DNA of 64,000 nt. Origin: Moniliella sp. 'wahieum'. Its lineage: Eukaryota. Of the stretch, positions 1 to 64,000 are shown piece after piece; within the stretch, counting starts at the first letter, position 1; each line of letters starts with the position of its first letter. The translations under genes and the position numbers were made by a program. Location: contig RSEE01000016.1 of assembly GCA_003971905.1 (NCBI GenBank), positions 434,001-498,000 on the forward strand, read 5' to 3'. The notes under the pieces were generated by a model, which saw nothing but the letters and a program-made list of their open reading frames with translations, had not been told where the DNA came from and did no database searches.

Positions 1-735
1 TTCGAGAGCGCCTGCCGATCCATCGCCCCTGCTTTGCCCCGGGGGGTCCAAGATAACGCTACCAAAGTGAGAGAATGCGAGCGAAAAAGCTATGCATATC
101 TCGCACGCTAAAATATAATGTTGTGGTTTTGGTTACCACAATTAAGCAGTGCTCACGCCCACTGAACTCGCTCGTCTGCTTGTATTAAGCAGTTGGCGCC
201 GCCAGGGCGTCTGCGTCCCCTGGCTCTTTTCGTCAACACTCTGCTCGATTAGAAGCAGGGGGGAGTTCTGTGTGGATTCACATACCAGCACACAACAGGA
301 GTGTTGTGTGGGTTTGAATTGGCACGCAAGCGACAACCCTTTTTAGCGGCAATGAAGGCCCAGTAACTGTGTTACAATGCAAACACCACGTGTTGAGTTC
401 TTCATCACCGTTCCTTCTTCATTCTTGTCCAACCACCTGGTGGAGGGCGGGTCAGAGGCACTCACCTTAACAATCAAGTACGAAGCAAGTAGAAGAATGG
501 CAAATAACAACTCTGCTACTATAGGTTCACATTATCGGCCACACCCGACATACAATAGAGACGTGTTTGGACATAAATTTGCATTCTTTTGGGGGGGTAC
601 GCCTGTGCCGATGATAGAGGATCCCACCCACTGCTGGCACCAAGGCGCTCTGAGGTCGGGGTTGATCGAGATCATAGCAAAGATGGGGCAAAGTGAACGT
701 GGTGGGAGGGGGGGCAGAGGCCAAGCCGAGCTCTT

Positions 736-3700
736 CTAACGCATGTGCGAGACGAGCTGTTTGATCCCCACGCATGCCCGTTGCAGATCCCCAGACACGA
801 TCGTGGCCAATTGAACGTGGATGTCAAGCGCAGCAGGTGCGTTGCGCGCCACGATCGCCTTGCACAGCTCATGGCAGCAACGCAATCACCGGTTCCGGCA
901 CAATTTCATTGTTGATTGCGTCCAACAGAACCCCAATCCGTCCGTCGACATCATCGGCAATCCGCTTGGGCACGCCACTGGCTCGGAACTTGGCTACTTC
1001 GCCGCTCAAGACACCAACGATAGGCTTGTGGGCCGGGGCACATGCGACCGGTCACCCGGCGGGTACTTCAGACCCGGCGCGAGGGGCGTCGTGGGCGTGG
1101 AGGTGCTCCAGCACCATTCCCCGGGGGGGGGCCGCGCCGACGCCCGGGAGGCCAGGGGTGCCCATCCGCGCAAGGCCCTGCGGTGGCGGCGGGACAAAGC
1201 CCGGGGGGCCACCGTTCAGGTGGGGCGTGGGTGGGGCAAAGCCCGGGGCAGGGTTGGGACGGAAGCCGTTGGCACCGCCCTGCGGTCCCATCGATGGCGG
1301 TGGCGCATACGGGTTGGGCTGGGGTGGACCCATGGGCGTCCTCGCTCGGAGAGGGGGAGAAAGCAGACCTGGCCCCGCCGCATGGTTAAGACCGCCCCGT
1401 GGCGGACCCGTCGGCCCACCGCGCATCGATCCTGCAGGTGAGCCAGGCACAGGCATGCCCGGGGTACGCGCACGCATGGGAGGACCCATGGGCGGCCCAC
1501 CGAGAGCAGGCGAAGCAGTAGACACCCCGGGTGTCAACCCCCGGGTGGGCCCTGCGGAGGGCCCATCGGTGGTTGCCCGGGTGCCGCGACGGCAGGCATA
1601 TTGGGGAAAGGAGCCGTGATCGGAGCGGCACGATGCCCCATCCCACTTGCTGGACGCCGGGCAGCGAGTGTCGGGATGTCGTTCCATCCGCTCACATCTC
1701 GCTTGGGAGGCGGCGCAGTGGGCGTGGCGGCGGCCTGAGCTGCCAAAGTTTGAGCAGTCGTGGCGGTGGGGGCACAGAGGCGCCATAGGGTGTTGCACTG
1801 TACGGGGCAGCAAACGAGGTGACGGGCGAGCCCACTCCTGGTGCAGGTACGTACGGGTTGGACGGGTTGGACGGGTTGGACTGAGCATACGGGTCCGTCG
1901 CTGTGGCCACAGGGGGTTCAACCGTGGGCACCATAGGGGCCACAGGCGCATACGGACTGGCCCCACTTGATGCCGGCACGGAGGCTGGGCCGGAGTAGGG
2001 GGGGCGTAACCCCTCCATACCCACCGTTTCGCCATAGCCGGGGCTGTGGGGGCGGGCGGCGCGTACAGGGAAGGGGCGGGGGGGGCAGCTCCATATGCGT
2101 TGGCTCTGGGCGCCACGAAGACTGCCCGTACCCGGCCGCGGTACTAGCCACCCCTTGGCCTGGAGTAGCTCGAGAGCAGTATCGGCTCCCTTGAGGGACA
2201 AATACCCAGCTGGGTGCGCTGGAGGAACGAAGCCGCGGCATCCGTCAAACCCTGGTCAGCGAGTAGGTTGACGTACTCCAGAATACGATCATAAAGTGGG
2301 GCAAGCTTGTATCCATCCTCCGGCACCATGCCAGCAGCATTTTGCAAGTCCACATCCACATATCCCACAGCCGATTCAAAGACCATAATTTTCTCAATGA
2401 ACGCTTGCAACGCCTCGGCATGGGCCGAGAGGCGCCGCGCTGAGAATAGGCCGGGTCCAAGGAACCATTCTGGCAGCGGCAAGGATGGCAGCTCCTGTTC
2501 TGCCATCTCGTCGCCCCAAATTTGCGCCATCTTTTCCAGTCTGCCAGAGGCGAGGTAGCAGACCGTAGCATTCTTACGGGCGTCCGGGGCTTGACCAGAA
2601 TAGTAAAGGTCCTCTAACCGTTGGCCCAGCGCCTCAGCGAGCACGCCAAAGTCCTCCGATTTGGCGTAAGTGCACAGCACAACAAAGGTCTCTTGCCAGT
2701 CGGCCAAGTCGGCATAGCACCACGTCCGCAAGGTCTTCGGAGACAATGGACTGGTACACGCGCAAGAAGGGGCTTGTGCCACTGTTCTTGGCGAAGTAAA
2801 CGACTGAGTTCTGGCCAACAGTTCATCCCCACCACGGACGGCAAGGAGGATAGCGTCTGCATACCGCTCCACTGATAGACACAGAGATACCGCGCTCTCA
2901 AAGTCACCCAAGATCAAAGCACGCGTAATATCCTGGTCCACGGAGCTCTCATGGGCAGGGTAGATGGAGAAGGGCCCTTTCTCAGCCACTGTCGAGGACA
3001 CGTCCTTCGTAACAGGAGCAGCAGGTGCGGAAACTTGGGGGGCAGCACCCAAGTTGTCGAAAAAGTCTTCGCCGCCATTTGCATCACGATCGGAGAAAGG
3101 ATCAGGTTGGGGTGGAGGTGCAACAAGTTCGTCTTGAACCGCGGCTTCCGCACTTGGACTCAACAGGTCGCCCATGGTCGCTCTAGCTTGCTCCAGGGAA
3201 GGGACAATCTTTTGTTCCAGGTCTTGCTTGGTCACACCAAGAAGAGTGATGAGTTCGTCTCGTGCACCCGAATTGAAGAGAGTTTGGAGGGCGGCCCAGT
3301 TCGACATCCTCGGGGTTGGAGCCATCGGTCTCGGCAGCTTGGCCTTGCTCAGCAGCAAACTCGGCCAGGGTGCCGCTTGCTACGGCTTGCTGCAGTCTTT
3401 CGGCCCGTTCCACAATCCCAGCTCAGTGACGACTTGCGGATGTGCACACCAGAACGATTGGGGTGTACTGAAACGAGCTGCCCACCAAATGAGAAGGCGG
3501 GCCGCGATTGGACGCTTGAGCCATTTGGGAGGCTGAACCAATGACACACCGGGCAAGGTCGGAGCGGTGACGCTTGGGAGGTTATTGAAAAAGTCATTGT
3601 CATCCACAGCGGCAGCTTGCTCGTGCTCCCGGGCGGCAGCCGCGGCAGTTTCGTCATTCTCGATTGAGTGGAGAGAGTGCACGCCAATCTGGCCGTCAAA

Positions 3701-4764
3701 GCTAGCCGTTGCGATCAGGTTAGGATCGCGTGGGCACCATTGGGCTTCAAAGGTCCAGTTGGTACTGGGCGAGAGCTCGCCCACATTTTGACCGGTTTGG
3801 GGGTTCCAGAGCAAAGTACGGTTGTCCTTGCCGCACGATACAAGCAGATCCTCATCTGCCATGCACCACCCAACAGACAAAATTCCCCTCGTGTGGCCCT
3901 GGAGAATCACTTCAGGAGCGTGAGCATTGCGCAGATTCCAGACCGAAATGACGGGGTTGGCATCATCTTCACTAGCGGTAACGAGACGAGTGGCAGTGCG
4001 CGGGTCCCAGGCGACAGAACTAGTACCAGCCGAACGTGCGCCAGGCGCGCTAAAGGCGCTACCAGCTGGACCAGCACCGCCATAGGTCAGGCAAGATACC
4101 TCGGATTTGTTACGCAGGTCCCATACCACCGTATTACCACTGTTGGAAGCCGAAGCAAGAATAGGGAGGAACTTTGTTGTTCCAGGCGAGAGCGGTGATG
4201 TCTCCGAGCTTGGCTGAGCGCTCGCCTGGAGAGTAGGCCTGCGCGGGTCATGCAAATCCCAAATGTAGATCTCACCGTTGATGCCACCCGAACCGAGAAG
4301 ATTGGGAGAGCTTGTTGAAATCGACGCCGCGCACCGGGCCACGGTGCGGTTATTGCGGAAAATCTGGGCGTCGTCAATCGAGCCAGCGAGCAGCTTGGAA
4401 GCATCCCAAGCTGTAAACTCACCGTTGTCGAGACCAGCAGCACGCACGCCGCTAGGGTGAGCCGGAGCCACATATCCCCACTTGAGACGACGGAAGCTGG
4501 ACGCGGGACGGGTTAGCAATGCAAGCTGGGCACGGCGTCAAGAGAGTGAGGGTCACATACCGTGAGCCTGCTGAGAGGGAGACCAGTGGCTTGATCGTCG
4601 CGGCGGCCGGCATAGTCGGGCTGCCAGAGCTCGAGAATCGAGTCGGACGAGAAGGAGTCGTCGAGGGCGCCCGACACGGTGCCGGTGGCGAGAATGGGGG
4701 TGCCGGTGTCAAAGCCCTCAGGCGACCAGGCCACGGTGGCCGTGCGGGGCAAGACGGCCTTCAT
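736..4764 (-). CDS. SEC31: COPII outer coat protein Sec31 (WD40 + ACE1 + Pro-rich + C-terminal helical domain); one intron, several frameshifts
   Basis: ATG at 4764 (MKAVLPRTATVAWSP..LATGTVSGALDDSFSSDSILELW); intron 4497-4560 (GTATGT..GCTAAC..CAG); WD40 repeats (GHTRGILSVGWC..DLLVSCGKDNRTLLW), QPPKWLKRP, ITRALILGDFESAV, GWNDIP and KYPPGDRSH motifs; C-terminus VGIKQLVSHMR* with TAG at 736-738. Confidence 0.93.
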
Positions 4765-5945
4765 GCTCGGGGCGGGGGGACGGGCTGGTCGGAGGTGGAG
4801 GCGAAGGAGAAGCGGCGCGGGCTGGGCCGTGGGCCGTGGGCTTGAGGTATTGCCGTGGCTGGTGGGCCGAGGGGGCTGCCGTGCAGCAACAGCGACCGCA
4901 ACGCATGGCACGGCGCAAGTGTAACGTGGTCCGCCCTGGAACCCTATTCGTCGGCCAGGGTGTGGAACGCAGCTGCCCAAACGTTCAATGTTGAAGGAAT
5001 GCTGACGCCGTCAGTATAGGCCAGCTCCACTCCAACTCTCCACACACGCGGACTCGTTTTACAGAGTCTACCGAAACGCATGCAAGCACACTCAGTAGCG
5101 CGTGCGCCTCCCACCCTCGGATACGCCCAAGCGACGCCGAGTGGGCCACCCACTGAGCCCCAGACTGGAGTGTAGCTTGATGGGGGCAAGTACGTATCGG
5201 GTGGTGTATGCGATTCTCTACTTGCTTAGACCATATATGCGCGCGTAGCTGCTTCTCTGACACTCCAAGCGCGTGTCGGCGTGACTTTGCTTGGCCACAG
5301 CTCTTTTCGATCTGTGCTTCGCGCCACATGCTGCTCGCGTACCATCCGCGCTCGGCTTTGATGCCATGGTCGGGAGTCTTGGTGGTAGCCTGCTGCGTCC
5401 CGACGCGCATCCTGCTCTCCCACTTTTCCTTCTTTTGGCCTTGCGCAGCACATCGCTGGCCGGCGGCAAAAAAGGCCGCAGTGCGTCCTGGCTGCTCGCC
5501 GCATTTATGCTCGGCATGAACGCGGTCGTCGTCGACACGGCATGGGGCTACCTGCAAGACCATGAAAAGGGAATGGCATGCACTTGCACCCGCTGGTGTG
5601 GTTTTAGCAGAGATGGGCGGCATGACTAGCTAGCTCATGAGTAGGACTGCTTAAACGACCGTGGGTAGCGGCGGTGGCTGCTGGTGGGGCATGTACAAGG
5701 GTAGGCTTGCAGCTTGTACGCGTTGAACCAGCGCAACTTGGGGCGGAATGATTAATGAGGCGGGGGCGGAAGGGGAGGCGTGAACCATCCCCGGACCAGT
5801 GATATATGATGCACGATGGATGACGTCGATGGCGCCCAGCACCTTCGAGCGACGTCGAGAGCGGCGTCGGACCAGCTGGACCCGCCGCACTACCCCAGAC
5901 AGGAGCGCATGCATGATGCGTGATGGATGATGCTGCTTGCGCCTG

Positions 5946-5964
5946 GACGTTTCCAGAACATTTC
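5946..5964 (+). promoter_or_regulatory. Heat-shock-element-like array upstream of HSP90
   Basis: GACgtTTCcaGAAcaTTTc: alternating nGAAn/nTTCn pentamers (two perfect, two imperfect) about 270 bp upstream of the HSP90 ATG. Confidence 0.55.
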
Positions 5965-6158
5965 ACGCCCGCAGGCGGTCAACGTCAACGTACTTCGAAT
6001 AAATACATACTGGCCCCGTGCGGGCGCCCTGCGGTGGAACACCTTCGCCCAGGTTCCACTGCGGGGGCACAACGCCGCCGCTGCCCCCGTGCCCAAACTT
6101 CCCGCACCCAGCAGCGGCCCGGCCGGGGTGCGCACGCACACCGGCCTCCTGCGCAGCG

Positions 6159-6165
6159 TATAAAA
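6159..6165 (+). promoter_or_regulatory. TATA box of HSP90
   Basis: TATAAAA about 70 bp upstream of the ATG, followed by a pyrimidine-rich leader. Confidence 0.65.
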
Positions 6166-6231
6166 CCGAGCACGGGCTCCACCGCTTGCCTCCTCTTCCC
6201 CATCATTTCCTCCCTTTCCCCGTCGTCTCCC

Positions 6232-8316
6232 ATGTCGTCGCCCAACTCGGAAACCTTTGGCTTTGCCGCCGACATCAGCCAGCTGCTGGACCTGATCATC
6301 AACACCTTCTACTCCAACAAGGAGATCTTCCTCCGTGAGCTCATCTCGAACGCCTCGGATGCGCTTGACAAGATCCGCTACGCCGCCCTCACCGACCCCA
6401 CCGCTCTGGATGAGGAGAAGGAGCTCTACATCCGCATTACTCCTGACAAGGAGAACAAGATCCTGTCCATCCGTGACACGGGTATCGGCATGACCAAGAC
6501 CGACCTGATCAACAGCATTGGTACCATTGCTCGTTCGGGCACCAAGGCATTCATGGAGGCTCTGTCTTCTGGCGCCGACATTTCGATGATTGGCCAGTTC
6601 GGTGTGGGCTTCTACTCGGCCTACCTCGTTGCCGACAAGGTGCAGATCATCACCAAGAACAACGACGACGAACAGTACATCTGGGAGTCGGCTGCTGGTG
6701 GCACCTTCACCATCACGCAGGACACTGTTAACCCTTCGATTGGCCGCGGGACGGAGCTGCGTCTGCACATGAAGGATGACCAGCTTGAGTACCTTGAGGA
6801 GAAGCGGATCAAGGAAATCGTCAAGAAGCACTCTGAGTTCATCTCGTACCCCATCCAGCTCGTCGTCACCAAGGAGGTCGAGAAGGAGGTCGAGGTTGAG
6901 GAGGAGGCTGCCGACGATGACAAGAAGCCTAAGATTGAGGAGGTTGAGGATGAGGACAACAAGAAGGAGAAGAAGAAGGTCAAGGAGATTGTCAAGGAGG
7001 AGGAGGAGCTCAACAAGACGAAGCCTCTCTGGACCCGGGATCCCAAGTCGATTGAGCCGGAAGAGTACAACTCCTTCTACAAGTCTCTGACCAACGACTG
7101 GGAGGACCCTCTGGCTGTCAAGCACTTCTCGGTTGAGGGCCAGCTTGAGTTCAAGGCTCTGCTCTACATTCCCAAGCGTGCTCCCTTCGATCTCTTTGAG
7201 AACAAGAAGAAGCGCAACAACATTAAGCTCTACGTGCGCCGTGTGTTCATCATGGACGACTGTGAGGACCTCATCCCCGAATGGCTCTCGTTTGTCAAGG
7301 GTGTTGTCGACTCGGAGGACCTGCCACTCAACATCTCGCGTGAGACCCTACAGCAGAACAAGATTCTGAAGGTGATCCGCAAGAACATTGTCAAGAAGGT
7401 CCTCGAGTGCATCTCGGAGATTGAGGAGGACGAGGAGAACTACAAGAAGTTCTACGAGGCGTTCGGCAAGAACATCAAGCTTGGTATCCACGAGGACTCG
7501 ACCAACCGCAACAAGCTTGCCGAGTTCCTTCGCTTCCACTCGACCAAGTCGGGTGACGAGCTCACCTCCCTCAAGGACTATGTGACGCGCATGCCCGAGG
7601 TGCAAAAGAACATCTACTACCTCACCGGCGAGTCGCTTCAGTCGATCAACGACTCTCCCTTCTTGGAGGCGCTCAAGAAGAAGGGCTTTGAGGTTCTCCT
7701 CATGGTGGACCCCATTGACGAGTACGCGGTTACCCAGCTGCGTGAGTTTGACGGCAAGAAGCTGGTTTCGGTCTCCAAGGAGGGCCTCGAGCTTGAGGAG
7801 ACGCCCGAGGAGATTGCCGCGCGTGAGGAGGAGGCGAAGAAGTTCGAGGGCCTGCTCAAGGCTATCAAGGACATCCTCGGCGACAAGGTTGAGAAGGTGG
7901 TTCTTTCGAACCGCCTTGTCGGCTCGCCCGTTGCTCTTGTCACTGGTCAGTTTGGCTGGTCGGCCAACATGGAGCGGATCATGAAGGCTCAGGCTCTGCG
8001 GGACACCAGCATGAGCTCTTACATGTCCTCTAAGAAGACGCTCGAGGTGAACCCCAAGAACCCCATCATTAAGGAGCTACAGGCCAAGGCCGATGCTGAC
8101 GCTGCCGACTCGACGGTGCGGGACTTGACTTGGTTGCTGTACGAGACGGCCCTGCTCACCTCGGGCTTTAGCCTGGACCAACCTCAAGACTTTGCCAACC
8201 GGCTGTTCAAGCTCATCTCGCTCGGTCTCTCGATTGACGAGACGGAGGAGGAGCCTGAGGAGGAGAAGGAGGCTGAGCAGCCCGAGGGCGAGAGCACCAT
8301 GGAGACGGTCGACTAA
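6232..8316 (+). CDS. HSP90: Cytosolic Hsp90 chaperone, intronless, intact frame
   Basis: [74 protein letters not shown] signatures; strongly biased codons; ends METVD*. Confidence 0.98.
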
Positions 8317-8815
8317 AAAGCAACTCCATTTCCCTACCCTTTCGATGGTAGCTCAGATCCCCCTTGCGTCCCCCTTCACCATCTATGTCCTTGTACCGTA
8401 CCCCGCAACCCCCCCCCCTCCCCCTAAAATCCCTATAGGCTCCGCACCTTGATCAATACACTGTCTTGTCCAAACAGATATCTAGATCAGGACCCAGACT
8501 TGGTTGTAGCATGAGTTTGGGGACAGGAAGAAAGTGAAGGAACATGGTGATCCTGATTGATGAAATGCAGAGATGATGATTCTGGCACGGGCTCGCGCTG
8601 CGTTTAGGGTGTATTTATACGCATCGACCGGCAACATTGCACGCCTCACTCGTAGTGCAAGCGAGGTCCGCCCCGTACGAATTGGATTCAGGAGCAGAGG
8701 CCAGTTTAATAACCACATGCTGACAGGCAGGATTAATGTGGCAGAGAGCATGGCGTGGGACATCCATGTTGAAGAAAAGGGCAAATGGCATAATCACGAA
8801 AGGGCATCTGTTAAG

Positions 8816-11800
8816 TTAACACAAGAGCACAATGCACCGTTGGGCAGATGGCCTGGTACGCACAATTGGTTCTTTTTCCCCGAGTCTCCCTGTCGTTTGC
8901 CACGCCCGCCATGGTTCCCACTCATCCGCCTCTGTTCGGGGTCGCAAGCTGGACAAAGGTGAGGGAGCGCTGGCGATGGTATTGGGGGGTGGGGTGGTGA
9001 GCGGGAGAGTTCTTCTCCGCCGGGCCCAGAAGGAGTTGGGGGAGGGATTCGAGCGGGAACATTGGCAAAACGGCCCACGCCAGCTGGATGAGGTGGGCCG
9101 AGGGTGGGTGGGAGAGGACAGCGGCCCGGAGGAGGGTTGATAGATCAGGGAAGAACGGCAGGAGGAATAAAGGGCAATACCTTCTTCTTCATGGTCTCCT
9201 TCCCCCTCTTCCTCCGTATTACATGCTGTCTTGCCCGGGTTTGTCTGTACTGTGAACGACATGGAACGCGGACTGTTGATGGCTCTCGCTGCATCCCCCG
9301 CCGGTTGTGCCATGCCAGAAGAGAGGAAGTGCAAGGCAGAAAACCAAGCTTGGTGAGCTTCAGCTGAAGCGGCGGTCAAGTACAGGTCGTGCCCTTCGGG
9401 CGAAGTAAGGACCAAGGATTCGTGGTGCAAACTAAAGCTGTCATTCCCACCAGGGAACTTGGGTGATCCATACAGCTTTCCGTCCAGATCAAAGTTCTGC
9501 TCCGACCTGATGCGCACAACAGGCATGCACTTGCTCATGCGCCCATCGGCTGAAGCCTGGCTGGGGGATACAGTGGGCCGGGTCGGAGACCAGTAGAGGT
9601 ATACCCCCTGATGGGTCCCACTGGCATGGATCCAGCAAAAGCGAACATGTCTGCGCTCCCACAGTCGTTTGCGTCGACGAGCTGCCACAGACAGAGTCTC
9701 GTCCCCTTTCCCTTTCCCCTCTGCATTGAGTATGACCGCGGGTTTGTTGTGAGAGGAGAGGGAGATGAGCGCTTTGTTCCAGGGTGCACGAGTGTACTTG
9801 ATCATGAACATCCCCGACTGAAGCTGCGCGACAGCATTGGCGATGGAACCCGCCCCACCCTGGGAGCCTTTGCTCGTCACCCCTACAGGTTCAAGCGGCT
9901 GACTTGGGACAAAATCCCGCGCCGAGCGCATAGTCACTGCCGCCGAATGGGACTGGTGGCCCTTCTTGCCAAAGTAGGACCCCAAGGTACGGTACCGACG
10001 GGGAACGAGAGGATCAAAAGGTTCAGCCTGAGGGTTGGGTTGTAGATTGGTAGAAGTCCTGCTCCTAGGCACTGCCGGGTTGTCCAGTCGAGAGACGGAA
10101 CGATCGATCAGAATGCTCTGTAGTGTCAAGTGGTCCGTACGGGGGAGATGAGGGGTATCATCGAAAATGGGCTCGGTACAGGAAGATCTCAAAGCAGACT
10201 GGCCGGTGATACTGACCGCCTGTGTTGGGTTGCTACCCCCCACTTGGATAGTATGTTTGTCCGGGAGCCGCTGACTTTGGATCGAGGGAGGGGTTTCCGA
10301 GTCTGTACCTTGCTCATGCCCACCACTGGCAGGACCCATTTCCTTGTCTGTGCGCCCGGAAGGGTGTGATGAAGATGGTGAGGAAGTTCCTTCGTTTGCT
10401 TCATCAGGGTAGGATGCGGGGCGTGGATTAGCTGAGGTAGATGCATAATCCTGCTGGCGTGTAGAAGGGTGGAGAGATGGGAGACCAAAGCCTCTGTTAG
10501 GATTTAACAACGGGGGGGCTGTAGCACTAGGTAAAGTCAACTCAAACACAGACGGGCGCCTCGTGCCTCCTGCGCTGGAGACAATCCTGGGCTGCGAGAT
10601 TGTGGGCCTGTTGGTCTCGGTTCCAACCCCTAGTGAACCCACCGGGCGTTGAGCCAAAGTTGCGTAGCCCTTCACTTATGAAAGATCCTTTGATGGTTGA
10701 GCTGTGTGTGATAGACCGTGTCCCACTCCATGTTGGTTGCTCAGCAAACACGGCCGAAGGCTCAGGGTCACTGCCAACATCTTGTTTTTCTTCCGCCCTT
10801 TCTAAATGATGCGACAAAGGAAACATGGGAGGATTCAAGTCGGTTTGAAGTGTCACTTGGACTCTTCGGTCACCATAAGCGTGGTGTTGAATGCCCTCCA
10901 CCTCCATCAGCTGTGGTGCACAATGCGTCAAGTCTGCCCAGGAGATGGGACAGGATCGACTGTGGTCGCAGGGGTGATATTGACGCGGTTGTGTAGTATC
11001 AAGGAGTTGTAGCGGGGTTACATGAGTGAATGACCAAAATCAAGATCGAATGGCACGCTACTGCTTTCAGACGCATCTTGAAACCTGTCTTTATCATCCT
11101 CGCCGTCTGTTGCCTCCATCTCCTCGCGAGTCGACGTCCCATACCTTTCGCTCGGGTTGGAGAGTAACAAGGCTTCATCTGCGTGCCTGGCATCCATATT
11201 CAGATCAGCCGCATGGACAGTGGACCCGTTGTCAGAAGTGTGAATGCCGTTCATCAACGGGATTTCCATTGAGGTATTAATAAGACGATCGTCGCCATCA
11301 AGTACACACGAAGACGCTTCATTTTGATGACGTGTGGGGGGTGGCAATGCCATTTCGGGTGCCTCTACTTGTTCCTGTTCTTTCAGTGGTATGAACAGGG
11401 TGACCTGCTCCTGTTCTTCTTTGACATCGATGAAGAGGTGCAATGATGCTGCTCCATGCTGCTCGGCAATGGATTTAAGATGTGCAAGCAGCGAGTCGTT
11501 GGTGGCACTCACAGGCATAATATCCACCATAACTCGGTCCTGGAGTCCTTTTGCCTGGGATGTTGCTGATGTAGGCATTCTGGTGGGTGGGCGGTGAAGA
11601 GAGGCAGACTGACCCTTCTCCGGATCAGAAAACGTGGTCACGAGAACCCGTACGGATGCCATCTGGCCGCTCGACACTCCTAAGCTGCTGCACTCCTGGT
11701 TCCAATAAACAATTGAGACGGGGGGTGGCCATTGGTGATGCCTGGTGCGACGATATAAAGGCTTCCTTTGGGGCCGTATTAACACCATGTGAATCAACCC

Positions 11801-13262
11801 CGTTCCGATCTTTGATGTGCTCATCCGTGTTGGCCGACGAGAGAAAGCGGGAGGGATTTTGATCGTGTAGCACCTTTGACTCAGGGTCTTGCACACAGCC
11901 CCGTTCGTATGCAATGGAGCCAATAGGTGTATGAAGAGTGCGTTGGAAGCCTTTATCGTTGTCGGATTGGGTTGGTTTCCCCTTTAGAAAAGCCAACTGT
12001 AGACGAAGTGCTTCAACCTCTTCATTGTGCTTGGCAAGCATCTCATCCTGGGTTTCTCTGGAAGATACCAATTGGGCTTGCAGCTCTACAGCTGACGCCT
12101 CAGCCTGAGAGCATTTGATCTGGAGTTCGATCATCTCCCCTTGGGCCACTTCATGAGCTAGGTGTAGATCGCACAGCTCAGCAGACATCATATCTGCCAA
12201 ACACAAATGAAGGACACAGGCTATTATTAGTGTCCGTGATCTTTTTTGTTATGGAACTTTTGGTCATGCACTCTGTTGCGCACTTGTACAGAAGAGGGAT
12301 ATGGTGTGGTAGAACAAAGGAGACGTACCGTTGGCATGTTGAACCATGTTGAGCTGGGTCAGGTAACCCTCATTCCTTTCGTGTAACCTATCAACAAGGG
12401 CATCGCGCTGGGTCTGCCTGGTTTTTAGCAGCGCTGATTCCAGCCGGCCTAGGGTCTCGTGTGTTCCGTCCGCATCAAGGAAAGGGACGTGGTGAGAGAA
12501 GCATTGTCGGTTTGGAGCCGACGCAGTTGAACCAGGAGCTTTTCTTGTATGTTCCGCGCAAACACAGCGTCCAGGTCGATTGACGCCGATGTCCCGCTTT
12601 CGCCTTGAAATCCGTCAAGTGCGGGACGGTGGCAGGGATCGTCTTCATTCCGGGCTCGCCGAGTGGCTTGTGTTTTGGCCCGCTCCCGCAACAAAGCCAT
12701 GGCGGGGGAAGAGGTTCGATCTGCACCATTCTTTTGATGTAGCTGACACAGCAGGAGGTAAAGCGGAGTTAGATGACGAATGCGCGACGACAAGCTGCAC
12801 TAGATGGTCAAGCCGGCGCTGCCGCTCTTTGGCGAAACGAGTCTGAGCGGAAGTGATGTGGGAGCGGAGCTGCTGAATCCGGAGGAGAACGTCGTCAGTG
12901 CCAGAGGCTGGGTCATGAAGGGCCAGCCTAGGCTGCTTGCTGGGTACTGGAGGAGATGGCAGAGTGGTCATCCAACTAGACCAATTCGGTAGACTGGGCA
13001 TCGTGTTCTGTGAGCTCGGCTTGGTGGAGCTGCTTTGGGGCGTTAGTGAGGACAGCAAGCCATGCGTGTGCGGTGGCCTCGTGGTGCTCCAGAGTATTGG
13101 TGAGGGCAGCGGCAGCCTGGACTTGAGGGCGAGAGTGGCACAGTGGCGCTCAAGGTGAGCGCGACATTCCATTTCCTCTTCGCGGACAATGGAAGGGCGG
13201 TCGAGCGGCGGGGACGAGGGCTGCGTCGTGGCTCCTGAAAGGGGGGATGCTGCGGGCGTCAT
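8816..13262 (-). CDS. Num1/ApsA/Mcp5-like cortical dynein anchor (N-terminal coiled coil, C-terminal PH domain); intron and frameshifts, boundaries approximate
   Basis: Coiled coil DLDAVFARNIQEKLLVQLRRLQ; PH domain IANAVAQLQSGMFMIKYTR..RHVRFCWIH..LYWS..LHHESLVLTSP..LYLTAASAEAHQAWFSALHFL resembling the Mcp5/Num1 PH family; intron 12194-12328 (GTACGT..CTAAT..CAG). Confidence 0.7.
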
Positions 13263-13986
13263 GGCCGAGAGAGATGGTCCTACCCGCACAACGGAGGGAT
13301 GGGTGAGATGTAGTGGTGCTCTGGGAGACAGCACGCTCGATGGACGCGGGGAGAGAGAAGCGGTGGCGGTGCGGTTCGCAGCGTGCTCTTGCTGACGGTG
13401 TCCGTGAGTCGCCGGCCTGCCCGCTGCAGGGGGGCTGCAAGGGGCGCAGCAGCAGGGGCCAAATGGTGCGTCTGCCGATACCACCCGTCTGATCCACTCA
13501 GGCGAGCAGCAGCCGAAAGCACGCTGCCGGCGAGAAGAGTATATATATACGCCACATCCCTCCCCGTTGCATATGGGATTCCCTGCGGTTAAGCGGTGCA
13601 GGCGGTCCCACCCCCCAGGGATTTGGGTATGTTCGCTCTCTATTCTCACTCCCTCGCTCCCTCCTGCATTATTAGCCTCCCTATCCACTCGATCCACAGA
13701 GCCACCAACGGAGGGGCCCTGCAGCACGACTCAGCTCACAACATGCCACATCTCTTCAGATCTAACGCTCCCGCCTTCCAGCACGTCATATCCAACAGGC
13801 CCGGCGCCCCTCGCCCAACGGTGCTCTGTATGTATATGCACTAAAGCTACCGGCCGCATGTCCAGGCCCATCCGTCCTGTATGTAACAGATCAGGTGGCA
13901 CCAAAAACCATGCCAGTGCCCTCCCCTACATAGCACATCCACACTCCCCTTCGTCGCCATGCCATCATGCATCAAGCTCCATCAGA

Positions 13987-16207
13987 TTAGAACAAGCCGA
14001 GCAAGTCCTCCTCGGGCTTGGGCGCCTCGGATGCGCCCCCCACTCTGGGGGGTGCCGGTCCCAATGAGGACGTCTGCGATGCTCCCAACCCAGTCTGCCC
14101 CTCCGAGCTTGGTACCGCGTCAAACAGGCCTAGCAAATCGTCCAGCTGCGACGGCGCCGACACACCAGCCCCGCCCGCCCCACTCGACCCATTTAGCGTG
14201 GGTTGCAGCGAAAGGGACGCCATTCCGGACATGGGAGGTGTATCGTCCTGCAGGCTCAGTAAATCCTCCAATCCACCCAGTCCAGTTGCTGCAGACGGCA
14301 CCGATCCGCCAGGACTGGCTGGCGTGTCATCATCGTCAAACCCAATCAGGATCTCCGAGGTGGTACCCTGGACAACCGTCTGGAGTGCCTTTTCTCGAGA
14401 GATATTATGCTGCCCGCACGCCCACGCGCCACATCATCTGCACCCATTCTCCCCTTGCCCACAAACGTAGATTCGGGCTTGTGGTAGGCTGCTGCAAGGC
14501 TTCCCAACTCTGCCAACAGTTCATCTAGCAGAGCCGGTGATAAAGTGGAGAGGGGGATGGAAATGGGAGGATGCGACGCCAAAATCACTGCTTTGCTCAC
14601 TTCTTGGTCTGGGCTGGAGAGGAGGCGCCAGTAAATGAATGCCCGGTCCCGCAGGTCAGGCAATTCGACCTCCTTGGTAGCCAGCTCGAGTACGCGCTGA
14701 ACCAACTCGCGTCCCGCATCGGGTTTCTTGAGGAAAAGCTTGACGACCGCGGTCAATGTCTGAAACTGAACACTGTGTTGTTCCTCGACAAACGTGTCGA
14801 GAAAAGAGGCAAGCAAATCCTCGCTGTGGTAATCTTCTCGGCATACTCGCCCACAATCCAAATGAGAGATGCCTTGGCCTCTGGTTCGTCCAGGTCTTCC
14901 AAGTTGGAGCACAAGGTGGGAATGATGCCCTCGTAGTTGCTCGGGTACTTGCGGAAGATGTCTTTGATCACGACGATCGCCTCTTGCACCACGTAGCTCA
15001 CTCGCGTTCCAATCAGATCCAGCAACACGTGCACACACCGTTCCGCCGCCTCATCAATCTTGATCGCGCACTGTCCAATGGCACGGATGGAACGACGAAC
15101 AAAATCCACGTCCACCTCTGCCGCATACTCCTTCAGTTCGCTCAACAGCATGTCCACATTGCGCACATTGGCCAGCTTGACCATAATCTCCAACTTCTCC
15201 ACCTTGACGTAGGAAGGATCGTTGTACTTGCAGAAAAAGATGCGCAGCTCATTGTTCAGCAATCGGGGTACTTTTGCAAAATGAGGTTCACATTGCGCAG
15301 GGCCACCCATTGCACCTCAGGCGCTGAAGAGATGGGGTGACGAGAGGGGGTGCCATTTTGCGGATGAGTTGTTTCCTAAAATCCTCCTTCTTCACCGTGT
15401 CCATGTGGATCAAAATCACTTTGACCGCACCCAACACCACTGACCCATTGGCATGCTGAAACTGGGGCATAGCTCGCTCGCAAATGTGCTCGGCCTCTTG
15501 CTCGTCGCTGGTCTTGTAGGCGGAGGGCGTTGAGGATGGCGATGCAGCCCCATTCGGTGCACTCGTTGAGCGCAATCAGCAGTTTTTGAAGAGTGCGTGC
15601 GTCGATGACAAAACATCGGAATTGGCATCCGACTTGCGCCATCTCGTGAATGTCGGTCAAGGCTGTGACCGCATTGGCCACGACCATAGGGTTCGAGTCT
15701 CCCACCACTCTTGGAGACGAGTCAGGAAGCCGCCCTCAATGGCAAGCTCCGGCTTGAGATCATACAGCTTCGCAACGCAGATCGCAGCCGTCTTGCGCAC
15801 ATATGGGTTTTCGTCGCGCAGGCCTTTGGCAAGAGGGTCGGCAAGGTAGTCGATGATCTTCTCGGCGCGCGAGACAGCCCATGGTGCGCAGGCGAGGGCG
15901 CGGATGAGCGGGTTGATGTCCTCCGAGTCCTTGACAAATGTGTTGACGGCAAGAATGACGAGTTCTGGCTGGGTTTTGGCATAGTTCATAAGGTAGAGGT
16001 AGACGAGCTTCTTTTGCTCCACGTCGTCCGTCTGGCCGTTCTTGAGGACCGAAGCAAACAGCCCTGACACATCCTTCCCGATGGTCATGTTGGCAATGAC
16101 TCGCTTGATGGCATCCTTGCGGCGGTCGCGATACTCGGAGTTGAGGTCGGCCAGCAGCTCGAAGTTTCGCCCTTGCGCGGGGCTGAAAAAGAGCGTGGCC
16201 TGCTCAT
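13987..16207 (-). CDS. APL2: AP-1 complex beta subunit (beta-adaptin); frameshifted
   Basis: [115 protein letters not shown]-terminal DLL clathrin-binding-type motifs (EEDLLGLF*). Confidence 0.92.
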
Positions 16208-16951
16208 GGACGCAGAGCGGGCAGCGGGGTCGTCGTGGCAGCACGAGTCGAATGGCAAGCTGCCTTCCTCGCCTGCGCCACGAGCGATGCTGAGCCTCCG
16301 GCCTCTGATGACGCTGGCCACCTGGCGGCGCCACCCAGCTGACGTAACCGACACCTAGTGTCCGGTGGCCACGGCACGTGACCGGGTGACCCGAAGTACG
16401 CCAGGCCGAAGATGCATGCGTGATGCTGATGGTTGAGGCCCCCTTTCCTGATACGACGAGTGCTGTGCACCACTGTCTTTGCTTGGCCCCACTACACCAT
16501 TGTCAGCCAGCCCGAGCAGCCCAGCCAACGTGAGCTAGACCACGCATTCACCGGCCTCACCAACCTCTTGGATCCCCGTGCCCAGGGCCTGAGTCCTGCT
16601 TCCCACTCTGTGCGCCGCTTTCTTTGGGAATTGTGTGGGGCGTCTTCCAAGAACAGCTCCTGAGAGAGATATGCTGGCGCCGATATACACCACATGAGAA
16701 GTGTTGTGGATTGACTGAACTCTGCCTCCTCCTTCTAGCTCACCCCCAAAGTACCCCCCAGAGTGGTTACGTCCCTATAACAATGCGCGGGCGCAATTAT
16801 TCGAAGCGCTCTTCCATCAGCAGCCTTTTCCCCTCCCCCCCCCTCCACACACCACATGCCCAAAATGTTGTGAGTGGCACTCCCTATAGTTAGAGGTTTG
16901 GTTGCGCCGCGCTCCCACATTGCGCATCCACTTTGTTTCAATTGTAAGCCG

Positions 16952-17114
16952 TGTTAAAACACGAGGAAAAGGCCTACGGAGAGAAGAAGAGAGAGAGAGG
17001 AGGTGATGGATCTATTCCAAGAGAGGAGCCATTAGGGGGCAGAACATAGGGGAGAGTCGGATAGAACAGCGCGATGCGTGATGTGGATCGGCTGCATGCA
17101 TGATGGCGCTGACA
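16952..17114 (-). repeat. 3' LTR of copia A
   Basis: Direct repeat of 22080-22244 with several substitutions/indels; TG..CA ends. Confidence 0.95.
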
Positions 17115-17165
17115 GCCCCACCACGACTCGACGCTAGGATCCGACGAGATTGGAAGAGTGACAAA

Positions 17166-20100
17166 TCAAGAGCCAGCTGGCGAGGAGGAATCTGAGCCGA
17201 AAATGGGCTTGATGCGGGAAGTCTCCTCAGCCCCACCAGGATCCGGCGTGAGCGTGAGGTAGCGACCTACACTGGAGCGTTGAACCGTATACGGTAGGAG
17301 CTTGGTAAAATCATTCGCGGGGTTCTCGGTTCCAAGAACCTTGTGCCACAAAATGCGCCCCGAATCGACATGTCGCGGAACCATGGTGCGAATGTCCATA
17401 TGACGAAGGCGTCCAATGAACCAGGCGAGAGATAATTGACAGGGCAACAGCCGAGTCGCTATAGAGATCCACCGGACAGTTGGAAGGTACTAGTTGAAGC
17501 TCGACCCATGAGGTTACGAATGCGGAGAGCGTCGCGGCGCCCTCACTAATAGCCATCATCTCAGCTTCAGCGGTCGAAATTGCCGTAATGGTCTGCTGGG
17601 CGCTGCGCCAGTGTACTAGGGCGCCAAAAACAAACACAGCGACCCCTGTTACCGACTTGCGTGTGACCCTGTCGCCGCCCCAATCGCTATCGGTAAATAC
17701 GGCAATAGGAGGTGCCGTTCGATTGATCCTGAGACGCAGAGACCAATCCAATGTACCACGGAGGTAGCGGAGGACATGGTTGTGCGGCGCTGCGGTGTGC
17801 AGCAGAGGGATCCTTGTTCCAACGACTGAGGAGATGTACGACAAATGACAGGTCGGGCCGGCAGGTCTGCGCGGCCCAGCTGAGGCTCTGCACAATCGAC
17901 ATATAGCGCTTATGCTCGGCGACAGTGGCAGGGGCTTCGTCTGGTGGACGTGGCGGGAGAGGTGTATCAGGATTGATAGGCAAACGAACAGGGTTGCACT
18001 CGAGCATGTCGGTGCGGGCGAGTAAAGCTAACAGAAATGCACGCTGGTCGCAGTCAAAACCATCAGGGCGAGTAACATAGTGCACACCCAGCATCTTACT
18101 GAGAGGACCCTTGTCGCCAATCTTGATGTTGAGACCGAGTTCGTCCATGAATGCGTCAAAAGCAGCTTGGGACGGGGCCATGGCCATTCCGTCATCACAG
18201 TATATTGCCAGCATGATGGTCGTATTCGCTCGTTTGCGTATCCATACGTCCTGTTCTGTTACCGTCGAGCGGAAACCAATATCTCGTAGCTTGCTGGCGA
18301 GGTGGCGGTGCCACGCAGCGCCGGAGGCTGCAAGGCCATAGAGGGACTTCTTGAGTCGCCAAACGTTTGCTTTGTCGGTGAGAAAACGATCGGGAGGCTT
18401 AACGTATACCTCATAGGGAATGGGGGCATGGAGATATGCACTCTTGCAGTCAAAATAATATGCCTGGAGGCCTTGCGCTTTACCTCCCACGGCTACGGTG
18501 CGAAAAGACTGATGTGCTGCGCCACTCGAGAATGTGAGGGCCTTGGGCAACTCACTTGTATCCTCCTGGTTTCCTTGAACCACAATACGGGCTTTCCGTT
18601 TTAGGAACATATTCTCTGGGGTGACGCCAACACTGTAGACGGTGCGGGCACCCAAGATCTTCGTTCCGGCCGGAGGGCGTGGCACTTCTTCAAAGGCATC
18701 CATGGATCTGAGCCCGTCAAGCTCAATGTGTTCGGCCTGGCGCCACTGGGGCCACTCAGAGGTGGCCATTGCTTCACGCTCGTCCGAGGGGCAAGGGCAC
18801 ACCGTCAGCAGTGGTGCCGACGGTCGGGGGAGGGATGCGGAAACGGCGTTGCCGGCGGGGAATGGCTTTCTTTTTCGGGCTTGGTGTAAGGGATGCGGTG
18901 GCAGGATCAGGGGAAGAAACAGTAATAGTAGGGGGATTGGGTGGGACAAAGGGGGATGACGGGCGGTGCGCGCATGGCCCGTTGGGCTCCAATCGGGATC
19001 AAGCTCAGCTGGCGGCTCATCCGTCAAGGGAGGCGCATGCGCATCCTTGGGTTGATAGAAATCAGGGGGGTGACGCGCCCGAGCCGGATTGCGACGGGGG
19101 CAGCTTCAGCCCCACCAGGTGTAGAAAATTCAGCCCCACCAGGTGTGGAAACTTCAGCCCCACCAGTGTATATCCGGACGGTCACGAAGCCCATCCGGTG
19201 GCGTACCCGGCAACGATTGGGCCTGGCGTATCGCCAGCCCGGGGTTTGTGGGATCCCACATGACGTCGGTGCACCACGCCCTGTACGAGCTGTGGCCGTC
19301 TTCTGTGATAAACTCAAATTCGTATCCCTTGGAGCCGAGCGGATCGAATCCGACTAGCATGCCAGGGCGGGCGCGCGGCGCGGCGCGGTGGCCGCGCTCG
19401 GGACCTAACAAAGTACACAGCCGGCCGCACCCCAGGGTGCCCCAAAATAAGAGCTGCGTGGGAGGGGGCGGTCGTGATAGCGTTCAAATGGTGAGGGGGC
19501 GCCCAATGCGGCCGACACACTAACGTTGGCATACAAAGCTGCCGCGACAGCGGCGTCGGCCCAGTACTGAGACGGTGCGCGGGCGCTGGCGAGGAGGACG
19601 CGGGTACGCTCCTGTATAGTGCGAGCGGCGCGCTCGGCGTGGCCATTCTGCTGGGAGGTGTAGGGAGTGGTGGTGGTGTGCTGGATCGGTGCATGACCGG
19701 CAGCAGTGAGGAGGTGCGGGACACGGGAAAACTCAGTACCGCCATCAGTGTGGAGACGGAAAAGACTGGCGCCGTGGCGGGCGAGGAGGCGGCGCTCCTC
19801 GAGGAGAATTAAGTTGGCTAGTGCCATTGCAGCGTCGCTCTTGCGCACCAGCGGAATGGCCCAGAGATAGCCGGTGCAGTCGTCGACTACGACAAGTAAA
19901 TTGCGCTCACCCTTCAGCCCCGTCGGCCAATCCGTCACTAGATCGGCATGCAAGTGCGCCAATGGGGCAACTGCACGTGCCGTGTGGCTCTCAGGGAACG
20001 GGCGTCGGGTGCCCCGCCCCGCCGCGCACGCCTGACAAACGCAGGCCGCGTCGGCCTCGGCTGCATGGGCCTGGGTGGAAGTGATGCGTTGCGCAACTGG

Positions 20101-21896
20101 CCCCGTGGCCGTGAGGCGGGGAAGCTGGCGCCAACCAACATGGCCATGGCGGGCATGAGCAGCCAGTATCCGGGCATAGTCGGCCACGGCGGCACGGGCG
20201 TGGGCTTGAATGGGGACGTTGGGGACGTCGCAGTGGTAATCAACCACATAGCCATTAGCGGTACGGTCGTAGCGAGCAACAATTGCGGGATCGCTATGGA
20301 TCACAGCGCCTTGGCGGTGTGCAAGGAACTCTACTATGACCAGCGGCATTAGCCTGCGGTACAGAGAGTAAGTCATGGTCCAATTGGGGAACAAGCAAGC
20401 AGTACAAATCAAGGACACATTCAGTTTGGACTGTGGAAGCCGGGAGAGCGGACCCGCTTCACCCCACAGCCTGTCACCGCAAGCTTCCTAGACGCGCCAG
20501 CCAACTCAACCCACCCAGTCGCTGGCTCGAGGAAATGAAACCCTCGGGCGAGCGAACCATGCTGGGCGTCGCGCCGCTGTCAACTACCAGCTTGTGGAGC
20601 GCAAATGCAGTGGTGGGTGGTGGCGAAGACTGCGGATCAGGAGGCGGAAAAGAAACGGGGGGTAGGCCTTGCTTGCTCACGGTAGGGCAATAGGCTCTTC
20701 GAATGTCGGGCTGATGGTAAGGCCAGAGACGAGGGGTAGTAGGGAGGCATATAGGTGCCGGTGAATATGGTGAATACACCGGGGGAGTAGTTCCTCGGGC
20801 GTGGGCGTAACGGCTCACTGCTGTGGCCGGATACGAAAAATTGGAATGATTTAAGTTGCGCGACGTCGACATGTTCTTCAACTCCGGATGCAGCGACCAG
20901 CATTGTGCCTCTACATGTATTCCGTTGGGATGAAGACGACAGGGGCCAGTGCGCTCCGCGCGCGCGCCCTTTTCTTGTGCGAAGGAACAGTTTTGGTGAC
21001 GAGAAATGTATCCTCAATGTCTAGGAACTGCAGTGCTTGGCTCCGGGTTTTGCCCTGGAGCTGTTGCTCTTTCACGCGATTTGGCTCGGGGCAGCTATTG
21101 GCAAGAACGCTCCAAGCACGAACACTGAGCGGGAGTCCAATCATTTCGCCGATGCCCACGATCCGTTCGATGCGGGCAAGGAACATGCGCGCCGTCTCCT
21201 GTGCCGCAGGCTTAAGGGCGTCGAGACGGGAACTGATATCACTCTCAAGTTTGACTTGGCTGGGCCGATTGCGCTCGCACATGTTCCGGTACATGCCCGA
21301 GGCCGAGCCGCAGGCAACGTGACTCTGCGTGGTCGAGTCACATTTGGTTAAAAGGACATACTCGAGCCTCCTGTCGATCAGGGCTTCCTCCGAGAAGAAG
21401 GACCGTTGACGACTAGGTCCAGGAACTGGTATGCCGAGAGCTGGTTGCGCGTATCATAATCATAATCTAACCAATGCGTCGTTCCGAGTTCCCATGAGGG
21501 CAAACTGTTTCCTTTAGCCAGCGCCCTGATCATCTCCTCTTCCATGGAACGTGTCTGAGAAGGGATTTTGGAAATCATCATCGCAGTACTTTGAATGCCG
21601 TACTTGCGGACAAAATAAGGATACTCGTGCGTGAATGCAGGATTGTGAATTGCATCTTGTGCCTGTTCCGTGGACCACTCGGGGTGGACATCTTGGAGAT
21701 GCAACAAGAACATGAGCTCATGACGGGTTAGGTTAATTTTCGGGGAGTGTTGCCTCTCGACGGAGGGGGTTGTGCCATCGTGGGCAATTGGGGCGTCTTC
21801 ACCGTCCAGACGCCCGGAGGCGGTGCTGGGGTTGGCGCGGGGAACTGCGGGCTCCTCTTGGGTAGCTTCGGCAGGGAGAATGGCGTCGGCAGGCAT
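17166..21896 (-). CDS. Gag-Pol polyprotein of copia A, multiply frameshifted
   Basis: Gag ATG at 21896; protease LVVDSGAT; integrase AHARHGH..CQAC, LHADLV..VVDDCTGY..LHTDGGTEF..QNGHAERAART; RT KARIVVQG, DCKSAYLHA, LKKSLYGL, YCDD; RNase H FTDSDWGGD..RKSVTG..STAEAE..YSDS..HMDIR. Confidence 0.9.
19106..19170. repeat. 24-bp tandem repeat (about 2.7 copies) in the IN-RT linker of copia A
   Basis: TTCAGCCCCACCAGGTGT(A/G)GAAA(A/C) repeated; encodes GGAE(V/F)STP on the minus strand. Confidence 0.85.
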
Positions 21897-22079
21897 GCTG
21901 TCGGCGCGGGTTACGCTTCTTCTTGGAAAGGGGTGGAAAAACAGTATCGGCTCCGGAACGGAGGCCAGGCATTCAGCCGTGTTGGGTGGGGGTATAGGTG
22001 GGGAAAATATAAGTAGGGCTCAGGCGGGCAGACGAGAGAGGTAGTCTCCGCCTACTCAGAGGATAATGTGGGCTCAACC

Positions 22080-22244
22080 TGTTAAAACACGAGGACAAAG
22101 GCCTACGGAGAGAAGAAGAGAGAGAGAGGTGGTGATGGATCTATTCCAAGAGAGGAGCCCATTAGGGGCAGAACATAGGGGAGTCGGATAGAACAGCGCG
22201 ATGCGTGATGTGTGTGATCAGCTGCATGCATGATGGCGCTGACA
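22080..22244 (-). repeat. 5' LTR of copia A
   Basis: Direct repeat of 16952-17114, adjacent to the PBS on the minus strand. Confidence 0.95.
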
Positions 22245-24392
22245 AGCCGCACGTGTAGTAGACACCACTGGCGCATTCCTCTGTTCTTCCTTACCCACCA
22301 CCTCTTCGCTCAACTCTTTGCTTCGTTCTCGCTCATATCTGCTTCTGGTATAGCTCTGCCTACCGTGTAGTACCTCGCTACACGATCATATGGATCAGGA
22401 ATGTGCAAAAAAGGAAACAACCCATCATTAACATCATTGGAGGCCTTTGTGGTTTTTGTTACCAAGAAAATGAATGCGATGCTGTGGGAGAGGGTATTAT
22501 ACTGATGACAAAAGAGAGAGAAGAGGAGAATGAAACCATTACGGTGGTGTATTATGCCCTTCGTACCATTGGGTCATTTCATCCTTTCTTAAACTACCTA
22601 GCTCAACACTAAGGATCAGATGGATCAGGACAATACGATGATATACAGTTTGATTCGGGATATAGCCTGGTCACCTCTTGCCATACATGATATATCCACT
22701 GCTCCTTCTCACTAACGCGTCTTGTCCCTTCGTGGGTCAACAGAAAAACTTGCATTACAGTCCTACATGCCATGTATTTGAAACGGATGCCCCACTATCG
22801 CACTCATAGAGACATTGATAACTCATCCACCCTTCCCACACTTGCGGGCTTCTAATCTTCTATAATGAAGTTTTCGCTATAGGACAGTGGAGGAATATCT
22901 GTTTGCTCTGGATCCCCCCATCAGCGCTAATCTTTTGTACTCAAAACATGAGAAATGTGCGTGGATAGCTTTCATGGAGGGAAAACAATGAAGAAGAAAC
23001 GGTCAAATCATACGCATATGTGTAAACTGTCGTCTCAGAGGGCGGTGGGGTGAGAGAGAAAGGAAGAAGATCAGTTGGCCGAGATCAGAGAGGGAATGGA
23101 TTCATTGGCTTTTTAATATTGCTGGACGATGAAGCAAGGGTTAGTTGGTGTTGGTGGTGTATGTAGATCAAAAGAGAAGAAGCTTGAAGTAGCAACTTAC
23201 AGCCGTTACAGGATATGACTGTGCATGTGTGGTGTGGGTTGTTTTGTCACATCTCTGTTGCCAGTGTCAGGCCTGAGGACCCCTTCAGTGTCGTCGGGGA
23301 CGACACAAAAGGTATGGTCCGGTATGGATTATTGTGGACGAGACGCGGGTTATGTGCGACCAAGACTGGCAACACGGTATCGAGCATTGGAAAAGGAACG
23401 TATACTCAGGAGTCTCTGGCATGGGAGAGATCGTTCATCGCCGACTGATCAATCTCGTTCATCGCTCTACACTCATGTCCATGTATATGAATACCACACG
23501 CTCATTCGTATCCGCCCGCGCGACATGCGGTTTGGAAAGGTGGAAGAGGGTCATACGAGTACCCCACGTTGGCTTTCTCATTGCGCTGGCTCGAACTGAC
23601 AGCAAGCACACCGCATGTCGATGATGAGCCAGCCTGTGGTATTGCAAGCGCAGCACATCTTTGTCCCCTTCTGACGGTGTGCAGATGCCATATGGAGACC
23701 GGCGGTGTGATGCTACCGAGGCAACATGTGATGTTCCGATCATCATCAGTGCATCAGTACGTTCAGTACATATCAGCACTCGTCTCAGATCTTGGGATGC
23801 CAGAATCTCAGATCTCAGGCACTCCGACGCAGGCACAGACGGGCACTGGCCCAGCCCATCGCCAGCCAGGCACACACCTGCACACACCCGTGCGTGGCGC
23901 GTGATGCATGATGCATTGCATGATGCCGCGTGAGCGTGATGCGATTCGTGGCGGCACGGCTGGGGCCGCACTGGGGCAGTATTGGCGGGTGGCGCGGCAT
24001 GTGCCGTGCATATTGCATGGGCACTGGAGCACAGTGTGGTTTAGCACTCTCCTGAGCATCTCCTGGGCAGCGCCTGGCAGGGCTGGGCACTGGCTGGGCG
24101 CTGACGCCCTGAGATCTGAAGGCTGTCAGAGCATCGAGTGGTGGCCGCATGGGTGCAGCCTGCGTGCAGCGGGCGCTCTGCGCCTGTGTCCGCTGGCTAG
24201 CCGCTGCCAGGGGCTGCCTCCGCCTTGGTACGTGGATATACGCTGGCTGCGTCGAGCAGCCGTTGATTAATGATTACAGCTTGCTTTGCCTTGGCCAAAG
24301 CGCCAAGCGCTAACCGCTCCCATCACCCCATCACAAAACGCCCTCCCCCGCGCTCTCCACCTCCTCCTCCTCCACCACCTCCGCTGCGCCCC

Positions 24393-27300
24393 ATGGCCGT
24401 CCCCCACCCCCCGCCTCCCCCGGCCGTGGTGACTTCAGCGGCACCGCAGCCGCCCCCCGGGTACCAACCGCTCCTAACCCGGCACTCCCTTCCTCGCCCC
24501 CCTCTCCTGCTGGCCCGCCGCTGTTCTCATCGGCCGCGTCTGTTGTGCCACCTCTGCCCGCGGTGTTCGATCCTCATGCTGCACCCCCGCCCCTGTTTGA
24601 CGGCGCCCCTGTCCCCAACACTGCTATGCCTATGCCCCTGTCGTCTGTTGTCTCGGCTCACCCCCCAGTCACACATCCACATGCCTCGCCCCTGTTGCCC
24701 TCCGCTCCGCCCGCTTTTGCAACACGTGTCCATCGTCCCACCGGCCCAGCCTCCATCGCTCCCCTGCCCCTGCCTGAGATGGTGGGATCCAATCACGTCG
24801 CACCCTGGGGCACCATCCTCGTTCTTCTCCCTGTCGAGATGCAACACGCCTTCTCCTCTGCCAATTCGTCCTCCCAGACACCTGCTTTGCTTTCAGTGGT
24901 GGACCAGGTCATTGCGCCGTTCGTCAACTTGGTCCGCGATCGCCTTCTTATTGCTGCCAAGCTGCACACCCTCCTGAGTCGCAACGCTACCTTGGACGTC
25001 ACTTCCGTTCCTGCAGCTTCCGTTGAACCAAAACTGGACGTGGGCACCGTCTTCTATGGGACACGCTCCAGCGATGCATCCCCCATGCCTTCCGGATTCG
25101 GTTCATCCGCGGATTCTTCAATATACTCCATTCCATCCGTACAGTCTATACCCTCCAATCTGCACCGCAAGCCTTGGAGTCACTGCGTCAAAGGGCGTTT
25201 CCTTCTGCCTCCACCCCTAAACTGTCTGAACCCGATTGGCTCCGTACGGACGCCCTTGATGCATTCTGTGACCAAGCCGCATTGGACTCGACAGGCACAC
25301 CGCTTGAGCCTTTGTTCTATTCCGGCATACCGTCACCGGAGGAGGAAGGATCGAGTGCTGTCTTGCACGAACTCTTGTCACTTGGACGGGCTGAAGCTCC
25401 GTCTGTTTCAGAAGAGAGGAAGGGTATTCTCCTGGCCGAAGCACTTGTGGCTGCCCTTGAACTTCTTCCTTCTCTTCAAACAGAGCCTACCTCTACCTTG
25501 CTTCATCCTTCCCATGCGCCCCTCTCTCCGGCTCCCTCACCAAGCCCATCTTCTGGTGTAGGTGGATCGGAATCGCGCAAACGCAAACGGGATGCCCCGG
25601 CAGCGTCAAACTTTCCCAGCACACCCACGTGCGTTTACCTCTTATCTTTCCTCCAACCCGTAGCCGGGACAACGGATTCAGCGTTCTCTTCTCTTCCATG
25701 TCTTTCCAACGAACGGAGCGTGAACGACAACCTGTGTTGGACTCAGGCCGCCGAACTGTTAGCAGGGCAGGCTGTCTTCCCTTGTACGGTTGTCCTTCGT
25801 AACGAAAAGGACAAGACCCATGCGGTCCATGGCTTGGATCCTGCCTCTTCTGCCGGACGATTGCATAATCTTCTCTGTGGCAGTTCAGAGGCCAGTTCAC
25901 GCACCCATTCGGATCCCATTCGCCTTTTCCCCACGGTTGCTCAAGTTGGTAGAGTCGCCTTGACGGGCCTCACAACCCGCAGCAAGACGATGGGCTCAGG
26001 GTGGGGGAAGAACTTGCCACCTTTACCGGCATCCCATTTGCTTTGGCCCAAGCACCCGCCCAAGTCGAAGGAAGATACACCTTTTTCCTCCCCTTCATTG
26101 GGGCATCGAGAATGTGCGCTTTTTGCCCTGCGCAGGATGCAGGAGTGGCAAGCGGGCCGTGTGCTGGTTTCGTTCCAGCTGCGGGATGCGTATCAGCAAG
26201 TGCCCTCCTACTTGGAGCACAATCAAAAGCTGGCAGCTCGTTCCGCGTCTTCTTCCCATCATCCACCGAGCCGCACTTTTCTTACACGCGATCCCGCCCC
26301 GGTTGCAGTGGCCACGTCTTCCAAACAGACCAATGCTCCTGCGAAAACGGTGCCTGTGGGTCCCAGCAATATTCGAGCGCAATCTGATCTACCGGACCCC
26401 AAGTTGGTCATTCTCGCGTTGCGACAATCAATGACCAATGGCATGGCGGGCGTGACCGGGGATACGGTGCAGGGGTTCCACAATCTGTTGCGGCAGCTCC
26501 TTACCCTGCAACGGGCTGCGTTGGCGCTGCACCTAGCCCAAAAGCTGTCAAAGGAGAAAAAGTACCCTCCGGCCAGCAACTTATCGAGCCGGAAGCAACC
26601 AACTTTGCTGCTATCGATACGGCCCAGGCCGCCCTGCTCACATTGCAGAAGAAGGTATACGGCACAGTGGGGGCGCTGGCGGAAGGACGGGTAGCCAAGG
26701 ACGCCGAAGACAACCCGCAAGGTCCGACAGCAGAAATGCGAAGGAAACAGTTGCTTGTCGAGCTGAATAAGGAGCTTATCGCCATTGACAGGGCCGCACG
26801 CGCTGCGGGGGTGACGCTGCACACATCGTCCCCCAACCATCCTCAGGTGAACGCGCCCCCTGCCCCGACCAGCACCGATCCTAGTCCGGCCCAACCTGCT
26901 ATTATTTCCCTCGTACCCCCCGCGCCTCATGGTAAGAGCAAGGCCTGGGAAAAGGTCACGGTGCGCGAAGTCGTGTACCGTGGTAACATCACTTGGTCGA
27001 CTCCCGACCCCAAGGCCAAAGACAAGGGTGTGCGCAAAGACGTTAGGACACATATTACTGCCACAGTAGCGCGGGAGGCGAACCGAGCTGATGTGTACGT
27101 GCTTCTCATCGTTTCCATTGGGCTCCAGGCCACTAACAATAACCGTTTCTTCAGCTTGCTACCCTGGCCACGATCGTTGGCCATCAGCTCCATCGACCCG
27201 GTCAATGTGCAGGCAGTGCAGCAGTATGCTCAGGCTCATTCCATCCCCGTTCTTGTCGTCACACCTACCCAGCCAGCTGGGTTAGGGGAGAAAGAGCTGA

Positions 27301-29043
27301 GCCTAGAGCAGAAGGACCACCTGCGCGCCAACGCCGAGGTGTACCACTCCTTGGCCCGCGGTCTTGCCTCCAAGCAGGCTTCTGCCTTCATCCGCCATGG
27401 CTCCCACCACCGCTCGGGCATCCTGCTTGTTCCTGTCGCTGCTCCCCTGCAGCGCAGTTGCCTGCCACTACGGCCCCTTCACTGCGCCTGATCGCGTTTA
27501 TCTTCAAAGAGGGAGTGCCCGCCTGTGTCACAGTGCCCCGCTCAACGTCTCTTCGGCAGGGGCAGCTACCAACGGCCCAGCCACCGCCTCAGGGGGAGTG
27601 GCAAGCTTGCCGTCCCGACAGCTCCTACCCACTCTGCTCCCACTAGCACCCACCCCCCTTCAACGTGGCCAGCAAGCACCTTTTCTCCTTCCCTTCGCCG
27701 CCCCGTCCCACAAATCCAATCCACCCGTTCTCCTACCCTACGGTACCCGTTGCTACCACTGCAGTTTCGACTGCGGCGCCTGTTGCTGCTGCTGCATCCA
27801 GTGGCCACTCTGATCTTCCCGCCGCCTTCCCACCTGCCCCCCGAGCGTCCCAAACTCCATCCTGGCCCCCCGCTGTACCTGCGGGCTTGCCTGTGCCGTA
27901 CACTAGTCCCTCGGTGCCGGCGGCGTCATGTGCAGGCCCGAGCGCAAGCCCAAGCACCATCCCAAACCTAACCGCTCGCCTGCTCGCGCAGCAACAAGTA
28001 GTGTACGACATCTTGCGATCCGCCAACCTGGACCCAACGCATCTTGTCCAAAGTGGCACGCTATTGCAGCACCTGGCCCACCTTGACCAGGCTACTCGTA
28101 CTCGGTTACTAGAGGCCTTAAAGACGTTGCGCCAACTTACGACGGAGGCCCAGGCGCAGCAGCAGGCCGGGCAAGCGCGCGCCCGCCCAAGCTGGTCAGG
28201 ATCATCTCCATGCGCCTCCCCAGCTTGTCCACCCGCCAACGCAAGCCCATCCCCATCCCCAGACTTACACTGATCAACCGCACTCGAACGCTCACGGTAC
28301 GCCAGCGCAAGCCAAGACTGAGGCTGAGATGCGAGCAGCTCAAGCTCAAGCTCAAGCTCAAGCACAGGCATGGGATCGGGATCGGGCACAAGCTCAGGCG
28401 CAAGCTCAGGCACAGGCACAGGCACAGGCGCAAGCACAGGAACAGGCACAGGCACAAGCCCAGTTTCCTTGGCAGGCTCAGCCAGCTCAACCGGACTCCC
28501 ATCCACAACCCGTCCCTGCAAGTGAGAACGCTGGGACGTTGACGATGCTGCAGCAGTACCTTCTCAACCCAGCAACAGCAACAGCAACAGCAACAACAAC
28601 AGCCTCAATCTCAATCTCAACCTCAGCCTCAACCTCAATTGCTACCTCAACTGTTCTTGCCGCAGCAGCAACATCAACCCCTGCAACCACAACCACCCCC
28701 GCTGCCACAGCATGACACGAGTGGGCTAAGCCTCCAACCCGGCGCTCTCACGCCGGCGCAAATCCAAGCCCTGCAGTGGCATTTTCTCCAGCAGGGACAG
28801 GGGGGCCCATTTCAAGCGTTGCAGGCTCAGCTGCAACGTCTGTCTGCCCCGGGGGGGTTGGGCGTGCCAACGTCCGGTTTGACCGGGGGTCCTGTACCAG
28901 CGCCAGTGCCTGTGCCAGCGCCGATGAGTCTGGGGCCAGGCCAAGAGGCAGGCCAAGAACAGGGACAAAGCCAGGTCCAGGCGGGGGAGCCGGATCCGCT
29001 GGCGCAACTCTACTCCCAGTTCTCCCTTCCTTACCGCCCCTGA
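24393..29043 (+). CDS. Large Pro/Gln-rich protein with Med25-like VWA and ACID/PTOV-like domains (putative Mediator subunit 25); frameshifted, at least one intron
   Basis: ATG at 24393; VWA-like segments WGTILVLLP..DVGTVFYG..GILLAEALVAALELL..CVYLLS..WTQAAELLAGQAVFPCTVVL; ACID-like VVYRGNITW..LPWPRSLAI..YHSLARGLASKQASAFIRH..GILLVP..RLIAFIF; in-frame intron 27095-27154 (GTACGT..CTAAC..CAG); (QA)n/polyQ tail ending LYSQFSLPYRP*. Confidence 0.62.
28330..28700 (+). repeat. Coding low-complexity (QA)n and polyQ/QP repeats
   Basis: GCTCAA/GCACAG hexamer arrays and CAACAG arrays. Confidence 0.85.
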
Positions 29044-29230
29044 CCAAAACAAAGAAGTGCCCAGGCGCCACAGCGCCACAGCGGCAAGCACTATGGGAGG
29101 TCCCACCTGTCTGTTTTGCCACCATCTGCATATTCAACTCCAAGTTCAAGGTTGCTTTGGTTGGCTCCTTTATCTATGATCCGTTTGCGTACCGGACGGG
29201 TGGACATTGTGCCTGGTCCATCTGTGAAAT

Positions 29231-30676
29231 TTATTTGTACCCTAGTTCTGGGCTGACGAGGTTGATGAGGCCGAGGTGAGAGTAGTAGGGTGAGGAGGAG
29301 GATTGTCGACTGGTGCCGAGAGGTCTTTGGAGGGAGACGGAGTAGTAGCAGTAGAGTGGCGGAGGTGGCAGAGGGGACTGGGGGATGGGTCCTTGGAGGG
29401 GATGGTGTCCTTGGAGGGGATGGTGTCCTTGGAGGGGATGGTGTCCTTGAGGGAGAGGTGTCAATGGAGGTAGACGGAGTGGTAGTGGTAGAGGTGGGAG
29501 AGGGGGAGGGAGAGTCTTTGCGTTCGATAGGGCGAGAGCTAACGTCATACGGCTCAAACGGGAAGAAGAGGCGATTTTTCGGCCAGCGCGGGGTGTCGGG
29601 GTCGGTGGCGACTGCACATGTACCGCCGCGCGAGGCAAAGCGGACCAAGCGCTGGTCCGGATCGAACGCGCGCGCGAGCGGGTACTCATCATACACCCAG
29701 ACGGCGTCGAGTCATGCTCATGCTTGACCAGCAAACTGACGCGCACCGCGGGGAACGAAGGCATGCCCATCCCACCCCCCACAACGTCCAAGTCCGAGAG
29801 CTGACGTGGGGCGAGGATAGGGCCGAGTGTGTTGGTCATCAGCGCTTGCGTGCTAAAATTCTTGGTTACGGCACCAACGGTAAGATGGGGCATGTAGATG
29901 TCCCTGGGTACCGGTGCTGGCATGGCACCCATATCGACCAGCAAAGTTTGGATGCGATGCTGAAGCAGCAAGAGGCGCCGAGTACCTTCCTCGCCTTGGA
30001 CAAGTCGGTAATCTGGCACATTCGGAGGAAGAGAGAGACTGAGGAAGAAGGCTATCCTCTGCCAAGCCAGGTGGCGGGGTGAACTTTCCCGTCCGTTTTA
30101 ATTCCTCCGCTTTCCGGATGGCTTGGCGGTGTCGGGCCTTGTCTCGCCCGACGATGCGGGTTAGGTCCCAGAGCTTCCGCTCAGGAACGGGAGTAGGTCG
30201 GAGGTAAAAGAGGAACTTGTTGGGCGTGACGAAAAAGTCGGAAACAGGAAAGTTGAGACTGAACGCACCACCGGGAAGGTGTGGGTCAACTTGCGCAGGG
30301 CGGACGAAATGTGCTTGACATAGTTGATGAGGAGGAGGAACGTAGTCTTGGGGGCCGCGGAGGAAAAAGTGGTCGGTTTCGGGGATGGTGTCAGCGCTTT
30401 CGAGTGCAAAAGGTGGTGCATTGATCATCCGTCCTTGTCGACGGTACCTGGCCTTAACCTTCCCTTCTTTGTCCCACTGCATGCCATGATCACGCGGGAT
30501 GGGGCTCTTCAGCATAAACGGCGATATGAGCGGGATGTGCGGAAGAAGCGTGTCGTGGTGAGGATCATGCAGGCGGCGGACTCGCTGCAGCTGCTTGTAC
30601 ATAGCATGAGAAGCAGGACTGTGGGCTCGATCATGAGCGCCACCATGGCTTTCAGTCTTCCCCTGAGAGCAGACAT
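29231..30676 (-). CDS. 2H-phosphoesterase superfamily protein (LigT/2'-5' RNA ligase-like); frameshifted
   Basis: ATG at 30676 (MSALRGRLKAMVALMIEP); QLQRVRRLHDPHHDTLLPHIPLISPF (first His motif) and YMPHLTVG (second HxT motif); C-terminal RTPSPP repeats. Confidence 0.65.
29385..29455. repeat. 18-bp tandem repeat (RTPSPP)n
   Basis: GATGGTGTCCTTGGAGGG, 3-4 copies. Confidence 0.85.
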
Positions 30677-31045
30677 TGTGGTGGTGGCGGCGAAGATTGA
30701 AAGATGGAGGATTAATGACGAGAAGAAGTCGGAAGCATGCAGGAGATTGTTGTCTTTTTTTGCTTTCTTGCACCAAAACCACTTTTTCCAATTTCTCATT
30801 TGCAACTTTCAAAATTTTTTAAACTTGCAGCTCGAAGCTTCATTGAAGCTCTTGAAGCTGCAAAGGCAAGCTCAGGGATAATCTCCTTGACGCAGTAATG
30901 CCAACCTGCCATTCCTCTAGTTGACAGTGAGCGACTACATTTCCCTCGTTTCTGACCTCCCACCACAGCCTCCCAGTCACCAAGTTCGGTCGAATGCACA
31001 CCATCCATCCAAACATAAGATGGGAAACACTCAGACATGAGCACA

Positions 31046-31746
31046 TTACAGCTGCAGTCCCAGGAGGATTTGCTCCACTGCATAGAAAATCGGTTAGTGC
31101 CTGTCCATCGGTCGCGTCTGACGCGGGGGCGGAACGTACAGGTCTTTGAACCAAACTGAATGACACGAGGGGCGGAGCCATCAGAAAACTCAATTTGGAT
31201 ACTGGGCGAAGTGATATTGGCCTTGGCCAGCAGCTCCGTTTCTTCGGCCGAGGGCTTCTTGGAATAATGGGCAATCGGCTTGGGCGGTTTTTTTGATCAC
31301 CACTTCCTCCTCGTCCGCTGCAGAGGGAGTAGTGGCAGACGATTCTTGTTCCTTGGCGAGGGCGCGCTGCTTCTCAGCAACCTCGTGGAGACAAGTTCTT
31401 CGCGACCGTCTAGATAGCGGAGGACGTGGTCGTGGGTCGGGGGCAAGTAGGCCACGGACCAAGTCAGAGACGGGTTCTGGAACGCGAGACGGGGAAGAGC
31501 TTGCTTGACAAATTGGTACTGGCCGCTGGTGCGTTCAAAAGGCTGCTGCAGCGCAACGATGACCTGGGAGGCAGTGCGGGGCAGGCGGAAGCCTCCGGGA
31601 GCATCGGTCTGGGACAGGGCGGTAATTAGATTGGCGGGGGTGGGCGTGTCCATGCCCAGGCGGCCTAGGTGGGTGCGGTGTGGGGCGGGCGCTCCCTCCA
31701 GGGAAGCGGCGAAGTAGGAGGCCAGCAGACGACCGGTAGCGCGCAT
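31046..31746 (-). CDS. Mitochondrial ribosomal protein Mrp49/mL61-like (L51/S25/CI-B8 domain)
   Basis: Arg-rich presequence-like N-terminus; GGFRLP..QYQFVKQALPRLAFQNP motif; intron 31078-31139 (GTACGT..CTAAC..CAG) giving KTLEQILLGLQL*. Confidence 0.7.
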
Positions 31747-32572
31747 GGCGGGGGGGGGTGATGGCGGTGGTGTCGGGCCCAGGGCGGCTCAGAAGGTCGG
31801 GAGACTGAGCGGAAGAAAGGCGGAGGTGAAATGGAACATTGAAAGTTGAACGTTGAACATTGAAAGTTGAACGTTGAACGCAGCGGTTAATTTCAGCTTT
31901 CAACAACTCAGACTTCCAATGTGACATGCGATCATCGATCAGCTCGATCACCAGTCACTAGTCACTAGTCACCGCTCATCGACATCGTCCATCTGCATCA
32001 GCACCAAGCGCAAGTCTCACCGACTGGATTGACAGAATTTGGGATGCGAAGGGACTGTCGGGCGAGCAGATCGATCAGACACTGCTGCGCCACTGCGCGC
32101 AGCCCACCGCGAGGGGAGACGCCTTTCAGGGCCGGTTATATTTACAGCGCTTTCAGCTGTACACTGAAGACATGCCTAGTATAGGGCCCCTCTCATAAAA
32201 AAAAAGGCCTACGGCCCACGGCTCACAAAAAGGCCCAACAGGCAAGCACGCTTCCTCTCGATCATCCATCCTCCATCCTCGATCCCCACCCGGTCCTCTC
32301 CGCCCCGGTAGCCAGGAGGCAGAAGAGAGAAGGAAACATGAGGCTGCGACCAGGTGTTTTGTTCTGCGCACTCGGGTACTCTCACATTCTGGACTCGGCC
32401 CATTTCTTCACTATTAGTTAGTTACTCGTTATTAGTGACTATAATTTAGTTGCTACGGTTGTTCTATACTGTTGACACTCTCGCCCTCTCCTGTCACCGG
32501 TCACCCAGACCGAGCCCTCTGAGGCCGAGCCCTCTGAGGGCCACCTCAGCCCACAACGGCTCCTGGCTCAAC

Positions 32573-34621
32573 ATGTTCGCATCGCATGCTGGCCAGCAGC
32601 ACCAGCCTCTCCAACTTCAGCCCCGCCTATATCCCTCTTCCAGCAGCGGCCTCTCCTCGCCATCTTCGCCCTCTCATCCGTGGGAGCCTCCATGCCCGCA
32701 CCGGCCGCCGTCAACATCCCCGCTCCATCCTCTGCTGCCCCATCCTCCGCTCCCCTCCGCGACTCCCAGCGCACTCACGGCAAGAGCACCCTCCGTCGTG
32801 CTCTCGCCCTTGCTCAGGCCGCCATCCAGTACGACAATGATGGTGACTACGCCCAGGCCGTGGATGCCTACCGTTCTGCCATCGTCCTCCTGGACACTGT
32901 TCTTATACACACCTCCTCGCGCACCAGCCTGAGCGCCGTCGTCTTTCGGAAATCCGCACGGCTTATTCCGACCGCATCCTTCGCCTTTCCCGCCATATCC
33001 GCCCTCACACCCATCACAGCCCAGCCCCAACCCCGACCCGCATCTCCCCCCTCCCGTCTTGCCCAGAGCCGCGGCACCGATTCCGATTCCACCTCCCAAC
33101 CCTCGTTTCGTCTGCGCCACTCCCGCCGCCTTGCCGAACGGAGTGGGAGGGCGGTGGTCGCGCCGCCGCCCTCCGTCACGCCTCCTAGAGCCTCACGTCG
33201 CCGCTCCACTTCGGCCCCTGTGCTTGCCAGCATGCCGGACGGTACCACATTGGCCAGCCACAACGATTCTCCCTCTCGCTCCAGTAATCGACCCGTAGAG
33301 CGTTTCCCATCTCAGCAGGTGCCCACGGTGCCTCTATCCACATCGCCCCTGCTCTCGCTTCCCTCTGCCCCTGCCTCATTCGGCCATGCACGCATACGCC
33401 GGGATGCCCTCACCCACCCACACCCTCTGTCCCCTCCTCGGCTCAGTCTCATCACCCCATACATACCGCGCCGCTCCCCCACGCCCTCGGCAAAGTGAGA
33501 CCGCGTGACGTCTCGCCGCCGCGCGGGAAAAATGCGCTCCCACGCAGCACCCCCCCCCACGGCGACCTACACCCCAGTTCGCCTACTGGCCTCCCTGCGT
33601 TCCGACCGAGCGGCCTTCTAATCAAGAACAAGTACCGCTCATATCCTCGCCCCCTAGCTTCATCCAGCAGGAGGAGAAACCTAATCGGGCGCGCAACCAA
33701 ACCAAGCCCTTATCTGACTATCATCGACCTCGCCCGCCCCTGCCCAGCCAAACCCAAGCTGCCATCCGCATCCTGACAACCGACCTTCCTACCTGGACCC
33801 CCTGTACGCTCGCCATCCCTCGCGCCCAGCCTCGCCTGAAGCGAACGGACCCTACGTTGGTGGTTGCCCGGCGACTGGCCGCGTCCTTACCCGGATGTGC
33901 TTGGCCTGGGACCGAAGGAAGGAAACAATCGATTTCTTCTTCCCGCCAAAGCATGGCGCTTGCCCCAGTCGCAGACCCGCTCCCCCAAAGCACCACTCCA
34001 AGTGTTGGAACAAGTTGGCTCGGACTTGGCCTCGGCCTTGCAGCTGGGCACGGCCTGGCTCCATCCTCCCCCCACTTCATTGAAGGCGGAGCCGAGAGAT
34101 TGTCCCCATCTGGGTCGACACCCGTATCGGTACCAACCCCAGCAGCCCAGTTTATCGCTGCTCTGGACCATATGATGGAGGAAATGATAGGCGCAAGTCC
34201 ATCAGTGCGCAAGCACCAATCCCGACAGAGCCTGGGACGGAACAAGCATCGTTTGAGCATGTCACAAGCGCTCGACGAACTGACACTCACCTCGGGCCGG
34301 ACGAAAGGACGCGCACCCCATCCCCCGTCCGCCTTCGTCGGGGGGGTTGGTGAGCCGTGTGAGCGGCTTTCGGGCGAGCTGGAGTGCGATTGCGCGGGGC
34401 AAGGCGCGCGAACCAGCTGGAGGAGCTAGTCAATGGCCCGGAGCTGCGTATGCATTGGCGATAGCCCGAGTGTTGGGGGATTGGCGGCGTTGGAGCGGCT
34501 GTTGGATCGTTTAGACGAAAGTTGCTCGTCCCGATCGGCCAGTGAGCAAAGTCTGGTTCGGAGGAAAAAGTGGCCTCCAACCGCCTTGATTGGCACCGTG
34601 GTCTGTGCTATCCTGCCCTGA
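32573..34621 (+). CDS. MIT-domain protein with Ser/Pro-rich disordered body; frameshifted, boundaries approximate
   Basis: KSTLRRALALAQAAIQYDNDGDYAQAVDAYRSAIVLLDTVL is a typical MIT helical hairpin; helical C-terminal segments (QFIAALDHMMEEM, LAALERLLDRLDE). Confidence 0.65.
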
Positions 34622-34849
34622 GATGTGACGGCAGCGTGGGAAAACTATTTAACGCGTAGAGCGCGTTGGACTGGATGAAGTAACGGAGGGGGGCTTGGAT
34701 CTCATTACCTCCATTTTCCCCACTTTCTCCACCACCAACCTCACTGTGGCTTATAAATTAGTTGTACCAGTCATTCTTATTCTGCTTGAGCTTCGGGCCC
34801 TCACAGGCATCAGCAGTCTATCACATCATTTAGGCGATGGGGATAGGGG

Positions 34850-37800
34850 TTAAGTCGTCGTGTCGGACATAGGAGATGGAGAGAAACCGATCGCCATGTC
34901 CAAGGGGAGAGAGGCAATCGGAGACGACGGACGCATACGTGAGGGGCGGCTATGCGCGGGAGCGGGCGGGAGGAAGCCGTCCAGGGGATCTAGGGACTCG
35001 ATTCGAATTAAACGGACTGGGGACGAGGTGAGCATGATCATGGGTGAAGACGCATCCGATACCTGACCAATGACGACGAAATGAGATACCTGAATTCCCT
35101 CGTCCTAGTCTAACTTGTCCTTGACGGCCTCGGAGACTGTCCACGTCATATCCCCCGGTGGTGAAGAGAGATCGGAGGAGGAGAGGGGGGGGGCGCAGGG
35201 GTGAGAGCTCTTCCGGGTTGTTCCAGATCGGAGAGGAAGACGTGTCGCTGAACGGGTCGATGATGCAGCAAGGGACGGATCCACGTTGTACTGGGGTGGT
35301 CCCCACAATGGACTCTTCCCGTCACCTCCCAACTGCTTTCATTCCAAGAGGGCCATCTTCAAGGGACCAGCTCGCACAAGGGGTTCAGCCTCAAGAGGCT
35401 CGTCCACACTCGCTTCCTCTCCCGAAGGGCTCCTCAAGTGACTCCACAAGGGATTCCTCCTCAAGAGGCCTCCACAAGGCAGTCCTCTTCAAGATGATGT
35501 TCCTCGTGGAATCCTCTTCGCAAGGGGTTCTTCAGGAGGCACCTCCTGAGCAGGCACTTCTGAACAGGCACCTCTGAACAGGCACATCCTGAACAGGCAC
35601 CTCCTGAACAGGCACCTCCCGAACAGGCCTCTGAACAGGCACATCCTGAACAGGCACCTCCTGAACAGGCACCTCCTGAACAGGCACGCCCTGAGCAGGG
35701 AACTCCTCAAGAGGCCCCTTATCAGCCGGCTCCTCAATAAGCGTCTCCTCAAGAGGCCCTTGCTGAGTGGGCTCTTCAATAAGCGTCACCGTAATACGCT
35801 CATCCGGAGCAGGCCTCCATCGGTTTCTCTTCAAGAGGCCCCTCCCGAGCAGGCTCCTCCATAGGATGCTCATCCTGAGAAGGCACCTCCTTAGCAGGCA
35901 CCTCCTCAGCAGGCATCTCCACAACAGGCTGCGCCTTAGCGGGCTCCTGTTCTAGAGGCTCAGCACGAGGCTCTTGCCCAAGGGGATTCTCTCGCGGTTC
36001 CCCCTGATCAAGATCACTCAAACGGGACTGATCTAGAGGTACCTGCGGAATAGGCGTCGCCTCACCCGGCTCACTTTGGCGAGACTCCACCTGCCTTAAA
36101 ATCTCCGCAGGAGGCTCCGACTTGCGATGCTCCTCCTCCTGTCGACACTCTTCAACATGAGCCTCCTCAGCATGAACGCCCCGATGAAGATGTTCTTCCT
36201 CCAGTGGCGTGCCTACGCGCGGCTCACCCATATGTGGGCTTTCCTCCAGCGCTTGATTCACGGGTGACTTTGCCTCCATTGGGCCGGTAGCGCCCGAACC
36301 TTTGGCTAATGGGTCCGTCAAAGTCAACGAGGCCGAGGAGGCGAAGGACGCACCCTGTGGAGTTAGCACCTCCTCGGTAGCAGAGAGTTCCTCGCCTTGG
36401 TAGTGGGAGGCAGGCACTGCAAGCATGGCAGTGGTTTGCCCTGCCTCAGATGAGACAGTGTCTTTCGTCGGCTCCATAGGAGGGTGGGAGGGAGAGGCAG
36501 CTGGGGGTTCCAATGACGGTACGACCCAGTCCTCCTTCTCAACTGAAGGATCCACAGTGGCCGGCGTGGTTGTTGGAAGGATTAGCCCCCCGTCCGCTGT
36601 TTTCACGTCCTCCATCTGGCCGGCAGATGGTTCGGGCCCGGACGCGGGTCTGGCTGCAAATGGTGCAAGGGGCGATGATCCCGTCTGATTGTTGGCAGCG
36701 GCATCCCCTGAGGAAGTGGAGACCATAGGCAGAGGAAATGGACCTGCCATTTCGGTGCTCACCCCTGGGATTGAGGGGGAAGCAGGGGCAGCGGTCACGT
36801 CCTTCAACTCACTGGAGGGATGACCTGGCTCGGCGATAGGGAGAGTTGTAACCAGCCAAGAGGAAAGGTCGGTATTTAATTCAGCGGCAACGGGGACGGG
36901 CGCATCCTCTGTTCCTTCCATGGCAGAGACGGTGCGGGGTGTTCAGGGAGGCACATATTCAGTTGTGGATGCGTATGTGCCTCTGCCACTACGTTGGCCT
37001 CCAGTGTGGGGGGTGCTGGTCGTGCTTCAGCACTCATCTGGTCGGTGGAATGTATCCTGAGCATCGGTGATTCCGTTTTGTCGGCGGCAGGGGCATCGTC
37101 CTCCCGTGGTACCATGGTGGGCTGGGTAGTGGTAGTACTAGACCCAGTATGACGTCGGGAAGCATCGTCTTCAGCCACCTTGGCCACCGACATCACACTT
37201 TCATGGTCCTTGGGCGCCAGAACATCTGGGCTTTTGTCTTCTCCATCCAACTCGTGAGGTCTGGACCCGAGCCCATTCATGTCAGGGGTGGGCCACACCC
37301 AGATGTTGGATCTGAAAGAAGGGGTTAGTGGATTCTCCGGACTTCCGGAAGGCACCTTATACGTACGAGCCATCCAGTAGCCTAGGCTCCGTGAATGTGA
37401 CCGGCTTCGTAGATGGTGGGACATGGGGTAGGTCCCAGCCGAGTCGCTGGGCAAGGTAGCTAACGATTGTATCAGGGTCACCGAGAAGCATGACATCCGA
37501 CTGAAAGTGGGGCACATGTGTCTTGCTGATCATAATAACCGGGACCCGATGCGGCATGAGTGCGACCAAGTCGGCAGCGAGCGTCGAGGCGTTCAGTGGA
37601 GAGCCTACAATAATAATCAGATCTGCTAGTGGACGGTCCGCCTCGACTAAACCTTGCAGTTGGCTCGACACGCTCTCTCCGACAAATGCAATGTCAGGCT
37701 GATAAAGGTCAGAAAAGTTCCAAAGGAGAAGACCAAAGTAGGCGTACCTTGAGTACCCCCAAGCCAGGCTGGGCATCATTTTCTTGCGCAAAGACCCAGT

Positions 37801-38937
37801 GCACCTCACCATTGGGTCCTGCACGTTTTTTGCGTCGTTGATTGATGGCGCGTTCCTCGCAGGTAGAGCATTGGGGTACTTCCCTGGCCATGATGGCTTC
37901 CTGTATCTGCGCCTTATCGACCCGCGCTTTACATATTGGATCGGTACAGGTGGCCGTAGCGATGCTGCCGTGACATTGGAATAAGTGCGTGATGCCCGCC
38001 GATTGTTCGAGCATGTCGATGTTCTCAGTGTAATTGCGCAGCAGCCGGCCCCGGTCTTGCAGAAGTTTGACAAACTGATGCGAGACCGAAGGTTGAACAG
38101 TCGAAGAAAAAGTGTATGTCTACACCAAGTCAGTATTCTCCTGTATGTAAATGTCACCAATCGACAGGGGTGTGCACGTACGCAGCATCGTAGAAAATGC
38201 TCGGGTCGGCAAGAAAGCGGCCGATGTCAAACATGCCATCCGGGATTTGGACATCAGAGGTTCCCTCGAATGAAGTATAAATGCCGTTTTGGGAGCGAAG
38301 GTCGAGGTTCCCGCCAGGCGCACTGATTTCCGCTCCAGTCAAGACAAGGATGTTGTGGGCCCCAAGGATCAAGTTGACCGCATCATCAGGGGTGCTGTAT
38401 TGGTCTAAACGGGGACGTTGTTGCAATGCTTGATCCGCTTTATTCAACGGCACATCAGCTTGTCTCATGCGCTCTGCGAGAATGCTCACTAATTGGTCTC
38501 TGGGCAGGTCACGATTCACAAAGTATTCAGCCTGGGGAAAGCGTCAGTTTAATGCGCTTATGCTTTACACAAACCACAAGAGCATCACATACTTTTTCAA
38601 GCCCTTTGGCGGCGAGAAACAAGGGAATCTAGGGAACAAAATCGAGTGTCAGCTATCTGACGCCCCTGCGCCTCGTTGCCACAGGCACTAACGAACATCC
38701 AAATCGCTTTCATAACGATTTAACCAACGCTCCAGCCGTAGTTTTGTAGATCCGTTTGGAGTTGCTCAAGACGATCAGGGGGAAACGCCTGGTGAGCTAG
38801 CACAGCATTTAGGGGGTTAAGAACGCGTTCCATTCCATCTCCCAGCGCGGGGTGTCAGGGGGGTCAAGTGGTAACGAACCGGCCTGCTTGAGCTGCTCAG
38901 CCCGCATGTCGGACTCTAATGCTGGAAGACTGGACAT
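34850..38937 (-). CDS. Sir2/Hst1-type sirtuin with degenerate NAD-binding motifs and a long acidic/Pro-rich repeat tail
   Basis: RPRLDQYSTPDDAVNLILGAHNILVLTGAEIS..DLRSQNGIY, MFDIGRFLADPSIFY, LLRNYTENIDMLE, QCHGSIATATC..C..CSTC, LKPDIAFVGE, DLIIIVGSPL, DVMLLGDPD; introns at about 38629-38696, 38532-38592, 38120-38181, 37699-37747 and 37312-37366; the last intron splices the domain in frame to the tail. Confidence 0.85.
35530..35945 (-). repeat. Coding tandem repeats: 15-bp (E/D)VPVQ units plus longer EEPxxxGPLEE units in the sirtuin tail
   Basis: CCTGAACAGGCAC(C/A)T repeated roughly ten times at 35536-35700; CTCAAGAGGCCC blocks recurring at 35706-35845. Confidence 0.9.
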
Positions 38938-39994
38938 GTCGGAAATAAAGGGCAGACGCGTGCTCCAGAGTTCGACACTGCAAGCGCAGACGGAAAAGGA
39001 GACAACGGCGATGGTGGTGGCGATGGAGTTGAAGAGTAGTCCACCGTACCCCGCCGCTAGCGCTAGCAGACGCGGCGGCGACAACTCTGGCACACTAGTC
39101 ATAACCCTACCCCCACGCTCTGTCAACCGTGTCTGCTATGCCACGTCGCCTGTGACATGTGACATGTGACACGTGACGCGTGAAGATGCATGAGCCTGAG
39201 GTCTGGGGGGATGGTATCCTTAGTAGCCAGGCTAGCAACACTCCCCCTCAACTCCGGCAATTTCTCCACCACATTTTTCTTCAGCCACGCAAACTCCATC
39301 CCTGTTCTCCGCTTGGGGCCCTACCATTGCTGAGGATGGCCCAGTCATGGACAGACAGAGGCCAAGGCGGCAGGTGTGAGGCTATACGGCAAGCGAGATG
39401 TTTTCGCGGTGAGAGTGCCCTCGAGGTGCAAACAAACGCATATACACGCGTAGGCTTCTCGGAAGTCAAAGAGGGGACAGCAAACCAGACCGTCCAGCCG
39501 TATAGCATCGTGACACGCGAGTAACGCGCAACGCGCCAACGTGGGCGGGCCAAAATAAATGACGGCGGGTGAGGTAGGACCCTCACATCGGAGGTTTCGT
39601 CGCAGACTAGGGGACGGCGCTCACGGCGAGCAGAGGGCATCATGCATCAGGTCGGGTGAGCAGCCCATTGGTGACCTGGATGGGAGGCGATCGGTACAAA
39701 GGCCAGGATTGCGATTCAAATTTCACTTGCACTCCACACCGGTGCCAGCCGGCCGTTCGGAAGGCGGGGCCAGTAGGGTTGGAGGCAAGCAAGCGCCCTG
39801 CTGGAATTTCTAAGCGGGGCCCGGGCACGGGGGCGGTGCTCACCTAATATGCCTGACAGCGCACGGCCAAAGCCGGCACCGGCACAGGACGAGTGTCCCG
39901 CCCGGACGGCCCCCGTGGCCGCTTCTTCAGGCTGGGGCTGGAGGCGCTTGGCTGGCGGTGCTTTGCGAGGCCTTGCCCGACACCCTCCACCGCC

Positions 39995-41210
39995 ATGTTC
40001 GCTCGTGTTGCTGCTGCCCGTGCCCTGCAGGCTACCTCGGCCGCCCCTGCGGTGCGTGGCTTCCACGCCTCCGCCCAGGCTGCCACGCTGCGTGAGCTGG
40101 AGCAGCGGATCAAGTCTGTCGGCAACATTGAGAAGATCACCAAGTCGATGAAGATGATTGCCTCGACCCAGCTCAACAAGGCCCAGCGGCATGGAGGCTG
40201 CTAAGGCATACGGCAATGCCAACCAGGGTGAGTGCCTGTTCTGTGATGCTCTGATTGGTCCCAATCCGATGGCTTGTTGGTAGTTTTCAGGGTGGTCTGC
40301 ATGAGGCTTCTTTGGAAACACCATCTTTGCTTGCCGCCGTGCCAAATCCCTTCCACACCCAGTGAACCTACGGCCCTGCTCTTGTCCCCACTTCAGGCTT
40401 GTGGGGCGCGTTGGCCCGAACGGGAATGGGGACGCGTCCAGGAGGTGATGGGACCAGAAGGCGGGACACGGTTGGGACTTGCTCCGCTCCCGGCTAAATG
40501 GACCATCCATCCTTCTTATCCCGATTTGTGCTGACCCTTTACACCAGAGATCTTCAAGCAGACTGGTGCCAAGGCCCCGGAGGCGGCAAGCAGCTGATTG
40601 TCGTTGTGTCGTCGGACAAGGGTCTCTGCGGTGGTATTCACTCGGCGGTTACGAAGAAGACGCGGCAAGAGTACTCTAACGCGCCCGAGGGTGACAAGCC
40701 CAGATCATTGTGGTCGGTGACAAGTCCAAGGCGCAGCTGCACCGTGCTCTTCCAGAGGCTCTGGTGCTCTCTTTCAGCGGGTTTGGTAAGGAGAACGCCA
40801 CGTTCGCCGACGCTGCCGCTATCACCGACCTGATCTTTGCTCAAGGTCTTGAGTTTGACTCGATCAAGATTGTGTACAACAAGTACATGTCTGCCATCTC
40901 GTTCGAGTCGGTTGCAGACAGTGTGTACGCCGAGAAGGTCCTTGCTGAGGCCCCTGAGTTCAACGTGTACGAGGCCGAGGAGGAATATGTCTCGGATCTT
41001 GCCCAGTTCTCCATTTGCAACGCCATCTTTGCTGCTCTGGCTGAGGGCCACGCATCAGAGATCAACTCCAAGCGGAACGCTATGGACAACGCCTCCAAGA
41101 ACGCCGGCGAAATGATCACCAGCCTCAACATGGCATACAACCGTGGTCGCCAGGCTGCCATTACCAACGAGCTTGTCGAGATTATCACGGGTGCATCGGC
41201 AATGGAGTAA
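39995..41210 (+). CDS. ATP3: Mitochondrial F1 ATP synthase gamma subunit; one 320-nt intron, small frameshifts
   Basis: Presequence MFARVAAARALQA; ATLRELEQRIKSVGNIEKITKSMKMIAS; SSDKGLCGGIHS; EGHASEINSKRNAMDNASKNAGEMI..YNRGRQAAITNELVEIITGASA; intron 40228-40547 (GTGAGT..GCTGAC..CAG). Confidence 0.97.
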
Positions 41211-41931
41211 GACGCATGAACGTTTAATCCGGGTGCCACGACGCCAACCAAGAAAGTTATTCCATCCATCCCTTGGGCCTGTTGTGTTGGGTCGCTTGAC
41301 ATCGATATAGTCGAGGTCGTACGTTGTCCTCGGTGTGCTTCGGTGCTGGGCCCATCGCTGTTGACTGAGAAAGTTCACCTGAACAAGCAGTGGCGACGTT
41401 GGGCTATCATGTATCATTTTGGTTGCGCCTGCATCCTATGTAGGCCTGCAATACAGTTGAGAGCCGCCAGACTGGGCCACGTTTGTATCTTGAGACGTTC
41501 CGCGTTGGTAGTCTGAGGCCTCAGTCTGAGGAGGGTCTTAGTGGCCCGTCTTCAGGGCTGTTATAACTATCGACGTCGCAGGTCTCTTCCTCATCAACCT
41601 CATAGGCCTCATCGACTTCATCGACCACCTGATGGCGTTGTTGATGTCTGTCTCCTTCCTTGGGTGCCATGACCCAGGATGGGGTGCCAATGAGGAACGG
41701 GTGGGCAGGGCAAGGAGCTTGCTGTTCTCCACTTCCACTCTATATTTCACCTATCCTCATTCTCTCGCCGCGGACGCCCAACCGATGGGGAATCTAAACT
41801 ATTGAGGAGACAGCAAGGCATGGTGCAGTAGATTGTTAGCACAGCCCAAGCAGGCAGACAGGTGGGGGCAACACAATGCCCGTATGCGGGTCATACAAAA
41901 GCAACATAACCGCTGGCTCATTAGTATCTGA

Positions 41932-43858
41932 TCAATTAGCCCTTGGCAGCGGAGCGACGCGACGTGGATCCCGACGGGTCGGGCGGGGGAAGGCTTGAGA
42001 GAAGGTGAGTCTTCTACTAGCTCGGCTTGGGTAGGAATGCGTGCGGGGGCGGGGGCGAGAGATTGGGCGGGACAGATTGTGGGGTCTGCGGCGCGGGACT
42101 GTGGTCTGGGTTCGGAGAGTGCCGTTGGGCATGGCCCAGGCAAGCACGAGTGCCGGAAGGAGCACGGCAGTGGCGAGGATGCAGGTGAGGTACATGACGC
42201 GTACCCAGGCCTGGATGATCCCCGTCCGCTCGGGTGAGCCAAGCGGATAGGAAAGCGCGGTGGAGAGGGAGCCGTAGATTTTGCGGCGCTGCTCAGCATC
42301 AAGCTGAGGAAGCAGTTCGGCCAGGTGCCGGGGCAGACGGTCGGACACAATCAACCCAGCCAGCGCCGAGCCCAACGCCGCCCCCACCTCGGTCACCAGC
42401 AGTTGGAACGCCGTCACCGTTGCCACATCCCGAGGAGCAGCATAGACTTGCGCCGCGACCTGCATCGTGATGGCCACCGCGCCGCCTCCGACGCCTTGCA
42501 GCAGTTGGCACAAGACCAGGAGGGGAGTTTGGTCTTCATTATTACGGAAGCGTACCATCAAGCTTACCCCCACAATCCGCACCACCACGCCGAGGATCAT
42601 GAGCGTTCGGAAACGTCGGGTGGTCGACATGACCCATCCGACCATCAGACCAACAAGAGTGGAGGTGATGTTCTGGGTGGTGGAGAAGTAGGCAGTGCGG
42701 GTCTGATTCCATCCCTTGACAACCTGAATAAAGGCCGATAGGTAGGTGAAGGTGAGGGTGAACGAGGCAAAGTCAACCAGTCCGAGGAGGCAAACATAGA
42801 TAGTTTGTCGGCGGAGTGCATGGATGGGCACGATGGGAGTCTGGGTGCGGGTCTGCCAGTAGAGACACAGCGCAAGAGTGTTCCCCCAGCCAGCGCGTAC
42901 TGGGCATTGTCCTTGGATGAAAGTTGGTCCCGAAGTGTCAAAGGTAATAGCAATAGGAGCCAGCCAACGGCAAACAGGCACAAACCGAAAAAGTCCAGCG
43001 AAGCACCAAGACGTCTCATTTTCTTCCCCCATGTCAAAGCATGAGGAAGATAGGAGGCGGAGTGCCGACCTCTGATCCCGTGGGCGTGAACTGAGATGAA
43101 GCGCGGGGGCGCATGAGGGGCGTGGTAGCAGAGAAAGGAGACGGAGGTTGGGCGGATGAAGCTGGGTCATCCGGAGCAGGCACCCGGCGCCGGATTTTGC
43201 CTGGTCAATAGAGAGGACGATGAGCAGCGGCAAGGCGGCCAGGGGTACAAGCACTGCGTACGCGCCAATCCCTACTCGCCAACTGGCGTTTCGAACGACC
43301 GAGGTCAGCGAGTGGGCCAGCAAGAGCAAAGTTGATCAGGTATGGCAGATTGATTGCCCCAGCACCAGGCCGCGATATTGAGGCGAAGTCGTGTCTGCAA
43401 TGATGATGCTTTGAAGAACTTGTATTCCCGTCGTTCCGGCAGACTGGATGACGACGCCCAGCAAGAAGCTCCGAAATGTGCCTGCTGTGGCGACAAGGCT
43501 GTATCCTCCGAGTAGAACGCGAGTGCGAGTGCCAAGGCCTCGGCTCGACCAAACACATCACTTACCACGGCAATGGGGGGCTTGGCCACAGCATAGACCA
43601 TCTGCTGGGCAATGCTGACAGTGGAAAAGGAGGCGAGCGCACCAAAATCCGAGAGACCCCAGTTGTAGTACAGATAGGCTGTATTGGACTCGAGCGAAGT
43701 GAAAAAACAAACGCAGAAGATGGCGCCGTACATGACGGCGAGGCGGCGGCGGCGGGCCCGCGCTGCGCGCATCGCCGCTCCACAACAGGGCTCGGGCGCG
43801 GACCAGACGCTGGAGGTACGGGCAAGATAACCTGAGGAGGGCGGATGATAGGTGGCAT
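41932..43858 (-). CDS. MFS siderophore-iron transporter family protein (SIT/ARN/MirB-like); frameshifted
   Basis: FFTSLESNT..AVAKPPIAVVSDVFGRAEA, IIIADTTS, WRVGIG, LDFFGLCLFAVG, QLLQGVGGG, KIYGSLSTALSYPLGSPERTGIIQAW. Confidence 0.88.
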
Positions 43859-44017
43859 TGTATTGGCGGGTGGAGGGTGTTGGCTAGGCAGTAAAGGCTC
43901 TTGCTCTGTCCCAGATCCTGTGCCGTTAAGCCTCCGTTGTCAGAGCAAGGACCCGATACAGCAAGGGGCAACGTGAGATGAGTAGGCGATGGAAGGGGTG
44001 GGTGAGCGATGGGGCAG

Positions 44018-44705
44018 TCAGGACTGTGCTCTAACGCGGGATGGGACAAGTGGACGGGGGAGTGCAGGGGCGAACGTGGGGGAGGAAAAAGAGTGTTGAC
44101 GGTGGTGGTGTTGAACGGTCAACCGACACGTCCGCCAGGTGGCATGCAGAGCGGCAGGAGAAGATAGTTGAGGTGCATCTTCCTCCTGCTCATCATCTCT
44201 TCTTCCTCTTCTTCCTCTTTTCATCGTCGTCATCGTCCTCGCCTTCTTCGCTGGCCGCTGTGTCGTGAATGCGCGGGGAGGGGGGGGACGAAAGAGAAAA
44301 CTAGCCTCCAGAGCAGCCACCTCGGCCCCGGCCAGTTGGTTGGGCCCCAAGAGAAGGGAGATGGCGCGCGGGAGCGATGGGGAGGAAGCGGCCGGGTCGG
44401 ACGGGGAGGCGGTGGACGCCGACGACGCCGACAGGGCCGGCGAGCGGGCGGGCCAGCACTTGGCAGGCGGGCCAGGGCAGACATGGGACACAGGCCGAAC
44501 CCAGGCAGCCAGCAGTCGCACCTGGCCTAGCTGATCAGCTCCAGCGGTGTGGAGGCCGGCGGGATCTCGGGGTGGTTGCGGTGTGGTGGGTGGTGGCAGC
44601 CCTCCAGCCACCCGCTGGCCCAGACGGCGTAGGCCGAGCTGGCATATTTGGTACACCGGCACACTGCCCCTGCGCCGCCTGCAACAGCACGTGGCTACGA
44701 TCCAT
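44018..44705 (-). CDS. Small hypothetical protein (frameshifted), divergent from acylphosphatase
   Basis: ATG at 44705 (MDRSHVLLQAAQ); coding-like segments YQICQLGLRRLG and RAISLLLGPNQL..LEASFLF; NLS-like RPAKKAR plus acidic tail; no family recognised. Confidence 0.35.
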
Positions 44706-44772
44706 TTCACATTTTTTGTCCCGCCTTCCACCTCCACGAGTCGGGAGATCGAATTGGTGATCTTCATCGGCC

Positions 44773-45116
44773 ATGCCGCGCATTGACTTTCGTGGTATGT
44801 CCTCCGCCTGCCTGTGCCGCGTGCCTGTGCAGGCGCGACTGACCCCCGCCAGTGACCGGCAAAGTGCAGGGCGTCTTTTTCCGTCGCCACACCATCACCA
44901 CCGCCCAGCAACTCGGCCTGCGCGGCTGGGTGCGCAACGATCCCGATGGCGCGGTCGTCGGCGAGGCGAGCGGGACGCAGGCCACGATGGACGCCTTCGT
45001 ATCCTTCTTGCACCAGGGCCCGCCAGCAGCCGGTGGACAAGGTCACCATTGTCCCGTCCCAGCTAGCCGACGAGGCGCTGCCGCTGCCCTTTGCGCTCCG
45101 CAAGCACCTCGCCTAA
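44773..45116 (+). CDS. Acylphosphatase
   Basis: MPRIDFR, intron 44795-44852 (GTATGT..ACTGAC..CAG), then VTGKVQGVFFR..LGLRGWVRN..DGAVVGEA..LHQGPPAA; one frameshift near the 3' end. Confidence 0.92.
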
Positions 45117-45455
45117 CCACGCAAATCTACGTGGAACTACTGGACAACATAGCAGATCTAAATAGCCTCGTGCCCTCGCCACTGTTGCCCCCAGACACCA
45201 TGCATGTCCAGTGTTCCTGCAAGCAGGGTACAGTCATTCAGTCATTCCGCCAGTGTTGGGTGCAGGCCGATGAGCGCGATGAGCAGCTCGCTGTACAGTT
45301 CCTCTGCGCAACACCCGACTCCATCGTCCCGGTATTCACCAGAGGAGACAGCTGGTTCCCTGGTGCTAGGCCCAGAGGGGATTTTTGCATCTCAGTCTAT
45401 CCAGGCGTATACGGCGCCCACAGAGGCGTCATCGGTTGGTACTTTGAGGTAGATG

Positions 45456-45672
45456 TGTTGGGACCCGTGGTCCCGTACTTAGGCCAAGGCGCCTCATCAC
45501 CCTTCACCCCTGATTTGTCCTCCGAAGCCTCCACGTGTATACTCAGGCTTGTCTGAACCCCTGTCTCTAGGTGTGGCACAAGGCTTAGACCTTAACCACC
45601 ACCATCGCGATTGCATTGCTCTACATTTCCAGAGGTTCTTCACCCAATCCCTTGGGTTCCTCCGGTCTTACA
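45456..45672 (+). repeat. 5' LTR of copia B
   Basis: TGTTGGGACC..GGTCTTACA, direct repeat of 50798-51014. Confidence 0.97.
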
Positions 45673-45778
45673 GAGTTACAATCCTCTTGACGCTCAGCCC
45701 TGAGCCTTCCACTCTTACACTCTTCGGTCCTCCGCTGCCGGCCCTATCCACAAGCGCTTGCTCGAACTGCGTAAGCTA

Positions 45779-48700
45779 ATGGCAAGCATCATGAGCTCTC
45801 AGACTCAGGAGTCTTGGTTCAACTCCTCAACCCCTACTTCACCAACTGCCGGAGCAGAAGAGAGCACCACTCCCGTCGGAGTTGACCACGCCTCCCCGCC
45901 GCTGACACCATCGCGTGAATCTACCCCTACACCTCAACCCACCCCCGTGGGCCCCGACAACACCGCGAACGACGTCGCCACCCTCGCCGACCGCATTCGC
46001 AACATGTTCAAATTGTTTCCCGAACACATCACCCTCAAACAGCTACAGGACACTGGTATCAAGCTTGGGTACAGCGAAAAGACGACCACAGAAGCCATTG
46101 TCATGTTATCATGTGAGAATCCACCCAATGCTAGCAAGAACGAAGGTGCCTTATCGTCAACTCCGGCCGTCGACGACAACCCGTGGGCTTTGACTCCCGA
46201 CAAGCTCCTCCGTAGTGCCACTCGCAGCAACGTGCCGTACCACGAGCGTTTCCACAACAACAGCTCGTTTTGGTTATGGACCCGGATCTTCCTCCCTCGT
46301 ATCCAGATTATCCCTGGAGCGCGTGAGCATCTGGAACAGGGCAAGGCCCTGGACGGGTATAACGCAGAACTGGACGCTCACTTGGCCAACATTCTACTCC
46401 CGTGGATAGACTCCGACGTCGTCCAGCAGATCACCGGCGATGGCACGCCGGCTCTAGGGTCTGCATACTATCATGCTCTGCGTGATTTGTACGGCACCGT
46501 TTCAGACACTGAGATCTGTGATATCCTCATAAAGGTTCTCACTCTCAAAATGGGCACCAAGTCGGGCCGCCAATACCTGAATGAGTTCACTGTGGCGGTA
46601 ACCCAGTACGAGATGACGTCCAAGTCCAAGCTGGACGAGATTGGTCTAGCACAGATGCTACGGAAAGGCGTTACTGATCAGGGGTGGTTGCACCTCCATC
46701 GTAACAGCAGCTACGCCGAATTGCGCCGAGCAGTGAGCGAACTCAAAGGCTCCAACTACGGCAGTACCTCCAGTTCAAGCCCAGCTCCCTCCAGTACGGC
46801 CCCTTCGGAAGCCACGTCGCACAGCCAAACAAGCAGTACGGTGACAGGCCGCGGACGAGGCCGAGGTGGCAGCGGGTACAGAGGAAGTCACCGTGGTGGC
46901 CAACGTGGCGGCCACTTTAGCCGGCCGGCTACGACAGCCCAGACCACCTCATCTGCCCATGCAGTAACCCCTATGGCAGCCACTACACCACCCAAGCCAG
47001 CCAACCTCCCTGCGCAACACGATTCAGGTGCGAGACCATCCGTATTCAATGAACGAAGTGCGTTTATCAATCTTCGTCCACACCGCGAGCCCATAGCAGT
47101 GGCAAACGGACAGATCGCATACACTGAAGGCATTGGCACCATCTCTATGTACATTCAAACCCAGAACGGAGCCCCTATCCGCATCCACCTACCCGGCAGC
47201 TTGTACTGCCCCACCTTCCCGACCAACCTGCTCAGCGCTTACCATCTATCTATCGCAGGCATTGGCAGCTGGATCCCTCCAGGTGGCCATGGTCTCTATC
47301 TCGGACGACACGGCGAACCTTTTCGTCTCGCCGCCGACTCAAGCTATTCCCTTACTCTGGCGCCCAATACGACAGCCACAGCCAACAGCGCCACTTCGCT
47401 ACTCAACCTTGATGCAACCCTGGTCAAGGTGAAAAACGCCCACATCCGATGGAATCATGCACCTCTAGATCAACTTTCATCCCTCACGTCGGATGACCCA
47501 GCATTCGAACGGGTCAACAGTGGCGACATCGCTTTAGTCCGGTCCTCGTGGCACTGTGCACCATGCGCATTAAGCAGAGCCACTGCCCCACCCCACGCCA
47601 CGACTGGACGCCCAATCCGAACCATTCGCCCTTTCTCTCTCCTCCACCTCGACGTCCTTGACATATCCCGCCAAGGCGGCGGGGTCATACTTACGCCCTT
47701 ATCATTGTCGACGACTTTACGCGGTATACCTGGACGCTACCCCTGGTGTCCAAGGGTGATGCCACAGCCGAACTTCAAGCCTTCATCCGGCGCGAGCATC
47801 GCCAACATCCCGACCGCCCCCTTCAGACGGTCCGCTCTGACAATGCGCCTGAACTCACCACCGCAATGGACGAGTTTTACTGCGAGCTGGGAGTAGTGAG
47901 CGAGCGCACCAATCCTGGCGAAAGTGCGTCCAATGGGGTCGCCGAACGCGCCATAAGATCGATTACGGATCGCGCTCGACTCATGGTAATCGCCAACAGA
48001 TTGACTCCCGACGAGTGGTGGGAACACAGCTTGTTGGCGGCCACATATGCACACAACCAGTCGCCGCCGAAAGCACTGGGTGGGGACAGCCGATTTGTCC
48101 GGTACCATGGCTTCAAACCCTCCCTTCGCATGCGCGGTTTTGGCACTCTTGCCTACCTGCACCTATTGCCCAACCAACGCGAGGGCGGCAAACTTGGTCC
48201 GCGGGCCGTCCCAGCAATGTTGGTGGGTTACGGGCACGGCCGCGGTTCGAAGGGGTGGCTCTTTGCCATCCACCAGGACGACGGCCAAGTTGGATTCCGT
48301 TGGAAAAAGCCGTCCACCTGGACGCATGTCCCGTACACCACCGAATATCCCACGCACTTTCATCTGGACCCCCTTGTCCCTGCTGGTGGCGGAGAGGTGC
48401 GGGGGGGCGGAGAAATGGGTGCTGGTGGGAAGTCAGACAGCTCCCCACCCCGGCGTGTGCGTTTTGCGATAGATGAACTGACCCGCGATACTAATGGTAA
48501 GAAAGACAATGCCCCCCATGGAAAAAGAAAATTAAAAGAACGAAAAACAGAGGCACATCGCCCGGCTCAAGCCAACGAAAATGAGAATTCAGAGCCTGGC
48601 CCCACTCCCACCAACTCCAACCCCCCACATGTATCCCCCCAACCTGTTGCATCTGACCCCGCAGGCATGGCACAACGCCAGGCAAAGCAAGCCGAAGAAA

Positions 48701-50732
48701 ATGAAACTATCACAGAAGATGCCGTTGACACTGGCCACCAAGTCCTGCTTTCCCCTCCCTCTTCCACTTCCCCTTCCTCTCCCGCCCTATCCCCCTCCCC
48801 TCTTCCCCCACCGACACGCTCGCCCCCGTGACCGTGCCCCTGACCGATACAGCCGTCCCCGCACTCGTGCGTCGCAATCCCGTTCGCCAAGCGCGTATCA
48901 ACGCTCCACCCCTCGACCTGTCCATTCCAGCCAACGACAATTTGCGCGATGGCACCTTTTCCCTGCTCGTCAACAAGGCCCCTAGCATCTTTGGCAACCC
49001 GGCCGCCCTCTCCGCCCTAGGAATGCAGGCTTTGGTGAGTATTTTCGGACCAGCGCCGGACACATCCATGCTACCTGCTTCGGAGCCAAGCTCGCCCCCC
49101 ATTGCACTCGCAATCGAATCCGCGGCAAGTGACACCGAGGTCATACTGACCACCGATGGGGTCCCGGTGGCCCCCAAGAACATCAAGAAGTTGGTGGGTC
49201 ACCCTGCCTTTGATGGCGTACTCGAGGCAATGCGCCTCGAGCTTCGGCGTTTTGACGAGCGTGACGTGAAGGAAGTTGTACCCATCCCCCCAGGGATCAA
49301 ACCCCTTCCCGGCATGTGGGTCATAGGTACTAAGACGGATGCGGATGCTAACTTCCTCAAGTACCGTGCCCGCTACGTTGTGGGAGGGCACCGGCAAGTT
49401 CCTGGCACATGGGCGAAATCTTTTGCTCCTGCCGTTCGTACTGCTGCCGTCAACACGCTAATTGCGTTGGCCGAAGCTGATGGCCTCCACTTATTTTCTG
49501 CCGATGTGGAAGCTGCCTACCTCTATGCCGATATCAACGAGCTCGTCTATGTTCGACCACCCCCCTTCTTCCCAGAAGCGCCCGGTCATTGCTGGAGACT
49601 CAAGAAAAGTCTCTATGGCCTGCACCAGAGCGGGGCCAACTTTGGAGATTGGCTCCGCACTTTCCTTTGCGACCGACTCCACTTCACTAGCCTAAAATCA
49701 GAGCCTTGCCTGTTCATACGTCGCACCGAACCTCTTGGCCTGATCCTAATCGCCGTCCACACTGACGACTTTTTGGTCGCGTGTCGGTCCCAAGAAGCGT
49801 ATGATGAATTCTTAGTGGAATTAAGGCGCAGCATCCAAATTAAGTCCAACGGCCCCCTACGTTTCCATCTCGGCTGCCAATACGACCGTATCGATGGACG
49901 ACTGTACATCAGCCAACCCAAATTCATCGCTGAGACGCTTGCCGCGCATGACATATCACCTCACCGGCCCCGCTACCTTCCAATCGGCCACCAACTTCCG
50001 CCTCCCAAGCGACCCGAACACGAAAAGCGTGCCACTCGAGACGAGCACCGTGCCTACCGTTCTATTGTCGGATCCAGCTTGTGGGCGGCTCGTATGTCCC
50101 GGCCTGATGCCCTCTTTGCGGCTACCTTTTTAGCGCGGTTTATGGACGACCCGTCCGCCGCCCACCGACGCGCAGCGGAGGACCTATTACGTTTCTTCGC
50201 CGGTACGTCTGACTACTCTTTGTGCCTCACACCCAACCGATCTCGCCCTCTACTCGAGCTGCACACCGATGCCTCCTTTGCATCAGACAAGAGCAACTCT
50301 CACTCCGTTTCGGGCCATGTTGTTTTTGTTTTCGGTGTGCCTGTATCCTGGGGCTCCAAGTCCCAAAATCAAGGTGTGAGCAACACAGCAGCATCTGAAT
50401 ACCTAGCCATGGGAGATGGCCTTCGAGATGCTCTATTCATTCGCAACATACTGTTTGAACTTGGTGTCTGCAAGGCTAATCACCCGATTGAGCTCTTTGT
50501 TGACAACACCGCTGCCAAAGCGTTGGCCGAAAAGCTCGGCAGCCTAGGCAAAATACGGGAGATTGACGTCTCGTACCACGAGGTGCGGGAACGCATCCAC
50601 CGAGGCGAAATTAAAGTCCACTACACTCCAGGTGCACACCATCTCCCTGACTGGTTCACCAAACCTCTTTCTCTTCCCAAGATCATTTCTGCGCGTAACA
50701 ATTTCGATTTGGCTTCTCTTTCTTCGCGCTGA
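45779..50732 (+). CDS. Gag-Pol polyprotein of copia B, a few frameshifts
   Basis: ATG at 45779; RGG-rich Gag end; protease HDSGA; integrase AHIRWNH..CAPC, LHLDVL..IVDDFTRY..RSDNAPEL..SNGVAERAIR; GKLGPRA; RT YRARYVVGG, DVEAAYL, LKKSLYGLHQSG, VHTDD; RNase H HTDASFASD..SVSG..AASEYLA..VDN..LPDWFTKPL. Confidence 0.93.
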
Positions 50733-50797
50733 TCCCCTTTCTACTTTTCTTTTGTTGATGGCCAACGGGCTTCTTTCGTTCCCTTGGCCCGGGGGGG

Positions 50798-51014
50798 TGT
50801 TGGGACCCGTGGTCCCGTACTTAGGCCAAGGCGCCTCATCACCCTTCACCCCTGATTTGTCCTCCGAAGCCTCCACGTGTATACTCAGGCTTGTCTGAAC
50901 CCCTGTCTCTAGGTGTGGCACAAGGCTTAGACCTTAACCACCACCATCGCGATTGCATTGCTCTACATTTCCAGAGGTTCTTCACCCAATCCCTTGGGTT
51001 CCTCCGGTCTTACA
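50798..51014 (+). repeat. 3' LTR of copia B
   Basis: Direct repeat of 45456-45672, preceded by the PPT. Confidence 0.97.
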
Positions 51015-52214
51015 AGATGTGGTTGCGGGGCTAGGTCTCTTCTTGATACGGGCGAAGATGGAGTGCTGCTGTTGAGTGAGGTAGGTGCGTACATATCGGC
51101 GGCGATCGTGGCAATGTCGTCAAGCCTGGTGAGTTGACAGCAAGTTGGAAAGCAATAATGAGCGTCATGGCCTCATAGCAAACGTAGTTGTCAATCAGAC
51201 GCTCTCGTGCAGGCGGCGTATCGCGCAGCCGCTCAGCTATGGAGCAACCAGAGCGACCCTCGCACCGCCTGACACTTTTTGCCCGAGACTAGCCAGATCC
51301 CCCCTGTGGGGACTGACGGCATCATTCTGCGCAAGCGCGATGGCCCTGTAAAGGCTTCGCCTGATCCTCCACGAAGCCTTGCAGTGCTGCGCCGAGCAGA
51401 GCTGGGCATGCCTCAGTTAGTAGTTGGAATTCGCCCTGCAAATCCGCGCGGCCTGGCGAACCAATCATATGGATGACCGAGATAGCCGGGTTGAGATCCT
51501 CTCGGGCCACCGGCACCTACTCTATCCGCACGTTACGCAACACAGCATTGAGCTATTCAAGAGTTCTGTGGGCGTGTGCCCGGCCGTCTTAGCCGCTCGC
51601 CACGCGGGCGCAAGGCGATGGGGTTGCGGTCCTTGGGAGCGTCCCAGGCGCACAGCCGGCTGCCGCCAGTCCATGTAACACATCACGTGACGCGTGACGG
51701 GGCATGGCGATGCAGGAATGCATGATGGGTGATGCATGGGCCTCCTACCTCGAAGCTTGGCGGCGCTTGAACGTTGCAAATCGGAGAAGCACATGCCACA
51801 TGCCACATGCCACAGGCCGCATGCCGCGTGTCCCAGAGCCGTCGGCGCATGCAACTTTCAAACGAGCGCACCCTCCGGGCTGCCGGGGTCCGTGCGCAGC
51901 GGGGCGCAGCACGGGGCCAGCGTCCCCGGGGCATCGCAAGGCCCGGCTGTAGCCGACAGCGCTGCTATATGCTAGCGCATCATGCATGACGCATGACGGT
52001 GACCGGTGAGTGTCCTGTCAGAGTGGCCGTGACGATGACTAGTGACTACTCGCAGCCAACGGAGAAAAGCTGATACGAAGACTGGACAGACCGGCACGGC
52101 GCCGCAGTCGCTGCACTCCAGCCAGCCCTCCCTACCACTCGGCGTCGCCAGCGGTGGCTTTTTTTCTTCTTCTTTTTCTGCCTTGCTCCTCTGCCCCACC
52201 ACCTCTCTTGCGCC

Positions 52215-54519
52215 ATGGCCCAATTCTCCCACCCCCTTATCCGTGACGGCTGGTTCCACGAGATCAACTCCCAGTGGCCTGGCGAGGCCATGGGCCTCCA
52301 GGTCGTCCGCATCCTCCACCACGAGCAGAGCAAGTTCCAGGATGTGCTCGTCTTCGAGAGCACCACCTTTGGCAACGTCCTCGTCCTTGACGGTGTCATC
52401 CAAGCCACCGAGCGCGACGAGTTTTCATACCAGGAGATGATCGCCCACCCCCCCTGGCCAGCCACCCCAACCCCGAGCGCGTGCTGGTCATTGGCGGTGG
52501 CGATGGCGGCGTGCTGCGCGAGGTGGTCAAGCATGACTCGGTCAAGGAGGCCGTCCTGTGCGACATTGACGAGGCTGTGCCCCGTGTCAGCAAGCTGTAC
52601 CTGCCCCACATGGCCCAGGGCCTGACGCACCCCAAGAGCACAGTGCACATTGGCGATGGCTTTGCCTTCCTCAAGCAGCCCGAGAACAAGGGGGCGTTTG
52701 ACGTGATCATCACGGATTCCTCCGACCCTGTGGGCCCAGCTCAGGCGCTGTTTGAAAAGCCGTACTTCCAACTGCTCAAGGAGGCGCTCAAGCCCGGCGG
52801 ACACATCTCTACCCAGGCCGAATCGCTCTGGTTGCACCTTCCCCTGATCCGCGAACTGCGTCAGAGCACCAAGGAAATCTTCTCGGTGGCCGACTATGCC
52901 TTTACCACCATCCCCACCTACCCCTCGGGCCAAATTGGCTTTGTCATCTGCTCCACCGAGCCGACGCGCAACGTGCGTGTGCCCGTGCGTGAGGTTCCGG
53001 GTTGCAAGTACAATGCCGATGTTCACAAGGCGGCCTTTGTCCTCCCCGAGTTTGCTCGCGCGGTCATTGAGGATGGGGCGGCGGCGCCGGGCCCTGTCGT
53101 GCCTCGGGCGATGGTTCGCGGCCCCGCGTCCCGTGACGCTAAGAAGATTCTTCTGTTGGGCTCGGGCTACGTTGCGCGTCCGTTCGCTGAGTACGTTCTG
53201 CGTTACCCCGAGTACAGCTTGACAGTCGCATCGTCGCGGTTGGCCAATGCCCAGCGCCTGGCTGAGGGTCTGGCGCGTACGACGGCCACTTCGGTTGATG
53301 TGAACAACCATGCTGCTCTGGCCGAGCTGGTCGGGCAGCACGACATTGTCATCTCGCTCATCCCCTACATTTACCACGCCAAGGTGATCGAGGCGGCGAT
53401 CGAGAAGAAGGTTGATGTGGGTTACCACTTCCTACGTCAGCCCTGCCATCCGCGAGCTGGCGCCCAAGATTAAGGCCGCAGGCATTACGGTGATGAACGA
53501 GATTGGTCTCGACCCTGGCATTGACCACCTCTACGCCGTCAAGGCCATTGCCGACATCCACGCTCAGGGAAAGAAGGTGAAAGAGTTCTATTCGTACTGC
53601 GGTGGCCTTCCTGCCCCCGAGGCGGCGGACAACCCGCTGGGATACAAGTTCTCGTGGTCCTCGCGTGGCGTCCTGCTTGCCCTTCGCAACACGGCCAAGT
53701 TCTGGCAGAAAGGAAGCAAGGAGCCGGTTACCATTCCTGGCCCCGAGCTGATGAAGTCGGCCAAGCCTTACTACATTAGCCCCGCCTTTGCCTTTGTCGC
53801 GTACCCCAACCGTGACAGCACGCAGTACCGCGAATGGTACAACATCCCCGAGGCGGAGACGGTGGTGCGTGGCACTATGCGCTACCAGGGCTTCCCGAGT
53901 TTGTCGAGGCACTGTCAAGCTCGGCTTCCTCGACGACTTTGCCAAGCCTTACCTCACCCTGCCCAACACCAAGTCCTGGGCTGACATTTTGGCGGCCGTG
54001 ACCGGCTCGCAGAGCACAGACCCGCTTCGCTCGCGGCCGCGGTGCGCAAGATCGTGGAGTTCAAGACGGAGGAGGAGGCGGACATGGTACTCCGTGGTCT
54101 GCGCTGGCTTGACCTCTTTAGCTCAGAGGTGACCGCCACGTTCGTGGCACGGCGGAGCAGGAAAAGGAGCACAGGGCAACCTTCTCGACTCGCTCTGCGC
54201 CACGCTTGAGCTCAAGTGCCAGTACGGTCCCGAGGAGCGCGACATGGTCATGCTCCAGCAAGTTCGTCACCGAGGACAAGGATGGTAACGAGGCGACCCT
54301 CACCTCTACCTTGCTTGACTTTGGCGTGCCCAACGGCTTCTCTTCGATGGCCAAGACGGTGGGTGTGCCGTGCGCGATCGCCACCAAGCTCATCCTGGAG
54401 GGCAACCCCGGGCTCAAGAAGCCTGGCGAGATTGTCGCCCCGTACTCCCTCGACGTTACGGAACCCATCCGTCTCGAACTCGAGAAGGAGGCATTGCTCT
54501 CGAGGAGCGCTGGATCTAA
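52215..54519 (+). CDS. SPE3-LYS9: Chimeric spermidine synthase-saccharopine dehydrogenase (reductase); intronless, frameshifted
   Basis: [74 protein letters not shown], followed in one frame by [14 protein letters not shown], then [59 protein letters not shown]. Confidence 0.96.
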
Positions 54520-56290
54520 GTGGATGACTAAAGGCGAGACTCGTCCCATCTTCCCCCCTCGGAACGCTAGTTTGTGTGTTGTGGAGCGATGCCGTTGGCT
54601 CTAGTATGAATGGATGACATAGGCATCAGCATGGTTCTATCTGTAGCATCCAACCGTGCGCCACACTGCTAAAGCAAAGATGCTATCAGTAAAGCCAGTA
54701 TTGCGTTGGTCTTCGATCGAGCTTCAACCAACGTCCATTCGCGCAGGCCGTCCGTCGGTGCGAACTGCTACTGCTAGCAATAGTGTAATCCTGGCGACCG
54801 GCCGAACCTGATCGATGTCAGGGATCACTCGATCACATGATAATCGTCGATCGCATTATCATGTGCCACTGCTCATGCGCTCATAACTGACTGAAAGCTG
54901 CCCAAGTCAGATGTGCATGTCAATCACGAGATAGATGATGATACGATGCACGATGCATATCTGATCTTCTGATCACTGAGGATCTCTCGATCCTTGAAGT
55001 CAGCTTGAAGGTTGAAGACGTTGAAGCTTGATGCCTACACGTGACGTCGCATTAAGCATTGGGATGCAACACGGTTCGCACGAAGTAGAATCATCAGGCT
55101 GCGGCCCAGGAGGGGATGTGGATCTCTCCGCAGAGAGATCCTGACTTGCGAGGTCAGCGCCAGCTCCATCAGCGCCAACGCCAACTGACTGCGCGCGCTC
55201 AGGCGCTCAGGCCTGAGCCTCAGGCCTCAGGCTCAGCGCTCAGACTGAGCGGCTTAGCATCCTTGGCCTCATTCGGGCAGACAGCTTGAGTAGTCTGAAA
55301 AGGAGCTTGGCACCGCCGTCTCAGATCTCACGATCTCACACCACTGCCCCCCTGTCCCTCGCAACATTCCCCGCGCCGCACGGTGGGGCGAAGATCGGGC
55401 GACATCTGATGCGCTCAACAACTGGTGGCGCGTGGCGCGCCAGAAAAATATAAAAATTGCAAAACGGCGACGGCGTCCCCTGGCCTGGTCCAGGTAGACA
55501 CACAAGTGGACGGTCGTACGATTGCTGCCCTGGCCCCCACCACCCATTGCCGACAGTCAACAAACGTGTCTCTTGCCTCCTGCCCCCGTCTCGCCACTTC
55601 ACTGTGCTGGTCACGCGCTCTTTTACCCACCGGTCAGGCTGAGCCGTACACTGCATGTGCAGCGTGAGTACTGAGTGTGGCTCATGAACCCATCCTGTCC
55701 ACAGACGCACGCAGAGTCTGCCTCCGTTTTCCTTTTGCCCCTTCGTTATTGACAGGAGCGCGGTGGATACGAGGGGACCAATCTGACCATCGGTAACTAG
55801 CAACCAATCCCCACAACTGTTGCATGCTTGAATACCTGCTAGCCAGACTGTCCCCTATATTGCACCGCCATTCTTCCTGCCCCCACCACATTCGGTTGTT
55901 CGCCCGGCGGCAGGGAAAACAAAAGGTGTGTCGTGATCCTGAGAGCCTCTGGCAAACTGCGAGGACAGCGGACCGCGCATGCGCCCAACGGAGAACATCG
56001 CCGGCGCCTCAAGCCCCTCGCTCCTTGAGCTCAAATCATTTTCTTTATGGCGTTACTTAAAGACTGAGGCTCTTAATAGCGTCAAAGGGGCCTCACCGGC
56101 ACCGTCCTCATGGCCCATATGAGGTTATCATGTCATTTTCCTCAACTCCATCACTAACGTTTGTTTGAACTAGGTGCGATCCTACTTAACGTTTCACCTT
56201 CATCTTCCACCCTCCAAGCTTGCACCACGGCACCCATTGTTGTCCTCCTCCTTATTTTCCCCTGCTCATCCCGGACGACGATTGCTCAGT

Positions 56291-57089
56291 ATGGAAAATG
56301 ACATCGCATCCCTTGAACAAGAGTCCCATCGACCCCATCCCGTCGGCAGTGGCGAAAGGAGCAAATTGATGCTGGTCTAATCGACCCTTTGACAGGCGAT
56401 TTTGTTCCCCGCCCACCCAGGCGCTCCTTTGCTTCTTCAAATCCTTACTGGGCCTATGTGCGGCCGCCATTTTCCTCGTCTTAGTTACAGGAGAGGCCGT
56501 GAAGGGCGATCCGCTTGGGGTTGTCGCCCAACCCGACACAGCTGGCGTTCTGTACGTCACCCTCGTTGCCTAAACTCAATGCTAGTGTAGCTTCTGTTCT
56601 GACCCTTCCTGTTCAAATATGAAAGGAACGACCACGAGGCATGACCATGTCAGAGCTTTCGCACTTTGATGGCCGTTCCCCCGATCAGCTAATCTATTTG
56701 GCCATTAAGGGGGACGTGTACGATGTAAGCCACAAACGTTACCTGTACGGACCTGGAGGAGGATACGCCTTCTTTGCCGGCCGTGACGCCAGTCGTGCCT
56801 TTGTCACGGGCTGTTTCCAGGACCACTTGACCCATGACATCCGCGGTCTTACTGCCGCCCGAATTGGAGGTGCGTTCACAGTTTCCACTCCCTTCCCCTC
56901 CCCTCTCCGAGATGTATATGCCCCGAGCAGTGTGCTAATGACCCACGGAGGACAGACTCTGGACCGCTGGCACACATTTTTTGAAAAGAACGATAACTAT
57001 CGACGGTCGGCTACTTGATTGACCTCCCACCCATTGACCCTGCGTCTCCTGTGCCGACGGGGTTCTGCATGCACCAGCCCTCTCGTTGA
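56291..57089 (+). CDS. Cytochrome b5-like heme/steroid-binding (MAPR family) membrane protein; intron-containing
   Basis: N-terminal hydrophobic segment; ELSHFDGRSPDQLIYLAIKGDVYDVS..YGPGGGYAFFAGRDASRAFVTGCF..LTHDIRGL; intron 56870-56955; WHTFFE..Y; C-terminal LPPIDPASPVP. Confidence 0.88.
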
Positions 57090-57812
57090 ATCGCCTTGTC
57101 TATACTTTCGCACACTCTTTGTCCGTTATTCTTGGGTTTCCTGCACTTCATATTGTCACCTTGACTTTCCCTGTTGTATGGCGTGTGAGATCGTCAGCAG
57201 TTCGTGCCATGTACTAATAGTCTGTCTCTATTAGGCTTTTTGATGCCCTACGAGAGATCTGAGAAGGATAGATGCCGCGTCCCCGGCTTCATGCCTGTGC
57301 CCCCATCTTCCCATTTTGCTTTTGCCCCTCTCTCTTACAGGCTTCCTCTGTCGTCTGCGTATCCTCATTTCTGGCCACCACAGCGATTGGGGTGGTAGCA
57401 TGCCCCCTACCTGATGATAAATGATGGCATGCTCACTCCAACACTGGGTCTGTCATACTTGTAGCTCAATGGCTAGCGCTGATCTCGCTTCCGTTTCCCG
57501 TTTCTTTGCCTCGAACGTCTGGCTCTTTCCCTGTTCTCGCTTCTTCTTCTCCGCGAACGATTGCTACACTCCCCGACCGTGTCTCGACTCTGGTCTCCCT
57601 CGCCAGGCCCCGACTGTGACAATGTCGATCAAGTTTTTGCGGGAAAAAAGGAAAAAAAAGGCCGAGGGGTTTGAAACAATGAAACAATAGCATTGCCTTT
57701 GAGGATCTGAGACGATATCGAAAAGCTTCAGCCTCCACTGCTTGCATCTTCGTCGTCGGGTGCGCAGCCACCCGACATCCTAGATCACTGCGACCATCTG
57801 CATTTTTCTCAC

Positions 57813-59218
57813 ATGGTGTCTGGGGATCCGCCCAAGATGCCTCTTCCGCGCCTCGGGACGCTTGGCATGTTCATTCTGGACAATTCCATTACCTGCAGCC
57901 CGACGGCTCCCCCGAATCCCCATCCGACCGCGGCTTCCCCCCCAAGTGGCGGCGGGGGCACGTACGTGTGTGTAGGTGCGTCAGACCTCCTCTCGTCCTT
58001 GGTGCCCGGCTGACCTTCCCGTTGCCTTCTCTTAACTCGAACCAGCGGCGAGCATGTGGTACGTTTTTTCTGTCTCCATCTGGCTCCCATGCTTCCCCTC
58101 GCCGCGTGCCGGGATTGCTAACGCGAAATTCTGAGCAGGCTGGCCCCCAACCGAGTGTGCATGGTGGTCGATCGGGGAACTGACTGGGACAGCGACTGGC
58201 AACGGCAACTGGACCAGTACGTTGATACGTCCTCCTTGCAAGAAGGAGAGGTGGGCATCTGGCACTTCCGCCCCCGGGAGGGTAAGACGACTCGCTCTCA
58301 ACGTCTTCCGCGGAGATACGCGGGAGTATGAGTATCCGGCTGGCCGGGTGCGCATCTACCCCCCGGACCTGTTGATGAAGGATGTTCATACGGACAAGAT
58401 TGGTATACCTGAAGTTCTGCATCTCGTATGCTCCCCCGAGCGAGCGAAATCGATTGCGGAAGTTACAAGTGTTTATGCCTCGGAAGGACGGGGCGCCTTT
58501 CGCAATGCTGACCAGGACCCAGCACCCATGCTGATCTGGGAGCCCATGCCAATGGATGCGGCCAAAGAACTTGGACGCATGCTTGGCACTCTTTGAGAAG
58601 GTGCACTTATTCAGTCCGAATCATGAGGAGGCCGCTTGCCTCCTCTCGGTTACCCTGCCCCCCGAAGAAGACGAGGAAGGTATGGTGTCTGCTGTCGAGC
58701 AGATGGTCTCCAAGTTGCTCGCTTTGGCCGGGGAAATGGGACTGCCGCGAACCCCAGTGATTGGCCTGAGGTCGGGCAAGTTGGGCACCTATCTTGAGCC
58801 AGCCCATCTCTCCCCACGTACAGAAGCCGGACAGGTTTCTGGGTCGCAGCCTACCACGACCGTTCTATGGCGCACCGTGTGGTCGATGTCACGGGCGGAG
58901 GAAATGGGTGGCTTGGTGGGTACGCATCCGCCATGGCTGATGCGGTTGCAACTCAGCCCAAGATCAAGGTCATGATGGACAAGGACACTTTGTTACGAGC
59001 TGGTGTGCGTGGCAGTGTTTCGGCCTGTAAGTTTCTTCTCCGCACGTACTTGCACTAGATCCTGACCGGTCCATCCAGCCTACATGATTGAGCAGTTCTC
59101 TTCTTCCGCCGGCTTCCAACTTCCTTCCTGGTGCAACAGCTGTGGCAGCGAGGAAGGGGTTGATGAAGGAGCCCAAGCCCGCTTCGATCGGCTCTACAAA
59201 CGGGTCACTGCAGGATAA
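57813..59218 (+). CDS. PfkB/ribokinase-family kinase, MAK32-like; introns and frameshifts
   Basis: LGTLGMFILD, GGGGTY, LHLVCSPERA, LIWEPMP, HLFSPNHEEA, IGLRSGKLG, VVDVTGGGNGWLGG, GSVSA..MIEQ. Confidence 0.82.
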
Positions 59219-59282
59219 TAGTGTATCAATGGGCCGGCTCAACCATCCACATGCTGGTGCAACAGAGGTACCAGTAAGAATA

Positions 59283-62200
59283 TTATTTATCGAGAAAACA
59301 GTAATTGGGCGAAAGAGAAAGCGAAAAAAGAGAGAGAGTAATGACCTTAATGACCTTAATGACGCTGGTGGGAGCTGGCCCAGTGCCGCTGGCCCCAACA
59401 AATCCGCTCTGGATGCCCATCCGACGATTGTACCGTTCAATCTCCCATTGCTTGAGACCGTCGTCGCCGGCCCAGTTGGCCGACGAAGACCGTGGACGCC
59501 GACGAACATTGTTGCTCTTTGGGAACATCTCCTCGATCGGTACGTTGCCCACCGGTGCCCCAAACAGTGCATCCGTATCAATGTCCATCTGCGCCTCGAG
59601 CGTGTCCTGCAGCGTCTGACCCTTGCACCAATCGGGCGCAAGCTTGCGCCGACGAATCGTCTCCTCGTCATCCGACATGGAGTACTCGGATCGTACCTCG
59701 GGCAACTCGATGTCCTCGTCGCGCGTGCTGTCGGGGCTTCCCGCCTCTCCAGGATGGAACCCGCCTGGACTTGTTGGGAGACATTGGAAGGTGCACAACA
59801 GGAGGTTTGCGACAGGTCTTTGCTGGAACGGGTTGTGCTGGGAAAAGTTGGCCGAAGCCGCGGCAGAAGGAGCGACAGGAGGAGGCACGGAACTATAGAG
59901 GCCGATGGGGTAATGCGAGCGGTTTGTGGCTTGATCAGCAGAGACGGTTTCTTGGTCAAATGTCCAGCTGGGCCACTTGAACCCACCCCTGTATTGGCAA
60001 TGCGACCGTTGCCCTGTGGACGGAAGGCTGCCCCGGCACTCTTTGGGTTGGGGGGAAGCGGCTTGGCCATGACCATCGTCTTGGGAGGGGGCCGAGGGGC
60101 GGGTGCTGCCTTGGCTGGGACCGGCTTTGACAGCGCCGGCTTGGTAGGCGCCGGCTTGGTGGCCGATGCGAGCGTAGGCTTGGCTGGTGGCGCAGGTCCC
60201 TTGGTCGCAGGCGGCCGGGCAGCCGCTTTGGCCCGAGTCGTGGCTGGGGTGGGGTGAGCCGGCTTCTTGCCAACTGCAGACGAGGGAGCACGGAGGCCTG
60301 TGGTGGAAGGTGCTCGCTCGGTGGGCTTGGGAGTCTGAGCGGCCTTACGTCGCTCCTCCCGCTCAAGCTGTTTCCGTTCCTCTTCAGCTTCGGTGGCTTT
60401 GCGCGCCGCTTCTGCACGAACGACACTGGCCAAACGGGTGGAATGAGCCGGGGTGCTGTGGGCACCAGGTCGGGAAAGAGCCTCTTGGCTTTGCATTTTA
60501 GGCGAGTGGGCCTGGACAGCAGCTTGGCCGTGGCCCGCAAATGAGAAGAGGCCCTTGAGTTTGGACCCAATGCTCCAGGTGGGAGAACCCTGGGGTGTGC
60601 CCTGTTGCGATTCTGCGCGCGTAGGCGTGGCAGGACGAAGCTTGGGCGAGCCAGTGGCCAAGGGGAGACGGCTGAAGGGAATGCGCTTGGGGGACGTTTG
60701 CGGTGTAGTGGACGCTGTCTGAGTGGGGCAGCTTTGCTGCGCAGGTTCCTGTTGGAAGGAGTCGGAAGCAAGGTCGACATCTTGGACCTCGGTGTCCCTG
60801 CTCCGGCGGGCTTGTGCGAATGGGACATGAAGGACCGATCGAAGATGTTTGGCTGCCGACGCTAGCCTTCTTGGGTGTCGACTTTGCCACGGGAATGGGT
60901 GCTTGGGGAGCAGCGGCCAAAACTGGGGAGGCAGGCACGGCTCGGGGCACGGGATGAACCGTGACGGACTCACTCAGCATGATGGGCGATGGAGGTGGTA
61001 GGTTGGACTCGTCCGACAGACGCAGGAGAGGCTGTGGCGATACGTTGAACAGGAGATTGAGGAGCAGGAGAGCGGGGAGAATGAGGTGAGGGTGCCCGTT
61101 CAAACTCGGCGGGATGGGCAATGGCATGACCAACCCGGGCTCCAGTGGCGCCGAGGCGGGATCGCAAAGCAGCCACGGCGCTGGTAGGATGCTGAGCTGC
61201 CAGTCCAAGACCAACCGTGGCCTGTGCAACGTGGCTTTGACTTTGGTCCACAACCACCTTCTTTGTTGGACGACTTGTTTGAGCGGAATCCGTGAGGGTA
61301 TCCTCCTCCGTATCCATCTCGTCGCTCTTGCGCTTCTTGCCCCCAGGATGAGAAGGTGAAGTAGCCGGCTCTTGTTAGCTTCCTCAGGCTCGTCATTCGA
61401 GGCGGCTGAGAGCAAGAGCTGGTAAAACGACTTGGACGGGTTGCGTAGCATCGTGTTGTCCTGGGTTGCAGCCTCAGGTTCAGGAGCAGAACCCTTACTG
61501 GAGGCAAACAAGCTCCGTTTGGGTGGGGTACATCCTCCGTCTCGACATCAGATGAGAGGACAAATTAGACAGATCGCTGGACTCGTCACTCGCGTCCGTT
61601 GCATCCTGATTGGGCCGGCCTTATCCGTCCCAACATCCCGCGACTTGGCGGATCCTTCCTCCTCCTCCTCCAATTCATCGCGCTCCTCCGACATACGAGG
61701 GCGCTGAACCTCTCCCGACTCGGAGCCTGCTGTAACAAAGCTCTTGTGGGCCGATGAACTGGATCCAGCGCGGGTCGTACGTGCATCTTGCGTAAGTGTC
61801 CTGGACGTGCGCGGCGGAGCAAGAATCTCAACTGAGTTGTCCTCCATCGACTGGTCCACGTCAGCTGCGGGCGACATGGGAATGGTTTTGGTAGGTGCAG
61901 CAAATGCGCCCTTAGTATCGGCCACAGGCGGTACAGACGGGGCTCAGGCGCATGTTGCTCCAAAAGTGCGCCCTGCTCCTGAGGGTTGGGGTCGGTATGC
62001 AACGGCTCCTCCGGATATGCTGATCCTCATCACACAGCTCCTTGATGGGAGCGGGTGAAGTCTGAGGAGATGGGGTGGGGGTAGAGGACATTAACTTCGC
62101 GTTCTCCACAGGGGGAGAGGCAACTTGGGGCATTTCCTCAGTCACTGACATATCCTCCTCAGGCTTGGATTGGGCTTCGGCTTCGGGCGCAGACCTATTC

Positions 62201-62975
62201 TCGTGCTCAGGCTCCTGTCGAGACTCAGGCTCAGGCTCAAGCTCAGGTTCAAGCTCCTTCCGTGGTTGGGCTCCAGATCTGGCTCCTGCACTGTTGAGAC
62301 TCGGACATTTGGTGTTGAGGCTCCGATTGCGGTTGCGGTTGCGAGGCAGTCCCGCCTTTTTCGCCGCCCTCGAAGCTGAGCGAGTAATTTTCCTGGTCGG
62401 CATCTTTTTCACCCACCCGGGCTGGCTTGGTCTTAGCCTTGGAGGCAGGCACAGGTTTCTTGGATTCCGACGCAATGACGGGTTGCTCGACGAGGCTGTT
62501 CAAGCTGCGGGTTTGCAAGGCAGAGTTGCCTCCCATGGCTCTGAGGGGTGAGAGGGAAGCAGGGCCCGGGGTGGGGGTAGGAGAGATAATTCCGTTTTCC
62601 TTGTTGCTCAAGCGAGGGGCTGCGAAGAGGGCTGGCTCAAAAGAATCGAGGGCCGGCTTGGCGCACCTTGCGCTGCGGAGACTTGACAAGATCAACGAGC
62701 CGGCGGCTGCGCTCGTCCTCACGCCCACGCACCTGCTGACTGGAGACGTCAAGTAGAATTTGGGAGTCAGCTGTTTGCTCCCACGACCAATAGAGGTGGG
62801 GGGAGAGAGACGTACACATAGTGCTGCCGGAGAGTGGCGCCGTCGGAGATCATCTGGAGTGCCCAGTCCATGTCGAGGTGAACCTCAAGCACATCGAGGG
62901 AGCAGAGGGCATCCAAGCTGGAGAGGAGGCTGCCCAGCGTGGTGGGCGCCCGAGGACGCGTGTGGTAGTGGCCAT
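59283..62975 (-). CDS. Inner centromere protein INCENP (Sli15/Pic1-like); frameshifted, start and stop approximate
   Basis: C-terminal IN-box DIELPEVRSEYSMSDDEE..APDWCKGQTLQDTLEAQMDIDTDALFG..IEEMF..RPRSSSANWAGDDGL..EIERYNRRMG; coiled coil AEAARKATEAEEERKQLEREERRK; long low-complexity region. Confidence 0.88.
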
Positions 62976-64000
62976 GCTGGGAATGCTGAGCGCGGATCCA
63001 GGTGGTGTCGAGGCCGGTCGATGGCGATGGTGTTGGGGATGGTGGGGAGCGCCAGGGGGTGGTTGGACCCAACCCTGCGGCCTAAGGCCTGTCCAGCCGA
63101 AGCAGCCTCACCGGTGACGGTCACCCCGGCAAGAGTGAGAGGATGGAGTCTAGCTGAACGTTCAGGCTGCACGCTCAGCGCGCCCCCACGGCGCCAGTGT
63201 TGCCGCGTGCCGCGTCCGAATATCAACACCCACCCGGTGTTGCAATCTTTCAGTCGGCGGCTCCTCCAGCTCAGCCCAACCAGATCAACGCATTAGGCGT
63301 GTTGATCAACCGCCATGTCACGCCCCCCCGCGCCCACTGGCAAGACCCAACAGCACCAAGCCATCGGGGCTGAACACGGTATAATGCATGGGAAGTGCAT
63401 ATCATCGACTTCACTAGGAGACGGCCGTCGGACCCGCTTGACACTTGCCGTTTGTACGTTATCCGATGAACAAGATGCGGGGTTCCTCCTGCCGAGACCA
63501 TCGAGGAGGGAACTGAATCTCCGCACCCATTGGTCGGGAGTGGAGGCAGCAGGCAGCGCGAGAAGAAGAACCAAGCGAAAGTAAGAGGGTGAATGAGATC
63601 CAAACAGCTGAAACGTAACTGGTCTTGGGTACAACAATCCTTGTACCTTTCCCTGCTCATCCAGGCCAACATGTCATACTAACCCGGGCGTGTCGAAAGA
63701 CACAGCGAAATCGTGCCAGTAGGAAGCCGAACTGCCGACCCTTATCGGCGTAGTGGTCGCTCGGGCCCCAGCTGGGTCTTCGTCATGCTTAGCTGTACGA
63801 CAGCCAGAAAAACGGAGTATAGTATTAGTGTAGTCGTAGAGCTCTGCGTCGCGGTTGAAATCGATCGGACGGTCGAGCTATTTGTTTACTAACTTCAGGG
63901 GATAGTTTTCCTGGGGAATTCGTCCACGCTAGCGCTCCTCGTCTTACTGCAAACGGTTCTCATTCGTGGCGGTCCTCGGGCACTATAAACCTCACATGAT

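Follow-up and report, generated by a model that had tools for sequence, protein, structure and literature searches.

The minus strand of the 64-kb stretch of Moniliella sp. 'wahieum' DNA analyzed here (the window) carries a sirtuin gene in which near-invariant residues of the cofactor and substrate cleft are substituted, and the catalytic histidine and zinc-binding cysteines are retained. The explanation we favor, held with about as much confidence as doubt, is that this is a true Sir2/Hst1/SIRT1-class gene of a deep-branching Ustilaginomycotina fungus, kept by selection, whose active-site cleft has been remodelled. To judge from its motifs, the encoded protein (here, the Moniliella sirtuin) is probably without normal enzyme function.

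Gene Extent and Exon-Intron Structure

Direct translation placed the catalytic core at 38531-37367 of the minus strand, and the gene spans from a start ATG at 38833 (or 38937) to a stop at 36876, possibly further. The first-pass annotation, which had drawn a pseudo-sirtuin at 37400-38420, had its position right but not its extent, since the gene reaches well outside that interval. The Ustilaginomycotina Sir2 proteins referred to below are those of Thecaphora frezii (KAN0061606.1, P0003), Moesziomyces (GAC72814.1 and ETS61173.1, the P0005 cluster), and Malassezia psittaci (WFD41846.1, P0009). The features of the locus are as follows.

38851..38937, minus strand: upstream open reading frame (MSSLPALESDMRAEQ...), in another frame, with a C6 run at 38863-38858 and a C4 run at 38852-38849
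38729..38833, minus strand: exon 1 as modelled, from ATG 38833 (MERVLNPLNAVLAHQAFPPDRLEQLQTDLQNYGWS); N-terminal helical region of Sir2-type proteins
38728-38629, minus strand: intron before exon 2, GTTGGT..TAG, with a CTGAC branch-like site
38593..38628, minus strand: exon 2 (IPLFLAAKGLEK), 36 nt, with both junctions in phase 0
38592-38532, minus strand: intron after exon 2, GTATGT..CAG, with a CTGAC branch-like site
38182..38531, minus strand: exon 3, start of the catalytic core; contains GAEISAPGGNLDLRS, canonical form GAGISVSCGIPDFRS
38120..38181, minus strand: intron 3, 62 nt, GTACGT...CTGAC...TAG
37748..38119, minus strand: exon 4, with PSVSH, YTENIDM, CHGSI, and the zinc cysteines of CTDPIC and CSTC
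37367..37698, minus strand: exon 5, encoding AFVGE, GSPLNASTL, ISK, and LGDPD in the second half of the Rossmann fold
37366-37312, minus strand: intron after exon 5, GTACGT..CTAAC..CAG
36876..37311, minus strand: exon 6, C-terminal region, beginning (S)SNIWVWPTPD; stop TAA at 36878-36876 as assembled
35800..36942, minus strand: open frame of 380 residues, acidic and Pro-/Glu-rich, in a different frame from exon 6, whose end it overlaps, with a C4 run at 36939-36936

Exon 1 ends at the donor GTTGGT at 38728, and its segment DGMERVLNP..AFPPDRLEQL was aligned by tblastn with DAQERFLDQ..LFPPDRVEEM of P0003 in a weak HSP (E 2.2). A 36-nt intron upstream of AFPPDR was ruled out, the frame being unbroken from ATG 38833. 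The upstream open reading frame may be a uORF or else the real N-terminus of the protein, separated from it by a 1-nt indel; compared with the acidic N-termini of homologues, it gave shuffle p values of 0.56 (P0003), 0.73 (P0005), and a marginal 0.014 (P0009). At the other end of the gene, the start of exon 6 matches the NSH(V/A/F)WLF(E/Q)GAE motif found in the C-termini of P0002, P0003, P0005, and P0009. The 380-residue frame, in which no Pfam family was matched, may be the C-terminal continuation of the sirtuin if one base is missing from the assembly. The window is rich in Copia-type retroelements.

Family Placement

Pfam SIR2 (PF02146) matched exon 4 at 80.7 bits (E 1.6e-22, cut-off 24) and exon 3 at 21.9 bits (E 1.9e-4, model positions 1-50); exon 5 alone had no Pfam match at E<=0.01 and was 44% identical to P0002 over 94 residues. 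Against a profile built from 105 homologues, the whole core scored 307-315 bits. The nearest solved relatives are human SIRT1 and yeast Sir2 (5btr, 4zzh, 4i5i, 2hjh, and 4iao; E 1.5e-8 for exon 3 and 2.1e-14 for exon 5), which, together with the exon 4 score, bears out the earlier assignment to the Sir2 family. By sequence, the gene belongs to the Sir2/Hst1/SIRT1 class (sirtuin class Ia).

Its nearest relatives are Ustilaginomycotina Sir2 proteins, with core identities of 44-46%, and the top library matches of the central exon were the Sir2 proteins of Thecaphora, Moesziomyces, and Malassezia. A word-index search with this exon among longer proteins gave one match (Cantharellus, 48%), and an exhaustive search gave 2503 matches at E<=0.001; none of the full-length matches in the best 150 of these exceeded 57% identity. 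Metagenome scans with exons 4 and 5 yielded 108 and 596 pattern matches, none coding a relative, and the protein and metagenome searches found no orthologue sharing the altered motifs. Within the window, tblastn with P0003 found this locus only and no second sirtuin. In a tree of 111 sequences, from which the truncated P0040 was left out, the Moniliella sirtuin had the longest terminal branch (1.62), and the support for its neighbours was only 0.19-0.76.

Hallmark Motifs of the Active Site

The motifs were located by direct translation of the minus strand as listed here.

38336-38292, minus strand: GAEISAPGGNLDLRS
38032-38012, minus strand: YTENIDM
37975-37961, minus strand: CHGSI (CHGS at 37975-37964)
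37948-37931, minus strand: CTDPIC
37870-37859, minus strand: CSTC
37689-37675, minus strand: AFVGE
37605-37579, minus strand: GSPLNASTL
37530-37522, minus strand: ISK
37485-37471, minus strand: LGDPD

The substitutions GAEIS, GNLDLRS, TENID, FVGE, GSPL, and ISK reported in the first-pass annotation were all found in place, and so were CHGS and all four zinc cysteines that it had described as intact. The reading LGDPD for LGxCD is likewise present, but weighs little, because that column varies among the relatives, in which A, C, and S occur in tblastn alignments. As had been claimed, the changes are at the level of codons and not indels: whole codons are read as GGA GCG GAA, ACT GAG AAC, TTT GTC GGA, GGC TCT CCA, and ATC AGC, and translation of the other two frames revealed no canonical motif at the altered sites. 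RIP-like hypermutation was considered as a source and rejected, because the motif codons, judged by eye, differ from the canonical ones by mixed transitions and transversions.

The available part of PMC4056409 gives a list of class Ia motifs that includes GAGISxxxGIPxxR with GIPD. At this site the Moniliella sirtuin reads GAEISAPGGNLDLR, in which the second G is changed to E, I to N, P to L, and F to L, and S, D, and R are kept. TQNID is replaced by TENID with N, I, and D retained, FGE by VGE, GTS by GSP (followed five residues on by TLA instead of PVS/PVA), and (V/I)N by IS. Other members of the list are present: PxxxH with T or S after P, as PSVSH in exon 4; the CHG form of the HG motif typical of class Ia; and the two cysteine pairs of the zinc module.

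Contact residues described for SIRT2 allow these changes to be located in the cleft. In the accessible part of PMC3603925, adenosine contacts are given as A85, R97, N286, and E288 (with G86 and C324 added in a docked, simulated model), ribose contacts as Q167 and H187, and nicotinamide contacts as S88, H149, F96, N168, I169, and D170; it was also reported there that Q167A and H187A reduce activity. Judged by motif spacing, the Moniliella sirtuin is changed at the positions that correspond to G86, F96, Q167, N286, and C324, and retains the residues that correspond to A85, S88, R97, H149, N168, I169, D170, and H187 (SIRT2 numbering of PMC3603925).

Conservation across Homologues

The homologue set consisted of the 150 best central-exon matches and is therefore tilted to canonical enzymes; 111 of them have the full core. 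Among these, 82 columns are at least 90% conserved. The Moniliella sirtuin keeps 60 of the 82, against 81 in the median homologue, and its 22 changes are spread over three exons. Losses amount to 17 of 42 columns in the cleft motifs and 5 of 40 elsewhere (odds ratio 4.8, p=0.006, for motif windows picked after the data had been seen). The earlier description of the changes as systematic is thus upheld: invariant positions are lost preferentially in the cofactor and substrate cleft. Four of the five changes outside the cleft are mild (L>V, P>S, E>Q, and V>I), and the fifth is F>A.

Individual residues illustrate the constraint. Among the full-core homologues the second Gly of GAG is present in 109/111, the Q of TQNID in 111/111, the F of DFR in 110/111, the F of FGE in 110/111, the S of GTS in 110/111, and the N of IN in 108/111; the P of PVS/PVA after GTS is present in 111/111 homologues. 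At nine key residues the Moniliella sirtuin deviates six times, whereas only five full-core homologues deviate, at one residue each (P0040 deviates also, its model lacking the N-terminal part). Six deviations in a single protein at near-invariant residues are far beyond chance.

Signs of Maintenance

No in-frame stop occurs in 562 codons, where neutral evolution at a divergence changing 26% of codons would be expected to produce 7.2 nonsense changes (P(0)=7e-4). All five introns have GT..AG borders, with a CTRAY site lying 14-24 nt upstream of the acceptor. Motif conservation also extends across introns, to FPPDR in the N-terminal region (in the weak HSP) and to WxF in the C-terminal region. 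In the Tajima relative-rate test the sirtuin core gave 57:20, and two other genes of this lineage gave 57:31 (Hsp90) and 27:13 (ATP3), so that the sirtuin excess is only about 1.4-1.5 times the lineage baseline. By this comparison the whole lineage evolves fast, which accounts for part of the sirtuin divergence. Taken together, the open frames, intact introns, and moderate rate point to long maintenance by selection, through most of the period over which the changes arose, rather than to free decay; this fits the earlier view of a maintained Sir2 gene. Stops, lost splice signals, and an evenly spread loss of conserved sites, as would mark a processed or decaying pseudogene, were not found, the losses being clustered in the cleft motifs. 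The GC3 of the sirtuin is 0.57, close to the G+C of the window (0.58), compared with 0.82 for Hsp90 and 0.70 for ATP3, so its codon usage gives no sign of strong expression.

The Frame Break in Exon 4

One part of the earlier note stood only in half: the intron set is preserved, but the spliced frame holds only if the weak donor GTGCAC at 38177 is used, 4 nt downstream of GTACGT. The consensus donor GTACGT at 38181, at which exon 3 ends in phase 2, leaves exon 4 out of frame as assembled. Two features bear on this break.

38107..38111, minus strand: T5 run in the first nucleotides of exon 4, where one nucleotide has probably been deleted
39995..41210, plus strand: ATP3 (mitochondrial ATP synthase gamma), a divergent neighbour, found by tblastn with P0292 and P0294

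With an X at the break, the strong-donor reading FYDAAHTLFXSTVQPSVSH aligns without gaps to P0003 (FYSFAHRIFPSNFRPSPSH), and the strong-donor model with the break scores 315.3 bits against the profile, compared with 306.9 bits for the weak-donor model. In ATP3 the frame switches within 26 nt (40677-40704), at a CCC run at 40699-40701, and 26 nt is too short for an intron. Since an essential neighbour is broken in a similar way, the T5 break at 38111-38107 is likely an assembly error. The sirtuin coding sequence contains 24 runs of at least four identical bases (Hsp90 contains 7 and ATP3 contains 4), so that one to three assembly breaks in it would be no excess.

Proposed Mechanism and Alternative Explanations

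In the remodelled cleft, the changes expected to affect the ADP-ribose/pyrophosphate site are the second Gly of GAG to Glu, the Gln of TQNID to Glu, the Ser of GTS to Pro, and the Asn of IN to Ser, with three residues of the GIPDF loop; those expected to alter the walls of the acyl-lysine channel are the Phe of FGE to Val and LKVxPV to LNAsTL. No change is seen at the catalytic His, at the nicotinamide-pocket residues (the Ser of GAGIS, the Asn, Ile, and Asp of TQNID, and the His of PxxxH), at the Arg of DFR, or at any of the four zinc cysteines. Because two new carboxylates and a proline would lie at the pyrophosphate/ribose site, NAD+ binding should, given the roles of these motifs, be much weakened or lost. 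The protein would then be without normal deacetylase turnover and would most likely have a binding or scaffolding role in chromatin complexes as one of their subunits, relying on the fold, the zinc module, and the Sir2 motifs at both termini, all of which are retained. The earlier idea of an acyl-lysine reader is weakened, because the substrate-cleft motifs FGE and LKVxPV (after GTS) are changed as well.

It is also conceivable, although we consider it unlikely, that the gene is a recently inactivated pseudogene that lost its enzymatic role, came under relaxed but not absent constraint, was then disabled by an actual loss of one nucleotide from the T5 run, possibly joined by others at the C runs near both ends, and is heading to decay. 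The break at 38111-38107 under the consensus donor, the two further possible frame switches at the C4 runs 38852-38849 and 36939-36936, a GC3 near the overall G+C of the window, the abundance of Copia-type retroelements, and a locus without conserved Sir2 synteny are compatible with such a history; the last point follows from Moesziomyces aphidis and M. antarcticus T-34, in which Sir2 and ATP3 lie on different contigs, although synteny is uninformative at such distance. However, 562 codons free of stops and five introns with intact signals speak against it, as do the like homopolymer break in essential ATP3 and the number of homopolymer runs, among which one to three breaks are no excess. The N-terminal break lacks significant homology support, and free decay predicts an even spread of conserved-site changes, which are uneven here. 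Should the T5 deletion be genuine, the gene would no longer be functional, and a broken gene would mean ordinary gene loss in a fast-evolving lineage. Much less credible is a sequence artefact, in which the real gene would be canonical and faulty consensus calling in an error-prone assembly would have produced the altered motifs. An essential gene (ATP3) does contain at least one homopolymer indel, but the motif changes are whole-codon base substitutions with no canonical motif in other frames, 22 conserved columns are affected across three exons, and Hsp90 in the same window is unbroken over 2064 nt with 80-85% identity to relatives.

A further reading, about as improbable as recent inactivation, is that the protein is still an enzyme, either a divergent sirtuin that uses NAD+ despite the changes or one that uses a related cofactor without the usual ADP/pyrophosphate contacts; we know of no sirtuin cofactor other than NAD+. 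A channel widened by the Phe to Val and Val to Ala changes could then fit a different acyl group. The signs of maintenance suit this reading equally, and the retained equivalents of nicotinamide-site residues S88, H149, N168, I169, and D170, together with H187 and R97, would favor it, the changes falling mainly on adenosine, ribose, and pyrophosphate contacts as given in the available part of PMC3603925. Against it are the near-invariance of the GAG Gly (109/111) and TQNID Gln (111/111), the lowered activity of SIRT2 Q167A in the same source, the loss of the DFR Phe, and the negative charge that Glu at both sites would place beside the pyrophosphate.

Comparison with Known Systems

The Moniliella sirtuin resembles the Ustilaginomycotina Sir2 proteins, of which that of U. 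maydis is UMAG_00963 (PMC10126416, part available), in its N-terminal FPPDR helix region, core with zinc module, and C-terminal NSHxWxF, arranged in the same order, and in the CHG motif that marks class Ia. It differs in its core identity of 44-46% to proteins that are 65-71% identical to one another and are canonical at every hallmark motif; the Moesziomyces Sir2 also lacks the shared neighbourhood with ATP3. The catalytic domains of SIRT1 and yeast Sir2 have the same fold elements and zinc cysteines, but SIRT1 has GAGVSVSCGIPDFRS, FFGE, GSSLKV, INR, and LGDCD in the alignments, and the Moniliella sirtuin is different at each.

A parallel may be drawn with class IIa HDACs, deacetylase-family proteins in which an active-site residue is substituted and enzymatic activity is uncertain, and which are said in the available part of PMC12383505 to act in co-repressor complexes; the analogy is that of an enzyme turned into a binding module. 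They are unlike the Moniliella sirtuin in their unrelated zinc-dependent fold and in a single Tyr/His replacement, compared with the multi-motif remodelling of a dinucleotide pocket. Sir3, a non-enzymatic Orc1 paralogue in budding-yeast silencing, is a chromatin-binding scaffold that descends from a nucleotide-binding enzyme. It offers a precedent for such a transition; as it belongs to a different protein family, the likeness is conceptual only.

Significance

Sirtuins are commonly regarded as obligate NAD+-dependent enzymes, and it is through this cofactor that they connect metabolism with chromatin. In the open-access literature we found no described case of a pseudo-sirtuin, inactive sirtuin, or sirtuin pseudoenzyme, no GAG-glycine mutant of yeast Sir2 (G262A), and nothing usable on the contact residues of Sir2Tm. 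In the accessible part of a U. maydis sirtuin study, a deacetylase-independent role of Sir2 was left possible by the authors (PMC10126416). Tentatively, the present gene may be a class Ia sirtuin long kept after the ADP-ribose half of its NAD+ pocket was rebuilt, with the nicotinamide pocket, catalytic His, and zinc module preserved. In that case it would be a user of a cofactor other than NAD+ or else the first pseudo-sirtuin found in nature, which would work in chromatin as a scaffold or sensor without catalysis and might be the only Sir2/Hst1-type protein of its lineage. If the proposed explanation is true, it would represent a natural separation-of-function allele of the Sir2/SIRT1 class with its NAD+ contacts dismantled, and could reveal what the Sir2 fold does without catalysis, for example whether it binds partners or histone tails or competes with active sirtuins.

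Gene Model and Family Placement

The Sir2-type gene (core 38531-37367) lies on the minus strand of the window and has short introns of the fungal type. The modelled exons, and two open frames that mark possible breaks, are as follows.

38833-38729, minus strand, modelled exon E1
38628-38593, minus strand, modelled exon E2
38531-38182, minus strand, modelled exon E3
38119-37748, minus strand, modelled exon E4
37698-37367, minus strand, modelled exon E5
37311-36876, minus strand, modelled exon E6, stop codon TAA
38809-38937, minus strand, possible break: upstream 42-codon ORF (MSSLPALESD...), ATG at 38937, adjoining C runs
36942-35800, minus strand, possible break: 380-residue open frame adjoining a C4 run and overlapping the sirtuin stop in another frame

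All five introns start with GT, end with AG, measure 49-100 nt and contain a CTGAC or CTAAC branch-like site 14-24 nt upstream of the acceptor; the intron set is preserved, as the first-pass annotation had stated. The Pfam SIR2 domain was recognized on E4 (80.7 bits, E 1.6e-22) and on E3 at 21.9 bits, under Pfam's own cut-off, and E5 searched alone against Pfam gave no match; human SIRT1 and yeast Sir2 have the solved structures nearest to E3 and E5. When 1.84 billion representatives were searched exhaustively and without a profile, the central exon matched 2503 of them at E<=0.001 and not one at E<=1e-30. Among the ten best matches that were named, four are Sir2 proteins, from Thecaphora frezii, Moesziomyces and two species of Malassezia. 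Together, the domain, the structures and these matches identify the gene as a sirtuin of the Sir2/Hst1/SIRT1 class from a Ustilaginomycotina-like fungus. The identities of two other genes of the window agree with this placement: for the ATP synthase gamma, identity to orthologues from Ustilaginomycotina is 60-66%, and Hsp90 (5917-8316) shares 83-85% with the proteins of Tilletiaria and Malassezia and 93% with one further protein. The Hsp90 gene, on the plus strand, is intron-free. As its closest named matches stop at 83-85%, the organism sits on a deep, poorly sampled branch of the smut-related fungi.

No orthologue above about 57% identity in the central exon was found in protein libraries, either by a word-index search or among the full-length matches within the best 150 of the exhaustive search, and two metagenome scans returned no relatives of the sirtuin. 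In a tree of 111 sequences the sirtuin forms the longest terminal branch (1.62), and its placement is without support. Synteny is of no help for orthology, because Sir2 and ATP3, the mitochondrial ATP synthase gamma gene that is the divergent neighbor here (39995-41210, plus strand), lie on separate contigs in Moesziomyces. Ustilago maydis has five sirtuins, one for each fungal subfamily, according to PMC10126416.

Substitutions in the Conserved Motifs

Sirtuin membership was tested with a motif list taken from PMC4056409. All the substitutions that the first-pass annotation had listed are present as whole-codon reads (GAEISAPGGNLDLRS, YTENIDM, AFVGE, GSPLNASTL, ISK, and LGDPD). The CHGS motif and the CTDPIC and CSTC cysteines are likewise in place, and no canonical sirtuin motif was found at the substituted sites in the other reading frames. 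The change of LGxCD to LGDPD is real and weak as evidence, as relatives have LGDAD, LGDCD, or LGDSD. For comparison, a profile was built from homologues, and 151 retrieved proteins were aligned without any motif-based choice, 111 of which span the whole core; an earlier count, in which homologues had been picked by their canonical motifs, is superseded. Among the 257 core columns, 82 are conserved at >=90% in the 111 full-core homologues. The sirtuin retains 60 of these 82, against a median of 81 and a maximum of 82 in the homologues, and the sole value below it (51) comes from P0040, a homologue whose model is short of its N-terminal part. At nine key residues the sirtuin departs at six; five full-core homologues depart at one position each, and several of these departures look like gene-model faults. 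The motif observation is confirmed and is statistically exceptional.

Location of the Changes and Residue Roles

Most of the changed conserved columns (17/22) fall inside six cofactor/substrate-cleft motif windows (GAGISxxxGIPDFRS, TQNIDT, CHGSF, KPDIxFFGExL, GTSLKVxPV, and IN). With these windows, which were drawn post hoc, 17/42 conserved columns are changed in the cleft and 5/40 outside it (odds ratio 4.8, Fisher p=0.006). In human SIRT2, PMC3603925 assigns A85, R97, N286, and E288 to adenosine binding, Q167 and H187 to ribose binding, and S88, H149, F96, N168, I169, and D170 to nicotinamide binding; G86 and C324 are among the adenosine contacts of its docked and simulated model, and activity was lowered by Q167A and by H187A (PMC3603925). 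These residues were mapped onto the window's sirtuin by position because the spacing of their numbers fits the motifs. By this mapping, G86 is replaced by E, F96 by L, Q167 by E, N286 by S, and C324 by P, and A85, S88, R97, H149, N168, I169, D170, and H187 are retained; the Ser of GTS is also changed, to P. By this distribution, the NAD pocket has had its ADP-ribose and pyrophosphate half rewritten and has kept its nicotinamide pocket and catalytic His. A Glu in place of the GAG glycine and another in place of the TQNID glutamine would repel the pyrophosphate. The Phe of FGE is replaced by Val and LKVxPV by LNAsTL, residues that we take to line the acyl-lysine channel, and the altered channel walls speak against a simple acetyl-lysine reader; an acyl-lysine reader was among the options offered by the first-pass annotation.

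Reading Frame and Probable Assembly Indels

The claim that the spliced reading frame is preserved stands only in part. The consensus donor GTACGT at 38181 leaves E3 in phase 2, and the assembled E4 is in frame from phase 0 only; the frame is held only through a weak donor, GTGCAC, 4 nt downstream of 38181, which is without the +5 G found in all five donors of the gene. When the strong donor is combined with an X at a T5 run (38111-38107), the product FYDAAHTLFXSTVQPSVSH aligns without gaps to FYSFAHRIFPSNFRPSPSH of the closest relative, and the score against the homologue profile is 315.3 bits vs. 306.9 bits for the weak-donor model. The gapless alignment and the higher score make it most likely that the T5 run is short of one base, whether through the assembly or in the organism itself.

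An assembly error is made the likelier cause by ATP3, which is essential and single-copy. Its frame switches between 40677 and 40704 (plus strand). These 26 nt cannot accommodate an intron, and the switch coincides with a CCC run (40699-40701) across which the relatives are uninterrupted; one C missing from the homopolymer would explain it, and single-base homopolymer deletions are evidently present within genes of this assembly. The sirtuin coding sequence has 24 runs of at least four identical bases. Hsp90, which is unbroken, has 7, and ATP3, whose single break falls in a run of three, has 4; one break in the sirtuin is therefore what can be expected of such an assembly.

At the two ends of the gene, the ATG of the 42-codon ORF precedes the modelled sirtuin start by 104 nt, and the two overlap in different frames. 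The resemblance of this ORF to the acidic N-termini of relatives falls short of significance in two of three comparisons; it may have a regulatory role as an upstream ORF, or it may be a sirtuin N-terminus that has been displaced. The 380-residue frame is acidic, rich in Glu, Pro, and Ala, and contains short repeats; it matched no Pfam family and may be a long disordered sirtuin tail or a separate gene.

Several other features of the window were recorded. Two Copia-type retroelements (17311-22019, minus strand; 45704-50732, plus strand) contain RVT_2, an integrase core and a Pol beta-barrel, and each polyprotein is broken up into ORFs that overlap in different frames; the second element, in only three long pieces (730, 389, and 667 residues), may be a young copy that carries assembly indels. 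A chain of about ten ORFs, each of 150-555 residues and overlapping the next, runs along one strand in shifting frames at 24314-29279 (plus strand), and no family was found for the three scanned against Pfam; the chain could be a long indel-broken gene or GC-rich non-coding sequence. An MFS-type transporter (41932-43883, minus strand; Pfam MFS_1) is split over two overlapping frames, and a short ORF beside it (44843-45100, plus strand; VQGVFFRRHT...GWVRN) appears acylphosphatase-like by eye.

Evidence on Maintenance of the Gene and Alternative Readings

No in-frame stop occurs in the 562 codons of the assembled frames. Neutral drift to 26% codon change, the loss at conserved columns, would be expected to yield 7.2 nonsense codons (P(0)=7e-4), and drift matched to the 12% loss outside the cleft 3.1 (P(0)=0.045). 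The C-terminal SNIWVWP matches NSHxWLF of the relatives across an intron; the alignment of the N-terminal AFPPDRLEQL with LFPPDRVEEM is limited to a weak HSP (E 2.2). Tajima relative-rate tests, for which the outgroup came from Agaricomycotina, compared the changes found in the window's protein alone with those found in the relative alone. The counts were 57:20 (P0003, Sir2 of T. frezii, KAN0061606.1), 52:20 (P0005, the Moesziomyces Sir2 cluster), and 46:24 (P0009, Sir2 of Malassezia psittaci, WFD41846.1) for the sirtuin core, 57:31 against Thecaphora and 44:33 to 48:54 against others for Hsp90, and 27:13 for ATP3. The whole lineage evolves fast; the sirtuin's rate is only about 1.4-1.5 times that baseline, far below the expectation for a freed conserved domain.

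Two observations count against a live gene: GC3 is 0.57, about the overall G+C of the window (0.58), vs. 0.82 in Hsp90 and 0.70 in ATP3, and the frame as assembled is unclean. A recently broken pseudogene would accommodate both, and it is set against the open frames and the intact intron signals; we regard it as unlikely. An enzyme that is still active and contacts its cofactor in an unusual way, for which the retained nicotinamide pocket and catalytic His can be cited and against which the changes of the GAG glycine and the TQNID glutamine weigh, is given the same low probability. That the substitutions are a sequence artefact is very improbable: the assembly does carry indels, and the substitutions are whole-codon reads. 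No described sirtuin pseudoenzyme was found in searches of an open-access library. The maintained Sir2 with lost or altered catalysis that the first-pass annotation had proposed has the unclean frame and GC3 against it, and it draws on the open frames, the intron signals and the motif changes; a sirtuin that is maintained but catalytically altered is the best-supported reading, to which we would assign about an even chance.
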